Origin: Schmidtea polychroa
Taxonomy: Eukaryota
Direction: 5' to 3'
DNA length: 64,000 nt
NCBI GenBank assembly: GCA_044892525.1
Contig: CM097886.1
Span: 136,400,001 to 136,464,000, forward strand
Shown here: piece by piece, positions 1-64,000 of the stretch
Position numbering within the stretch: position 1 is the first letter of the stretch
How the letters are laid out: each line of letters opens with the position of its first letter
Notes under the pieces: generated by a model
Seen by the model: the letters and a program-made list of their open reading frames with translations, nothing else
Databases searched by the model: none
What the model was told of the DNA's origin: nothing
Translations under genes and position numbers: made by a program

Positions 1-1877
1 TTAAAGTAACATTTAAAAACAGATTGTTAAAATTTTAATTTAAAAAGAAAATTATCATAATTTTTTTCTGAAGGTCAAAGTAAGATATGAAACAAGTTCT
101 TATGTCAAGCGGTTCGTAAGTTGAGGTAAGATATCTGTCATATTTTGTGTATCAAAATAAGCCTTATTGACATTGAAAATATTTCTGTTAATTATTCATG
201 AAATATATCTTATCCTGGAAACTGCCCTATGCTTCAAAAGGTTCTGCAGTTAACAAAAGTCCTATTTTAAAAATTGCTGAGCGCATGCTTGGTTATTATT
301 TGTTTTGACAACGCTAGTAATTTTGGCTTTTCCTGACTGAAACTAATAAAAGACATCTTCAATCAGCTATAAACCAGACCCCCAAAATATCGAAAATGGT
401 TTATTTTAATGTTTTAGATAATGAATGAGAAAATTAATTTATTATAGATTCGATGTCCCTTTTACGTTGTATATAATTATGTATTTGGAGTTTTAATTTG
501 AAATAAATTATTATAATTTAATATTAATAAAATTAAGAAGTACATATAAATGTATTTTTACCCTGTATAATTTAGAGAAACTGATCAGGCTCTTTAATTT
601 CTAACATTTAATTATTTAATTAAAACAAGATTCTCATCTACTGAAATGCTATATTTATTGAAATATTTTTCTATGTGTTCTCAAATCAAAGGACAAAAAT
701 GAATATTTTGACTTGAATAAATAATTGAAAACGCAAATGAAACTATCCCCGTTCAAATAAAATATCATTCGAGTCTGATAATAATTTATATTTCAAACAG
801 TAAATTTTCCATGAATTCCATCTAACAAAAGATATTATACCTGTTTTTATTAAATTCTATAATTGGGCTCATTTCTATTCTATTATTTATATTTTCATTG
901 CCCAAATCACCTAGCCTAATGTAATCAATTCTGTGATAATATATGATATCAATTCATGAGGAGGAGGAATACAAAGTGGATAATTGTTCAAAATTGGGCT
1001 CTAACAAATCTATGAATAAATAGTTTATGTTCAGAGATTTGGAGTATAAAGGAAATAATTCATCTAAAAGGGGTTCAAAATTATATAGACAACATTGAGA
1101 CTATACGTTTTTGTTGACCTACTGGTTGATGTATTTTTTTCTTTGATTTTATTAACATTTCCTGGGAACTTGATTTTTACACAAAATCTTTTCATCGTTT
1201 TTTTATCTCCTTTGCGAATTTGTTGCGTTTTATTTTAAAATTCTCAAACACAATTTCCAATGAACTCTGTCAGGATTTTGGTTGTTGAATATTTGCATTG
1301 AAATATCTGGACAGTGCGCAATAAGTGATGATGATTTACACCTATGAATTTCATGCACATGGACTTTCACAGCGATTAATATGTCGAAGTGCGATTTTTA
1401 GAATAAAAATTCAGCACAAATTCCAGAAACCCGAATAGTTTAAATTCTAAAAATGAAAGAATTTTTTTAATCTTCTGCAGCTTAAACTAAACATTTAAAG
1501 AACATGAAAATCTGTATGTCTATTATTAGAATTACTGTTTTTGTCAGAATTCTTGGTGTTTACGACATCCATGGTAATACAAAATAATTAGAGATAATTT
1601 AAAATTCCAAATTTAGATTAAAACAACGTTAGTTAACGTTAATTAAACAAAATTTTTTAAGGAGATATATACGCTCAGCTAATTACAAATCACTCAATAC
1701 GACTTACTATTAATTAATTTATTTTAAATTTTATTTTAAAGTTCTTTTTATTTTAAATTTCATCTTACAGCTGTCAGAAAATAAAATAATATATAAATTA
1801 TAGGCTATTTAATTACTAATTATCTTAATAATTCTTCAAATTTCTCTCTCCGTTTAAGTGGGAAGTGGGTTTTCGAG

Positions 1878-1905
1878 ATGCTACAACGCAAATATTTTCG
1901 GACTG
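1878..1905 (+). CDS. Candidate upstream exon of the RNF38/44-like gene (MLQRKYFRT-D)
   Basis: ATG...ACT G|GTACGT is a phase-1 donor matching the phase-1 acceptor at 4127. Could instead be an internal exon starting at 1859 after tttctctctccgtttaag. Confidence 0.35.
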
Positions 1906-2451
1906 GTACGTGGATATATTCTGTAATAAGATTTAATTGAATCTTTGGCGTTAAAATTATAAAATTTATTTTTTCCAGTCTCAAAGTATTACATGTTTTG
2001 TTTAAATGAATTGCGGGATATATTAATATCCGGGATCGGCTGAGCTGATATCTATTAATCCATGAGCTGGTAGTATATCATGACAGGTGCATAATAATTC
2101 TACCTGGGAATATTTTGGCACAGTATTATTAATATATAATCCTCATTGAACTCAAGCTAACACCCTTCTAACCAATATCCTTTCGCAAATTTTTTCAAAT
2201 GTTTTATTATAATCTCATTTGACGTTTATTCATCCATTAATTATTATTGTTTTTTTCATCATTTTTTGCAATAGCTTAGGAATGGGATCTGAAGTTTGTA
2301 TAAAATCACCAGCATCATTTTGATAATTTTCTCAAATAAATTTTATATTTTTTAAGATTTTTTCCAATTTACATTACAATAAATTTGTCAATAAATTTAT
2401 CATTGTTTTAATAAAAATTCCCAATTTGCTCAAATATATTTTGAAATAATC

Positions 2452-2523
<72 letters not shown>
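2452..2523. repeat. (AAT)n microsatellite
   Basis: Direct reading of the ataataata run. Confidence 0.95.
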
Positions 2524-2717
2524 GTATTAGTAATAGTAATAAATACAATGTCAATTGAAAAGAAATCAGTGGTGAAAATTGAAAAAAAGTTCTTATAATA
2601 ATAGTAATAATAATATTATTATAAGAACTTGTTTTCCAATTTCACCACTGATATTTTTTCTATTGAATTTATTAAAAAAGAGCTTATCAGTAAATATATC
2701 GATGTTCTTTTTTCATG

Positions 2718-2752
2718 TTCACGAATTTTCGGCACTGTCTTTTTCAAGCGAC
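2718..2752 (-). ncRNA. Degenerate minimal type-I hammerhead ribozyme (PLE family 1)
   Basis: Minus strand GTCGC TTGAAAA A GAC AGT GCC GAA AATT C GTGAA; mismatches in helices I and II. Confidence 0.55.
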
Positions 2753-3213
2753 TTTGATCATTATTAAATTTACAACTTATTGTTGGGGAAAATTAAATTT
2801 ATTTCGTATTTTATATTTACTGGTTAATTTTTAAATTATATTTTAATTTTAATTATATTTTATATTTTTTATATTTTATTTTATAATTTAAAATTTTTTT
2901 AAAAAACGTTTTTTATATATTTTTAATTTAAATAAATAAATGTCTCTGGGATTTTTTTTAATTTAGTTGAATGTTGATGGATGGCTTATGTTTTTTTTTT
3001 ATATACAGAGTCTCTGCGGCTAATTTTTGCAATGTATTTTTGAACGCATCTTGTAATATTTTGCAAATATTACTCCAAGAGGCATATTACATAAAAAGAA
3101 TATGTCAATAAGCCAGTAATATACCTACGCTTCCCTTTTTTAAACAATAAGACATGTAATATAATCAGAGCTTACATTCGCAATATGGAGTTTCAAGTAC
3201 ATATTCGCCCAAT

Positions 3214-3495
3214 TTGACAACCACTGCACCTTTGAAATCACAGCTTCGTAAGTCTCAAAAATCTCTAACATCAGATCTATTTCATCGAGATTGTATATGC
3301 CAATCCTCCACCAAATGTTTTTGCTTCTCAAAAAACATTGTATACCAAATCTCTTGCACAAGATGCGACACATCGTACATTGGCGAAATACATAGAACGT
3401 TCCAAACAAGACTCAACGAACACATCAAAAACAAAACCAGTAATTATCACGAACACTGGAAAAAAGTACACAAATCAGCACCACTCATTCATTAA
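3214..3495 (+). pseudogene. Penelope-type GIY-YIG endonuclease fragment
   Basis: NIVYQISCTRCDTSYIGEIHRTFQTRLNEH matches the PLE endonuclease motif. The frame continues past a stop as ...LAAETLYIK. Confidence 0.88.
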
Positions 3496-3808
3496 ACAAA
3501 ATGCAAAATATTACAATATGCGTTCAAAAATACATTGCAAAAATTAGCCGCAGAGACTCTGTATATCAAAAAAACATAAACCATCCATCAAAATTCAACT
3601 AAATTAAAAAAAAATCCCAGAGACATTTATTTATTTAAATTAAAAATATATAAAAAACGTTTTTTAAAAAAATTTTAAATTATAAAATAAAATATAAAAA
3701 ATTGGATATATAATTAAAATATAATTTAAAAATTAACCAGTAAATATAAAATACGAAATAAATTAATTATTCTCCAACAATAAGTTTGTAAATTTTATAA
3801 TGATCAAA

Positions 3809-3842
3809 TTCACTTGAAAAAGGCAGTGCGAAAATTCGTGAA
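3809..3842 (+). ncRNA. Minimal type-I hammerhead ribozyme (PLE family 1), one base lost in helix II
   Basis: TTCAC TTGAAAA A GGC AGT GC GAA AATT C GTGAA at the 3' end of the pseudo-LTR. Confidence 0.6.
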
Positions 3843-4126
3843 CATAAAAAAAACATCGATATATTTACTGATTTATAGTCTTCCAGCTCTTTTTAATAAA
3901 AATATTAATATCTTTGTTGTATCTTTGTTGTTTTTTAATTCTCTGAAAATCCTCGATTTAAAATAATCCTTTTCAATTTAATACGAAACCTGAATGTTAT
4001 AATCTTTCCATTTGAAATATCACTCAAAATCAAGAGTAAAATGCTCACTAGTTAATTGAATGATTAATAAAACACTTTAATGACAAATTATCAATATTTT
4101 TATTGTATTTAATTATGATTTCATAG

Positions 4127-4473
4127 ATAATTTTATTGATCTCACTGAACCGGATCCTGACTCTATTAACAACAGTATCAATCAAATTAATGAAAGATTG
4201 ACACCAGAACTATCGAATCGTCATTATCAGTGGTGGCCTTTCAAAAAACATTGCAGTAATCCCAATACAAATCTACAGACCGATTTGGAAAATTCTGCCG
4301 AAACTTTAAGTTTACCTACTCCAGAATTAATTTCCACTTCATCTGGTGGCACATCTCCTGCTATTGAAGATATGCAGATTCTTCCACAATATGACTCATA
4401 TAGTTCGTTTTATGCTTGGCCATCAAATTCCGTCGATTCTTGTAATAATGTTCAACATCAGAGCAATATTGAT
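4127..4473 (+). CDS. RNF38/44-like E3 ligase, N-terminal exon containing a SIM-like IDLT motif
   Basis: Acceptor ttcatag|, open frame NFIDLTEPDPDS...QSNID, donor GAT|GTAAGT. Its phase-0 end fits the exon at 15125. Confidence 0.6.
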
Positions 4474-4928
4474 GTAAGTTTCTTCTTTTTAGTCTTAATT
4501 TCTTTTTTTTCTTTTTATTTATAAAAAGTTAACAGAAATTTCAAACTTTTATTCTTGCAGTTTTACTTTTCAAAGAAAATAACTAACAAATGTATAATAT
4601 TTCATTTTTTAATACAAATTAGTAATGATAACGGCTATTTTTAAAATCTAATGTGAAGTTTAATAATAATATTTATCATTTAATGCACTTATTCAATAAA
4701 TTTATAAATTAATTTCCTTAATCTTGAATATATTTTGTAGGGAATCCAAAATTACCGCTATCGGAAATATGATAACAAAAAAGAAAGAGAATTAAATTTT
4801 AATATTACTTATGTTTATAAAAACTCAAAAAAATCATAAAAATAAACCAATAACCATTGCAACATTTAATTTAAGGAAGTTAAACATTACGTTACGTAAC
4901 GTATAATACTCATCAGTTTTTGATTTAC

Positions 4929-4932
<4 letters not shown>

Positions 4933-5011
<79 letters not shown>
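4933..5011. repeat. (TA)n microsatellite
   Basis: Direct reading. Confidence 0.95.
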
Positions 5012-5016
<5 letters not shown>

Positions 5017-5593
5017 CAATTAAAAGTAACTAAGGGCCAACCTAAAAATTATATTTCATATGTAGTTATTGACAAAATATTTTTAAGGCTTATAAATATC
5101 ACTTTGTTCAATACAACTTTTTTGTCAATTCTTTTTTTGCCTATTAAGACGAGACCGCATTTTAGTGCATATCTGACCTATGGCTGAAGACTCTTTAGTA
5201 TTTAGTACATGAAAGTATAATATTTTCCATTTCAATGTATAATGATAGTATATAAATACATTCGTAACAAATTTATCATCATTTTTAATTTCAATCGACA
5301 ACATGAGATTTTATTTTCAATTGTATCTGAAAATCGACTTTTCTCTATCGAATGATGTATAATTTGTTTAATTTGAACAAATATTTGCAAGCATTGATAT
5401 TTCATCTATTTTCATTCTGAAGTTAAACAAAACTTGTTAAGACTAAGCCGAAATTTTTTTTTGCTTCAAACATTAAATATTTTTTATCTTTTGTCAGAAT
5501 GAATAAAAATGAAAACAAATCAAAAATAACCAAAAAATAAAAGATTTACATTTTATTTTAACTATTTAACCTTTTCGTTACTAGGAGCGTATG

Positions 5594-5721
5594 CAGTGAT
5601 GGGATTAAATTTTCTTTGGAACGGGTACGCTTAATAAATTTTTATTGATTTGTAAAATGTAAAATCCGTACGTACTTACTAGAATTTATTAAGAGCCAGT
5701 ACCGACTGAATCCCATCACTG
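5594..5721. mobile_element. 128-bp hAT-type MITE
   Basis: Perfect 13-bp TIR CAGTGATGGGATT/AATCCCATCACTG; 8-bp TSD agcgtatg/aacgtatg (7/8). Confidence 0.85.
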
Positions 5722-6298
5722 AACGTATGTATATGTTTCGCTCATTGAACGAAGAGCGTATATTTTTATGAGTTTTTACTGCGATATATGAAGATAAACT
5801 TATATATTTCACTTATTCACGCATGTTTGTTATTTTCGTTTCATACTTTACACATATTTGTTTTTAAATGTATTTGATTGTTAGTTTTTAAGCATTTAAA
5901 AACAAATTTATGCTATCTGAAATGATATATAAATATTTCCAAATTGCCCAACTATGTTAGAAAATCCCATTTAATATCTTTTGATGTTAGTTAATCTCTT
6001 CCCGAATTATGTAAATATAGTGGAATATACTGTAAATATATATGTATAATATATGTAAATCAAAAAAATTCAAAATTGTAGCAATTGCTAAACACAAATA
6101 AATAAAAAATTGATTAACTAATTATCAATAATAATATTTGTTAGCAATTTTAGATTACAATGCTCGCAACTTCACATAGATTGAGTTAATTTCACAAGAC
6201 AAGTTCGATTAAAATTATCATCTCTTGGGTTCATTCAACAGCTTAGATTTATTTAAATTATTCGAAAATCTTAATACTTATCGTAGATTGGTTTTCCA

Positions 6299-6998
6299 CA
6301 GTAACGTAGCCAGGATTTCAGCTTGGGGTGGGGGGGGCAAAATTATTAATTATTGCAATTCATCGAGCAATGTTAAAAGTTGACACTGAAAAATAGAAAA
6401 GGATATTTTAAGATAATTAATAAAATTATTATTAATTATTAACAATTACATAGAATATATTACAATATAATATTAATTTATCTTTGTCCATTAATTAGTT
6501 CAGAAAGTATTTCACCCGGACTTATTTTAATATCTTGATGAATATATAACAAAGCCAAACCGTTTAACCTTTTTTCATCCTTGGTATTTCTTAAATATGA
6601 CTTCAGGTAATAAAGTGATGAAAAAGAATGCTCTGCTGTACAAGTTGATACCAGCAAAGTAGCAAATCTTGTGAGAAGAATATAAATATTTTTATAAAAA
6701 ATTGGATCTACAGTAGTAGTCGGTTTGATTTTAATTTCTTCAAATTTTTTGTACCACAGCTTAAACTCATATTCAAGAGTTTTTTTGTTACAATCAATAT
6801 CTTTTTGATAGAAATCAATTAGGTTATCAAAATTTTGAAGTTCTTCGTCCATTTTCTTTAGTTTTTTATTCTCATGACAAAACCAAAAAAAGGTTTTATT
6901 AAAATATTTCATTCCTAATTTATATTTGATCATCTATAATTTATTTTGGGGAGGGGCCAAATACCCCCTATGTTCCCATCCTCTAGCTACGTCCCTTG
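6299..6998 (-). mobile_element. Internally deleted hAT element with a C-terminal dimerization-domain remnant (ORF 6478-6933)
   Basis: STCTAEHSFSSLYYLKSYLRNT..RLNGLALLYIH is the hAT dimerization motif. Imperfect TIRs cagtaacgtagccagga / revcomp caagggacgtagctagagga; degenerate TSD. Confidence 0.8.
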
Positions 6999-7998
6999 AT
7001 TTCCCGTAATTTACACGTTGAATCCGGAATTTTAATGTAATAAATTACGAATATTTTTTTAAAGTGTCGTATTTTCTAAAAACATTTCCCTTTGAAAATG
7101 TTGTTTATTCCCCATATTCCTCTAAATTGTTATACCTACTACACTATGAATTAATCTTTGCGTGTATTACGTCTATATTGTCTTTGATCCCCTATAATTA
7201 CGGTCTTAGAACTGACATTTACCTTTCTTCGGCTTTGACAGTTTTGTCACGGGTCACCTTCTATATTTATTTAATTTCTTGTTTCAGATTTTAAATATTA
7301 AATTTTTATTGCCATATTTTTTTATCCATGTTTTGATTAATTGCGGGTTCTGATAATAATCGTAGCTCTGTTGCTCTTAACACAAAGTCCGACCCCTCAG
7401 AGTTTGTTGAGTTTCAAATTTTAACATATTTTTTATTAAACTGATTGAAATAATAATTATTGATAAAAGTATAAAAAGTAATTGAAATTTATATATTGGT
7501 GCAATACATTGAAACAGGTACTGTTAAATAACCAAACGAACTGTTGTAATTGTCTTGCAACGAGCCATTTTGGTAACACGACTTCAATAGCTACGGGTCA
7601 CACATTCGAAACCCAAGAATGACGGCTATAGTTGCCTTGTCCGTCAGAGTGTTAATATTTACAGACGTTAAAAATAGGAAATGAAGACAAACTAGATAAT
7701 GCTTATTAATGTCTAAATTGATAAATTACAGCTTTTGTTCTTTGAACTTCAATTAATTTTCTATCCGTTTTATATTTGGAAACCTTATGCAAAGCTTCAT
7801 TTATTTTGTATATTAATTGAATTGACAAGTTTCACTTCGTGAATCTTATCTCAGAAACCAATGTTTAAAGTTTGTCGATTTACGGACATTTATTATGCGA
7901 ACGGAACATATTTAGGGTCGCGATTAGATGCTATAACTGTATGATTTTCGCACTGGGTTGTTTAAATATTAGAAATCTATTTTGATATTAGCTTTTAA

Positions 7999-8184
7999 CC
8001 GTTTGCGGACGGAACTAATTTTAATAAGTAGTATACGAAATATACGAAATCTTTTAGTATACGAATGCCCGATATCGTGGTATGATTTCTTTTAAGTTTG
8101 GCCAGCACAGCTGGCTATTATACATTGTTGAATGTGAAGAACAACATTCGTGATCAGCACTGCTGGCCTACCGTCCGCAAACGG
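7999..8184. mobile_element. 186-bp piggyBac-type MITE
   Basis: TIR CCGTTTGCGGACGG/CCGTCCGCAAACGG flanked by TTAA on both sides. Confidence 0.85.
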
Positions 8185-9037
8185 TTAATTTGAAAAATTT
8201 GATTGATTAAATTGCAAATATTTTCCTTGATTCTTTCAATCTCTTTGTGCAGAATTCAACGCAAAGATTCTTATTTGGTTCAAAATTGAAAAAAAGTTCC
8301 TTATTTTGTATTTCTAAAATTATTTCTTTGAGGTTTTTTAAGAACATTCTATAATCTTACTTGTGCATAAATGAAAATGCGGTTTATTCCAGATTGAAAT
8401 ATATTTCAGAGATATAATCTTTACCTTCAGTCATGTATCAAAAGCAAATGCTTAATATTTAAAAGCAATAGTGCTATATGATTATAGAACAATAATTTAA
8501 ATAAGTTTTTGGCTAGATAGTTATTAAAGGATATTAAGATCGTTCAAATTCCTATTTTTATTCATATTTACAGTCCCATGATTTATACAACATCTATTAT
8601 ATAAACAAAACCCGGATAAAACTTGGAGCATTCCATAATGTATGTTCATATTCTGAGCGTTGTCAACATACCGCGATCATACGGACATTCGTTATGGACA
8701 CAGTATTTAATTCATCATATTATAAATTTAATACACCTATTTATATTACAAATACATTTATTGTTGGATTTATTTAACACCCCCCTTTAATTAAAACTCT
8801 TTTTATCCAATAGTTTTAAATTCTCTCAATTATTCAACCTTTCTTGTAATATTCCTTACATAATTCATTATGATGAATTAGCTTCTATCATGTCTTTTAT
8901 TTATAATTGTCCCTGGCCCGTCATATCTCTCGTCTTTAGTATGTATGTCTCGATTCGTTCGTTCTTTATTTTTGCCACATATTCATTTGGATTCATATTA
9001 TTCATATTATAGTTCATTCATTCTCTAAATACCATAC

Positions 9038-10260
9038 CATACACAATCTCGACCGGGCGAAACCGTAGAATAATTGTGGTCTAATCAACAATGTCTCACC
9101 AAATACTGTATCTAAATTATTATAATAACTTCTACACAAAACCTTTTCAATCGAATGTTCTTGAGCTATAGAGCAGAGATGGTAGGCAATCTTCAATGTA
9201 TATAATATTGACTATTACATGCAAATCAGAAATTAGTTAATGTTTGGTGAGATTTATATCTATATGAATTTTGGAATTGCCTTTCGCAATACGTTCGAAA
9301 CTTTTAAAACCTTAAGAATATGAAACGATTAAAATATGCAATTTAGTGTTCTTTCGAGATTTATGGTTCGATAGAGTATAACAAATAATATCAGTTTTGC
9401 CAAACACTAAAATTAAGGATCGAGATCTAAAAATTATCAATTTTAATGTCTCTTGAGTTGGTCAAAATGTTTTTTTAATGGTTGACGAAATAAAACATGA
9501 GGATATATATTAGAAAGATTTTTTGAGATCCCTGACCTACTCGTTTAGAAATATGAGTAATATTATTGAACATAAAAACTTCCCAAAAGAACAACAGATT
9601 TAAATGGTTCTAAAATGTTGTAGGAGTTCTGATAATTATCGTGAAAGGTTGGTTTAATGCATTGTTGATTAGATCACAACTCCTTTCACTTACATTGCTT
9701 AGGATCGTAAAAGGCACGCATATTCCATGTAATTTACAATATGTGTCACTCATCTATGAATTATAATATTAAAAATAAAATTGTATGGAAAAATTCTCAA
9801 GACTCGTTGAATAATCCAAATCCTCAGCTTTTTTTATCAGTGTTTGAGGCGATAAAATATTATGTTGGAAATAACACTGTGCTATTGGATTAAGTAATAA
9901 CTAAGTGCAAATGGCGCTGGCTGGTTGGATGGCTGACTATTGAGAGTGAATGAATAATTAATAATTGTTTAATTAAGTCTCTGTTTATGTCATATAGGAA
10001 AGACTAATTTAATTTAGCATGAATGTCATAAATGCTTTATTCTATTACTAGATTTGATTTAACTTGATTTAATTGTTTTAATTGGTTGTTTATTTTTGTT
10101 TTACAGTTTAGTGGCAATAAATATTAATTTGTTTCAAATGTTAAAGTTCACATTTTGAAATTCGTACTCACCAGCTATTATCATTACTATAACTGCCATA
10201 ATATGAAGGGATAGCTGCTACTGGACGTTGAATCTTGGGCGGCAAATTGAGTATAAAATG
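9038..10260 (-). CDS. Candidate exons of an unidentified antisense gene (10260-10172, possibly 9932-9902, 9190-9038)
   Basis: Splice signals attttaacag|, TG|GTGAGT, cattgaag| and ATG|GTATGG. Open frames HFILNLPPKIQRPVAAIPSYYGSY and IAYHLCSIAQEHSIEKVLCRSYYNNLDTVFGETLLIRPQLFYGFARSRLCM. Confidence 0.45.
9525..9760 (+). repeat. Dispersed repeat, second copy at 16059-16262
   Basis: Shared gagatccc...agaaatatgag(t/g)aatattattgaacataaaaactt..caaaagaacaacagattt...gattagatcacaa.tcctttcactta. Confidence 0.8.
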
Positions 10261-11475
10261 CTGTTAAAATAATAAAATTACTACAAGATTTTTCAGGCTA
10301 ATTTGACATTTTTTCTAAGTTAATTGACAATCAAATTCCTATTACTTTTCAAGAACAAGATTAATGCAATCAATCATATATTATTTNNNNNNNNNNNNNN
10401 NNNNNNNNNNNNNNNNNNNNNNNNNNNNNNNNNNNNNNNNNNNNNNNNNNNNNNNNNNNNNNNNNNNNNNNNNNNNNNNNNNNNNNNNNNNNNNNNNNNN
10501 NNNNNNNNNNNNNNNNNNNNNNNNNNNNNNNNNNNNNNNNNNNNNNNNNNNNNNNNNNNNNNNTCCGCAACCTCCTCCAATAATATTATATATCTGTGCT
10601 ATTGGCGTGCTATTTCAACTCGCTGAACATACTCTCGAGAAGATTTAGAAACGGAACATTAAGGGTTGTGAAGTTTAACTCATAACTCTGCTCGAATATA
10701 TAGTTTTTTATACGCAAGTTTTATTCTACTCCAAGTTTATTCCTTTTTTCGTAGCCGATGAATAAGAATCACAATAAAATCTTTTAAAAAATGGTATTAA
10801 AGGATAAAGCTGGTATTTGAAACGTCACAATACTTTCTTTCAACTTTCTTACTCCATCTATAAAAATGACTTTTCTTCGAGCAAAACCGCTTTATTTTAT
10901 TGCATATCAGAATCATTCAGTGTGGTGTCAACATCTACAATATTGTTCGCTGCTATAAATAAAAGGCATTAACTAACTTATAAATATTTGAAAGGTTTCT
11001 TAACGGTTGTAACCCTACAATTTTCCTCCAATAATTAGGCTTATATTCAATTAATTAAAGTTAATTCCCGATTCCCAATTAGATATAACCTATTCCCATT
11101 TGATCCACTTTCTTAAGTACATGATACGAAAACAATCCTAAAATTGAAAATAATATTATTTAGAAATTGGTTTTTTTGGAAAAAATTTAAAGTTGACTCC
11201 ATAAATTTGTCATTTTCAGAAAATATAAAACTCGAACATTCTTAAATAAAAGGAAAAAATTTGACTGTAAATAGCCAAAAATTTTCCAAAGCTAACAGAT
11301 AAACACTGAATCTGGGAAATTATTTTCGAAAATCCTGGAATTATGAACTGAATGAGAAATTGGTTTAGCGAAAAATACCGCTGAAACAAGGCCATTTTGT
11401 AATTTACAAATATTAAATTCAATTTTTAAAAATTTCTTTTAAATCCAAAATTATTGCCTTTTCATAAAAATATTA

Positions 11476-11702
11476 TAAGAACTTTTTTTCCAATTTCACC
11501 ACTGATTATTTTTTCCATTGAATTTATTAAAAAGAGAGCTTGAAGACTATAAATCAGTAATATATCGATGTTTTTTGATACTCACGAATTTTCGGCACTG
11601 CCGTTTTTAAGTGAATTCACTTAAAACAGGCAGTGCCGAAAATTAGTGAGTATCAAGAAACATCGATATATTACTGATTTATAGTCTTCAAGCTCTCTTT
11701 TT
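11476..11702. mobile_element. PLE family-1 pseudo-LTR ends forming a 174-bp palindrome (11529-11702) with two degenerate hammerheads
   Basis: Arms mirror around GTGAA|TTCAC (11615/11616). Both contain ggcagtgccgaaaatt. Confidence 0.8.
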
Positions 11703-12732
11703 CGTATTAAATTACCCTAACTTTTGCATGTTTGTTCTGCATAATATAATTTCTAAAAATTGCAATAAAATGTCATGTAATAGAAATGTTATAGTCAATT
11801 TGACCCATTAACCACAGTGAAGGAGTATTTGTCTTCGTGTACAGTGTATACCACACCTCTGGTATGTCACACATTACAAAATGTCGAATATTCTGTAAAT
11901 TGCACATGTTGACTTCTCCTTCAAAGTGTAACATAGTGAATATTTTTGTGAATGCAAAATTATTTAATTTATATAGAAAGTATCTTCTCCATTTAATCGG
12001 CATTGTATTTTTTTAATTCCTAGATTTTTCATAAGCAAAAATATTAAAAGTCATGTGATTTGACAGCAGACCATCAGAAGAATTATAAAAGAACATGGAG
12101 AACAGAAACACTTATCTCTACGAAGAATATAATGAATTCAACTGTCTATAAATTCGGTCATTAACAAATTAATTGAAAATTTTTTTAAATTTCCCATTCC
12201 ATAAACTCGATTTTTATATTTTCATTGCAAATAAAAATTAAAAAACATTCCCCCTCATAAAGTTATATGGATATCTCTTTTAATAATTTATTTATATCTG
12301 TCAATTGTTTTCCTTGAATTGATGTTGCGATATGGTTAGATTCTTTTTGCATAATTAATTTTAGATTGTTCACACTGTTACTTGTTTTGCTTGAATGCTA
12401 TTTGTTCCATATTCTATTACGTAAAATGAAATTTAATGGGGTTGTATCGGACAGGTGTAGAGATCAAACAATTAGTTTACCCCATCCTCCTTACTAATGT
12501 GTAACGACACTACCGATTAATGTCTCGAAATTCTCTTCCAATGTGATAGACGCACCCCAATGAAATTTTAGAATGACATTTTACAACATTCTCATAATTC
12601 TCAATTATATAAACTGTTAGTCTTTTAATTCTACTTTCTTTTATCCTTATGAATCGTCTTTTCTCCATCGAATAATGCATAATTTATCCATTTTCATTAA
12701 ATATTTCTTTATTGATTTTTGTAGAAGTAATA

Positions 12733-13570
12733 CAGGGTTTCCATAATAAAAAAACTATATTTTAAAATAAAAACACCATTTTATAAAATATAAATACTAT
12801 NNNNNNNNNNNNNNNNNNNNNNNNNNNNNNNNNNNNNNNNNNNNNNNNNNNNNNNNNNNNNNNNNNNNNNNNNNNNNNNNNNNNNNNNNNNNNNNNNNNN
12901 NNNNNNNNNNNNNNNNNNNNNNNNNNNNNNNNNNNNNNNNNNNNNNNNNNNNNNNNNNNNNNNNNNNNNNNNNNNNNNNNNNNNNNNNNNNNNNNNNNNN
13001 NNNTTGTGTAAACACCAATAAATGAATTTTCAAAATAATATAATTTTTCCTTTTTTAAAAATGGTATAATATTTTAAATTATTTTTTATAGGCTTAAAAA
13101 CAGAGTTTTGGATGTTTAAAATATTTTGAAAAAACATAAATTTAATTTAGTAAATTAAATTAAACATTTTTATCAAAAATTAAAATAAGTTTAATCATTA
13201 AATATCCTTTATAATTCGCTCCAATAATAACTGCGGTTTTTTAAATACATATATAAATGTATATAAATTGATAATTATTTTTTAGATTTTATTAACCACA
13301 ATAAAACAATAACACTATTTTATAGAATCTCTTTTTTATTTATTTATATAAACATAGTATTTTTAATATCAAAAAATTTAAAAACTTGTTGTTAATTTGT
13401 TATGTAACCTCAACTTGTACGATAAAAAGGATTTAATGATGTGGGTATTAAAGTTTATTTATTTTTTTATATCAATTATATTATAATCCATGTTTTTCCA
13501 ATTTAGTTTTTTATTTTATAAAATAGTTTTTTTATTTTACAATATAGTTTTTTTTATCATGGAAACCCTG
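12733..13570. mobile_element. Tc1/mariner-type non-autonomous element (contains an N-gap)
   Basis: TA|CAGGGTTTCCAT...ATGGAAACCCTG|TA; the TIR extends through aaaaaactata. Confidence 0.8.
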
Positions 13571-13689
13571 TATTTCAAAAATAGATTTCTTTAAATAATG
13601 ACCTCAATTATTTAAATTTATAATTTGATGATAATCATTTGGAGTGACAAAACCATCATATAACAGGCAAATCATCCTGAATGTAAGTT

Positions 13690-13959
13690 GTTAAGCTGTG
13701 ATCCGCGAAGAAACAAATCAAAATAAAATTGAAGAAAAATTATAATAATTTCCATATTTCAAAAATCTGACCGTTAAATAATATTATATTGAATTTATTT
13801 AAGAATTTATTTTATTTGAATTTGTATTTTTAAATTTAAATAAAATTAATATTTGGGTGTTTGTTATTCTCCTATAAAAAATCGAAATCTTATTTGGTGG
13901 TCCGCAGATTTCAGAATTTTTACCATGTGGTCTGTGAAGTAAACGTTTAAGAAACACTG
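13690..13959. mobile_element. Right end of a Charlie/Buster-like hAT non-autonomous element
   Basis: gtggtccgcag...aagaaacactg followed by a gtctagaa target-like site. Left end not found. Confidence 0.45.
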
Positions 13960-14465
13960 GTCTAGAATATTAAACGTATGTAGTTATGTTAATTTCTCAT
14001 CAACAGAGGATATTAGGATTGCTGCGCTATTGCCATTTACAAATGTATATGCAATTATGAATTATTTTAAGTCAGTTGTGTGAGATTTTTGCTCATTTCG
14101 TTACCGTGACCGTGACTAAATATGATGTTCAAAAAAAATTTTGTGTTGGTTGACTTTCTTAAAATCCTTGCATGTCACTTTTTATTTCATTTTATTTCTG
14201 AGATCCCTCATTCAAATCGAGGTCGAAAACCTCAAAAAAGGTTGTATAGTTAATTTCTTTAAGGATTACCTCACAAAAAGACATTTTTGAAAATAAATTA
14301 GATTTTGATGCGGTAACGAAAGTGTTAATGATTTGTTTTTTTTATTTTATAATGACTAGATGATTTTTTTGTAATCTTTCTTGATGTTCTTATTCCCCAC
14401 TTTCATATAAATTTGTTACATTATGGATGTTAGGCATAAATTCAATGTATATTTTATATATTATT

Positions 14466-14590
14466 ATAAGAACTTTTTTCAATTTTCACCTCTGATTTCT
14501 TTTCAATTGACATTGTATTTATTAAAAACTTGACTCTGAATCAGTAAAAATATCAATGTTTTTTTTATATTCACGAATTTTCAGTACAAT
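14466..14590 (-). repeat. PLE family-1 3' end fragment
   Basis: ataagaacttttttcaattttcacc..tgat...ttcacgaattttc, same as 2621-2730, 11476 and 55604. Confidence 0.7.
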
Positions 14591-15124
14591 TTTTTTTTAT
14601 TTTTTTTGTTTTAATATTTTTTTTTTATTTTTTTTTATTATATTTTATTATTATTGCGAATAAAGAGAATAATTATCGTGTTCAGCGTCAAATTAAAAAG
14701 TATAAAGTGCCAGGAATAAATAATTGATGGTTTGATATCAGCTTTATTTCAACATATTACAACTAAAATATGTAATTATTATAAATATGTTATCATTGGT
14801 GATACTCATGGCATTTATAGTGTTAGGCAGGATTAATAAATTAGGAAAGAAAATTTAGGAAAAACTATTTTAAAGGCAGAAAAAAATACATTTCCCCATG
14901 ATTTGTTTAGCATATTCTATTAAAAATGTTATAACTCACGCGGTTAGATGTCGTAAATAGCAGTTTTTTGTTAAATTGAAAATCTTTTTCAATCCGCAGA
15001 TTTCAAAATCTGAAATCCTGAGATTAACATACTGTAATTATTTCATTAATCTCCAAAAATGTTTTCATTGAGACTATTTGCTCAATTGTATATCCAATTG
15101 ATTTCTTAAAATTACTTTTTTCAG

Positions 15125-15802
15125 AATCTAGATGACCATTTGGACACTGATTTAAGAACTGAAACCTCCACAGATCAAACTATTATAACTTCAACGTTCG
15201 TTTCTCCAATTATTGATACCACTTTTACAGAGCCTCTAAATTCAAGACCTGATGTTTCATCCTATTTACGGCGTGTTTTCGTTCCTCAGTTTCGTCATCG
15301 CGGTAGATACTTAACTCCAAATATTCCGACTTCTTCCAGAGACATAAATCAATATTTACGTAATGAAATTACAAGATCAAACACTCACCAGGCTTCGAAT
15401 AACAATTTTGGATTAACTGATTCTGCTACTTATTTGCCGCCAGTTCGTAGAATGTCTTCCGGTTCATATATACAATCAGCTATCTATGAATCCAATCGCA
15501 ACATGTCTAACTCTAATCAACCNNNNNNNNNNNNNNNNNNNNNNNNNNNNNNNNNNNNNNNNNNNNNNNNNNNNNNNNNNNNNNNNNNNNNNNNNNNNNN
15601 NNNNNNNNNNNNNNNNNNNNNNNNNNNNNNNNNNNNNNNNNNNNNNNNNNNNNNNNNNNNATCTTTCAGTTATGTTAATCGACCTGAAAATGCTTCAAGA
15701 AATAACGATTTGCTCAGTTTAGAATCATTTCCTCGAACCCATTCAGTTGGTTCAACATTGAATAGCTTTCTAAGAGCTTGTGGTTTAGAAGAAGTACGAC
15801 AG
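15125..15802 (+). CDS. RNF38/44-like E3 ligase, internal low-complexity exon (contains a 138-nt N-gap, frame preserved)
   Basis: ttttttcag|AAT CTA... open frame to CAG|GTAAAC; phase 0 at both ends. Confidence 0.75.
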
Positions 15803-16289
15803 GTAAACCATTGTCTATTGTCAATATTATAAAGTAAATCATTTAAAAATTGCTTATTTGTGTTTTGAGATCTAACACTGCTGTTGCTCTATGTTAAAAA
15901 GAGAAATAGAATAAATATAAATATTAGATTGCTGTAAAAGTGATAGCGGTATTTTACGACAAACTTGAAATCAATCAGTTTAGCACAAATACACATTTAT
16001 CACTCGAAATAACATCCATTACAATCATCACGCTTTTACCAACGAGCAATAATCGTTCGAGATCCCGGACTTAGTCGTATAGAAATATGAGGAATATTAT
16101 TGAACATAAAAACTTTCCAAAAGAACAACAGATTTAAAACGGTTCTAAAATGCTGTGGGAGTTTTGATAATTATCCGAAAGGAGTATGTTATGATGCATT
16201 GTTGATTAGATCACAATTCCTTTCACTTAAATTTACAAACTGTGTTACTCTCATCTATGAATGTCGAATTTTTGGAATCCAAAAATTCT

Positions 16290-16870
16290 CGTAAGGCATT
16301 TTCTGTGCAAGAAGTTTTCAAAATGCTTGAAAAAATGTTAGTCAGTTGTCGTAAGGTGAGGCTGTACTTCGTAGTTTTCTTTTGTTCCAGCCACTGACCT
16401 GATTGTTGGTTGTTGTTTTTCGTCGCATGTCATAATCCTATCGAGAAATGGGCTGTTCATGTTGTGCAAAAGAAGTGAAAATGACGCTTCGTTACTGTGA
16501 TTTTTTTTGATTTTCGCTCAACTCGTGACGCACTCAATTAACGAACTTTTTCGCTTTTTCAATTTGCTTGAGATAGCGAACGACAGAGTTTTCTCAACGT
16601 TGAGTTCTTCAGCAACCTTTCTTGTAGTTTTAAGCTTGTCAGATTCGATTGTCAACTTCCTATGGCCTTTGCTTCGTTCTTCATTTTCAAGGCTCTCATT
16701 TCCGCACCACCACAGCAACGTACATTCTTTGCAGTTCCTGGGTTTAATGTATCGTTGATATTGTAATCTGTATCTTCTGCTTTATGGCCTCTTTTGAAAG
16801 ACAAGAAAATTGCTCGAGTTTGTTTTTTGTCTATCAATAAACTCAAAATTATGTGATCATTTTTTATCAT
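16290..16870 (-). mobile_element. Degenerate, internally deleted Hsmar1/cecropia-like mariner
   Basis: DKKQTRAIFL..FKRGHKA, ESLENEERS, TTRKVAEELNV, HELSENQK and TD*HFFKHFENFL resemble the mariner transposase; frameshifts and stops. Confidence 0.8.
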
Positions 16871-18537
16871 GAAGTTTGTGGATATAACCGCCGGTATTTT
16901 GCTTTTATCGTGTGATTTTGACTGTATACCCCTAGCAAGTGTGTGTGTGTGTGGATTCGTCGGGCTATATATACACTTTTCTGCTTATAGCAGATTGAAT
17001 TTGTAAATGATGTATACAATAAGTGGTTAGTTCAACAATAATTTCAACTTCTAAAGCCAATTTTGTCTGTTTATGTTCCATTTTATTGCCATCATCACCG
17101 AATTTTTCTTCATCGGGATCAATTTCATTTCATTCTATGAAATTATTATTGTGATATCTTTGACGTATAAATTTACGGAATCTGTAGAGGTTATGGTTAA
17201 GGTTTGGGTAAAAATTTATTAAGGTAAATGGTATATTAAAATTTCTAAACTTTTTTTAAAATTTGTCTGGATAGAGGGGATTCCACTGTAATAGGAAAAT
17301 GAATAAAAATGTTTGATTATTAATTCAAAATAAAACCTTTTAAAGGTGAAAATGAGTACCAAATGAATAAGCAAAGTAATTATAGTAATTTTATCAATTA
17401 AAAAAAAAATTTTAATTTTAAATGTATAAAAATAAATGATTAATAAATGAATCAACATTTTATTAATATAGTGTAGTATTGACTAAAAGTATCATAAAAT
17501 AAACGATAGCAAATAAAAGTATATGTGGCATGACACTATTACATATGATTTGATGGTGCACAACTTATACGTGGTTGGATAGTGGTCCTTGAAATTGAAA
17601 AGGTAGGGTGCAAATTCTTTGAAAATATGAAGGATGTCACAGAAAAATTTAGTTTTATCACAATTAAAAAATGGTTCCATGTCAAAGTTTCAAATGCAAA
17701 TTTTTTTAATAGATTTTATTACTTTAAAAGCTGTTAATAATTTATGCTATATCTAGAGAGCGGATTTTGTCTTCAAGGAGCTCTCAGCTTAATAAATGTT
17801 AAATCTTGACACCAATCGGACCACTTCTCATTATTTCGAGTTGTATTTGAACATTACTAAATATATGTGAAAAAGAATTGTGACAACCTAAACTGTCATT
17901 CGAAATCTATATAGCTTATATACATAAATTATAACTTTTTAAAAAATTTATCATTAAATTTGTTTGTATTAAAATGAAATTGTAATAACGTTTTTTTTTT
18001 TGAAATTTTAGGACTCCTTTGATCTTGGTAAGTCATCATATTATACAATATCTCTTTCACATATTTGACTATATTCCAAGCAGGAAGCAACTTATAAATA
18101 CCACCTAATTGACTTAAAGAGTGGAAGAGCAATAGAAACTTTCGGATAAGGTTGAAAGTTGGCCTCAAAATAGCTTAACAAAGTTTAGCACGTGTTTCAA
18201 AGCTCCAAGCAATATACAGTATAGTAAACCATACCGGAAAAAATATTAATAAACAGTAGGAAATATATAAAATTTCACTTTAGGGTTGGTTGTTTAACTA
18301 CAATATATTGAAGGTTATAAAGAATCATTTTTCTTCAAATTTTTATTATGGAAAAATTGCCGTTGACGTGGGATAATTTTTATATAAAAATTTTTAACAC
18401 AATCGGGATCCAGTTTCTCTCTTAGTAAATCTCGTTTTCTTTTTTAATCAAATTTTATGGATGAACGAATTATTAATTTTCTTCATTTTAATGCGGATAA
18501 TGAAGCTTATGTTAATTTAAATTTCATTCCATTTCAG

Positions 18538-18963
18538 CGCAGACGAGCCGAAGAAAATGCCGCATCAGGTCAACACGATATCCATTCCATTTTAAATTCT
18601 AATCCACAACAAATGCATCCTTTAATGAGATGGTCAGAACGGAACTTCCTCAATGTAATGCTCGACCATCGATCACCATCACAATTCACTCATCCGTTCA
18701 CGATGTATGAATCTCAAGGTAATATGGAAAGTGTGATTCAGTTGGCTCTACATTTGGAAACATCATGGCGGGGAATAAATCCCAGTGAATTGGCACAATT
18801 GCCATGTCATTACTATAAGAATGATTTGAATGTGTCTAACACAGATCTTGAAAAGCAAGACAAATGTATGGTTTGCTTGGAGGAGTTTCTGGAAAATGAC
18901 CACTTGCGAACTTTGAGTTGTAGTCATCAATATCATGTCATATGTGTCGATAAATGGCTCAAG
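18538..18963 (+). CDS. RNF38/44-like E3 ligase, exon with most of the RING-H2 domain
   Basis: ccatttcag|CGC..., RGINPSELAQLP...CMVCLEEF...LRTLSCSHQYHVICVDKWLK|GTTATT. Confidence 0.9.
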
Positions 18964-19634
18964 GTTATTCATTATTTTAATGCTTAATATAGAATAATAA
19001 GAATTATTATTATTATTACAAGGGGCTCCTCCCCTGTTCGCTTCGCTTCACCAACCCCGTTAGAACGCTGGAAATAATAGCAGGAAATGATAATCAAATC
19101 AAAGTTTGAAGAANNNNNNNNNNNNNNNNNNNNNNNNNNNNNNNNNNNNNNNNNNNNNNNNNNNNNNNNNNNNNNNNNNNNNNNNNNNNNNNNNNNNNNN
19201 NNNNNNNNNNNNNNNNNNNNNNNNNNNNNNNNNNNNNNNNNNNNNNNNNNNNNNNNNNNNNNNNNNNNNNNNNNNNNNNNNNNNNNNNNNNNNNNNNNNN
19301 NNNNNNNNNNNNNNNCCCTTAGCTTTNNNNNNNNNNNNNNNNNNNNNNNNNNNNNNNNNNNNNNNNNNNNNNNNNNNNNNNNNNNNNNNNNNNNNNNNNN
19401 NNNNNNNNNNNNNNNNNNNNNNNNNNNNNNNNNNNNNNNNNNNNNNNNNNNNNNNNNNNNNNNNNNNNNNNNNNNNNNNNNNNNNNNNNTTGATTAAAAC
19501 AATCACCAAATTTTCAATTAAACTTTGTGACTGTTATCAGAAATCGATTATTTTTTGCAATTACGTTTTTCACACGAATAAATTGACGTCCATTTTTATA
19601 TATGACAGTAAGGAATAATATTTAATTATTATAA

Positions 19635-19646
19635 TTATTATTATTA

Positions 19647-19707
<61 letters not shown>
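19635..19707. repeat. (ATT)n microsatellite
   Basis: Direct reading. Confidence 0.95.
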
Positions 19708-19708
<1 letters not shown>

Positions 19709-20529
19709 TTCTATGACATATAAATTTTTCATATTAATATTAATTCTATGATTCCTATTTTTTTAGTTATACAATAATAATACCAGTGTAGAATCATTTA
19801 TCTTCACTTACTTTTCGACTTTTATAAAAACCATTGATCTGTTGTAGAAAACTATCTTCTAGATTTCAGCAATATGCAACTTTCAACATGTATAATATTT
19901 TCCCTAATTAATATTTCACAACTTTTTTCATCTTCTAATTTTGAAATAATTATATATGAGCTTTTTTCCCCATTGACTTCCATTGTTTTTGCTATTTTCA
20001 TAAATTTTGGCTTGGAAGTATTTTTATAATTTCATTTTTTTAAATATTAATTTTTATAAAATTCCAAATTTTCACATTTGTTGTTATTATTATTATTAAT
20101 CGTAAAAATAGAATTTGAATCATGTGTTTATTTAGCTATTTTCAAATTGTTTTGTAAACTTTTATTATGTATGTTTGAACAAATTGTAATCTACATGGTT
20201 AATCCAATGGAATTGCGATGCACAATTATCTGTGTGTGTGTGTGTGTTCGTGCGCATTTGTTTTCCCCAATCAGATGTAGGTGGCAGAAGTTATTGTTTA
20301 TTCTTTAATAATATTTGAATTAAATACAAAAATTCATTTTTTGGCAATTGCACTTTGGTTTTCCATTTTTCTAAAATAGAATTATGCTACTAATTATAGA
20401 TTTTTATATACTTTGATGTATTAAATTTTATTAATCGTTTTGCGTAAGTAACAATTTTTTATCACGTTTTTGAAATTACAAATTAGAGGTCAAAAATACA
20501 TAAATTTATTATGGTAGAATATATAAAAT

Positions 20530-20940
20530 TAACAGTCGACTATACATAAAATCATATTTGGAGTAATCAAGTAATCTCTGTAAAATCCTTTATCTTCGAT
20601 ATCATTTATTGACTATTTTCCAATTCTTTGACAACACCAGCGTTATAACAAGCGGAATGTGTTATCTTCATGATATATCTTCCCTAAATGTCTTGACATT
20701 GTACAGTTGGCCAGTACATTTCATATAATATCACGTAATTTGCCTCTTAAGAAAAACATGAAAATGCTATTTGTTTCTTTCTTTAAACTTAATCCTGTCG
20801 AAATTAGTTGAAAAATAATTTTTAAGTGTTCATTTAATTGATCTATACCAACTCTGATTTATCACAGTTTAATCAAATGAAAAATAACCCACCATAAGTC
20901 AATTTTGGCAGTAATTACATAGGAAACCTTTTTGTCTATT
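20530..20940 (-). mobile_element. Highly degenerate Charlie/Buster (ZBED5/8-like) hAT transposase fragment
   Basis: Interrupted frames give KGFLCNYC, LKNYFS, IPL... and RILQRL...SK, resembling the N-terminal region; many stops. Confidence 0.4.
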
Positions 20941-21846
20941 TTCTTTGACAGAATGTAAAATAGTTTATTTCCGCCAGACGTGATCATGACATTCACTAAT
21001 TTAATTTTTTTTAATTTATTAATTCTTATTAATTTTATTTAATCAAAATTTTAATCCAATGAAATGATAGAAAATGAATTTCAAATAAGAACTAAAAAAG
21101 CAATTGAAAATTGAAACACTTAAATTCTGAGAAATTGAAAAGGATTATCTAATATTCGAAAATTTTTTCATTCAATAATTTGCAACAAAAGACTTATCTT
21201 ATCATATTTACTTCTTCAACTTTTAATTTATGCTGCTACCAATAAACCATCATTTTATTATTATTATTAGAAAGAGGCCATCTAATATGTGTTTTACAAT
21301 ATATTTCGGTAGTTTATTATCATCATCAGGTATTATAGAAAATTCTTTAGATATATTATAGATTTATTAGACGAATTACAAAATAAATATTTAATTATTT
21401 ATTTTTATTTTAAAATAATTATAATCATCATTTGGTATGTATATATAAGCAAAAATTCAAATCAATAAGTTATATTTAAAAAAAATTTAATATTTAAAAT
21501 AGTACAACAGTTTTAAAATAATAAAAGTATTTGAGTATAAATTATTCATTGTAAAAGTTTATATTTTAAAATTACTTAATTTTAAAAATATTTATATATA
21601 ATATTTAAGATAACATTGAAATAAAGATGTCGTTGTGGTATAAAATTAAAGTAATGAATTATTAACGAAATAACGCTTCAGAAAGAGTCACTAATTTATG
21701 TTACTTAACGAAAATTGATATATAGTCATAATGAAAATAAGTGAAATTTGTCTAAGTCATATTTTTTTACCATCGACCTATTTTCATTTTCTATTTCTTT
21801 TAACTTCATTTTTACTCAGATCAATATAAGAATTATTAAATCTATA

Positions 21847-21920
21847 CAGGGCCGTAACAAGGGTGGTGCGAGCGGTGCATTTGCACAGGGCGCAAATCTG
21901 AAAAGAGCGCAAAATTGGGA
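21847..21920 (+). mobile_element. Isolated hAT-type left end
   Basis: CAGGGCCGTAACAAGGG...GGTGCGAGCGGTGCA...GCACAGGGCGC, a typical GC-rich hAT terminus. Confidence 0.4.
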
Positions 21921-23097
21921 TGTACTAATTTTTTTATGTCACCAAAAAATGAAAAAATATAAATAAAAATAATAAATGACATGACGAAAAAAAACGACAT
22001 CCCAGCTAGCCTATCTTTAACATTACTGGTTGGACTGATCCATTAGCGTGCCTTCGTAGGTGTGCATTTTATAAAATGTTAGTCTAAAAAATGGGTTCCT
22101 GTCATTTTTTCAATTAGCAAGAGTAGATCAATAAATTTGTGCATTTCTTGATATATAGTCAATATATAAATGAAGAGAAAATTAATTTTAATTGATTTTA
22201 AATTTAATTATTTGATTACTTGGAATTCCGGGTAACTAGAACAATGATTCTTACATATTCAATGTCAGTCATACTTTAAGTATAAGTATTTTGATAAAAA
22301 TAAGTCATGAATTGTCATAAAAATGAAAATGATTTCTCCAGGAAGCAGATATTTTTATTATTAAAGAGATTCACTTAGTTTGTTTGATAAAATTCTAGTG
22401 CAAAAAACTGAGACCTGTTTACAAAACGAGACAATAAATCACAGTTTAATCTGAATTCATTTGAATTGTCGTTCATGGAATTTGTAGAATTAATGGATCG
22501 GTTTAGGACAGATTCACTTTATCCTCAACTTTAATCGTGCACGCGCGACGTATTGAAACCTGTGCATTATTAACATTGATTCACAAGTCACTCCATAAAT
22601 TTCTATAGGAAACAGTCGACAAATTAGTGGGATATGTTGCCTTCTTCTCTTTACGTGACATAAATGATTCTATTTCAAACAGAATTAGTCACTCATTTTC
22701 AGTACAAATATAGGAATTTCTCTAACTCTTATTTCTCCACTTTTCTATTACAATTTCTTTTATTTACCACAGTGAAACATATGTAAATCGGAATAGAGTG
22801 AGAGAAATTCATAAAAAATATAGTTTTTTAATGGAAAATATGAAAACATTTCTAATGAGTAATTTATGCAATTTAATGCACTAAATATTATAAATTTATG
22901 ATTAAATATGGCGTGAAATAGTTTTTATAGTCTAAATTAACTTTATGGAATGAATGGAAAATATAAGTAATACTAATAAGTAATACTAATAAGTAATAAT
23001 AATAATAATAATAATCAAAATAATAATTCCATAGAGAAAAGTCGATTTTCAGATATCATTGAAATAAAAGTAAGCTAATTAAAATTAAAAGTTATGA

Positions 23098-23102
<5 letters not shown>

Positions 23103-23173
<71 letters not shown>
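23103..23173. repeat. (TA)n microsatellite abutting the hAT insertion
   Basis: Direct reading. Confidence 0.95.
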
Positions 23174-23174
<1 letters not shown>

Positions 23175-23176
<2 letters not shown>

Positions 23177-26100
23177 GACCCGAATTAACATCTTCGTAGG
23201 CCCTAGGCACTTTTAGCTTGGGAGACCCTCTTGCATAATTTTTTGTCAGTACAGTATCCCTAATGAAGTCAGCTATATCGCTAATTTTTAAAATGCGTTA
23301 ATAATTCCATAGTGCTTTATTTTAACAACATTTTATTTTATGAACGTTATTTTAAGAACTTTATTTTTTTCTTTATGTTGTGTTATAACACAACCGAGCG
23401 TTTTTCTACTACGCCCGAAATTGCGTATTTCGTATGTATGTATAACGTTGATGAGTATACTAATTATTATACTTTAAATGTTTTTTTCTAAGTTTAAATC
23501 CCACGTATTAAAAAAATAATCCTCCTGCAAAAATATTCAACCCGCCTGCTATGATTGCTATGGTTAATTATCAATAGCGATTTTTTACATATAGGAGTGA
23601 ATTTAAATTTGAGTATTTAGTAGCTGTGGATTTATGGTTGCAATTGTTTTTTTGTAGTACTTTTTTTACAATTAGTTTTCAGAAAAATTTAAGAATTATA
23701 ATAGTGTTTATTCTTTGTTAAAGTTATCTATAGTTATGTTATTTATAAACGATAATATTTCTGTAAATTGTAAATATTAATTATTTAAAAGTAAGTCTTC
23801 TTTTTTAAATATATAATAATTTAATAAAAATATTAATATATATGTAATTCCAAATATAAATTATTTAATAGTAAATCAAAAAACAAGTGATTTGTATCAA
23901 AAGGAATTCTAATTGAAGTACATATATTAAAAAGTTCCAGTTGTATTAACAATAATAAAAACAAGCATCTCTATATAAAATCTATAAAAGTGTAGATTAA
24001 GTATATTGTTCATAGAACTGAAATTCTTGAAGTAAGTATACATAATATTAAATATTTTCCTCTAACTATAAAAATTATATTTAGTTTAGCCAGTTTAAAA
24101 TTTAAAGAAATGTCTGACGGATATAAGAGAAAACATGAGTCAGGCTCAGAAAAGCGTAAAAAGAAAATTGTCAAAGAAGAAGCATTGAAAAACATGAAAG
24201 GTTCACTACTCAAATATATAACAGCAACAAGAGGAAATAATGAAAGCTGTTCTACAAATGTACACGAATTTATTGGACCAGAAAACCAAAATCAAAATAA
24301 AACTTCAGAACAATTATCATGTGGTAGTAGTGGTACAGAAGATATTAGTACTGATAAACAGGGCACGTATACAGGTGAGACAGAGGTAGTAGAAGGTCAA
24401 ACTTCTGCCGAAATAATTATATCTTTAGAGGATAATATAATAGAAATATCTAATGAAATATCAAAAGTTAATTTAAACTTAAAATATAATAATGATCCAG
24501 CTAATTGGGATATTACTGCTGATCTCATAAATTATTTTTCTGAAAATAAGCCTTCGCAAAATATAGATTTCAATTTTCTCTTGAAGGGTAGAAAATATGG
24601 AGACAAAACCAGATATCCACGTAAAGAATATTTTATCAGGAAATTAACAAATGGGGAAACAATCGAAAGAGACTGGCTTATATATTCTCCATCAACTGGA
24701 ACAGTACATTGTTATATCTGCAAGCTTTTCCCTAGAGTGAACGTGAACGTAATTCTCAATCAATTTAAAATTGGATTTGATGATTGGAAAAATGCAATGT
24801 CCAGGATTACATCACATGAAAAATCAAAAGATCATCTTGACGCAGTATCAGCTATGTTTCAATTACAGAAGAACAGTAAAATTGATGTAGAACTACAGAA
24901 AGAGAAAGATAAATTATGTAAATACTGGATTGAAGTTATAAAGAGAATAGTTGCCGTAATAAAATTTCTATCTGAAAGAGATTTGCCATTCCGTGGGAAT
25001 AATGAAATTCATAATTGTTCTAATAATGGAAATTATCTTGGTTGTATCGATCTTATAGCCGAATTTGATCCTTTTTTAAAGGAGCATATTCGAAGACATG
25101 GAAATCCTGGAAGAGGACATGTTTCCTATTTATCTAATATTATATGTGAAGAATTTATTGGTATACTAGAATCCAAGGTAACAACGCAGATAATATCTGA
25201 AATTAAAGAAGCGAAATATTATGGAATCAGCATTGATTCAACTCCTGATATTAGTCATATGGACCAGATTACCGTGATAATTCGGTATGTACTTAAATGT
25301 GGAAATGTGGTTGAACGATTTTTAAAATTTATTGCAATTGAACAACACGATGGAAAATATTTATTCGACATTATACGACATACTTTGGAACATCATAACA
25401 TAAGTATTGGAAATTGCAGGTCCCAATCATATGATAACGCCAGTAATATGAGCGGCATATATACAGGTGTACAAGCTAGATTTAGAGAAATAAATAAACT
25501 GGCGGAATGGGTTCCATGTGCTGCACATAGTCTTAATTTGGTGGGTTCAACTGCTGTGGAGTGTTGCCTGGAAGCAGTAAAGTTTTTTGGAATTTTAGAA
25601 GCAATATATACTTTTTTTTCCGCTTCACCACAGAGATGGTCCAAATTTAAAGACAATATGAAAGAAAATACTTGTGTTGTAAAAATTTTATCAGAAACCA
25701 GATGGTCTGTACGACATGATGCTACTAAAGCTCTATTCATGAATTATTCAGAAATTCAAAAAGCATTGTTTGAAATAACTGAAAGCGAACGTCAGCCTGC
25801 AGTGGCTGTGCAGGAAGCTAAATCTTTAATAAAAAACCTGAACAATTTTGAAACAGCATTGATGTGTGTTATTTGGAATGATTTATTGCAAAATATTAAT
25901 ATTGTCAATAAAGCTCTGCAGGAGACTGGCATAGTATTATGTACCATTGTCAAATTATTTAAAACTCTCATAGCTTACTTTCATGGTATTCGTATAGAGT
26001 TTGATAAATTTGAAACCATGGCAAAAAAACTTACAACTTCCGAATATAAACAACATACACAACGTAAACGAATAAGAAATAGATTTTTTGACGAAGTTTT

Positions 26101-26890
26101 AGACAACACCGATCCTAGTTTGAGCCTGAGTGCAAGTAACAAATTTCGTATTGAATCTTTTTATATAATAGTAGATAAACTTATTATTGAGATGCGTAAA
26201 CGTCTTGAAGCATACGGAATGTTATATGAAAGGTTTAATTTTTTAGTGGACAGAACTTTGACAAATGATGAAATAGTTTCGAAAGCAAACAAGTTAGTGC
26301 AAATATATTCTTCAGATGTTGAAGATGCATTTTGTGACGAGTTTTTATTATTTTCACGAATGTATGGAGATAAAAAATCAGTGAACGAAATGTTAGTTGC
26401 ACAAATAAATGATAAATTAGTTACCAGTTTTCCCAATGTAAATATTGTGTTACGAATTTATTTATCAATATTTGGTACGAATGCGGAAGGGGAACGTAGT
26501 TTTTCAAAGCTTAAAAGAATTAAAAATTGTCTCCGATCAACTATGGGGCAGGAACGATTGTCAGCACTAACACTTTTATCTATTGAAAGTGATTTAATGC
26601 GAGAGATTAGTTTCGATGAGGTTATTGTCGAATTCGCAAATAAAAAATGCAGAAAAGTTATTTTAGATAATAATTGAATAAATTGTTTACTAAATTAATG
26701 TTATTTTTTTATATTTTTTTGAAAATAAATTTTTAATTATTATGAATTAAACCAATTTTTTTTTCATGCTCTGGTTAAATATTTATAATATACATTTTTC
26801 GTAAGTATAAATACATATTTTCGTAGGCCATTTAATATTCGTAGGCCCTAGGCACTGTGCCTACTGTGCCTATGGGATAATGCGCGCCTG
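23175..26890 (+). mobile_element. Full-length autonomous hAT DNA transposon (3.7 kb)
   Basis: Imperfect TIRs CAGACCCGAATTA / CAGGCGCGCATTA (10/13); 8-bp TSD tatatatg/aatatatg; single intact transposase ORF. Confidence 0.88.
24110..26677 (+). CDS. hAT transposase (TTF-type zinc finger, DUF4371-like region, hAT dimerization domain), 855 aa
   Basis: WLIYS..HCYICKLF zinc finger; catalytic motifs SIDSTPD, SYDNAS, CAAHSLNL, TRWS and AEGERSFSKLKRIK. Confidence 0.93.
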   Translation: MSDGYKRKHESGSEKRKKKIVKEEALKNMKGSLLKYITATRGNNESCSTNVHEFIGPENQNQNKTSEQLSCGSSGTEDISTDKQGTYTGETEVVEGQTSAEIIISLEDNIIEISNEISKVNLNLKYNNDPANWDITADLINYFSENKPSQNIDFNFLLKGRKYGDKTRYPRKEYFIRKLTNGETIERDWLIYSPSTGTVHCYICKLFPRVNVNVILNQFKIGFDDWKNAMSRITSHEKSKDHLDAVSAMFQLQKNSKIDVELQKEKDKLCKYWIEVIKRIVAVIKFLSERDLPFRGNNEIHNCSNNGNYLGCIDLIAEFDPFLKEHIRRHGNPGRGHVSYLSNIICEEFIGILESKVTTQIISEIKEAKYYGISIDSTPDISHMDQITVIIRYVLKCGNVVERFLKFIAIEQHDGKYLFDIIRHTLEHHNISIGNCRSQSYDNASNMSGIYTGVQARFREINKLAEWVPCAAHSLNLVGSTAVECCLEAVKFFGILEAIYTFFSASPQRWSKFKDNMKENTCVVKILSETRWSVRHDATKALFMNYSEIQKALFEITESERQPAVAVQEAKSLIKNLNNFETALMCVIWNDLLQNINIVNKALQETGIVLCTIVKLFKTLIAYFHGIRIEFDKFETMAKKLTTSEYKQHTQRKRIRNRFFDEVLDNTDPSLSLSASNKFRIESFYIIVDKLIIEMRKRLEAYGMLYERFNFLVDRTLTNDEIVSKANKLVQIYSSDVEDAFCDEFLLFSRMYGDKKSVNEMLVAQINDKLVTSFPNVNIVLRIYLSIFGTNAEGERSFSKLKRIKNCLRSTMGQERLSALTLLSIESDLMREISFDEVIVEFANKKCRKVILDNN

Positions 26891-27509
26891 AATATATGTG
26901 TGTGTGTAAATAATTATTATTATTATTATATNNNNNNNNNNNNNNNNNNNNNNNNNNNNNNNNNNNNNNNNNNNNNNNNNNNNNNNNNNNNNNNNNNNNN
27001 NNNNNNNNNNNNNNNNNNNNNNNNNNNNNNNNNNNNNNNNNNNNNNNNNNNNNNNNNNNNNNNNNNNNNNNNNNNNNNNNNNNNNNNNNNNNNNNNNNNN
27101 NNNNNNNNNNNNTTTGAGTCCAAATATATTGAAAGAGATAATATGAGGAATAAATAATTCAATTTCTCATTATCTTATCAGTTAAATCAAAAGTTATTAT
27201 TCTATTTCCTTATGAAATATAAATGGCAATATTTGTGATACTGTTACCAAAAATAAATTTAATTTTAATATTTTGATGCTCATTATTTCTCTATTTTCCC
27301 AGATATCGATTTAACATAATTAAAAAATTAGAAGATTTGCATTTTTTTTATGCAAAAGCAAAATAAATTCATAATTGCGGTATTTATTTAACTTTTAAAA
27401 TTTTTCACTTTTGGACACTGACATATATTGACTTATAAATCTCAATGAACTTTTGCAGTACTTGGTTTTATTTCATACAATATGTAAATTAGTTACATTC
27501 ACATATATT

Positions 27510-27787
27510 CAGTGGTGAGCTATGCATGTCCCGCGGGGTCTCGGCAGAGCCCCTTGTTAACTTTTTAAAAATTTTGCGAGCCCCTTGTTCTTTCAACTGT
27601 GATTTTGCGCTTCACTTCAAATTAAAATTTCTATTGTTTTGGTAGTAAACATTTTTAAAACAATTTTACCGCATTTGTATATCAAAAAAAATTTTCTGGA
27701 CGCTTTTATATTTTACTAAAAAAACAAATTCGGAAAAAAAGCATTTTTTTGCGAGCCCTTTGTTGTTTTTTTCAAAGCTCACTACTG
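27510..27787. mobile_element. 278-bp hAT-type MITE
   Basis: TIR CAGTGGTGAGCT/AGCTCACTACTG; perfect 8-bp TSD catatatt. Confidence 0.88.
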
Positions 27788-30249
27788 CATATATTATAGA
27801 ATATAGTTTCCTCGCTTTCATGCACAGAAACCTTTCCTATTTTGTATAATGATCCATTATAAACTTTTGAGGGCATGGACCGTTTTTATTTCTAGAATCA
27901 CTTTATTTTTCCTTTATTAAGATTATTTTTTTATATAAATCTCAATTCAATAATTGTTGTAGAATAAAGAGATAAAACATTAATTTTTTAATTTACTTAG
28001 TAAAATAATTTGGAATGCCAGCTTGTTTTGAATATATTTTTTTCTAAACTATGTAGCGACATATAGCCTATTAATCATATTGTCTCCAGAGTCGCTTTCA
28101 TTAGCGTTTAAGTGATCACTTGTTTTAAATCATAGAAACATGGACAACATGGCCGAAGTTTATGTGAGATGTGTTACAATGCTTGAATTACGCGGACGGT
28201 GAACGGAATAACACTAGAAAATAATGATAAACGTGTCAAAGTCAACGTTTTCCAATTATTTTCTAGAAAACTTATAATTATATAATTTATATGGCGCTGG
28301 ATGTCCTTTATATGTATGTTCTACTATATTCTAATGAATCACGCTGTATTAGTAATATTCTACTAAATTCCATGTCAGATTAATATCTAAAGCTAATCTA
28401 GTCGGTAAACACCCGTATTACATACATATGGAGATTTAATACAAAATATCGTCTACGGCACCACAGTAAACCAAAAAAATGTTTGTATACGACACCTTGA
28501 AAACCATTTTTTAAATCATTTATAATTTGTATGGTAGCACTCAACGTGTTAAGCTCCACTCAAAAAATATTTGGCATTTTTATCATTTTGAGGTAGAACA
28601 TTTGTCGTTTTGTTAACTTATATTTCATGTTTAATTCTTTCTTATTGGGTTAAATTAACAACCAATGAAAAATCGCCCATCAGCGGGGTCAAATACTGTC
28701 AAAATTATATATTTTTAATTTTATTTTTATGACTTTAATTGTTAAATATCATTGTCATTTATCTCAGAGGTAATTTTTACAAATTATTAAGTTTAATATG
28801 AAATACTTAATTATAAATTGTTTTATTAGATATTCCGTTTAACAAGTTATTATTAACAAGGCTTTCTGAGAAAATGGCATAATATTATTAATATTTCAAT
28901 TATTATTGCAACACAATTTATCAATTTTAATCAAGTATAAAAGTTAATCATAAAAAAATTATTTTTAGATTATCATGTGGCTGTAATAAATATGAAACAT
29001 TATTATTATTAATATTATTATTATTAATAATAATATTATTATTATTATTAAAAATAATAATAAGGAATAACAAATTATTTTTAGTCCTTAATCTTTGTGA
29101 CAAGATGTTGTCTATTAAATCTATACAAATGTTCTATTATCAAAATAAGGCCAATCAACCATACGTTTCCTTTTTGTGAATTATTGTAGCAATAAAGGAA
29201 AAATAAACAATTATTACTACTTGTTGCTTTATTATTTCATCTTTCAAAAAAAAACTGAAATGAGTTTAATTGACTACTGAATTTCCTTATTTCTTGTTTG
29301 GTAGTCGTATTTGTCTTTGTTTTTTTTTATTGTTTTTTACTTCAATGTGACTGTTAATGTTAGCCTCATTAGCTTTATTTGGTCATTCAGAATAATTCTT
29401 CTGAACAATATCAAGATTGATAAAGATTTGGATTTAGAGTAGAACATGTAGAGGTGGTCGGGAAACACAAAATTGATAGGTAGTTCGCGAATAAGTGAAT
29501 AAGTTAATATTTGAAAACAATATTAATATTTGGAAATTAAAATTTCGTTTTAATATCAATTTTGATAAGCATTAAACTTTAAAGTTAACAAAAGTAAGAA
29601 AATGCAAAGGTGCAATTAGATACCAATTTGATTATATCTAGTTAAAAACTCTTAAGTTTTCTCCTTTACTGACTTTTGTTTTTATTGTTTTCTCTAACAA
29701 AGAATTTTAAATTCTTCCTATGAGTTGTACAATCGACAATATAGAATTCTATTTATCACTTTATAGAGGAATAAATACATCTTTAATCAATTTTTGAATT
29801 CCTTCTTCCAAAATTAACGAGTAAAACCAATTAGATATTTATGCTAATTTCTGTGAGAAAGTATTTTGTAAATTTAGAATTAATTGTCACGTTATATGAC
29901 ATTATCGCTTCTAAATTTCCGTTGCTACCAAAAAATCAGCCAAGTTGAGAGTAGAGGACAAATCTCCTTAACTTTGACAAGAATATAATTGGGATGTGAT
30001 AATTTTCTAGCATTATAAACACAACGTTTGAATGGCATATTGTAAATTGAACTCGTTTCAAGTAGACTAGTTTCTATGTATATAAACATGCAAAATCTTT
30101 TTGTAAAATTAATATTCGAAATTTTTTGTTGAAATATTGTGATTGTATTTATCTGTTAACATTATATGTTAATCAAATATATATTATCCTATTTAGATAA
30201 ATGCAAATACTTTTTCGTTTATTATTAATCGATATTTAATAGTAGTTCA

Positions 30250-31030
30250 TTAATGAACGTGTAGAAATAGTTTAGGTTATTGAGAAGTTTGAATCAGTAA
30301 TTTTGGTTAGGGGTCATTTACAAGATTCGGAATGGAAAAACATATCAATAGAAGACTTTGGAGAATATTTTGACAAAGTTTAAAGAAACTAGTAGTGTTT
30401 GTGATCTTGGGAATAAATCGAGATAAAAAACAATTCTAACAACACATCGGTAAAATAAGCCGCTGAAGAAATTGGATGCAGTTTTTTAACATTGCACAAT
30501 GTTTTAAAGAAAAATGTTTAACATACAATATTCAAATGCTCCATCGACTACTTGAAGACGATTATACTAAGAGAATCACAGTATGTGAAACTTTAATTAG
30601 TAAGATCGGCATTGATCGATACACCTGTAGAATTTGGGTCATCTTAATGAACCTAGGATAAGTTTTTCCATAATATGAGTTATAGGTCAATTCTTTTTTC
30701 ATGAGAATGTCAATGGCATTGCTTCATATCACAGGTTGGTCATAGAATGGTGTCAAAGATAATTTTGCGACAATATGTTATATGTATCAAATAATGGGAT
30801 AATGAATTGTAAGAACAGGTCACCTGACCAATCACCGTTTGAATTTTTTATTTGGGATAAAGACAAAATTACACATAATAATATCAAAGAATCTCCAAAA
30901 CTATAACAGCTGTATTAAAACTGAGAAACTTTAAATATATTCAGAAATGTGTGAAGATGTCATGAATTCTTTTTATTGTCAAATACATATGTGCATTGAT
31001 CTTATTGGACTTTCAGTTGGAAAATATTAC
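30250..31030 (+). mobile_element. Degenerate Tc1/mariner-superfamily transposase relic
   Basis: Fragments KFKETSSVCD, LLEDDYTKRITVCE and RSPDQSPFEFFIWD (compare RSPDLTPLDFFLWG). Confidence 0.6.
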
Positions 31031-31647
31031 ATTTTAGTTAATAAAATGTTGCTGTGTAAATATTGTGGAGTCTTATTTTGGATATGTTTAATTGATATTA
31101 AATTTCCAAGTACGATACCAACATTTTATATCAGAACTAATGTTTCTGTTCCATTGCGTACATGTTATTATGTAATTATTCTACATGTAATATTTTAAAT
31201 TTTACAATAGCTTTAAATTTTATTGAACAACAGAATTTTTATTTCAATATTATCTGAAAATCGACTTTTCTCTATCTAATAATGCATAGATTATTCTATT
31301 TCATAAAATATATCTTGCAATAGTCCCGCCATACAATGTTAAATATTAAAATTTATTTTAAATAAATATAACTTATTTGTTTGAGTATTTGTCATGGTAA
31401 TCATGGTAGTCATGGTAACGATGATTAAATTTAGAAACCAAATGGTTTCAAATGAACAAAATGTAAAATCCAAAAATTATAATTATTATGTCTTATGACA
31501 AGTACTTATATATTAGGTATTTCATAAAATCTTTGGTTGTACCTTACAGGTCGGTCACCAAAGGTTGGAAATTTCTAAGTGAAATTCAACGCTTTTTGAA
31601 AAATTTGATGTATTGGTATTTGTTATTAAATGGAATTTTCCTTTCAG

Positions 31648-31719
31648 ATGAACCGTACATGCCCAATGTGCAGAGCTGATGCAACACTTGGTTCTTCAAG
31701 TTACATATTCGTTAATTAA
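31648..31719 (+). CDS. RNF38/44-like E3 ligase, terminal exon completing the RING
   Basis: ttcctttcag|ATG AAC CGT ACA TGC CCA ATG TGC AGA GCT GAT GCA reads MNRTCPMCRADA...*. This matches the KWLK|xNRTCPICRADA ending of RNF38/RNF44. Confidence 0.9.
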   Translation: MNRTCPMCRADATLGSSSYIFVN

Positions 31720-32289
31720 CTTCAAATAATGTTTTATAAATGTAAAAATGGTTCTCAACGATTCGTTTTGTTTGATTAACAACGAGAACTCCTTCAATCG
31801 CGATATGTATGATCTCGACATTATTGCCTCTATATCGTCATTATTAGGTCTGTCCTTCAAACTTTGTGTCAATTTTGATGCACTTGTGATTGTGTAAATT
31901 GATATTGGCAATCATTTTATCAGCTGCTAGTAACAAAATTGTTCATTGTATTACAGACTTGCCTGTATACATTCCGTCAGTACCCATTTCAATAAATATT
32001 TTTTGAATATCTTTTTTTTTATTTATCTTTTTATTATGTAAAATTCATTAAAATAAAATTGAATGGCTAAACAAATGAAATATAAAATATGTAAAGTAAA
32101 GATTTGTGCAAAACATAAAATCGATATTGATTGGAAGGAAATCTATTGTGTAAAGAAGTGAGAAAATTAAAAAATCGGATCATTCAGATGGCAAATAAGG
32201 GATTTATTAAGAGAATATTGTCATAAGAAAGATAGCTAGGAATTGTTTCGGCTGAAATCCATTAAGGAAAGAAGAACATTTACTTTTGT

Positions 32290-32641
32290 CACTTCTGACA
32301 CCAATTGTAGGGACATACAATTAATGCGAATAAAGAATTTATCCAAATTGACATTGCAGTAAATAATTGTCATCTTCTCCAATAATCAATATACCGACGA
32401 AAGTACGAACACTTGATCTGGAGATTGTATGGAGATTGTTGAAGATCTTGACCATCATCAGAGAGATCATTGCTAATAAGACGAAGGTTTCTGTTTCTTG
32501 AATTTCTGGCATATTTGATTTATTGATTTTGACTCGATTTGATGATTGCGAAGTTAAATAATTCATTATTTTTTATTTTAATTTAATAATATATTTTAGT
32601 TCAATTATTAAATTGATAAAAGTCCTGTCAGAGGCACTACA
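32290..32641 (-). mobile_element. Gypsy-type LTR (about 32306-32641) plus tRNA-Leu primer-binding site; internal region truncated
   Basis: Minus strand ...CCTACA AT TGGTGTCAGAAGTG. TGTAG...CTACA termini; the far end is tentative. Confidence 0.6.
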
Positions 32642-33069
32642 AAGATGATAATTCAAATATATAAAAAGAAGCAACATCAGAAATCGGCTTTTAGCCTCAT
32701 GTAGAATTAGGGAGAAAATGAGATTAGGTTAAAGGAAATTAATCAAATAAAAGAAAATTTAAGTTTGTGTTATAAAATTGAATGAAAACCAAATTAAATA
32801 AAGATATACAAATGTGAAGAAATGTAATGGAAACAGTATTAAAGAAAAGTGCATAATTAGATATGAAAATAACAAAAATTCAATTTTGTAGAAAGTCAAT
32901 AAAAGTGATGTCAGATAAGTGATAATGGCAAATAATGATTTTGATGATAAATCGAGGGAAGCGTGTCAAAAGCACCAATTTTTCTAAAACAAAATGTCAA
33001 TTAATTACTTATAAGAAAACCCGTTTTGTAAGATTTCTGTGGCCAAATATAATAACAATATCATCAATA

Positions 33070-33655
33070 AACCTAGCGGGAAAACCCCTGATGATCATTA
33101 ATTAATGATAATTTTCAGTTTACAGCCAGGAGAAAGTTAAATTTTTTAGTTTGTTTCACTCTGAAAAAATTAATTATCGTAATAATTCAAGTATAAAAAT
33201 CAACCATAAAAACATCGTTTTTGAAACTCGTAATTTCACTCAAAACTAAAATTTCAATATGCGTTCTCAATGCTATGAAATATTTATTATTACGTAAAAT
33301 CACTTTTTTGCGTGACCAAACAAAATCCTAAATTATGTGATCAATTATTGGTTCAAACTTATATAACATATTTTAGATATATTTACGTTATCTCTTTAAT
33401 CCGAAGTTTATGAATAGATTTCATATTGAAATAAGGAAATAACACTAGATTTGACATATCAATATGTTTTTAATTAATTCACTTTTCGTGATCGGATTTA
33501 TCTGAAATTTTGATGGCATGCAGTGTTCTCCACAACGAATCTAATTACCAAATTCCAGCTCAATCCGATCACGGAAAGGAGGTTAATTTAGCCCCAAAAC
33601 ATTAGTGTGGCACTAACAAACATACAAACATCAGCAAAGTTAATATAGAGAATAA
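33070..33655 (+). mobile_element. Possible Helentron/DINE-like non-autonomous element
   Basis: 16-bp internal inverted repeat ttttcgtgatcggatt (33483) / aatccgatcacggaaa (33562) and an acaaacatacaaacat tail. Confidence 0.35.
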
Positions 33656-36600
33656 AAAGAAGAAAATCAAGAAATTTGTCTACTTCCAGATGAAGACTTA
33701 GTAGGTTAAGAGAAATCATTTAATTTGCTAGGGAAATCATTAAGAAATCTAAAGGATAATTGAAGAGATCAAATTAGATCAAGGAAATAATGAAATATTC
33801 AAAATTATTTTGTGTGCAGAAATTTATTGTCATATCATTTAATTTCAATATACCATAACGGGGGGGGGGGACTTTTTTATTGACTTCATTGATATTAGAA
33901 GTTCTAAATTTTAGAACAAATGAAAAAATCAATAAATTTCAGTAGGAAGATAGGAGAAGTGACTGAGTTTTGATAAAATTAGTAAGTGAATGTATAAATG
34001 AAAATATAATAATTTGAAAATAAGAATTAAGTAAAAACTAGATGAAATAGTGATGCGAAAATATGATCAGGACTAAGGTTGGTATCACAGGAATATAAGG
34101 GTAACAACTACACGAAAGTACATAATGAAGTCCGAGAGGCACAGAAATGTGAATTTAGAGATAATAAATGCATAATTAATTATTTGAATTTAATGAAATG
34201 AAAGTAATTATAATAATTAACAGAGAAAAATAGGATGTGAAAGGAAATATTATTATTATATGATTTGGGAAGATAAAGAAAAAATTGGAGAAACTAGGTG
34301 TTAATGGAAATTAATTGAACAAATTAATTAATTAAAGAGAAAATTGGTAGAATGAAGGTTTTTTTAAAAAAATTGGTACAAATAATAAGAATTTAAAAAT
34401 ATAAAGATAAAGTATTTTTGACAGCTGTAACAGGGATAAATTTGAGAGCTGTAGAAATCTACAAATTAAAAAGAAAAGGCTGGCATTAATAAAAAATTAT
34501 GGAAACTCATAGATTTGTGAAAACATTGAAAAAATATTATTAACAGAAGATAGCTCTACTTGTCGAAGTTACCTAAATAATAAAATCCAATAATTATTGA
34601 ATGAATAAAATAATCAAGGGGAAATATATGAAATGGAGGATAGGTTTTTCCAGTATTCTGAGAAAAAAATGAGAAAAGAGATTGAAAATGTAAGAAAATA
34701 AACAGTCAATAAAAATAAAACAATGAAATATGACAAGGTCGTTCTTAAATAACAACTACAAAGTGAAGGAAGCAAAACATAAATAAAATTAAAATCGAAA
34801 TTAAATTTGCATATCTCGATATCCTGTACGAGATAAAGATAATGGATCACCGGAGAAGTTGAGAGATGGCGTCTTCTAAAAATTATATATCTCGACAGCT
34901 GTCAGAGATAATGGAGAAATTGGAGATGGGGACTGGAATGTACTGGAGGAATGAATCTAAACTAAAGTCAATATCAGTCAGTGTCATTAGATTGCAGATT
35001 ATAAAAGGAAACACAACCTGAATCAAAAGAAGGAAAAAGAATTTAGAAAAATAAAAAAGAAGTTGGAAGAGAAATAAAAAGAAAAGACAGGCAAGAAAAC
35101 AGAATTAATCGAAACTCAGTTTGAATTATGAAGTTTTCGGATAAACGATTGATAAGTTATCGAGTAAATTCAAGTTAATACTTAGAAAGTAACTAGATCA
35201 AATCTACCGATCATCAAAACCAGAATCATTACTCAAGTGGTTTTAAATTCCAAGTTGTATCCAAGGCATTGTTGTAATATTGAATTATTTTTGTCGCTGT
35301 AAATTGGTAATCAATTTTGGTAATCAATAAAAGTTTATATTGTCTGAAGTTCATTATTGTTTGTTACGCTTTGGAGTCAGATCATTAATTGGTACTATTT
35401 ATTTTCACGGACACCCTTAATAAAATGAACAAACACAAATCCTGATTTGCATGACGGTGTTCACTATCTGAACAATTTAATACAGTCATTCAAAATTCAT
35501 TCTCATTTTATGTAAATTTTCGTAATGGTTCTGATAATCAAAATTCTAGAATTGATGCAGTTTGATTTTATTGTTTTCTAATACACATTTCTGTATTTCT
35601 TTCATATCTATTTCCATTTGTTTTAAGAAAGAACCTACAAGCGATTCGTCGATAATTAAATGCGTATCAATCTGTGATTTTCGACCAAAAAGAACTTCAA
35701 CGAAATTCAACTTTTTTTGGTCGTTTTAAATCTGACTTTTGTTTCTGCAATTCAATATCGAAATATAAATTATTTGAATAGTGTTCAATATTCTTTGGGT
35801 TCAGTTAAAATTATGGATTTTCGATCTTTACTTTCATTCAAATTATTGTTCTTGTCATTATTCACAAAACCCATTACCTCGAAACGAATTATCAGTAATC
35901 TTTTCCAAAATTATAATGTTTACGGAATGGAACATTTTTCAATTCAATATTCACTGAAATTATTAAATTATATCAAATTGAATAGTTCCGAATAAAAAGA
36001 AACCCGAAATTGAAAGAAAAAGAATAGCGGTCAAGCAGAGAAGTAATGGCAAAAAAAGATATGATAAAAAAAGAACTATAAAAAGGTAAGATCAGACACG
36101 AAATGGAAAAATACCCAAATCTGAGGAAGTGAAATGAAGTCAAATGTTATCTAAATTGAAGCTGGAGAACGGGAGAGGAATAGATTATGGGATGGTGGAA
36201 ACTCCAAATTCAGATAATCAGCAGAAGAAGAAACTGACAATAGGAGTTTGAGAAACAAAACTACGAACTAAAAGGGAATTATAATAGAACTATAGAGTTA
36301 GAAAAAAGAGTATTAAAGGAGTTCAGATCAGAGAGCGGAATCAAATAAAAAGGTGAAACTTATTTTTAAATCTAACAAGGTCGAGACTGTCCAGGGCTAG
36401 GTTCGATCAGAAATTGAGAGAAAAATCATGGTTAACTAAAAGTTGTAATTATTTATTGAGAGTTGTAAATTTACAATAAAACAAATATATGTTGGGAGTT
36501 TGTGTTTGTCAATTTTGGTACACGTGGAGTCAGAGTAACCAACGGTCGACTTTTTAGTATCATAAAACCCAACAACAGTGCTACATTTACTAATAAGCTA

Positions 36601-37253
36601 AATAAACTAAAGCTTTGAGCCCCAGATTTCAGGAGCCTCTAGATTTTAAGAAAATGATGTTTTTAAACAGGGAAATATTTTATGTTGCTTTGGGAAGACG
36701 ACAATTAAAATTCATTTCTGGTGATTAAATGTTGCCAAGATGGATGCTGGTTCTCATAGCCAATTTACTATTTTAATCATTTGAAAGCAGTTAAAATTTT
36801 TTGATTTTAACAGAATCTAAACAATTGTAGCATGACAGTAACATTTTCTCTTAAACCGAAACCATGTTAGTAGAGAATTTGACATCAAAAAGACTTATAT
36901 AAATAGCCATAACACTGTTTAAGAAATAATAAAACTCACATTATTAAAATTCAAGATCTCACTAATAGATGAAAACTCTACTACTACAAAAAAACTACAA
37001 ACAAATATACAAGAAATACTTTTTAAAACTCATTGATATTACGAAAACAGAAGTTAGTGGAATAAATTTATTTGTGAAGTTGTTATTTACATATGGAGAT
37101 TAATATTAATTAAATGTTTTAATTTTTCTAATTGATTCAAATGATTTGAATGTTATAATTTAATTTTCTATATTTTTAAATATTCAAATTTGATCATTTG
37201 TTTAAATATTCAGTGTTCATGTTCTAGTTTGAAATTATAGATTTTCAAAACTT

Positions 37254-37970
37254 ATGATAGAAGAAGCGAAGTTAATAAAGCAAGGTGCCGAAGCAAAGAT
37301 TTATGAATTAACATGGCATGGAAAACCAGCAATTATAAAAGAAGTTCTTTCTAAAACATATCGACATCCTTCATTGGATAAGTTAATTATCTCTCAGAGA
37401 ATGAGGAATGAAATTAAATGTTTAGTTTGGTCTTCACAACTTGGATTAAATGTTCCAAATATTTATCATATGGATTTTGATCGTAGAATTATATGCATGG
37501 AATATATTTTTCCTTCCATATTAGTTAAAGAATATTTAAATATTCTTTTATCATCAAATGATGAATTATATGAAATTCCTAAACAAATGCTTGCTTTTAA
37601 GATTGGAAAGGATCTATCATTGCTTCATTCTAATAACATGATCCATGGAGATTTAACAACCTCAAATATGATTATTAGACTAAAGGAAGTCAATCAATAT
37701 CAAGAACTTTTTAAAATGAAAGCTGAAGAAATACCAGTAGTATTTATTGATTTCGGACTAGGCTTGAAACAGGTTTTACCAGAAGATCTCGCAGTTGATT
37801 TGTTTGTCATGGAATCAACTTTGTTAAGTACTCATCATTTAGGCGAACCATTTTTGGAAATGATTTTATCTTCCTACTTTGATGGACTATCAACAAGTCT
37901 AAAGCAAATTGTCCACCGGAAACTTGAACACGTACGCACAAGACGACGAAAGAAACTAGCGATTGGATAA
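37254..37970 (+). CDS. TP53RK: EKC/KEOPS complex kinase TP53RK (PRPK/Bud32), 238 aa, single coding exon
   Basis: QGAEAKIY, K..LSKTYRHPSLD, IHGDLTTSNM, FIDFGLG, EDLAVDLFVME and a C-terminal VRTRRRKKLAIG. Confidence 0.95.
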   Translation: MIEEAKLIKQGAEAKIYELTWHGKPAIIKEVLSKTYRHPSLDKLIISQRMRNEIKCLVWSSQLGLNVPNIYHMDFDRRIICMEYIFPSILVKEYLNILLSSNDELYEIPKQMLAFKIGKDLSLLHSNNMIHGDLTTSNMIIRLKEVNQYQELFKMKAEEIPVVFIDFGLGLKQVLPEDLAVDLFVMESTLLSTHHLGEPFLEMILSSYFDGLSTSLKQIVHRKLEHVRTRRRKKLAIG

Positions 37971-38649
37971 ATTTATTAATAAAATTTTTATTTTTCAATT
38001 AGATTTGTAATTATGTACATTTTGAATGGTTATTAAATTTTTAAATGAATTGATATGCTAAAATGTTGGGTTATATTTTAACGAAGTTTCAAAAAAGTAG
38101 AAAAAAATAATTTCTAAAAATAACAACAAATTTCGATTTGTTGAAATTTACCGAAATTTTAATTTTACAAATTAGATTTGTACGTTACTAAAAATCGCAA
38201 ATTGATGTTGTGAGGAAACTTTGAAAGTATGTCTTTCATTGAAACCATTAATATCAATTTTCAGATAATTTTTACCGAATTATTTAACTTGTTTGTTTCA
38301 TGTTTAACACATTGAATGCAAACCATTATACGGGAAATAAGTTAACCTTGACGTAGAACTGTAAGCTTGAATATCGCTGATGTCCTACATCCGCAATGAC
38401 ATCGTAATTGACCAAGATCGGGAACAGAGGTAGTCTTTACAATTATGTGAGAGCTATTTTATGTTAGCCAATCCGGCTCCGAACTCCCCCCCCCCTTTTT
38501 TTTTAATATTATTAAATAAAACTTTCATAAATATAAACAACAATTGAGAATTTCTAAAGCAATTGAATTATCTTTATAGGATCATTTATTTAACTATTTT
38601 TGCCTTTACTAATAGTATCTATGAATATTTTTGAAAAATTATTAATTGT

Positions 38650-39130
38650 TTGCATGAATTAAAACCAGTTTTTGCAGATATAGAGAATCCAATTCTGTAT
38701 CTAACTCAAACCGAATGAGAACTAGCCAAAAATTTTATTTCTCCCTTATCTTCTGACAAAGAAATTACAAACTGAAAATTTAACTCCTGGAGCATTCTTT
38801 TTTTGAGTTGAGAAACTTAATTTATCCGTTTTCCCGCACTGACGGACCGATTTTCAGTGCTATCCTCAATGAATAAAAGAGAACAACTGCTTTTGCAAAA
38901 TTAAATTTTGGTGGCCACTATTTACATTGTTCCAATGAGCATAATTTTATTAAATGACCATCAAATTACAAAAGGAAGGCTTTATGAAATCGCCGTTCAC
39001 ATCAAATGTTTTCCGGAATTAGACAATCGTGAAACACAGATCAAGTATCATTACTGCACCTTTAGCCAAGATTCAACTTCTTCAAGTTCATACGAAGATT
39101 TATGTTTTGAAAAATATTTAAATGAATTAG
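38650..39130 (+). mobile_element. Degenerate hAT transposase fragment
   Basis: TKKLQTENLTPGAFF and SMNKREQLLLQN*ILVATIYIVP (compare LLAAIYLDP). Confidence 0.55.
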
Positions 39131-39470
39131 CTGTGGTGGGTTACAGGTAAGCATACATTTTACCCTCTCGTACTGTTTCCAGTGTAACCCAGAATACAAA
39201 CGCTTGCTTTCTCTACTTGATATTCGTTGAGTGATCAACGTTGGTACTGTATCAAGAGGGTGAATGCTCGCAAAAAGTGAGCGCATGATTTGCACTATAA
39301 TTGTCTGCACTCATTGGGTTCACGGACTATCGATAGAAGATATACGCAGGATTTGCTCTGGTCCCTTGACTCTATTGTTTCCCCAAGTTCCATAACTCTT
39401 CCACTCAACTTCATCAAATTAACATGCAACACACTAATACGAAGATACGACAGTTTTATTTACATTCTAA

Positions 39471-39683
39471 TTATATAAACACCTTATTGTTCGCGAGATG
39501 ATTTGGGTGGCGAGATCCTGGTTTGACCGGGCGTCTTTGTTCGGCTAGCCGGAGTCGCTTTAGTCGCTCTCTCCCATCTCGGTTTAGTCTCTTGCGCTTT
39601 GGTTTGCCTGGCCTGGTTGCGTGAATTTCTGTCAGCTCCGTGGATACAGGTCGAATTGCTGCGGTCACGTAATCGTCGATCAC
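39471..39683 (-). CDS. Small Arg/Lys-rich ORF or terminal exon
   Basis: KPKRKRLNRDGRERLKRLRLAEQRR; candidate acceptor actaaatcag| upstream and AATAAA just after the stop. Confidence 0.35.
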   Translation of the reverse strand: MIDDYVTAAIRPVSTELTEIHATRPGKPKRKRLNRDGRERLKRLRLAEQRRPVKPGSRHPNHLANNKVFI

Positions 39684-41061
39684 TCTCTGATTTAGTTAAG
39701 TGCTGGGCTAAGTTTCGAAGGTTGATAGAGTTAAATCGAATACGAGAAAAGGAACCCCATAAAATAAATAAAATAAAATAAAGATAACTCTAACCGAAAT
39801 CCCACTAACATAAAGAGAAATCAAAGAAATCTATTAAAAGAAATCGAAATAAATAATAAAATAATAAAATCCCTAAAAGAAGGAATAAGATAGGAAATGA
39901 GGTACCTGTTACATATAACCGATAGAAGAAAAAATAACGTAATAAAATTTAAGGAAATAAATGAAAATTAAAGAAATAGAGTACAAAATAAAACAATTCC
40001 TTAGTAAAATGTCTACTGAGAATTAAAACAAAATAATACATTAAAAAGAAACAACAAAAAATCAGCAGAGAAATAAGGAAAAACAACCAACATTAATAAA
40101 ATAATAATAAAAACAAAATAAGGTAAATAAAATTTATTAAAAAACAATAAAAAACTACAAAAATAACAATAGATAATAAAATACAGCCTAACTACGTCCT
40201 GATTGGACAAAAATTACTATATAAGTAACGCATAAAATCAGTCGATCACGACTTTTAACAAACCAATACAGGTAAAAATTTTTGTTCTAAGACAACTTTT
40301 AACAAACCAATACAGATTTTAGACCACTCAACCAATACAGACTTCAACAGGACAACTATAGTAACTACAACTCTCAATTTTGAAAATTAGACTACGCATT
40401 TGGAGACCAATCCCTTCAGGAACTACTTTTCGGGAAATAACTCGTACAGTCTGATCTAACTCTATTAACTACGGGAAAATTCACAGTATGGTTTGCAACT
40501 TATTGTTTTATTGTATAATATGTTTACTATTACACTTATTTTAAAAAGAAAAATTGAGATCAATAAAATTTATTAACATTCACAAGTGGTTCTTCTTCAC
40601 GGTACTGGCGACGGTGCGATCTGGAGCCTTCGGTCACATTGCAGAAAATGCCAAAACTGGGATTAGAGTTTCGGGAAATTCCGAAAACGAGTAGAATTAT
40701 GAGATCGAGAATGAGATCAATGAATGGCACATTTATGTTCATCATGACTAGAAAATCCATAAAAATCGAATTATTGGAGATGACAAAAATTGGAATAGTC
40801 AACCCAGAGACATATGGGAGGAGATTGCATAGTGTGAAACGATTGTAGATTTGGTGGAGGCATTGTGATTGAAGGATCCACATGGCATGGTCGCCAGGTA
40901 ATTATTTCTATTGTATTTATTTATTTAGTTTTCTCTTTTTATTACATTTGAGGTTGTGGTGTGTGGATTTGTCCTTCATGACGGTGTGAGAGTGGTGGAG
41001 AAACTCCGTGATGAGATATAGAAAAAGACAATAGTAATTCCAGTTTCATTGAGTGCGATCG

Positions 41062-41248
41062 AAAAGGCATACATCTCAAATATCCTCCATAAGCAGCATA
41101 AACTCCAAATATTTGTCCATGAGAAGCGTATATTTCCAATATTTTCCAGAAAAAAAACATATCTTTCAAACATTTTCCACGAGAAGCGTAGACTTCAGAT
41201 GTTTTCCATGAATAGCATATAATTCTAATAATTTCCATAAAAGGCATC
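41062..41248 (-). repeat. Degenerate ~29-bp tandem repeat, about 6.3 units
   Basis: Minus-strand units of the form (n)ta(t/c)gcttctc-atggaaaat-atttgaa(g/a)t. Confidence 0.7.
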
Positions 41249-42740
41249 GAAGATTTCTATCGTCTAGATATTTCGACATAATCACACAGTCTCCGTTTTC
41301 GTCGTATGGCATAACGAATCAGATGGCATAGGTAAACTCATCTCGTCTAAGGAAAACCATTTGGAAGACCCAACAGTTAGTTGAATTGGAAAAATCCAGA
41401 ATTTTGCAATTGCTGCTTCCTCTGATTTCTGTGCTAGCGGTTGAACCCATCTTTTCACCGAAAATCGAAAATCTGACATCAAAACAGTTTCGTTGATCTG
41501 ATGCTGTCACTGATAAGGTTGATAATCTACACAAAAATCAGAATCGTAATTAGCAGACATAAATATTTACCTTCAATATAAACGCATCTACCAGAATATC
41601 CACATCGACGATGCCTTATCTAGACATCTGCTAGGGCCGATTTTTACTGATCTGCGCTAAACATCTGTCTCGTCGAGCGGGATTACATCAACATGATTTT
41701 TTGTTGCATCATAACATAGATAACAACATCACCTTTGTGCCGATAACGAATCCCGCACACTAACACTAATGGGAGAGCAGATGAATCCTGATAAGAAATT
41801 TTGGAAACAGCGTGGGAAAATTTCGTACGTAGTTATTTCGAGATAACTTGTTCAGCCGACGACATTAGGATAACTAATCTCGTTTCCTTTGGATTTTCTT
41901 CTCGGTTTTCCTCGCATCCACTCGATCATCCGTAGACGCAATATTGTGCGATATTTGTAGCTAGAATTATAATTGTACTAATGAATTTAAGTAACAATTT
42001 TTCGCGACGTTGTGCCCGGCGTTGGCTGATTTTCGACTTATGTAAAGACCGAAAAAAAAATCATTTTTTAGTCCTACCAGAATCTTATTTTCCGCCTTCA
42101 AAATGGGCTGTAGTAAACTGCATCACTACCGTTAATACCCTGTCACCAGCTGCGACTTTCCAAAAAATGAATTGCGTATCTCATACAATTTCCACGACAA
42201 CTACACTACAAATTGTAACGATAATACGAACAAATTTCTACAGTCTTATGACACGTCAAGGGGAAAACATTCTCTAAATATTGACCCGTAAAATTTCGAA
42301 TTATTAGAGGGATTCGGGAATAATTTTTGCAGTTAATTACTTCATCTCGATCAAATCTCTCCCAGTCCCTCATTGTCCTGTTGCTATAACGTATCACATC
42401 TACCCTGGGTAATTCAGCTATGAGTACGATTGAGGTGTAGAGGAATGGGTGAATTAATTTTTTATAAACATAATTAAACGGCATGTATAATCTACCCTCG
42501 CCGGTCCGATTTCGAGCTTAAATTGCAACTGACCAATGAATGTGGCAGTGCGGTGCGTGAAACTGATTTGAATAAATGGGGTTTGCAGGGGAATTCTATT
42601 GGATGTGTCCGAAGGGGTTATAATTTTAGGTGACTTGAAGTGGAGAGCTGTTGACGAAAGTCTGTAAGAGCTATCTTATCGTATAAGAATGTATAAATGG
42701 TTGCTACAAATTATAATAGGGAATTTCCTTTTAATTCTAG

Positions 42741-43463
42741 ATGTCAGTGCCTACCGTTCCCAGCAAAGAACTTCGATCCTGTTTTTCTTGCGCAGACAAG
42801 AACGAGGATATACGAAAGCTGCACATATATATTGGGGCTCTGAAGAAACGTATAGACACATACGAGGGCACGTGGTTCTCCCCGCCACAAATGAAAGAGG
42901 AGCGGACTAAAATCCTACGTTTGGAGCACTGCCGTGACAGTCTCCTGGAAGAGAGCAGATGCCAGCGGCTAACCATCAAGGCCCAATCAGAGGCACTGCA
43001 TAAGGTGTACACGGACGCTGAAGTCGCCAAACGCTTTCGGGAGTACCCAATTCAGGACGGGACCAACGTATTCCCGGTCCATCATCAGGCTTACGGGGCA
43101 TCAATACCCTCAACTAGCTGTCTGGGGCACGGGCCTCAACTGCCGCCCCTTTCTGAACCTATCCTGTCGAGCTCTAGGCCAGCGTCGAGTGGTCCATCGG
43201 TCCACATGCCACATGTAGTACTTCCTTCCCAAAATTTTCAACCCACTACCGATTCTACGTCGTCGATACGGAAACGTAAACGGCCTACGCGATCCGAGAA
43301 GAACCAAAAGCGCCGAAATGCTATCGCTGTCCTTATCGGTCGCACAATCAACCATCAAAGAGATTACCGCCACGCACTCCGTACCTACCAAGGAGATATT
43401 CCGAGTCGTCCCAGCAGGAGGAACAAAGTTCCTAGAAGATCGCCGATTACCAGTGGATATTGA
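42741..43463 (+). CDS. Orphan 240-aa protein (CxxC, coiled-coil, Pro/Ser linker, Arg-rich C-terminus)
   Basis: Long ORF; ATG directly follows the acceptor ttttaattctag|; upstream small exon 42631-42663; AATAAA near 43626. Confidence 0.55.
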   Translation: MSVPTVPSKELRSCFSCADKNEDIRKLHIYIGALKKRIDTYEGTWFSPPQMKEERTKILRLEHCRDSLLEESRCQRLTIKAQSEALHKVYTDAEVAKRFREYPIQDGTNVFPVHHQAYGASIPSTSCLGHGPQLPPLSEPILSSSRPASSGPSVHMPHVVLPSQNFQPTTDSTSSIRKRKRPTRSEKNQKRRNAIAVLIGRTINHQRDYRHALRTYQGDIPSRPSRRNKVPRRSPITSGY

Positions 43464-44943
43464 CGAAATGCTGGCCGAGGGAGAAGTTTTTCCTTGACTC
43501 GCGAATTAAAAGACAGTTACTTGACTCCAGTCGACTCGTTGTGATTTCCGTCATGCTTTATTCGTTTTCTATTTGACTCTTTGTACAGAACTCAGTTGCA
43601 TGTGCCATTATTCTAGCTTACAATAATAAAATTTCTATCTGTGTTTTAGTGTATTCGATTGGGATTGCTATGTAGTATGTATCTGACGAGTGATTGCCTG
43701 ACAGTGAAATTTTCTAGCAAGGTCGTCCCCTTGGACCAGGGTCGCACCAAATTATATGGTTGAATCAGGGTAAGTCCTTCTACGGCACCTTTGAACCCGA
43801 ACTGCGAGTTTGCTAAGAGTAGTCCTAAGGTAGGGGCTCACCTGTTAGTAAATTCCGATCTATGTGCGCAGTACCAACGTGTGACATCGCCACGGGCACA
43901 CATAAGGGAAATTAGCTAAGGTCATCTTGGATATCCAGGGAACCACACGCTGAGCAGACAGGGACAGTTTTATCTTGTTTTAATTTTCTTCCTTACCGGG
44001 TATTCAGCATAAGTCTACAATATACAAAGTTAGAAAGGTTTAATGAGAAAAAAATAAATTCATACATGCAAGTACTGTGCACAAAATTTCTATAATAAAA
44101 ATACACATAGTTGGACAATAATTAAGGGACTCATTTTAAATATAAAAAAGTAATTACGGATATTTTCGAAGAAAATTTTGATGTTTCCACCAACAATTAT
44201 TCCATGCAAACAAATATATAAGTTTTCTTTATTTAATTTATGTTTTGTGATAGAATTTGTGTTATTATTAAAAATTATTGAATTTTACTATGAAAAATTA
44301 TTACAAAAAATGCAAAGAATTAAAAACACGTTTATAAAATTATTATTATAATGAGTTAAATATAATTCAATAATTTCCATATTAATATTTGTAAGACTAT
44401 AGGTCAAAAAATACATAAGGTTCACGATATTTCAGCATAACCTTTGAAATAAGCACTTGATAAGAACTATACCGAAATATCATTAAAGGAGCAAATAAGT
44501 GCAGTGCACGGGGCCATTTCATAAAGTGAGAAAACGGTATTATATATACTGCTACTTGGATTTCTGTGTCCCATTGATATAACTAAACAAAATAAAGCAC
44601 CTTCAATATTTTCCTGCTTCTTTTCACAAAATCGTTGATTACATTGTCGAAGAAATTTTGTTTGTAAGATGGAACTCTAAAATATTATTGCAAGATTTCG
44701 TAACCGCAAGGTATTCATTGTACATTTTAAATAGTTCTTAATTAGTTTAAATTTAGTAAAATGACTACCCCGGAAGGAACACCCTTTTGACCTTTTAGCT
44801 ACACACCTAAGCTAACAATTAGATGAATATAACACGTAACAATTAATTCGTCCATTATGACTCTTAAAAGAATTATAAAATTAAATTTTTGAAATCAGAT
44901 TATTGATAATTAATTAAGTAATTAATTAAATCAATAACATTTC

Positions 44944-46812
44944 ATGAGCAATAAGAAACAAGAACGTATATATAATAAAGACCGAATTCAAAGAATCAAA
45001 GAAGCATCTGAAAAGGCGAAGCAGAATGATCCCAATTGGAAGAATGATGCGCCGGCGAGTATACTCCCTGATGAAGAAGATGATATGCCAATAACACAAA
45101 TGAGAACCCCTCCATTTTTAAAAGAAATGGAAAATAACACTTTAGATCAGGGTGTTGGTTTATCTAAGAAATTAACTCTAAATGAATTAACACAATGCAA
45201 CAAAGATTCCAGTCAACTGCAAGACATAATGAATTCGAGTAATATCCCCAGAAATCAACACAAAAATGAATCAAGATCCGTAAATTTTTTAGAAAAATCT
45301 CGCATGAAAAAAGTAAAGGAAAGAGACGATTTAAATCGACAAACTGCTGAAAGTCTTGATAAGGCTTCAGAAAGATGGCATTATCAATTGAAGGAATATA
45401 ATAAAACTAAAAACACTCAAGATTCAACAGGAGTTAAGTTTTCTCTATTCAGTGATGAAGTTGACGGACATGATAAATCAGAAAAAGAAAGAAATGAAAA
45501 GAGGTTAGGAAACAGACGGGTATCCGGTGATTTCGTAGATAGACTAGATTTGTTACTGCAAAGAGGGACACGTCATTCGAAAATGTTTAGCAATATGAGT
45601 AATCTTCGTAGAATTAATGAAAGGTCTTTTAATCGGTGGTCAGGAAAATTTGATAAATCTTCGTCTATGTGGGACTTGAGATATTCTCTTTTATGTAATA
45701 ATCGTGAAGGAGGAATCCGTAGCAATCATTTTACTCCTGGTTTAAGTTCATTGAAATCTGAATCAAACTTGTTATCCCACAGAAATCCACTCTGCGATTT
45801 ACCTGCAATGCATAACACTGGCTTTCAATATCCCCCGGGTCTTATAAATAATAATGCAAGCATAAATCCCAATTTGAATATCAACCCAAATTTCCAGTAC
45901 CACTCAAACATGGGATTTCCGCAGAACTATAATACCCAAAATTTTAATCAATTCGTACCGAAGCTGAATCAAATTCAAACTCCAATTGCAAATTCTGTAA
46001 ATTTATCACTACCAAATTCTAATTTGCAGCCTTTGATAAATACAAATCAATTTAGTAACCCCTTTGAAGTTCAAATTCAACCCAATCAGCCTCCTTTTCC
46101 TCAAAACGCAATGTGGTCGTTAAATTTCCCCCAACAGTCTTTTCAACAAACATTTCCCAATATGCCAAATAATTATTCCCAAAACTTTTTACCTTCTAAC
46201 CCAGCTGAAATTTGTCTTAAGACCAATGAGCCTATTATTACCAATACCAATTCATCCAGTACTGAAGGAAATAAATCCTTTGAATCGGTCACGCGAAAAA
46301 TTGATATTCTCGTCGAAAAACTAGAGGTTCTCAACTCAACCGTAGACCAATTAAAATCGGCTCAGACACGCCAAACTGAGAACTCTGTAAATAAACCTCA
46401 AAGATATGTCAATGTTTCTTCAGAAGTCGAACGACTTCCAGAGAGTAAAGTAAAGGGTATTTATCGTCCTACAAACAATCCTTGCAATTGTCCAGATTGC
46501 AAAAAAACTCCAGATAATCAACAAATTTGGGTTGATCGAAAAGTGAAGTTTGATTTAATTAGAGAAAATGACAAAGAGAAAAGAATTGAAAGTAAAGAAA
46601 TTGTAGAAGTAGACACCTCAACCAACCTAACCACTACAACTAACAACCCAATCGAGGCCGAACAAAGTTTCACTTATCCGAAAAACTGTCATCCTCGAGC
46701 GGTTCAAAAACAATTTAATCAAAACCTAAGAATATCCGATCAATTCCAGTCTTTTCATTTACCTCCTGAATTGTCCAAAATATTGGAACCGAATATTAGA
46801 AGAAGCAGTTAA
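44944..46812 (+). CDS. Orphan intronless 622-aa protein, mostly disordered (N/Q/P-rich), short coiled coil, CNCPDC motif
   Basis: An uninterrupted 1869-bp ORF in AT-rich DNA is very unlikely by chance. No recognisable domain. Confidence 0.7.
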   Translation: MSNKKQERIYNKDRIQRIKEASEKAKQNDPNWKNDAPASILPDEEDDMPITQMRTPPFLKEMENNTLDQGVGLSKKLTLNELTQCNKDSSQLQDIMNSSNIPRNQHKNESRSVNFLEKSRMKKVKERDDLNRQTAESLDKASERWHYQLKEYNKTKNTQDSTGVKFSLFSDEVDGHDKSEKERNEKRLGNRRVSGDFVDRLDLLLQRGTRHSKMFSNMSNLRRINERSFNRWSGKFDKSSSMWDLRYSLLCNNREGGIRSNHFTPGLSSLKSESNLLSHRNPLCDLPAMHNTGFQYPPGLINNNASINPNLNINPNFQYHSNMGFPQNYNTQNFNQFVPKLNQIQTPIANSVNLSLPNSNLQPLINTNQFSNPFEVQIQPNQPPFPQNAMWSLNFPQQSFQQTFPNMPNNYSQNFLPSNPAEICLKTNEPIITNTNSSSTEGNKSFESVTRKIDILVEKLEVLNSTVDQLKSAQTRQTENSVNKPQRYVNVSSEVERLPESKVKGIYRPTNNPCNCPDCKKTPDNQQIWVDRKVKFDLIRENDKEKRIESKEIVEVDTSTNLTTTTNNPIEAEQSFTYPKNCHPRAVQKQFNQNLRISDQFQSFHLPPELSKILEPNIRRSS

Positions 46813-47094
46813 ATAAAATTTACTTACGAAACGGAAAGTATAAACGGAAACTTAAATAGTCTTTTGTAATTCAGAGTTTTTAACTGATATTAATAGCACA
46901 TTTGAAGTGTCCATATTATTATATTTCAGTATTACATTGTCAAATAAATCCGCACTTGAGAGTGTAACGACATTTAGAAAAAACTTAATTACAATTAGAG
47001 TCAAGGGTTTTTAAGGTCCTCAACTTCTTTTCTTACGTTCGAAAGAATGCTCTAAATATACATAAGTTTGGATACCTAATTTTGTTATAACTCT

Positions 47095-47307
47095 AGCCCC
47101 ATCAAAAGTAATAGAAACGTCTTTAAAAAGGTAACTGAAAGAGTTGCCAATTTTTATCCATTAAATATAGTAAGCGAATGATGTAAGAAAAATAGACCAG
47201 CAGTTATTAACCGGTAAAGTATGCCTCTCCAATGGGTTTAAAGAGCGTGTAACTTCGGTGAGTTGCAGGTAATCCATAGAGACGTTTCTATTACTTTTGA
47301 TGGGGCT
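47095..47307. repeat. Perfect 28-bp inverted repeat with a 157-bp spacer
   Basis: AGCCCCATCAAAAGTAATAGAAACGTCT (47095-47122) / AGACGTTTCTATTACTTTTGATGGGGCT (47280-47307). Confidence 0.9.
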
Positions 47308-47756
47308 CTTTTGTGTTGTTTCCAACGCAACACAGAATACAAAGCCTCACTGCCACTCGACACCCTTCGAATGAACAATGTTGATAATTTTTCGAATGGG
47401 AGAATGTTAGTAAAAAGTGATCTCACTCTGGTGAACTATAATTATCTAATATTTTGATGGGTCTATGGACTATCGATGGAAAATATGTGTCCAATCACGT
47501 TCCTGCCGTTGTTTAACGCTCAGCGGAAAACATAGAAATTGTAAGAAAATTAAATTTTATTAAAAACAAAAATAAAGTATTTTTCGCATTTTTAATAGAT
47601 TTTCAGATGAACATCTGCTGTTCCCAGTTCCAGACTGAAACCCTGCATATTATCGTCAACCGAATGTTTTAAATTAATCAGTAAAACAAGTTTAACAATT
47701 TCATTAGAGTTCTCATCTATTTCGATTTATGTTTAACTACAAATTATTATCATGTT

Positions 47757-47992
47757 CAGTGGCGGCTCGTACTCAAAAATTTTGTGAAAACAAAAAAAAT
47801 TCAAAAACTTTTTTTTATTTATATAAAAACTCAATTCTTCTTGTTTTTCTACAAAATTCTTTAATTACTAAATCATGAAAATTGTCTTTAGTAGCCAACT
47901 TTTTTTAATAAGTTTTTTAAAATTTAAAATAGAATTTCTCAAAATTGAAGTGCAACAATGCTTGCATTGCTTATATGGACGAGCCGCCACTG
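47757..47992. mobile_element. 236-bp hAT-type MITE without a matching TSD
   Basis: Perfect TIR CAGTGGCGGCTCGT/ACGAGCCGCCACTG; flanks atcatgtt and cattaccc differ. Confidence 0.75.
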
Positions 47993-49389
47993 CATTACCC
48001 ACAATATCCGGGACCTCAACATATTCATTCTTGATCATTCACGAGCTACTCGACCTTATATATCTCGTTTCAGGCGTCCACCCATAACCTGTACCATGCC
48101 TTGTGGCTGAATTTTGCCACAAATTGGTAATAATTTGGTAATTTATTTAAATTTAAATAAATTAATTAATATTTAACATACCGAAATATGTATTGCAAGA
48201 AAACCGCTTATTCAATTACGCTTAATTTTTGATTTAAGTATTAATTTAAGTAAAAAAATAAGGGCAAATTAACATTTTATAAATTAAATTAATTATGAAT
48301 TAATAAATATTTCAAAGCTAACTAATAATTTTTTCATTTTCATCTTACATAAAAATGATAAAATTTTCACTAGATCAAAAATTTACAATTTTCTTTAACA
48401 ATTTTCATGCTAAACATTCCATTAGTAGACTTCATCAAGTAAATGAATATGTACCAGTAAATTTTTATTTAACATTTTCCACAAATGGCACAGAAAATTT
48501 GCCGCAGCAGTTTTTGCCCAAATTTTACCCAATTCTATTTATTCATTTAACCAACATAATTCCAAATTCAGAAATTATTCGGCATTTAGAAGTGGATTGA
48601 GTGAATTTTTTTGCAATTCAATCAAAGACANNNNNNNNNNNNNNNNNNNNNNNNNNNNNNNNNNNNNNNNNNNNNNNNNNNNNNNNNNNNNNNNNNNNNN
48701 NNNNNNNNNNNNNNNNNNNNNNNNNNNNNNNNNNNNNNNNNNNNNNNNNNNNNNNNNNNNNNNNNNNNNNNNNNNNNNNNNNNNNNNNNNNNNNNNNNNN
48801 NNNNNNNNNNNNNNNNNNNNNNNNNNNNNNNNNNNNNNNNNNNNNNNNNNNNNNNNNNNNNNNNNNNNNNNNNNNNNNNNNNNNNNNNNNNNNNNNNNNN
48901 NNNNNNNNNNNNNNNNNNNNNNNNNNNNNNNNNNNNNNNNNNNNNNNNNNNNNNNNNNNNNNNNNNNNNNNNNNNNNNNNNNNNNNNNNNNNNNNNTCAT
49001 TATTATCAATCATGGAGTTAAATGATAACCAAGAATAAAATTTCATAAAGGAATGAAGTATACCTTTAATCTCCAAAAATTTTACTTGCTCAAAATTTGT
49101 TCCTCAGCGAACGTTGGTAAAAATAATGATATTAAGCAAGTGGATTCTAAATTTTAAAGACTCGTTTGATAAAAAGAATATTCCCAGTGATAAAATCAAG
49201 TTAAAGTTAAAAAATTTGTTAAGAGGTATTTATGTAATCAAAAAAATACTTAAATCATTAATAATTATTTTCATACATTTTTCAATTTAATTTAATTAAT
49301 CCGGGAGTAAAATATTAGATTTTAATAATTTTTAATATACGGAAATTATTCAAGTTTCTTTTATACAGTCCTCTTTCGATAATTAGAGG

Positions 49390-49390
<1 letters not shown>

Positions 49391-49471
<81 letters not shown>
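49391..49471. repeat. (TA)n microsatellite
   Basis: Direct reading. Confidence 0.95.
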
Positions 49472-49473
<2 letters not shown>

Positions 49474-51303
49474 TAATAATTTCAGAATTTCAGCACCGAA
49501 CAATCTGATTTGCACCTTCTCACAGACAAGAGCAATATTTACCTCATCATTTTCGTCACCTTGTTGTTGATAGTATCTTGCATAGTGTCATTACTGAGTA
49601 AATATTTTGTTTATATTCATGCAATTTCATAATTATTATATTATAATGATTATATTTTAGATTGACTATATTAAACTATATAGGTTCCAGGAATTTACAT
49701 GGTTTTCTACGACTATTACCTACATTCACCAAAGGAATATAAAATAAACCGTCCGTAAATTTAAGGATACTCGGTAATATTTGGGAAGTTTATAGTGAAA
49801 GCTAATCTTTATTTTATTAAAGAATAATAGATTCTTAACTCTTAAAGATAATCGCGAAGTCATAGTCAAATATTGAGTTTGTTGTACAAGAAAAAAAGCA
49901 CAAAATTACTTTAAACCATAAAGGCATAAGTAAAATACATTTTAAATGGTGCTCCTTTTGGTTAGATAATTTGAAAACTATTTGGTCTAGGCTTTGGGTC
50001 GACATCCATGTCAGACACTTAGGTAAACAGTCCACAGACTCCTGAAGTTTTCATTTTTATCAACAATACCAAGTTTGACGTAAGCTGATATGAAGCCTGC
50101 GTTCGACATTTAGGTATAAGGTGATCCATATAACATATACATTCTAACTGTTATTTTATTTTTAATCAGTTAAATAATTATTAATAAGTTATTTAATTAA
50201 AGTTTAAATTGAATTTTGTTTTAATTTGTAACAATCTTTTGTTAAAAATAACATTTACAATCTTAAAGATATAAATACTGAAAATAAAAATGCTCACAAA
50301 ATTATTCTGGTTAGGCTCAACCATTGACCAGTAACCTTTGTCACGTATACGATTAGGTTGCTCGTCGAAGGATTTTGGTGGGACGGCAAAGCAAAATGAC
50401 GTAAATGAACCTTTATATGAACCCTTGTCACTTAAAAAAACTTCATTGATAAATATATAAATTTCAACTTTATATATAATTTTCCATAATTGTAAATAAA
50501 ATATTCTTTATACTCTCTTATTGAGAGCACTATCATCCTATAGCGGTTTTTCCTTATATATGATTTCGTAATTGTGCCATAAAGTAAGTCAGAGAAAAGT
50601 TCCCAGAACCTAGCTTTTAATTGTTTTTATTATTTTTGGCCCCACTGCCATGCATTTCCATACCCCCCCCCCCCTCTGACCAGGCCAAAGTCAATTAATA
50701 TTATGAAATTTGCAACTAAACATTTTTATATGCTAAACATGTAACAGCATATACAAAAATTGGTATTTTCCTTGACATTTATATCAAAACATTTATTTTA
50801 AATATTTTTTAAATGAAAGGCCTCCCAACCTGATTTGCCTAAATATTTCCAATCAACCGCAAATTGGAAAATTGCTTCATATAAACAAACGATAAACAAA
50901 AACATAAATGTCAGATTTATTTTTATATATTAAACGCAACTGTAAATATATTTCCCGGTAAACTTAATATGAACTTTTCGTTTTTTGCTAGCGGTCAATT
51001 TGTAAAAATTATTAAAAACAATCATAAAAAACCATCTATTGGCATATAATGAAATTTTGGTAGGATATAACTCTGAATCTGGATCCTAACGTTCAGTAGA
51101 AAAATCAGATAAAGCCACACAAAATTGAATGTATTTATTGATCACAAAAATATACACTTCGTCCATATTGATTATAATTTAAAACCTTAAGATAAAAATC
51201 CAAAGGATTCCCCTCCTGAAACCGGGATGTCATCTGATATAAATTAGTAGTTTGTCCACTGCTAGGAACTAACACGTAGTTATTGATGTGTTTCCCTCTA
51301 AAT

Positions 51304-51724
51304 CAGTGTTATCCAAACTTTTTTGAGCACGGCACACTTGGATGATTTAAAAATTTTCGCGGCACACCTAAATTTTTTTTTGCTTTATTTGCAATTTTTT
51401 ATTGCACTTTTACTAATCTTTTAATAAGAAATGAAAAACTTATTTACTTGAAATAAATTTAATGTAAAAAATTTTCAATTTAGAAAAATTAGTCAATGAA
51501 AAATTCATAAAACATAGTTAATGAGATTTATGTGCTTGATGTAAACAAATAAATTTCGCACTTAATTGACTGATTAACATTTAAATTTGAAATAACTGTT
51601 AAAATATTCACAATCAAATTGCCTTTTATTAAGTTGTTTGGAAAAATAGGGTTTTTTTCAAGGCACACCTGGGCACCCGCCACGGCACACCAGTGTGTCG
51701 TGGCACACAGTTTGGACAACACTG
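51304..51724. mobile_element. 421-bp Buster/Charlie-type hAT MITE
   Basis: TIR CAGTGTT(A/G)TCCAAACT; perfect TSD ctctaaat; repeated ggcacac subterminal motifs. Confidence 0.9.
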
Positions 51725-52684
51725 CTCTAAATCATTTAAGTAACCAATCAAATTTTCAACTACGACATTTTCCCAATGATCTATGAGTTTTCCTTGAATA
51801 ATAAATGATAAAAATGAATTAATAAATTAATTTGTTTTTTTCTCTCCAACCTCTCCAAGGTACGTCAAATCATTTTAAATTAATTTTATTTTCATAGTCA
51901 AGTATTTTAATAAATATAAATTTGTTTTTTTCTAAAATAATATATTCAGGTGATGTATGGCATTTTCTTTCGACTGCTGATGTTGTTGATTGCAAATATG
52001 TCAGACTTGTAGAAAATAATTAAACACTTGTAATAAATGAAATCACCTCTAAGTTAATCTTTCCTTATGGTATGAAAAAAATAATATTTAAATAATTGAT
52101 AAATTGTGTAAAAGTACAATAAATTCAAGTTTTATTGATTTGCTCGAGAGAGCCTGGAGACGGTACTAGATAAGAAAACCAAATCAGCTCAATACCACGA
52201 TTGTTTGCTGAAAACAATTAGGTGAATGCAAGATTCGAAAAAACAAGAATTTTCATTAAATATATTGACATAAGAAGATTACGATAAATAATTTCCTAAT
52301 TCAATTTGATATAAGCACAAACATGTGAATACTGTCCGATGCACGCACACACATTCTTAATTGTGACATTCAGTCCAAACCACAACAAATGACAAATACA
52401 TTTGGTTTTTTTCCATCCATCTAAATGTCAAACGAATAAGCAGTTTTAAGTTAATTGGTTATTGGTGTATTTTCAAAACTACCCACAAGATATATTGCGT
52501 GAGTGTGACTTTGTAAATTGTTTGTTTATAGCAGATTCTATTTGAAAATGGTGTATAATTGCAAATTAATTTAAAGGAATCATTTCATAAATAGTTTATA
52601 GTTAATTTTAATCTCGAACCCAGTGTGTTATATTTTATATATTGTTATATTTTATATTTTGACAAATTGGAATTTCCTTTTTAG

Positions 52685-53637
52685 TGGTGATCCCGATTAC
52701 GATTCAATATATTGGATCAATTCTTGATTTTAGACTCAGACTTCAATATCAGATCGAGGATACGGAAGAATTAGACTATCCAATCGAAAAATATGAGTAC
52801 TATTTGTATCATTATCGGATCATGTTTAACCTCAGCGTATTTCTGACAATAATTGGTTCATCTTTGCCAACCTCGATCTACATGACACAAAGAAACACCG
52901 ATGAAATGTATACTATTAGTGCCTATGAGGAATTTATCAACATTTGGGGAGTTTGTCATTTGATGGCATATTTAGATATTAGCGGTAGAATTTTCTTCGG
53001 ACTTATAATAACGGTCCCCTCGCTGATAATTTTCATTTATGTCTTCCTCAACAAATACGAGACGAAAGTGATTTTTCGAATCATTTACATTTCATCTTGG
53101 GTCTCATTGGTTTTTGCTTTGATTTCCCCTCTGATGTTTGTGACAAATGAATACGAAAAGTTCACAATTGAAAATCGCTCGTTAATTTATTGCAAACAAG
53201 GTACCGAATTGACCGTTTACAATCGTTGTCGACTTTTTGATCTTTTCTGCGCTCACCTGATTCCCTTAGCAATACAGATTCCTTGCATAGTCATGATCAA
53301 AAAAAGTTTAATGTTTGTCAATAACTCCCTTTTATATGAGCCGATCATTTTCATTGTCACAAACATCCCAATTGCAATCATTGACATCATCGAACAAATG
53401 GATGCAAAACGGGTTCATTCATCGGAATTCGCCAATTTTTACATTTTGTTTCTGGCAATCTACCATTTGGGTTACACCTGTATGATTCTTGTTTCGCCCA
53501 TTCAAATGGTTTGGATGAATCAAGACAAAAATGCGCCGGTTAAACAGGAAATTAATGACGTATACAAAATTCTGATAAATCGTAAGACAATTCGTAAAAC
53601 GATCAGGAGACAATATACTGCAATAAAAACAAAATGA
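52685..53637 (+). CDS. Divergent rhodopsin-class 7TM receptor (orphan); short 5' exon(s) not resolved
   Basis: Seven hydrophobic segments, Cys at the top of TM3, W..P in TM4, YC in ECL2, Pro in TM5 and TM6; acceptor ttccttttag|. Confidence 0.65.
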
Positions 53638-54373
53638 TATGTTGTTATGAAATGAATGCTTTGTAGAATTTTATTAATTACAGAAGTAAAAGATATATAT
53701 TTAACTCCCTTATCACCAATCCCAATAACTAATACAGCACTCGGTAGAAATGGGATAATTTAGAAGTTTTAAATTATACACTAGGGTAGATAAAAGGTTT
53801 TGAGTTACTAAATGTAAGTAACAAAAAGCTGCCATTTGTGCTAGTAATGTGCTGTGTAAAATATTCATAGTTTCAACCAACGTTTTGAGTGTCCACAAGA
53901 GGTTTCAAAACTTTGTATATTCCTCTGCCGGAATCCAAAGACTTACAAATTTTAGCTTTAGACTTAACTTCCTGCACAGTGATACACATAAATCGCAAAT
54001 ATAAGTTTACTAACTATTATAATAGATTACTACTGGACCTTGAAAAGAGACGCCTCTGCTGCTAATTTTTCAAGGAGTTCCAAGAAACTCAAGTTCAAGC
54101 CATGAATTTGTAACAATGATATTGAAAAACACGAGTTTCTGTAACTTTTTGATATAATATGTTAATAAATACAAAGTTCTTGTTGAAATCAGATGTATGA
54201 TTTCCGACTTTCTAATGATTTCTTTTAAATCGAGTTAGCAGAAAAACATGACCTTATATAGAAAAATGGTTGTCATTCTTGGATTCTGTTTTGCCAAATT
54301 GCTATAAATCAGTTGAAAAATTTTAGACACCAGACCAAAAATTTTTTTGGTAGACCAGTGTTATTGTTAACAC

Positions 54374-55493
54374 TATCGCCAGATTTGTGTTGTAGGCGCC
54401 CTGAGGCCAAAAATATTATTGCGCATCATCTCAAAAAAAATTAACATTAAAATTTTCTCTTGCTTTCTTTGATTAGTTTTCTATTTTGAAATCCGCTTTT
54501 TTTCTTCTTCTTTATAATTATATAGAAATAACAAAAAATAATTAATAATCAATTAATTAATATTATGAAAACAAATATAGTTACTTTGATTATAAATTAC
54601 TAGGTTTTTCTCGGACGCTTACGGCGTCCTTTTTTTCAAAATCCCAAGTCCTTTACGTGAATCTTATTGCATGCGTTCGAATCAGAGTGTTCGAAAACCA
54701 AAAATTGGTATGTGTGTTCAGTAAAAAGAATGAGTAATTAATTTTCAGTTCATACACAATATTGCGGGTGAAAATACGATTGTTGTTGAATAATTTGAGG
54801 ATTTATCTCAATTTTGATCTTGACTTGATTTGCATTTCGAGAATGGGATGTTGCGACATAGAATTGCCCATGCGAAAACACTGGAGTTTGAAGACTTATG
54901 CCGACGTAATCATAAGACTGTCCTTGGCTCTTGTTGATCGTTATTGTGTATGCTGGAATGATAGGTAATTGTCGACAACGTAAAAAATCATCAATAGACT
55001 TAGGATTCGAAAGAAATAAAATTTAATTTCTCTTACCGAATATATAGTGGAATCTTTTTGATAAAGAAATGTTTACGTTAGATAATAAACTAATAATAAC
55101 GAATTACAATTGTTAATGATATAATTATAATTTTTTAAAATAATCATAGTAAGCATTGAGCGTTACAGAATCAGTGAATGAGTGAGTGAGTGAGTGAGTG
55201 AGTGACCTGGGCCTTTATAATATATATAATTTAAATAAAAAAAATTTACAGAATCCACTAACCGATAATTTATTTTGACAGTTTGAATAGAAAATAACTC
55301 TAATTTTTCTAAAAAAAATGTTACAGAGTTTCAAATGAGATATTTTATTGAAAATTTCCAATAAGATTTTTTAAAAAACTTTTCATATACAGAAAACGAG
55401 TATCTTTTTTCTTATTTAATAAATTGAAGCCCCCATTTTGCTTGGCGTCTTGGGGCGATAGCCTCAGTTGGCCTAATAGTAGATCAGGCCCTG
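54374..55493. mobile_element. Degenerate hAT-type non-autonomous element with a nested (TGAG)n-containing repeat
   Basis: Right end GCCTAATAGTAGATCAGGCCCTG, left end ..gccagattt..taggcgccctgagg; TSD gttaacac/gttaagat. Confidence 0.5.
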
Positions 55494-55603
55494 GTTAAGA
55501 TATGCGTGAAAATCTCATTATCTATAAGTTTGACATCTAGTCTAGTAGTATAAAATTTGCATCTATGCGAGTGATAATATGTAAAATATAGACAATTTAC
55601 TTA

Positions 55604-55780
55604 TTATAAGAACTTTTTTTCAAATTTTACCACTGTTTTTCCATTGTATTTATAAAAAAACTTGAAGTTTATGAATCCAGTAAATATATTGATGTTTTTG
55701 ATATTCACTTGACAAAGGCAGTGCCGAAAATTCGTGAATATCAAAAACATCGATATATTTACTGATTCATAGTCTTCGAA
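55604..55780. mobile_element. PLE family-1 end with an inverted 3' segment fused at the hammerhead
   Basis: 55664-55708 is a near-perfect reverse complement of 55734-55777. Confidence 0.75.
55704..55738 (+). ncRNA. Minimal type-I hammerhead ribozyme with an intact core
   Basis: TTCAC-TTGACAA-A-GGC AGT GCC-GAA-AATT-C/GTGAA. Helix I is TTCAC/GTGAA; U3-A8 replaces C3-G8; helix III is the palindrome AAUU; predicted cleavage after C55733. Confidence 0.72.
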
Positions 55781-58307
55781 ATTTACTTATATTTTAAATT
55801 ATTTTGCAAAATATTTTTTATCGGTAAATTAAAATTTTCACTAATATTTGAATTCAGCAAGTTTAAGTAGTCACTTTTACATTTGAAAGTTACGATAACT
55901 AAAGGAACTATTGCAATAAAACAGTGACTTTGAATTTGAATTTGGGTCATAAACCTAAAACGAGAAATGACAACGTGTCCTCTGTTTGGTGTCCCCGATG
56001 AACTACCTCATGATGTGTTACTTACATACGAAAGTGTCATAAAACTTTATGTGTTGCTGAAGAATGAGCTGAAGCTTTGTTAGACTGAAACATATATAAC
56101 ATAACCACTGGTCTCGAAAATCGAGCATATGTGGATTAAGTCTTCTATATCCACTGTTGTACACGTTCAGGTTTTACAGTTCATTCACAATTATTATGAC
56201 AAATACATGAATTTGATAAGGCAATACAAGGGAGGTTAGAGGTACGAAAAGTACCAAACATAATTCGCCATTTCAAAGAATACAACAAACAAAAATTATT
56301 TGACATCAGCTTTGAAATTCTACATTTTTGTCATATTGATGTGAAAATTTCGTAAAGTTCCTATTGCAGAGAGTGCGTTTCTCTTGGACCAACAAAACTT
56401 TCGTTAAATGAACTTAAGAAAAGTTGACAAAGTTGTATTGCTTAAACTGGCCTATTGTTAGAAACACGGGGTTTAGCAAAATAATCGGGTTCTAAAATAT
56501 CAGAAATTGACTTATGAAGAGAACATTTTGGCTCAGTGACATTGTTTTCAATAATTCTGTAAAAACAGATGAAACGATTTTGATACCGCATTTTCGTGCC
56601 ATAGAGTCCATTAACGATTTCAGTTTTTGTACGTTTTCCTGCATATCGACCCTTTCTGAACATATTATGATGAATCCGTTCTCGCCATGATCTTTCCTAT
56701 CACCTCATTTACATCTGACCCGTTTTTCAAATTTTAATTCGATGATTTCTTAATTTTGAATTTTGAATATTCTCTTTTTAATCATTTGGAAATTTTAAAT
56801 TTTAGAACTCCAACATAATAATAAAAATAATAATTATTGTTAGCCACAGAACTTCTGATATTAATTGAATCCATTTAAAATCAAGATTTCGAATACGTTT
56901 TATCATTTATTCACAATAGTATTTAAACAAATCACATCATAATTGGTTTGATGAGTTTCTATAAAAATAATTAATGCATAAGTAAAGATTTCAAAATACA
57001 GACAACCTGCAATAATAATTTAATTTATATTTTAGAATACCTCACAATTATAATAGTAAAATTAATAATAATAATCATAAAATATAATTCAAATAAGTGA
57101 TCTGTTGTATTTATTCATACAATAAAATCTTTCGACATCAAATAGATCTTGATCACTCCATCAAGGTCTATGAAAGATGGGCCAGGGACATATGCTGCTC
57201 TGTGACCCGGAAGTTACAGCTATATATAATTGAATCACACATTTACAGATCATTTAAATAAAAGACTATTTNNNNNNNNNNNNNNNNNNNNNNNNNNNNN
57301 NNNNNNNNNNNNNNNNNNNNNNNNNNNNNNNNNNNNNNNNNNNNNNNNNNNNNNNNNNNNNNNNNNNNNNNNNNNNNNNNNNNNNNNNNNNNNNNNNNNN
57401 NNNNNNNNNNNNNNNNNNNNNNNNNNNNAATGTTGAATAATCTTATCTCTATTCTCACTTTTTTCCTTTTCCAAACTCTATAGACTCCTATTTCCTTTTC
57501 CCAATATATCTACTCAACTTTAAATTCACCTTTTAACGTTTACCATAAAAACGAGTATCTGTTTTATGTACAGATGACCGATCAAGGGTAAAAAATTATA
57601 GTATTGCAAAGAAATTCAAAATTTACAAAAGTTTTCAAAATAGATTTAAATTAATAAAAAATTAATTAAGTGGAAAGCGAATAAAACCATCAAATAATTG
57701 AAAAAACTAAAAATATTATTGCTTTACTCTGGATTTCAGCATTACTTAGAGTTGACAAAAACATTTCCTTTTAAAATCTTTTAATAATCTTTGTTTTAAT
57801 TGACTGCCAGTAGCTACAGTTTATTAATGCAAATAATCCAAACTATCATGAGATATAAATATTTTCTGTGCGATTCAAACAAAATATAAAAAATTTCAGA
57901 TTTTTTTTATTTATTTAAAATAAAATAAACCAAACAATAGAAAATTGTCAATTAATTTCTTCAGACATTTCATCAATATATGATTGTTTTACTAGATATT
58001 TTGTTTAATACAAACAAAAAAAAGTAAAAGAAACTTGGCCAATAAATTGAAAAAAATCAAAGCTTCAAAAATATGGTCAATCTCATATATATACTAAAAT
58101 AAACATTATGAAAATTACATCAATTTTAGTAAATTTGTTTAAATATTTGGTAGAGCATTTCTTATTTTATTGAATACCCCTTCACAAACTACTTATTAAT
58201 TCAAAAATACACCTAGAGATATACAAAACAAGTTTGTAAACAATTCATTACAACGAATAAATAAAATAGTTACATCATCTTCTTTCGAACTTTCATCAAT
58301 ATTCAAA

Positions 58308-58565
58308 TTACATATTCTTTACACAAACTCGACACCTGGATATCGTCTTCTCGACTTCCATGGGAGTTCTAAATGTTTCACCCAGTGGCTTGGTAAAGCT
58401 GTTCATGTCTGACACTTGTCGCAAATAATAAACCTTAGCATCAGGCCAATGATGGCATTTATTTGCAACATTGTTGCACTCAATGATGGGAGCAAATTTA
58501 AAATACTCAAAGCAGCTGCCTGGTGAGGATAATTGTTGACTGCCTCCTTGGCTGCCACTTGTATG
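58308..58565 (-). CDS. COL4A: Collagen type IV alpha chain, last exon (second half of NC1)
   Basis: tttaag|CAT ACA AGT...; HTSGSQGGSQQLSSPGSC...ISRCRVC is a collagen IV C4 domain. Confidence 0.92.
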   Translation of the reverse strand, partial: HTSGSQGGSQQLSSPGSCFEYFKFAPIIECNNVANKCHHWPDAKVYYLRQVSDMNSFTKPLGETFRTPMEVEKTISRCRVCVKNM

Positions 58566-59278
58566 CTTAAATAAAAATAGCAATATCAATAACAACAATA
58601 ATATTTATAATTGTTGTGTAGTATTATATTATTTTTTTTATGATTAGAGTTTGTAGTATGTTTCTATTTCTGTTGTCGCGTGTTGCGTGCGGGGGTATAA
58701 TTTAAAAAACTATTGAAAAAAAATCCAATTTAAAATCGATAAACTAAAATTAGGAGAAACAGAAAAGAAAACAGTAGAAAATTTCAAAATAATAAGAGAA
58801 AGAAAGGATAAGAATACATTAATCCGAAGAACCGGATAATTCCAGAAAAGATTATTTATATTAATATAGTTATTATATTCGTGATAAACTCACGAGATCA
58901 GATCACCAATAATAAAAACGATCATAGTCGAATAAGAGATATTCTTTAGGAAAACACGATAAATTTCCAGCCTAATATATATGTGATTAACCTCGAGTTT
59001 GGAGAAGTGTATAAAAGGTGAAGCCTTACAAACAACATTCCAGCTAACCATTTAAGGTCAATTATTTGATTTTTATTTAATAAAGTTTTATGGTTTCGGT
59101 TTGTTAATAGATTTTGTAATCGCGGTCGATTTGTTAAACTATACACAAGCATCCCAGCTGTCCCGAGACACTTCTTTTAAAGGAGACTCATCTGGGTTAT
59201 ACAATCTTCTACAAACACAATAGTATAATATAATAACAACATATAGTTTTAACATATAAACTAAGGTGTATTAAAGAC

Positions 59279-59279
<1 letters not shown>

Positions 59280-59357
<78 letters not shown>
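59280..59357. repeat. (TA)n microsatellite
   Basis: Direct reading. Confidence 0.95.
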
Positions 59358-59361
<4 letters not shown>

Positions 59362-59922
59362 TACATAACAATAATAATAATATAAAGTGATGATTTCTTG
59401 TTAGCAGCATTTATTATTTAAAACAGTAAAATGATAATTTAAGCCTTTTGCTGCAAATAATGTATTTAATGAAAAATCTTTCGACTATAAAATAGTCCCT
59501 GATAATCGAAAATATCTCTATTTTGACAAATAGGGGAGCATTCAAAACATCATTAAGCTTATTCACATATACATCGTGGTCGAGAATTACCAATCCATTT
59601 CCTTTGTCAAACTTGCATATATTGATGTCTTTTTTAGCTAAATATTTTAATACAGTAAAATCTTTAATATCCTGCACTTTATTTGTATCAATATTAATTT
59701 TCTTTTCAATAATGAATGGTATCAACAAATAGATGGAGTTGCTATGGGTTCTCCTTTAGAATCAACGATGGCTTCAATTTTTTTAGCAAGCTTAGAAATG
59801 AAAATTGCATCTTTCCAATGTATGAAACCCACTGTTTATAAACGGTATGTGGATGATATTTTTCTTATATTTGAAAATCAGAGGCATGTTGACCCGTTTT
59901 TGCATTATATGAATAGTCTATA

Positions 59923-60413
59923 TGTCGTAGGCAAATGGTAATTTTAGGAAAATAACATTTGGCTAGGCAAATGCCATTTGCCTGGTCGAATAGCTTTAGC
60001 TATTATTTCATTTCCATTTGACTAGGAAAATAGCATTTGCCCAGGCAAAAGCCATTTGGCTAAATCTTTGTTGGGCAAATAATTCTAAATTGAAATAACC
60101 ATTAATGTATTATTTATTTAAATATATAGTTCCTCGGTAACTAAAACCACTGCAACTTTAAACATTTACAAAAATAATTCAAATAAGTAAGAACATTGAT
60201 TACAGTGCTTTTTTACATTATTGCATTGGAAATGATCAAATTTATCAGTAGGTTTTATATCTTTATATCTTTATAACCTCGAAATTAATAACATTAGAAT
60301 TATTTGCCCAACAAAGATTTAGCCAAATGGCTTTTGCCTGGGCAAATGCTATTTTCCTAGTCAAATGGAAATGAAATATTAGCTATACTATACCATACCA
60401 TTTGCCTACGACA
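59923..60413. mobile_element. 491-bp non-autonomous TIR element with TGT...ACA ends and a TATA TSD (Ginger-like), inserted in the PLE RT
   Basis: Perfect 18-bp TIR TGTCGTAGGCAAATGGTA plus an ~85-bp inner inverted repeat. Removing the element and one TATA restores the RT frame (MNSLYKNIVF). Confidence 0.8.
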
Positions 60414-61522
60414 TATATAAAAACATTGTATTCACATGCGAAACGGAGAAAAATCATCACTTGCTTTCTTGGATCTGTTAATACAACGCAAAGAGAAACA
60501 CTATGAGACAGAGATTTATAGAAAACCAACTGATACTGGTCTCTATACTTCATCCGAAAGTTTTTGTGAATTCAAGTATAAAAGAAATATGGTGAAGGGG
60601 TTGATTTATCGTGCATGGTCTTTGTCTTCTACTTTTAAAAATTCAGTAAAAAGTGTTGACAAATTGGTTGAATTGTTAATGAAGAACGATTAATCAAAAT
60701 CCATTTTATTAATTATGGTAAAAGAGACTGTTGACAAATTTATTAAAAATCCTCAGGATCCATGTTTGAGAAAATCTGGGTGTGATTTTGTTGAATTGTG
60801 TGAGTCTGATGAGTTAAATAAATTAAATAGTGTGAGCAAGGATGATGAGCCTAAATTTGTGTTAGTATTGTCGTACTCAGAAGATTTTAAGGATTATAAA
60901 GTAAAGATAAGAAAGCAGTTAGGGAATTTAAACTATAGGATAGTGTCAACTTCATGAAAAGTACGCAATATGTTTATTAATAAGTCAAAAACTCCAGTGG
61001 AATTATGTTCCGATCTTGTTTATCAGTTTACATGTAATGGGTGTAATGCCACATACATTGGAGAGACTTCCCGTCATCTCTGTATTCGAGCTCGAGAACA
61101 TTGTAGACCGAGGTCTTTGACCCATATTGGTGAGCACAATAAGGGCTGTAAGATTAAAATAGGTATGTCTGATTTTAAAATTTTATTAAAAAATGTCGAT
61201 TATTATTGGAAACGTGTGATTTGTGAGGCGTTGTTGATAAAGTCATTGAATCCGAAAATTAATGTGCAGAATGCAGTAAATGATTTTAAATAATTTTTTT
61301 TTGTATATTGTATGTATTGATTGTTGTGTTAAATTAAATAATTAATAAAATTTTTTAAATTTTTAAATTAAATTCTGAATGCTAAAATTTTAAAAATAAT
61401 ATATTAATTTAATTATAATTTTTAAAAATAATTAAATAATTTTATTAAAGAAAAGTTTTTTATATAATTAATAAAATTAATAAATTTGTTTAAAATCCTT
61501 AATTTATATAGTTATTATATCC

Positions 61523-61561
61523 CACGTGATGATGACAGGAAAACTATCGAAATATATCGTG
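61523..61561 (+). ncRNA. Degenerate hammerhead ribozyme at the 3' end of PLE family 2
   Basis: CACG-TGATGA-T-GACAG GAAAA CTATC-GAA-ATAT-A-TCGTG. Palindromic helix III AUAU; core appears to have lost C3. Confidence 0.5.
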
Positions 61562-61822
61562 AAAAGAATNNNNNNNNNNNNNNNNNNNNNNNNNNNNNNN
61601 NNNNNNNNNNNNNNNNNNNNNNNNNNNNNNNNNNNNNNNNNNNNNNNNNNNNNNNNNNNNNNNNNNNNNNNNNNNNNNNNNNNNNNNNNNNNNNNNNNNN
61701 NNNNNNNNNNNNNNNNNNNNNNNNNNNNNNNNNNNNNNNNNNNNNNNNNNNNNNNNNNNNNNNNNNNNNNNNNNNNNNNNNNNNNNNNNNNNNNNNNNNN
61801 NNNNNNNNNNNNNNNNATGTAC

Positions 61823-62109
61823 CATAATTATGCTATATCCCCGCCATAATTCGCTCCATGTTGCTGGACATAGTGTTCTTTCTATAGTTGATTGATTGTG
61901 AAACGCATAAACATTTGCAGGAGCGCTGCAGACCACACATCGAGAAATTAGGTTTTTCACTTCACTAACATGAACCGGGTTACCAATCGGATTCAAGTTA
62001 CTAAGCCAGTAGGAGCGTGCATTTCGAATGTTAAAATGACAACCGGGTTGTCTGTCACAGTGTATCACAGGAGTAGCACTGAATTTCTCTAAACAAGAAG
62101 CCGGTGAGC
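61823..62109 (-). CDS. COL4A: Collagen type IV alpha chain exon (NC1)
   Basis: GSPASCLEKFS...SYWLS...ISRCVVC...WRGYSIIM|GTACAT; 44-nt intron upstream (62110-62153). Confidence 0.92.
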
Positions 62110-62153
62110 CTGGAAAAATATTAAACCTTTGAACACTGTACATTGATCTTTAC

Positions 62154-62888
62154 CGAGATCCATGGCTGTGAGATGTTCATTTCCTCCAGACATAACAAAG
62201 CTGTATCCCGTTCGAATCAAATTCGTACCTTCTGGACATTCGTAGGTGTCATTTTTAGATAATTCTTGAAAGTGTCTTGCAAAGAGAATTTCAGATCTGT
62301 TGATTGCTGCTCTCTCACCTTTCATTCCAATATCACCCTGAATACCGGGAATTCCTTTAATACCAACTTTTCCTTTAATTTTTAAACCAGTTGGTCCTGA
62401 TCCTCCTCTTTCTCCTTGTTTACCTTTTATTAAGCCAGGAAGACCCTTTTCTCCTTTATTTCCCCTTTCTCCTTCTTCGCCAATTGTACCATTTTTTCCT
62501 TCATCGCCAGTTTCTCCCTTTTCCCCTTTAGTTATTTTACCAGGCAGTCCCTTTTCTCCTTTTACCGATTTTCCAATAACTCCTTTTCCTCCTCTTTTTC
62601 CACCAATTCCTTGAGGTCCAATAGGACCAATGGGGCCTGATTTGCCTTTTTCCCCTATGTCTCCTTTTAAACCTTGTTCTCCTATTTCACCCTTTTTACC
62701 GATCTCTCCAATTTCACCTTTATCTCCAATATCACCTTTAGTGCCATTTTCTCCTTTCTCTCCCATTTCGCCTTTAAGTCCTCTTTCACCAGGACTGCCT
62801 CTCTCTCCAGTTGTTCCATTTTCACCCATTTCACCTCTTATGGCATCAGTTCCATTTTTTCCAACTTCTCCTTGATCTCCAATAGGTC
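62154..62888 (-). CDS. COL4A: Collagen type IV alpha chain exon (Gly-X-Y plus NC1 start)
   Basis: Gly-X-Y repeats followed by ILFARHFQ...CPEG...GYS...DLG. Confidence 0.93.
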
Positions 62889-63312
62889 CTAAAAATAATT
62901 TAACATAAATAAAATTCAATCCTTAAACAATTTTTTCATCAAAAATATGATACAAAAAGGTGGCAACGTTAAAGACGAATTCATTAATTTTGCCTAATTT
63001 CAACAATACAAATTAATTTATAAATTAATTAATTTAAATTGGCATTAATCAATTCTTTTTGAAAAGAAAATAACCAATTTTGGTAGTCCCACTGATAGCA
63101 GAACCCTTTATAAAACCAGTTATGCCCAGCAACAGGAGCCCGTTTCAAAGTAAAGTTTATCCTTGGTAAACTTAACCAAAGCTTTTTCATTTGAAATTAC
63201 TTTGAACTTAAAAAACCAAAACCCTTGAAGCGTCACATAAACCTATTGCATTTAAATTTAAAAAACTGAGAAATCTTTTTCGTTATGTCAAAATATTATA
63301 TATAATGTTCAC

Positions 63313-64000
63313 CTGTTTTCCCATCATCTCCTCTAGATCCGCGATGACCTTTTTTTCCATGTTTTCCCAACACTGGCTCCCCATTCTCACCTTTTTGTCC
63401 TTGCAGTCCAAATCTTCCTGTAAAAGATTACCATAAAATAGTAGGAGGTTTAGTATCAAAACCTGTTAATCCCTTTTCCCCCTTTTCACCTTTATCTCCA
63501 GGTTTTCCTCTATAACCTGAACTACCATCCATACTTCGACCACACGCAGCCCCTTTATCGCCTGGATCTCCTAAAGGACCTTTATCTCCAATGGGTCCGA
63601 CTTTACCGAGTGAACCAAAATCTCCTTGATTACCCTTATTACCAATTGTTCCATTGATACCTTAAAGTTTTTAATTTTCATTTACTCAAAATCTATGCAT
63701 CTCACCTTCAGTTCCATTAGATCCAATGTCACCTTGAATACCTTTTTCCCCCATGTCCCCAATGCTTCCATTTTTTCCAGTAGTTCCATTGACTCCAGAA
63801 GGTCCCTGCTCCCCTAAAAAATATTTTTAACATATTTAATTTGATTTATATATTTATACCTTTTTCTCCTTTATCTCCATCTGTTATATTCATTGATTTA
63901 AAGCCTCGATTTCCTCTATGACCTCTTTGTCCTTTCTCGCCTTTGGTACTATTAACATAGTCTCCTTTTTCACCCGCTTTGCCTTTATCCCCTTTCATTC
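63313..64000 (-). CDS. COL4A: Collagen type IV alpha chain Gly-X-Y exons 63313-63417, 63463-63660, 63706-63813 and 63860 to beyond 64000
   Basis: In-frame Gly-X-Y with 45-46 nt phase-1 GT-AG introns; the gene continues beyond the window. Confidence 0.9.

Follow-up and report, generated by a model that had tools for sequence, protein, structure and literature searches.

Is the roughly 8.5-kb stretch at 39183-47700 of the window, the 64,000 nucleotides of Schmidtea polychroa DNA analysed here, a single mobile element with accessory genes, as the original prediction held, or is it composite? The shift in composition that singled it out is real (35.9% GC vs 27.8% elsewhere in the window), though it is uneven inside the island, with 39.2% in 39134-44019, 31.8% in 44020-47700 and 25.2% in 44001-45000. 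In sequencing-run contigs, 39134-44009 is repeated, parts of it hundreds of times over background depth, and 44380-47100, which includes the 622-aa ORF (ORF622), is single-copy. This mosaic is observed in all three DNA-like runs, which come from two studies and contain the island, so that it is not an assembly contaminant; the notion of one 8.5-kb orphan element fails. The assembly may mix copies at 39161-40983 and 42809-44380, since none of the contigs listed bridges them. Our results indicate that the segment is a mosaic of three related repeated ends, likely retrotransposon-derived, plus a single-copy gene. The explanation that we prefer, and hold to be reasonably probable, is that three related ends, likely LTRs of one superfamily, surround a single-copy orphan gene, and that one of these LTRs likely acts as a self-contained gene whose product would bind the nucleic acid of the element.

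The leftmost repeat does not start at 39183, as had been predicted, but at 39134, where contigs break off (62 in X1 and 73 in X4 among the contigs listed) with unlike flanks, dozens of different AT-rich sequences stopping there. The sequence TGTAACCC at 39183, previously taken for an LTR-like start, forms one side of a stem, with 39138-39145 as the other. From this terminus we define element A (39134..42148, minus strand, 3,015 bp), likely a solo LTR, whose ends TGGTG...CACCA plus ACAGG amount to TG...CA with a short inverted repeat, and which is bordered by an exact 4-bp duplication of GCTG (39130..39133, plus strand, and 42149-42152). CACCA followed by GCTG (42144-42152) occurred in 0.8% of 1500 simulations, and none of the 1500 also had the adjoining CCTGT. 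We propose that the duplication is there because A is a solo LTR formed by recombination between two LTRs. Its 42148 end is bridged by contigs in X1, X4 and X5 and shows no excess depth, and among the contigs listed no sharp end at 42148 or 44009 is shared across dispersed copies; a long inverted repeat considered at 42148 was gappy and not above background.

The order of features within A suggests the build of an LTR. Its conserved, U5-like terminal module (39134..39345, minus) has the highest summed depth in the island, 37832/248454/70995 compared with about 30/238/42 for the locus contigs, and its last 57 nt fold into a three-way junction of a 7-8-bp stem and two hairpins, with a GAAA loop, a tail of 4 nt (ACCA) and no Rfam match. 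Beyond the module lies the sole minus-strand AATAAA in 39134-40132, likely the poly(A) signal of A (39455..39460), and then a candidate promoter at 40202..40411, beside TATATA (40218-40223), with four CCAAT and one ATTGG, motifs that leave its direction unfixed. This CCAAT cluster had been foreseen correctly, but the excess over the whole island (3.8 vs 2.5 per kb) falls mostly within ORF622. The anticipated 29-bp array is likewise present, in the U3-like part of A (41054..41260), but as seven degenerate units of 29-30 bp with a mean column identity of 71%, which TRF missed even at score 30. A would thus run from a variable U3, which holds the tandem array and the CCAAT boxes, through the poly(A) signal, to a conserved U5 with a terminal stem; its mid-part is near-unique in copy depth. 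Two coding candidates within A are of little weight. The predicted minus-strand Arg-rich ORF is a stop-free frame of 101 aa (39484..39789) with no ATG and no Pfam match, equalled in length by 35 of 300 simulated sequences, and may be due to chance. A broken look-alike of the UCH Cys-box (41760..42119, minus; Pfam UCH E 0.038, 14 bits vs a cut-off of 23.9, in 1 of 21 scanned segments) was rejected as a USP/UCH remnant, being below cut-off and with no PDB match, and remains doubtful.

To the right of A, depth and likeness of the end define element B (42153..44009, plus), likely a partial LTR of a related family, with depth up to 17714/120038/16876. Its 5' end was not found, and its end at 44009 is set by likeness to A and to copy C. 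B carries TATAAA (42692..42697), a putative TATA box 49 nt upstream of the ATG of a 240-aa ORF (ORF240; 42741..43463, plus), then a putative poly(A) signal (AATAAA, 43625..43630) followed by GT-rich sequence, and last a terminal module (43771..44009) that is likely an inverted homologue of the end of A, with 121 of 208 aligned positions identical (58%). The best-scoring A-like end in the window is exactly 44009, although the likeness is modest: nhmmer gives E 3.9, and score-selected windows of the background attain a shuffle z of 3-4.8 as well. Motifs and depth thus give the same order in both elements, promoter, AATAAA and conserved U5, with a homologous terminal module 3' of AATAAA in each.

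The left end recurs at 47256-47487 with 69% identity, a repeat that had been overlooked. This copy C (minus) matches the ~210-bp end of A at 144 of 209 positions, the likeness beginning at the identical terminal base; it is an older terminal module of the same superfamily, and its element body extends rightwards. B and C have one end each with a TG...CA-type terminus, and a target duplication was searched for in all three but found in A alone. In the terminal stem, 3 of 11 pairs are compensatory between A and C and one is broken (chance by simulation, 0.0026). On the plus strand alone, B ends in an 8-bp stem with a tail of 4 nt, AGCA, and paired cells drop to 75.8% when the three rows are combined because its stem is one base out of register; the structure was picked after viewing, and its fold z-scores are weak (-2.1 in A, -0.4 in B).

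Could 39134-44009 instead be one 4.9-kb element of DIRS type or linear and virus-like, moving as a unit, whose inverted ends are long and diverged and whose two transcription units read outward? In its favor, both ends lie 3' of a poly(A) signal, finish in a stem with a 4-nt tail and are likely homologous in inverted orientation, and the flanks differ with no duplication, a trait of tyrosine-recombinase elements. By analogy with retroplasmids, whose tRNA-like 3' ends prime replication, such stem-plus-NCA ends may possibly do the same. However, A closes on itself at 42148 by its short inverted repeat and 4-bp duplication, the depths of the two ends differ 3.6- to 8-fold with a near single-copy middle, C stands as a third end without a partner, none of the frames shows a recombinase, RT or polymerase, and ARAGORN and Rfam find nothing, so that we judge this reading improbable.

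Still less probable is the model of the original prediction, in which 39183-44020 is a single 4.8-kb LTR on the plus strand, belonging to a giant Burro/SLF element whose internal accessory gene is ORF622. Contig depth does bear out multi-copy mobile DNA of LTR-like build, GC-rich and with an accessory ORF, for the left 4.9 kb; Burro/GYPSM1, a giant Gypsy-like planarian LTR retrotransposon, is longer than 30 kb, of which up to 25 kb is internal (PMC6431247, section 7), and position 39132 reads TGTGGTG, the 5' motif of the CsRN1 clade in PMC3601003. Yet contigs break at 39134 rather than 39183, neither 39132 nor 39183 shares a duplication with a CA near 44020 (none was found for a single 4.8-kb LTR at all), there is no PBS after 44019, and the ORF622 region is single-copy. 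Since A is closed by its own target duplication and B ends at 44009, we prefer two related pieces in opposite orientation. The weakest alternative, in which A and B belong to the non-autonomous DNA transposons (Ginger-like, Pack-type or Helitron-like) and have shared conserved ends and captured cargo, ORF240 being cargo or a partner gene, gains from the TG...CA ends and 4-bp duplications that Ginger elements also have, and from the near-unique middle of A with its doubtful protease fragment, but we regard it as very improbable, because only one end of A is high-copy where TIR elements conserve both, neither a CTRR end nor a transposase or Rep/helicase match is present, and the order of promoter, poly(A) signal and conserved end suits LTRs.

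Pfam scans of all frames, with stops read as X and covering the signature domains of DIRS, Helitron, Polinton and hAT, gave no match above cut-off to tyrosine recombinase, Rep/helicase, PolB/capsid or transposase, and the decayed hAT fragment supposed in the left flank has no hAT match in any frame. None of the ends could be linked to gag, pol, integrase, a PBS or a PPT, scans of viral and metagenome collections gave no match for this segment, ARAGORN finds 0 tRNA genes, and the 3 Rfam matches (E 2.8-3.6) are chance matches located away from the element ends. Three other candidates were set aside: 39134-47255 as one tandem unit or LTR pair (ends just 69% alike, right half single-copy); a UvrD-helicase reading of two terminal copies, made by eye, which has no Pfam support and is explained by the shared non-coding end; and a kinship of the 33.4-36.6 kb repeat to A or B (of 12 comparisons, 11 stayed within the range of shuffles and one exceeded it weakly, 39 vs 34; no nhmmer match).

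The right-hand side has a different character. ORF622 (44944..46812, plus, ATG at 44944) is intronless and encodes an Asn/Ser/Gln/Pro-rich orphan; it is longer than the frames of all 300 simulated sequences, and its summed depth is 1.0-1.5 times that of its own contig in X1, X4 and X5. It has no Pfam match and no homologue among 5119 candidates of 342-1089 aa, and five pieces of it occur in run X8, presumably RNA. It is likely a host gene outside A, B and C, and its single-copy region argues against an accessory gene of a large element. Short interspersed repeats do occur, by contig depth, at 44050-44101 and 44363-44409 in an island said to lack microsatellites and MITEs. The perfect 28-bp inverted repeat was confirmed and extends to 31 bp with 30 matching (47095..47307; arms 47095-47125 and 47277-47307, 151-nt spacer, first 28 perfect), its right arm lying inside copy C.

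ORF240, between the TATA box and poly(A) signal of B, exceeds all 300 simulated sequences in length. Its product comprises a conserved core of predicted long helices (aa 25-118), a Pro/Ser linker and a basic arm (aa 176-193) with 9 R/K, five of them Arg. AlphaFold predicts helices at 17-41, 48-89 and 92-101 (mean pLDDT 74), and Foldseek against viral and PDB structures gave none with E < 0.001. Nor did a PDB profile search, a word search (none among 462) or an Atlas search with two homologues give a usable match, and no ORF240 piece is among the matches listed for X8, which is no evidence either way. The family is observed in 16 homologues, 14 of them fused to 14 unrelated Pfam domains, which argues that ORF240 is a repeat-borne gene caught in gene models; none of the 16 has a retroelement domain. 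A basic arm (8 or more R/K within 15 aa, beyond the core) is present in 10 of 16, with up to 11 Arg per 15 aa. The leucine-rich export-signal pattern gave no class-1 signal after the ORF240 core, and its matches in homologues P0004 and P0005 recur in 22-32% of shuffles; Pfam REV appears just in P0006 (1 of 16), below threshold at 19.1 bits vs a cut-off of 22. The prediction is of a coiled coil with a basic arm, matching no known family or fold.

Rev binds structured RNA through a basic arm, and Rex and Rec are comparable. The ORF240 protein is likely a nucleic-acid-binding regulator; as to its precise role, a Rev- or CERV-like RNA export adaptor is doubtful, an RNA packaging factor or chaperone unlikely and a transcription regulator rather improbable, and another role, or dispensability, is quite possible.

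Comparison with known elements places the preferred reading, LTRs of one superfamily around an orphan gene, in context; they are best read as LTRs of a Gypsy-type superfamily, possibly Burro, carrying their own accessory gene. Burro is alike in being very abundant, with multi-kb LTRs implied, tandem repeats and accessory ORFs, but section 7 of PMC6431247 assigns the accessory domains to the polyprotein or to an upstream ORF and mentions none within an LTR, and the island lacks any Burro domain (the giant gag-env-pol polyprotein with its BIR, MATH, BCL2 and ankyrin domains is absent in 27 frame segments, though solo LTRs are not expected to have it). CERV of Cer1 in C. elegans is similarly a lineage-restricted LTR-element accessory protein with long helices; in the excerpted account (PMC10309623) it has 517 aa and is spliced from the gag region, whereas ORF240 is one exon, apparently within an LTR. 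A class-1 export signal is also missing from ORF240, and neither its sequence nor its fold gave a match. The extra ORFs of plant Gypsy elements (Grande gene23, Retand TRP28) are also orphans present in most family copies, with their own promoter, and have been proposed as nuclear regulators, but PMC7264820 and PMC11963269 place them downstream of pol and ahead of the 3' LTR, for the most part antisense, in contrast to ORF240, which lies between the repeat's own TATA box and poly(A) signal. The U5-IR of Rous sarcoma virus, cited in PMC3601003, is a conserved U5-end stem adjoining the integrase site; here the stem forms a three-way junction with a GAAA loop and no Rfam match, and its role is putative.

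We propose that A landed within or beside B, a plus-strand partial LTR in which the order TATA, ORF240, AATAAA and U5 would put ORF240 in the transcribed R region, so that any copy, solo ones included, could yield its mRNA. The protein would self-associate via its helices, enter the nucleus and bind nucleic acid by means of its basic arm, and act in trans on full-length elements, aiding the element in handling RNA of its own. On the boldest version, which we think distinctly unlikely, this is a complete LTR-borne regulator-target module of a planarian retroelement superfamily, a coiled-coil, arginine-arm R-region protein and the conserved, structured U5 RNA that it binds, Rev/RRE-like but independently invented and expressible from hundreds of solo LTRs throughout the genome.

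For annotation, the ORF240 family matters as a repeat-borne domain in at least 14 public gene models, undescribed in the literature searched, though Repbase or Grohme et al. 2018 and its supplements may contain an account. If the module were real, a rare LTR-element accessory protein would join CERV, with a candidate RNA target. Full-length elements are held down by piRNAs in planarian cells, as PMC8532177 describes. If the proposal is true, LTRs here would be genes and not mere promoters, and solo LTRs, usually deemed inert, could feed a trans-acting protein to full-length elements.

The GC-raised island at 39183-47700, read in the original prediction as part of one large mobile or viral-type element, is a mosaic: its left part is repeated and ORF622, a 622-aa frame at 44944-46812 (+), is single-copy, as seen when summed contig depths by bin are set against locus-specific contigs. 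Contigs of four public runs were aligned to 33400-48620 at 80% likeness in one comparison; among the DNA-like runs, X1 and X4 belong to one study, match the window exactly and may be its source, and X5 belongs to a separate study and is ~1% different. Locus-specific contigs had depths of 12-38 in X1, 172-360 in X4 and 24-48 in X5. Summed depth, which does not equal copy number, was 37832/248454/70995 (X1/X4/X5) at 38988-39495, 319-485 in X1 at 39496-41019, 56-116 at 41020-42543, 17714/120038/16876 at 42544-43051 and 10516/30806/9437 at 43560-44067. At 45084-47115, it was 12-15/228-305/42-52, or 1.0-1.5 times the region's own contig, which contradicts a single element. Five pieces from X8, a run guessed to be RNA, lie over ORF622 at depth 4-6.6, which is weak evidence of expression because X8 was found through this same stretch.

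The window is AT-rich animal DNA containing assembly gaps. The island's GC enrichment held overall (35.9% vs 27.8% outside), but only 39134-44019 (39.2%) is clearly raised. ORF240 (42741-43463, +, 240 aa) and ORF622 each exceeded the length found in 300 of 300 simulations, and the tandem array, CCAAT cluster and inverted repeat were all found in the island; the proposed minus-strand Arg-rich frame could not be upheld, its length of 101 aa being reached in 35 of 300 simulations. Frame segments compared with Pfam, 27 of them long and 21 short, gave no family match at cut-off.

Element A, at 39134-42148 (-), looks from its sequence like a 3.0-kb solo LTR, because CACCA at 42144-42148 is followed by GCTG, the same as in the left flank (chance 0.8%, 1500 simulations), and CCTGT adjoins as at the left end (chance of both 0/1500); nine end and length combinations were tried in this target duplication test. 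The junction at 42148 is bridged in three runs, and before 39134, among the contigs listed, 62 from X1 and 73 from X4 diverge into unlike AT-rich sequence. A copy of A's end, C (47256-47487, -), starts at 47256 on the same terminal base, with 144 of 209 positions identical. The last 57 nt of A's minus strand are predicted to fold into a stem and two hairpins with an ACCA tail (z -2.1). Between A and C, seven of the 11 stem pairs are unchanged, three changed on both sides and one broken, a pattern with a simulated chance of 0.0026 at the observed substitution rate for a structure picked after viewing; the shuffling test of covariation (62/500) is limited by its two rows.

A profile of A and C gave one further weak match (E 3.9), which lies at 43815-43947 (+) within the neighbouring element B (42153-44009, +). 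The two ends align collinearly (121/208 identical, one exact 12-mer), with the best score when B ends at 44009; this score was reached by none of 1000 dinucleotide shuffles, and the opposite strand gave no score, but background windows chosen by score also had z values of 3-4.8 (score 131.6 vs 147.6). At the end of B, an 8-bp stem with an AGCA tail is predicted for the plus strand but not for the minus (z -0.4), and this terminal stem is shifted one base out of register relative to A. On this sequence evidence, we consider it quite probable that B's end is homologous to that of A and C. In A and B alike, the conserved end module lies 320-385 nt 3' of AATAAA, a position that, judged from sequence, is the place of U5. 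LTR hallmarks given in the relevant part of PMC3601003 are TG...CA ends, AATAAA, a GT-rich stretch, tandem repeats in U3, and R and U5 more conserved. A target duplication was looked for at B and C and not found. That A and B are LTRs seems to us reasonably likely, and A would then sit as a solo LTR within or beside B. Planarians commonly show both LTR enrichment and pile-ups of LTRs, according to part of PMC11410931.

Several other features surround these elements. The flank left of A (38669-39127) is a repeat of low copy number in its own right (one contig of X4 has 61 differences) and may represent B's missing 5' part; next to C lies a 236-bp MITE (47757-47992) whose 14-bp terminal inverted repeats are perfect. 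A second multi-copy repeat at 33400-36575, with high-depth ends, A-rich stretches and an end near CCCAACA at ~36574, is likely another LTR family, and its comparison with A and B gave no clear likeness. The low-depth kinase-like frame at 37233-37970 (+), where X8 coverage starts at 37216, matches Pfam Pkinase and RIO1 under cut-off, and we take it to be TP53RK/Bud32. An open 893-aa hAT transposase frame at 23996-26677 (+), with DUF4371 and hAT dimerisation domains, is possibly young. There are also GIY-YIG-like Penelope fragments (3160-3495 and 60958-61293), a remnant near 30467-30661 that looks mariner-like by eye and matches nothing in Pfam, RING-finger exons at 15110-18987 (+, by eye), and an intronless 324-aa hydrophobic frame at 52663-53637 (+), which by eye resembles a seven-helix receptor and matches no Pfam family above cut-off. 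Collagen Gly-X-Y and type IV NC1-like frames, recognized by eye at 61544-62922 (-), explain why GC climbs towards the end of the window.

ORF240 belongs to a conserved protein family. Searched in full with HMMER, a set of 1.84 billion representatives yielded 11 matches (E 5e-10 to 4e-4, 30-40% identity), and a profile search among 7998 candidates gave 11, five of them new, making 16 homologues. Fourteen of the 16 are fused to 14 different unrelated domains (e.g. SNF, CRAL-TRIO, MCM, actin, hAT, ankyrin) and none to gag or pol; all ten looked up are unnamed singletons. We infer that the fusions are gene models with a dispersed repeat spliced in. ORF240 lies on a long branch of its own, outside those of the database, and nine core positions (the core being aa 25-118) are invariant in the first 12 sequences of the family. 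The proposed fold check yielded three predicted helices (aa 17-41, 48-89 and 92-101; AlphaFold pLDDT 74) but no fold match. A basic arm follows the core in ten of the 16 homologues and PPxY, a motif that serves as a viral late domain, in three; in one homologue group (P0002, P0004, P0005) PPxY follows the arm. One homologue matches Pfam REV, under cut-off. ORF240 itself has a Lys/Arg arm, and lacks PPxY and a class-1 export signal.

The literature search found no LTR-internal gene like ORF240; Repbase and Grohme 2018, outside its scope, may describe one. Section 7 of PMC6431247 describes no gene inside the LTR of Burro, and PMC13238120 contributed nothing further. The part of PMC10309623 on CERV describes an orphan helical protein used by an LTR retrotransposon for RNA export, and plant Gypsy elements have orphan ORFs with their own promoter (PMC7264820, PMC11963269); ORF240 at best works like these and is a member of neither family. 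We suggest that its transcript would run from TATAAA at 42692 to AATAAA at 43625, inside B, and that the protein may bind nucleic acid and act in trans.

Follow-up and report, generated by a model that had tools for sequence, protein, structure and literature searches.

Introduction

The pseudo-LTRs of animal Penelope-like elements (PLEs) carry minimal hammerhead ribozymes, and the parts of the survey by Cervera and de la Pena available to us count about 1300 motifs of the U3-A8 variant in S. mansoni (Cervera and de la Pena 2014, PMC4209133). The same source describes an extra base between positions 9 and 10.1, a G10.1-C11.1 pair, a palindrome at 15.2-16.2 and pairs of motifs on opposite strands. 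In animal elements the palindromic 4-base helix III pairs between two copies (PMC4209133, PMC6765202), and the minimal motifs are described as having low activity in vitro and as cutting only as dimers (Cervera and de la Pena 2014, PMC4209133); these authors do not exclude other functions of the motifs, and the accessible portion of their paper contains no assays of U3-A8 motifs (PMC4209133). The hammerhead of an Anolis element cut only in the presence of protein and was dispensable for insertion in vitro, and, in what is accessible of that study, no RNA ends at the cut site were seen in public RNA-seq (Frangieh 2024, PMC11167929). Penelope insertions in Adineta vaga are reported, in the available sections of the study, to have inverted pseudo-LTRs, 8-10-bp duplications and junction palindromes, and junction palindromes, overlaps and microhomology deletions are known for these elements (Arkhipova et al. 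2013, PMC3846280). As for the proteins encoded, the Hydra clade is said to be marked by DKT and a CxCx5C linker (Craig et al. 2021, PMC8557442, as far as the accessible material goes).

Here we analyse a stretch of 64,000 nucleotides from Schmidtea polychroa (contig CM097886.1), referred to throughout as the window. The window holds a minimal type I hammerhead fold of the U3-A8 variant, left in a head-to-head stub of 175 bp that a target duplication flanks. We consider it likely that this fold belongs to a Penelope-like pseudo-LTR and that the active parent element cut its own RNA after C17, either as a dimer or with the help of the element's protein.

Results

The motif occupies positions 55704..55738 of the plus strand and is the sole intact one of the five complete hammerhead copies in the window. 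In the hammerhead numbering applied here, helix I is formed by 55704-55708 and 55734-55738, the core TTGACAA spans 55709-55715 (U3 at 55709, A8 at 55714), and an extra A at 55716 lies between the core and helix II. Helix II, GGC-AGT-GCC at 55717-55725, gives a stem-loop II of 9 nt with three pairs and a 3-nt loop; it is followed by GAA (55726-55728), by AATT, the palindromic helix III (55729-55732), and by C17 at C55733, directly 3' of which the cut is predicted. A first-pass annotation of the window had called an intact minimal hammerhead at this place, with U3-A8 and a palindromic AAUU helix III, and the call proved right in each of these respects. Core positions U4, G5, A6, N7, A9, G12, A13 and A14, the A15.1-U16.1 pair and a non-G at 17 (H17) are kept in this copy and in two related metagenome loci described below (L001 and L002), and both copies at 11.6 kb depart from them. 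Lunse et al. 2017 reportedly described small Penelope hammerhead variants and may already list equally short stems, and for this reason no size record is claimed for the 9-nt stem-loop II.

Matches to a 25-letter core pattern, with up to three mismatches allowed, number four in the window against 0.00 expected from 100 shuffles. A generic minimal-hammerhead scan found two matches against a shuffled mean of 0.13, the second of which belongs to a different repeat family at 21.1 kb. The exact core pattern had no matches in the metagenome collection. No hammerhead family of Rfam matched the motif at the gathering threshold, and the motif is thus not filed under any Rfam family; at E values up to 10 the region around it gave 13 weak matches, nine to generic microRNA hairpins and none to a hammerhead.

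Folded alone, the 35-mer reaches -6.5 kcal/mol (z -0.91), a stability that is not unusual. Together with its flanks it folds into a hairpin of -52.2 kcal/mol (z -14), in which helix I extends to 31 uninterrupted pairs because this copy is a foldback. The ordinary stability of the 35-mer, the absent Rfam hammerhead match, the weak scores of the long hairpin to several microRNA families, far below thresholds, and an A/T-rich core in a window of ~27% GC would all fit a motif that is an accident of an AT-rich foldback, a MITE-like or microRNA-like hairpin unrelated to any ribozyme. Against such an accident, helix I and the core are also present in single arms that have no pairing partner (3809 and 2718), the family follows a GIY-YIG open reading frame, and the motif recurs with paired changes at the equivalent place in L001 and L002, the latter at a GC content of 46%. 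We regard an accidental origin as very improbable; it is largely refuted already by the GIY-YIG link, the related loci and the paired changes.

The family is inserted at four sites in the window, namely at 55.7 kb and at 2537-3903, 11471-11700 and 14461-14590, and four of its five complete hammerhead copies are damaged. At the second site a hammerhead on the plus strand (3809..3842) lies ~205 nt past the stop codon of an open reading frame and has lost one base of helix II. Next to that open reading frame lies an inverted, 5'-truncated partner (2610..3065, minus strand), consisting of the end of the open reading frame and the pseudo-LTR to its full 3' end; it shares 92% identity with the direct copy across 382 columns, and its own hammerhead (2752-2718, minus strand) has a mismatch in helix II and one G-U in helix I. 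A short 3'-end fragment of the family (2537..2603, plus strand) adjoins a (TAA)n run. The insertion at 11471..11700 is a head-to-head palindrome centred at 11613-11618, with one hammerhead on each strand (11615-11581, minus, and 11616-11650, plus); G5 is changed to A in both, a change judged to inactivate the hammerhead core, and A9 to C in one. The fourth site, 14461..14590 on the minus strand, is a single pseudo-LTR stub, 5'-truncated inside the hammerhead at about the middle of helix II. The variants annotated at first pass at 2718 (minus), 3809 (plus) and 11581-11650 (both strands) were thus all located, and all of them are damaged; position 7 does vary among the copies, as had been claimed, but so do the supposedly fixed G5 and A9 in the 11.6-kb copies.

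Pairwise identity of the longer arms is 71-92%. Five arms share the 3' terminus, and three right arms end earlier, at differing points. Three of the family's insertions in the window are inverted. A target duplication of at least 7 bases was a true flank pair in one of the three insertions tested, and neither the insertion at 11.6 kb nor that at 14.5 kb showed a convincing duplication. A possible start of the open reading frame lies in the terminal 45 nt of the pseudo-LTR, with frames that are discordant between copies.

The open reading frame upstream of the 3809 hammerhead, on the same strand, is the decayed, frameshifted C-terminal end of a Penelope-like coding sequence (3066..3607, plus strand, stop at 3605-3607). 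It encodes a Cys linker, CxCx5C, and a GIY-YIG endonuclease with CxxC and a downstream His; the Pfam GIY-YIG match has an E value of 1.7e-4 and 22.3 bits, just under the cut-off of 22.6. Two database proteins are 71-75% identical to the remnant over the whole query. Both are apparently chimeric gene models, and a search with one of them returned 212 proteins, some of which match its unrelated N-terminal half; 12 longer relatives were chosen by hand from the rows matching the endonuclease and scanned for domains. RVT_1 was found at E below 1e-5 in ten of the 12 and weakly in an eleventh, and GIY-YIG at E up to 0.01 in nine, always C-terminal to the reverse transcriptase (RT). No RT of this family was seen in the window, and the order of RT followed by GIY-YIG is taken from the relatives.

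As the GIY-YIG remnant precedes the 3809 copy and the full-length relatives consist of an RT with a C-terminal GIY-YIG domain, the hammerhead family is, on sequence grounds, part of the pseudo-LTR of a Penelope-like element. The multi-copy Penelope end family of the first-pass annotation therefore holds, with the remnant upstream of 3809 and an equivalent motif in L001 and L002. The parent element appears to be of the canonical type, in which the endonuclease follows the RT, and by eye is Nematis-like. Elements of the Naiad and Chlamys kind, with the endonuclease N-terminal to the RT and without a canonical hammerhead, were considered and rejected, as here the endonuclease ends the open reading frame and follows the RT in the relatives.

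A scan of metagenome contigs covered the best 78 loci of 463 relatives. Under strict settings a hammerhead was found in 13 of these 78, always on the strand of the open reading frame, as against 0-1 per shuffle in ten shuffles. A looser scan of the plus strand of the same best 78 loci gave 23 rows, three with U3-A8 (L001, L002 and the distant L043), one with C3-A8 and the rest with C3-G8. The loci nearest to the remnant among these 78 are L002, L005 and L001. The U3-A8 motif lies 164 nt past the stop codon in L001 and 157 nt past it in L002, and the contig of L005 ends within an apparent C3-G8 core. In a 34-row endonuclease tree L001 groups with the remnant at 97/90, the remnant filling 28% of the columns. 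The tree gives no single origin of U3-A8: it takes three changes, 232 of 500 shuffles are as low, and 12 of the 31 inner branches are open. The proposal that the family is lineage-specific fails, as U3-A8 is also present in L001, L002 and the distant L043 and, according to the accessible parts of PMC4209133, in S. mansoni. L001, the closest of the related loci, likewise terminates in an inverted copy of its own 3' end (positions 1521-1735, 79% across 224 columns), and in this copy a frame opening with ATG may represent the initial codons of the open reading frame.

Seven motifs, the five window copies with L001 and L002, were aligned on a structure drawn from one row. Pairing holds in 93.4% of 76 cells, and in 29-49% in slid controls. 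Four compensatory pairs were counted, a number equalled in one of 500 shuffles; two in helix I and one in helix III come from L002 and one in helix II from L001, so that each rests on one sequence and one cell. The helix III palindrome is AATT in the window and in L001 and AGCT in L002, and stem-loop II of L001 is also 9 nt long with only two contiguous pairs. Among the five window copies taken by themselves there is no compensatory change, and the check for such changes that the first-pass annotation had set thus comes out negative within the window and positive once L001 and L002 are added. Its claim of U3-A8 covariation finds no footing in the window, where all five copies have U3-A8 and covariation of the 3-8 pair is invisible; the pair is U-A in all seven aligned rows and C-G in most of the distant loci with a motif. 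A covariance model of the seven motifs was set aside as added support, being circular and recovering only its own training rows: four in the window between 3750 and 64000, and L001 and L002 among the best 78 of 463 loci. Three further window rows (E 0.49-0.6) were judged to be chance.

The intact copy sits in a 175-bp head-to-head insertion, 55605-55779, between the two copies of an 11-bp target-site duplication (55594..55604 and 55780..55790, both read on the plus strand); a repeat of 11 bases was reached by 8 of 3000 random pairs of places. The left arm (55605..55708, minus strand) is an inverted pseudo-LTR piece that runs from the first base past the predicted cut site to the full 3' end, and the right arm (55703..55779, plus strand), which carries the core, begins immediately upstream of helix I, stops ~45 nt beyond the cut site and lacks the element's last ~60 nt. 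The arms overlap by six bases, 55703-55708, which are helix I itself.

As the sole intact copy of five, with a hairpin of -52.2 kcal/mol (z -14) clamping its helix I, the 55.7-kb copy could be seen as one that the host has co-opted, either as an active ribozyme or as a hairpin RNA, and that is alone intact for this reason. However, its arms are 86% identical over 59 columns, about the difference seen among the other copies, and at such divergence one intact 35-mer in five is expected. The clamp, moreover, would hold the copy monomeric, and a monomer cannot form helix III. Co-option seems to us hardly credible.

The left arm, when extended, reaches exactly the base following C17. In the family as a whole five of eight arms, at three of the four insertion sites, start between about -33 and +6 of the cut site, a tally from a tiny sample in which the arms of one insertion are not independent. 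The left arm could conceivably be a DNA copy of the 3' cleavage product of the ribozyme, joined via helix I to an uncut copy; it would then record in genomic DNA that a hammerhead among the smallest in nature had cut in vivo, and would suggest that the starts of short Penelope insertions are set by the fold, a reading that we find decidedly unlikely. The route, just as doubtful, would be that cDNA running off the cut RNA annealed to a second, uncut cDNA. A perfect palindrome such as that at 11.6 kb, losing 35 bases between two short direct repeats, explains the junction equally well, and as the six-base overlap is helix I, the two histories give identical letters. A simple snap-back from the strand that carries the complete 3' end was rejected, since it predicts the core on the long arm, whereas the core is observed on the short one.

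The intact motif lies between two genes, a hydrophobic, membrane-protein-like frame without a Pfam match (52663-53637, plus strand) and the end of a type IV-like collagen (61544-62922, minus strand), with no long frame nearby. Three plus-strand frames at 4084-4524, 15110-15832 and 18448-18987 may be exons of one RING-finger gene, the RING match being in the 18448-18987 frame and absent from the tested part of 15110-15832; if they are, the 11.6-kb and 14.5-kb stubs are intronic. A kinase at 37233-37970 (plus strand) is a host gene, presumably of the TP53RK/Bud32 type. The most GC-rich part of the window holds two long plus-strand frames without Pfam matches, 42741-43463 (240 codons) and 44938-46812 (624 codons).

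Other mobile sequences are present as well. An uninterrupted hAT transposase frame of 893 codons (23996-26677, plus strand), with DUF4371 and hAT dimerisation domains, is possibly a recent insertion, and a hAT remnant lies at 6478-6933 (minus strand). The repeat family found by the generic scan has copies at 21131-21270 (plus) and 59372-59498 (minus), 77% identical over 132 columns. The first carries a U3-A8 hammerhead candidate in which helix III is AATT and stem-loop II measures 15 nt; the second lacks the 5' core but has that stem in a perfect form of 6 bp, with GAAA after it. This family may represent the end of another Penelope family, with no open reading frame linked to it. Two unclassified dispersed repeat families lie at 5283-5390, 12652-12709, 23012-23069 and 31212-31320, and at 9522-9696 and 16056-16233.

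Discussion

Since AAUU cannot close a hairpin, helix III would need two copies of the motif, and by analogy with the animal elements it may form between the two pseudo-LTRs of one tandem transcript. Such a dimer would cut after C17 and thereby trim the element RNA. The stub at 55.7 kb may be a product of target-primed reverse transcription in which the 5' end was truncated and the join inverted, and would be intact by the chance of neutral decay, probably with no host function. If transcribed, this copy is predicted to be held in a monomeric hairpin and is probably inert.

The energy model, which is without tertiary terms, puts an unproductive symmetric duplex with an intermolecular helix II at -24.6 kcal/mol, against -13.0 for two monomers and -8.4 for the active dimer as drawn. 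A working dimer in which the cores share both helix II and helix III was rejected, as the stacked helices would then have to close into a very small ring. The predicted unproductive duplex and the stem-loop II of just 9 nt, with 2-3 pairs, would suit a motif of the same origin that is shrunken and cleavage-dead even in active elements, the pseudo-LTR retaining the fold as a signal that is structural or bound by protein. The weak activity of minimal motifs in vitro, with other functions left open (PMC4209133), and the Anolis insertion that proceeds in vitro without cleavage (PMC11167929) point the same way, as far as the accessible parts of both papers go. Yet the catalytic core is kept in the intact copy, L001 and L002 while the helices change in pairs, the pattern expected if catalysis is kept, and we therefore judge the loss of cleavage unlikely.

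The locus represents a new family of an already described kind of minimal Penelope hammerhead, and adds one family to a class that numbers thousands of copies in each animal genome. A small group of related Penelope-like elements has in common the combination of U3-A8 and a very short stem II. The cut-site junction, if recurrent, would bear on in vivo cutting and on the copying of cut RNA into DNA.

By eye, and against the supplementary alignment alone, the relatives resemble the Nematis rows of Craig et al. (2021, PMC8557442). The family linker CxCx5C, and DKT in most of the full-length relatives, are unlike Nematis and are Hydra-clade marks in the accessible part of that work. The Hydra clade itself was rejected, as it is defined there by the absence of CCHH, whereas CxxC with the downstream His is present in the remnant and the relatives (PMC8557442).

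The 55.7-kb stub resembles the inverted pseudo-LTR insertions of A. vaga, as the available sections of PMC3846280 describe them, in its head-to-head arrangement, in the overlap or palindrome at the junction, in the extension at one end and in a duplication of ~10 bp. It differs from them in that the whole insertion consists of two pseudo-LTR pieces, the extension is ~40-60 nt instead of 30-40, and the junction coincides with helix I of the hammerhead (PMC3846280). With the animal non-LTR retrozymes, to judge from the accessible text of the preprint (bioRxiv 10.64898/2026.07.22.740005), the family shares a non-coding sequence derived from a pseudo-LTR and a type I hammerhead. Retrozymes, however, consist of direct repeats in tandem, each unit having its own hammerhead (bioRxiv 10.64898/2026.07.22.740005), whereas the window copies are dispersed, inverted and mostly damaged; as tandem direct units are absent among them, identity with non-LTR retrozymes was rejected.

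The closest likeness is to the minimal hammerheads of animal PLE pseudo-LTRs and to the U3-A8 families of the S. mansoni Cercyon elements, in so far as PMC4209133 was available to us: the type I layout, U3-A8, the extra base between 9 and 10.1 and G10.1-C11.1 are shared, as are a helix I of 4-5 bp, the palindrome at 15.2-16.2, the place after the open reading frame and the occurrence of solo and opposite-strand copies. The opposite-strand pair at 11.6 kb shares a palindrome centre, whereas the pairs in PMC4209133 are 100-700 bp apart. Unlike the S. mansoni motifs, which mostly have 7-8 pairs in stem II (PMC4209133), the motif described here has three, and its stem-loop II of 9 nt compares with a minimum of 11 nt among the 56 rows in Fig. 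S3 (PMC4209133) and of 10 nt among the rows in File S2 of Craig et al. (2021, PMC8557442). Its AAUU helix III is that of a Crassostrea row in the same Fig. S3 (PMC4209133).
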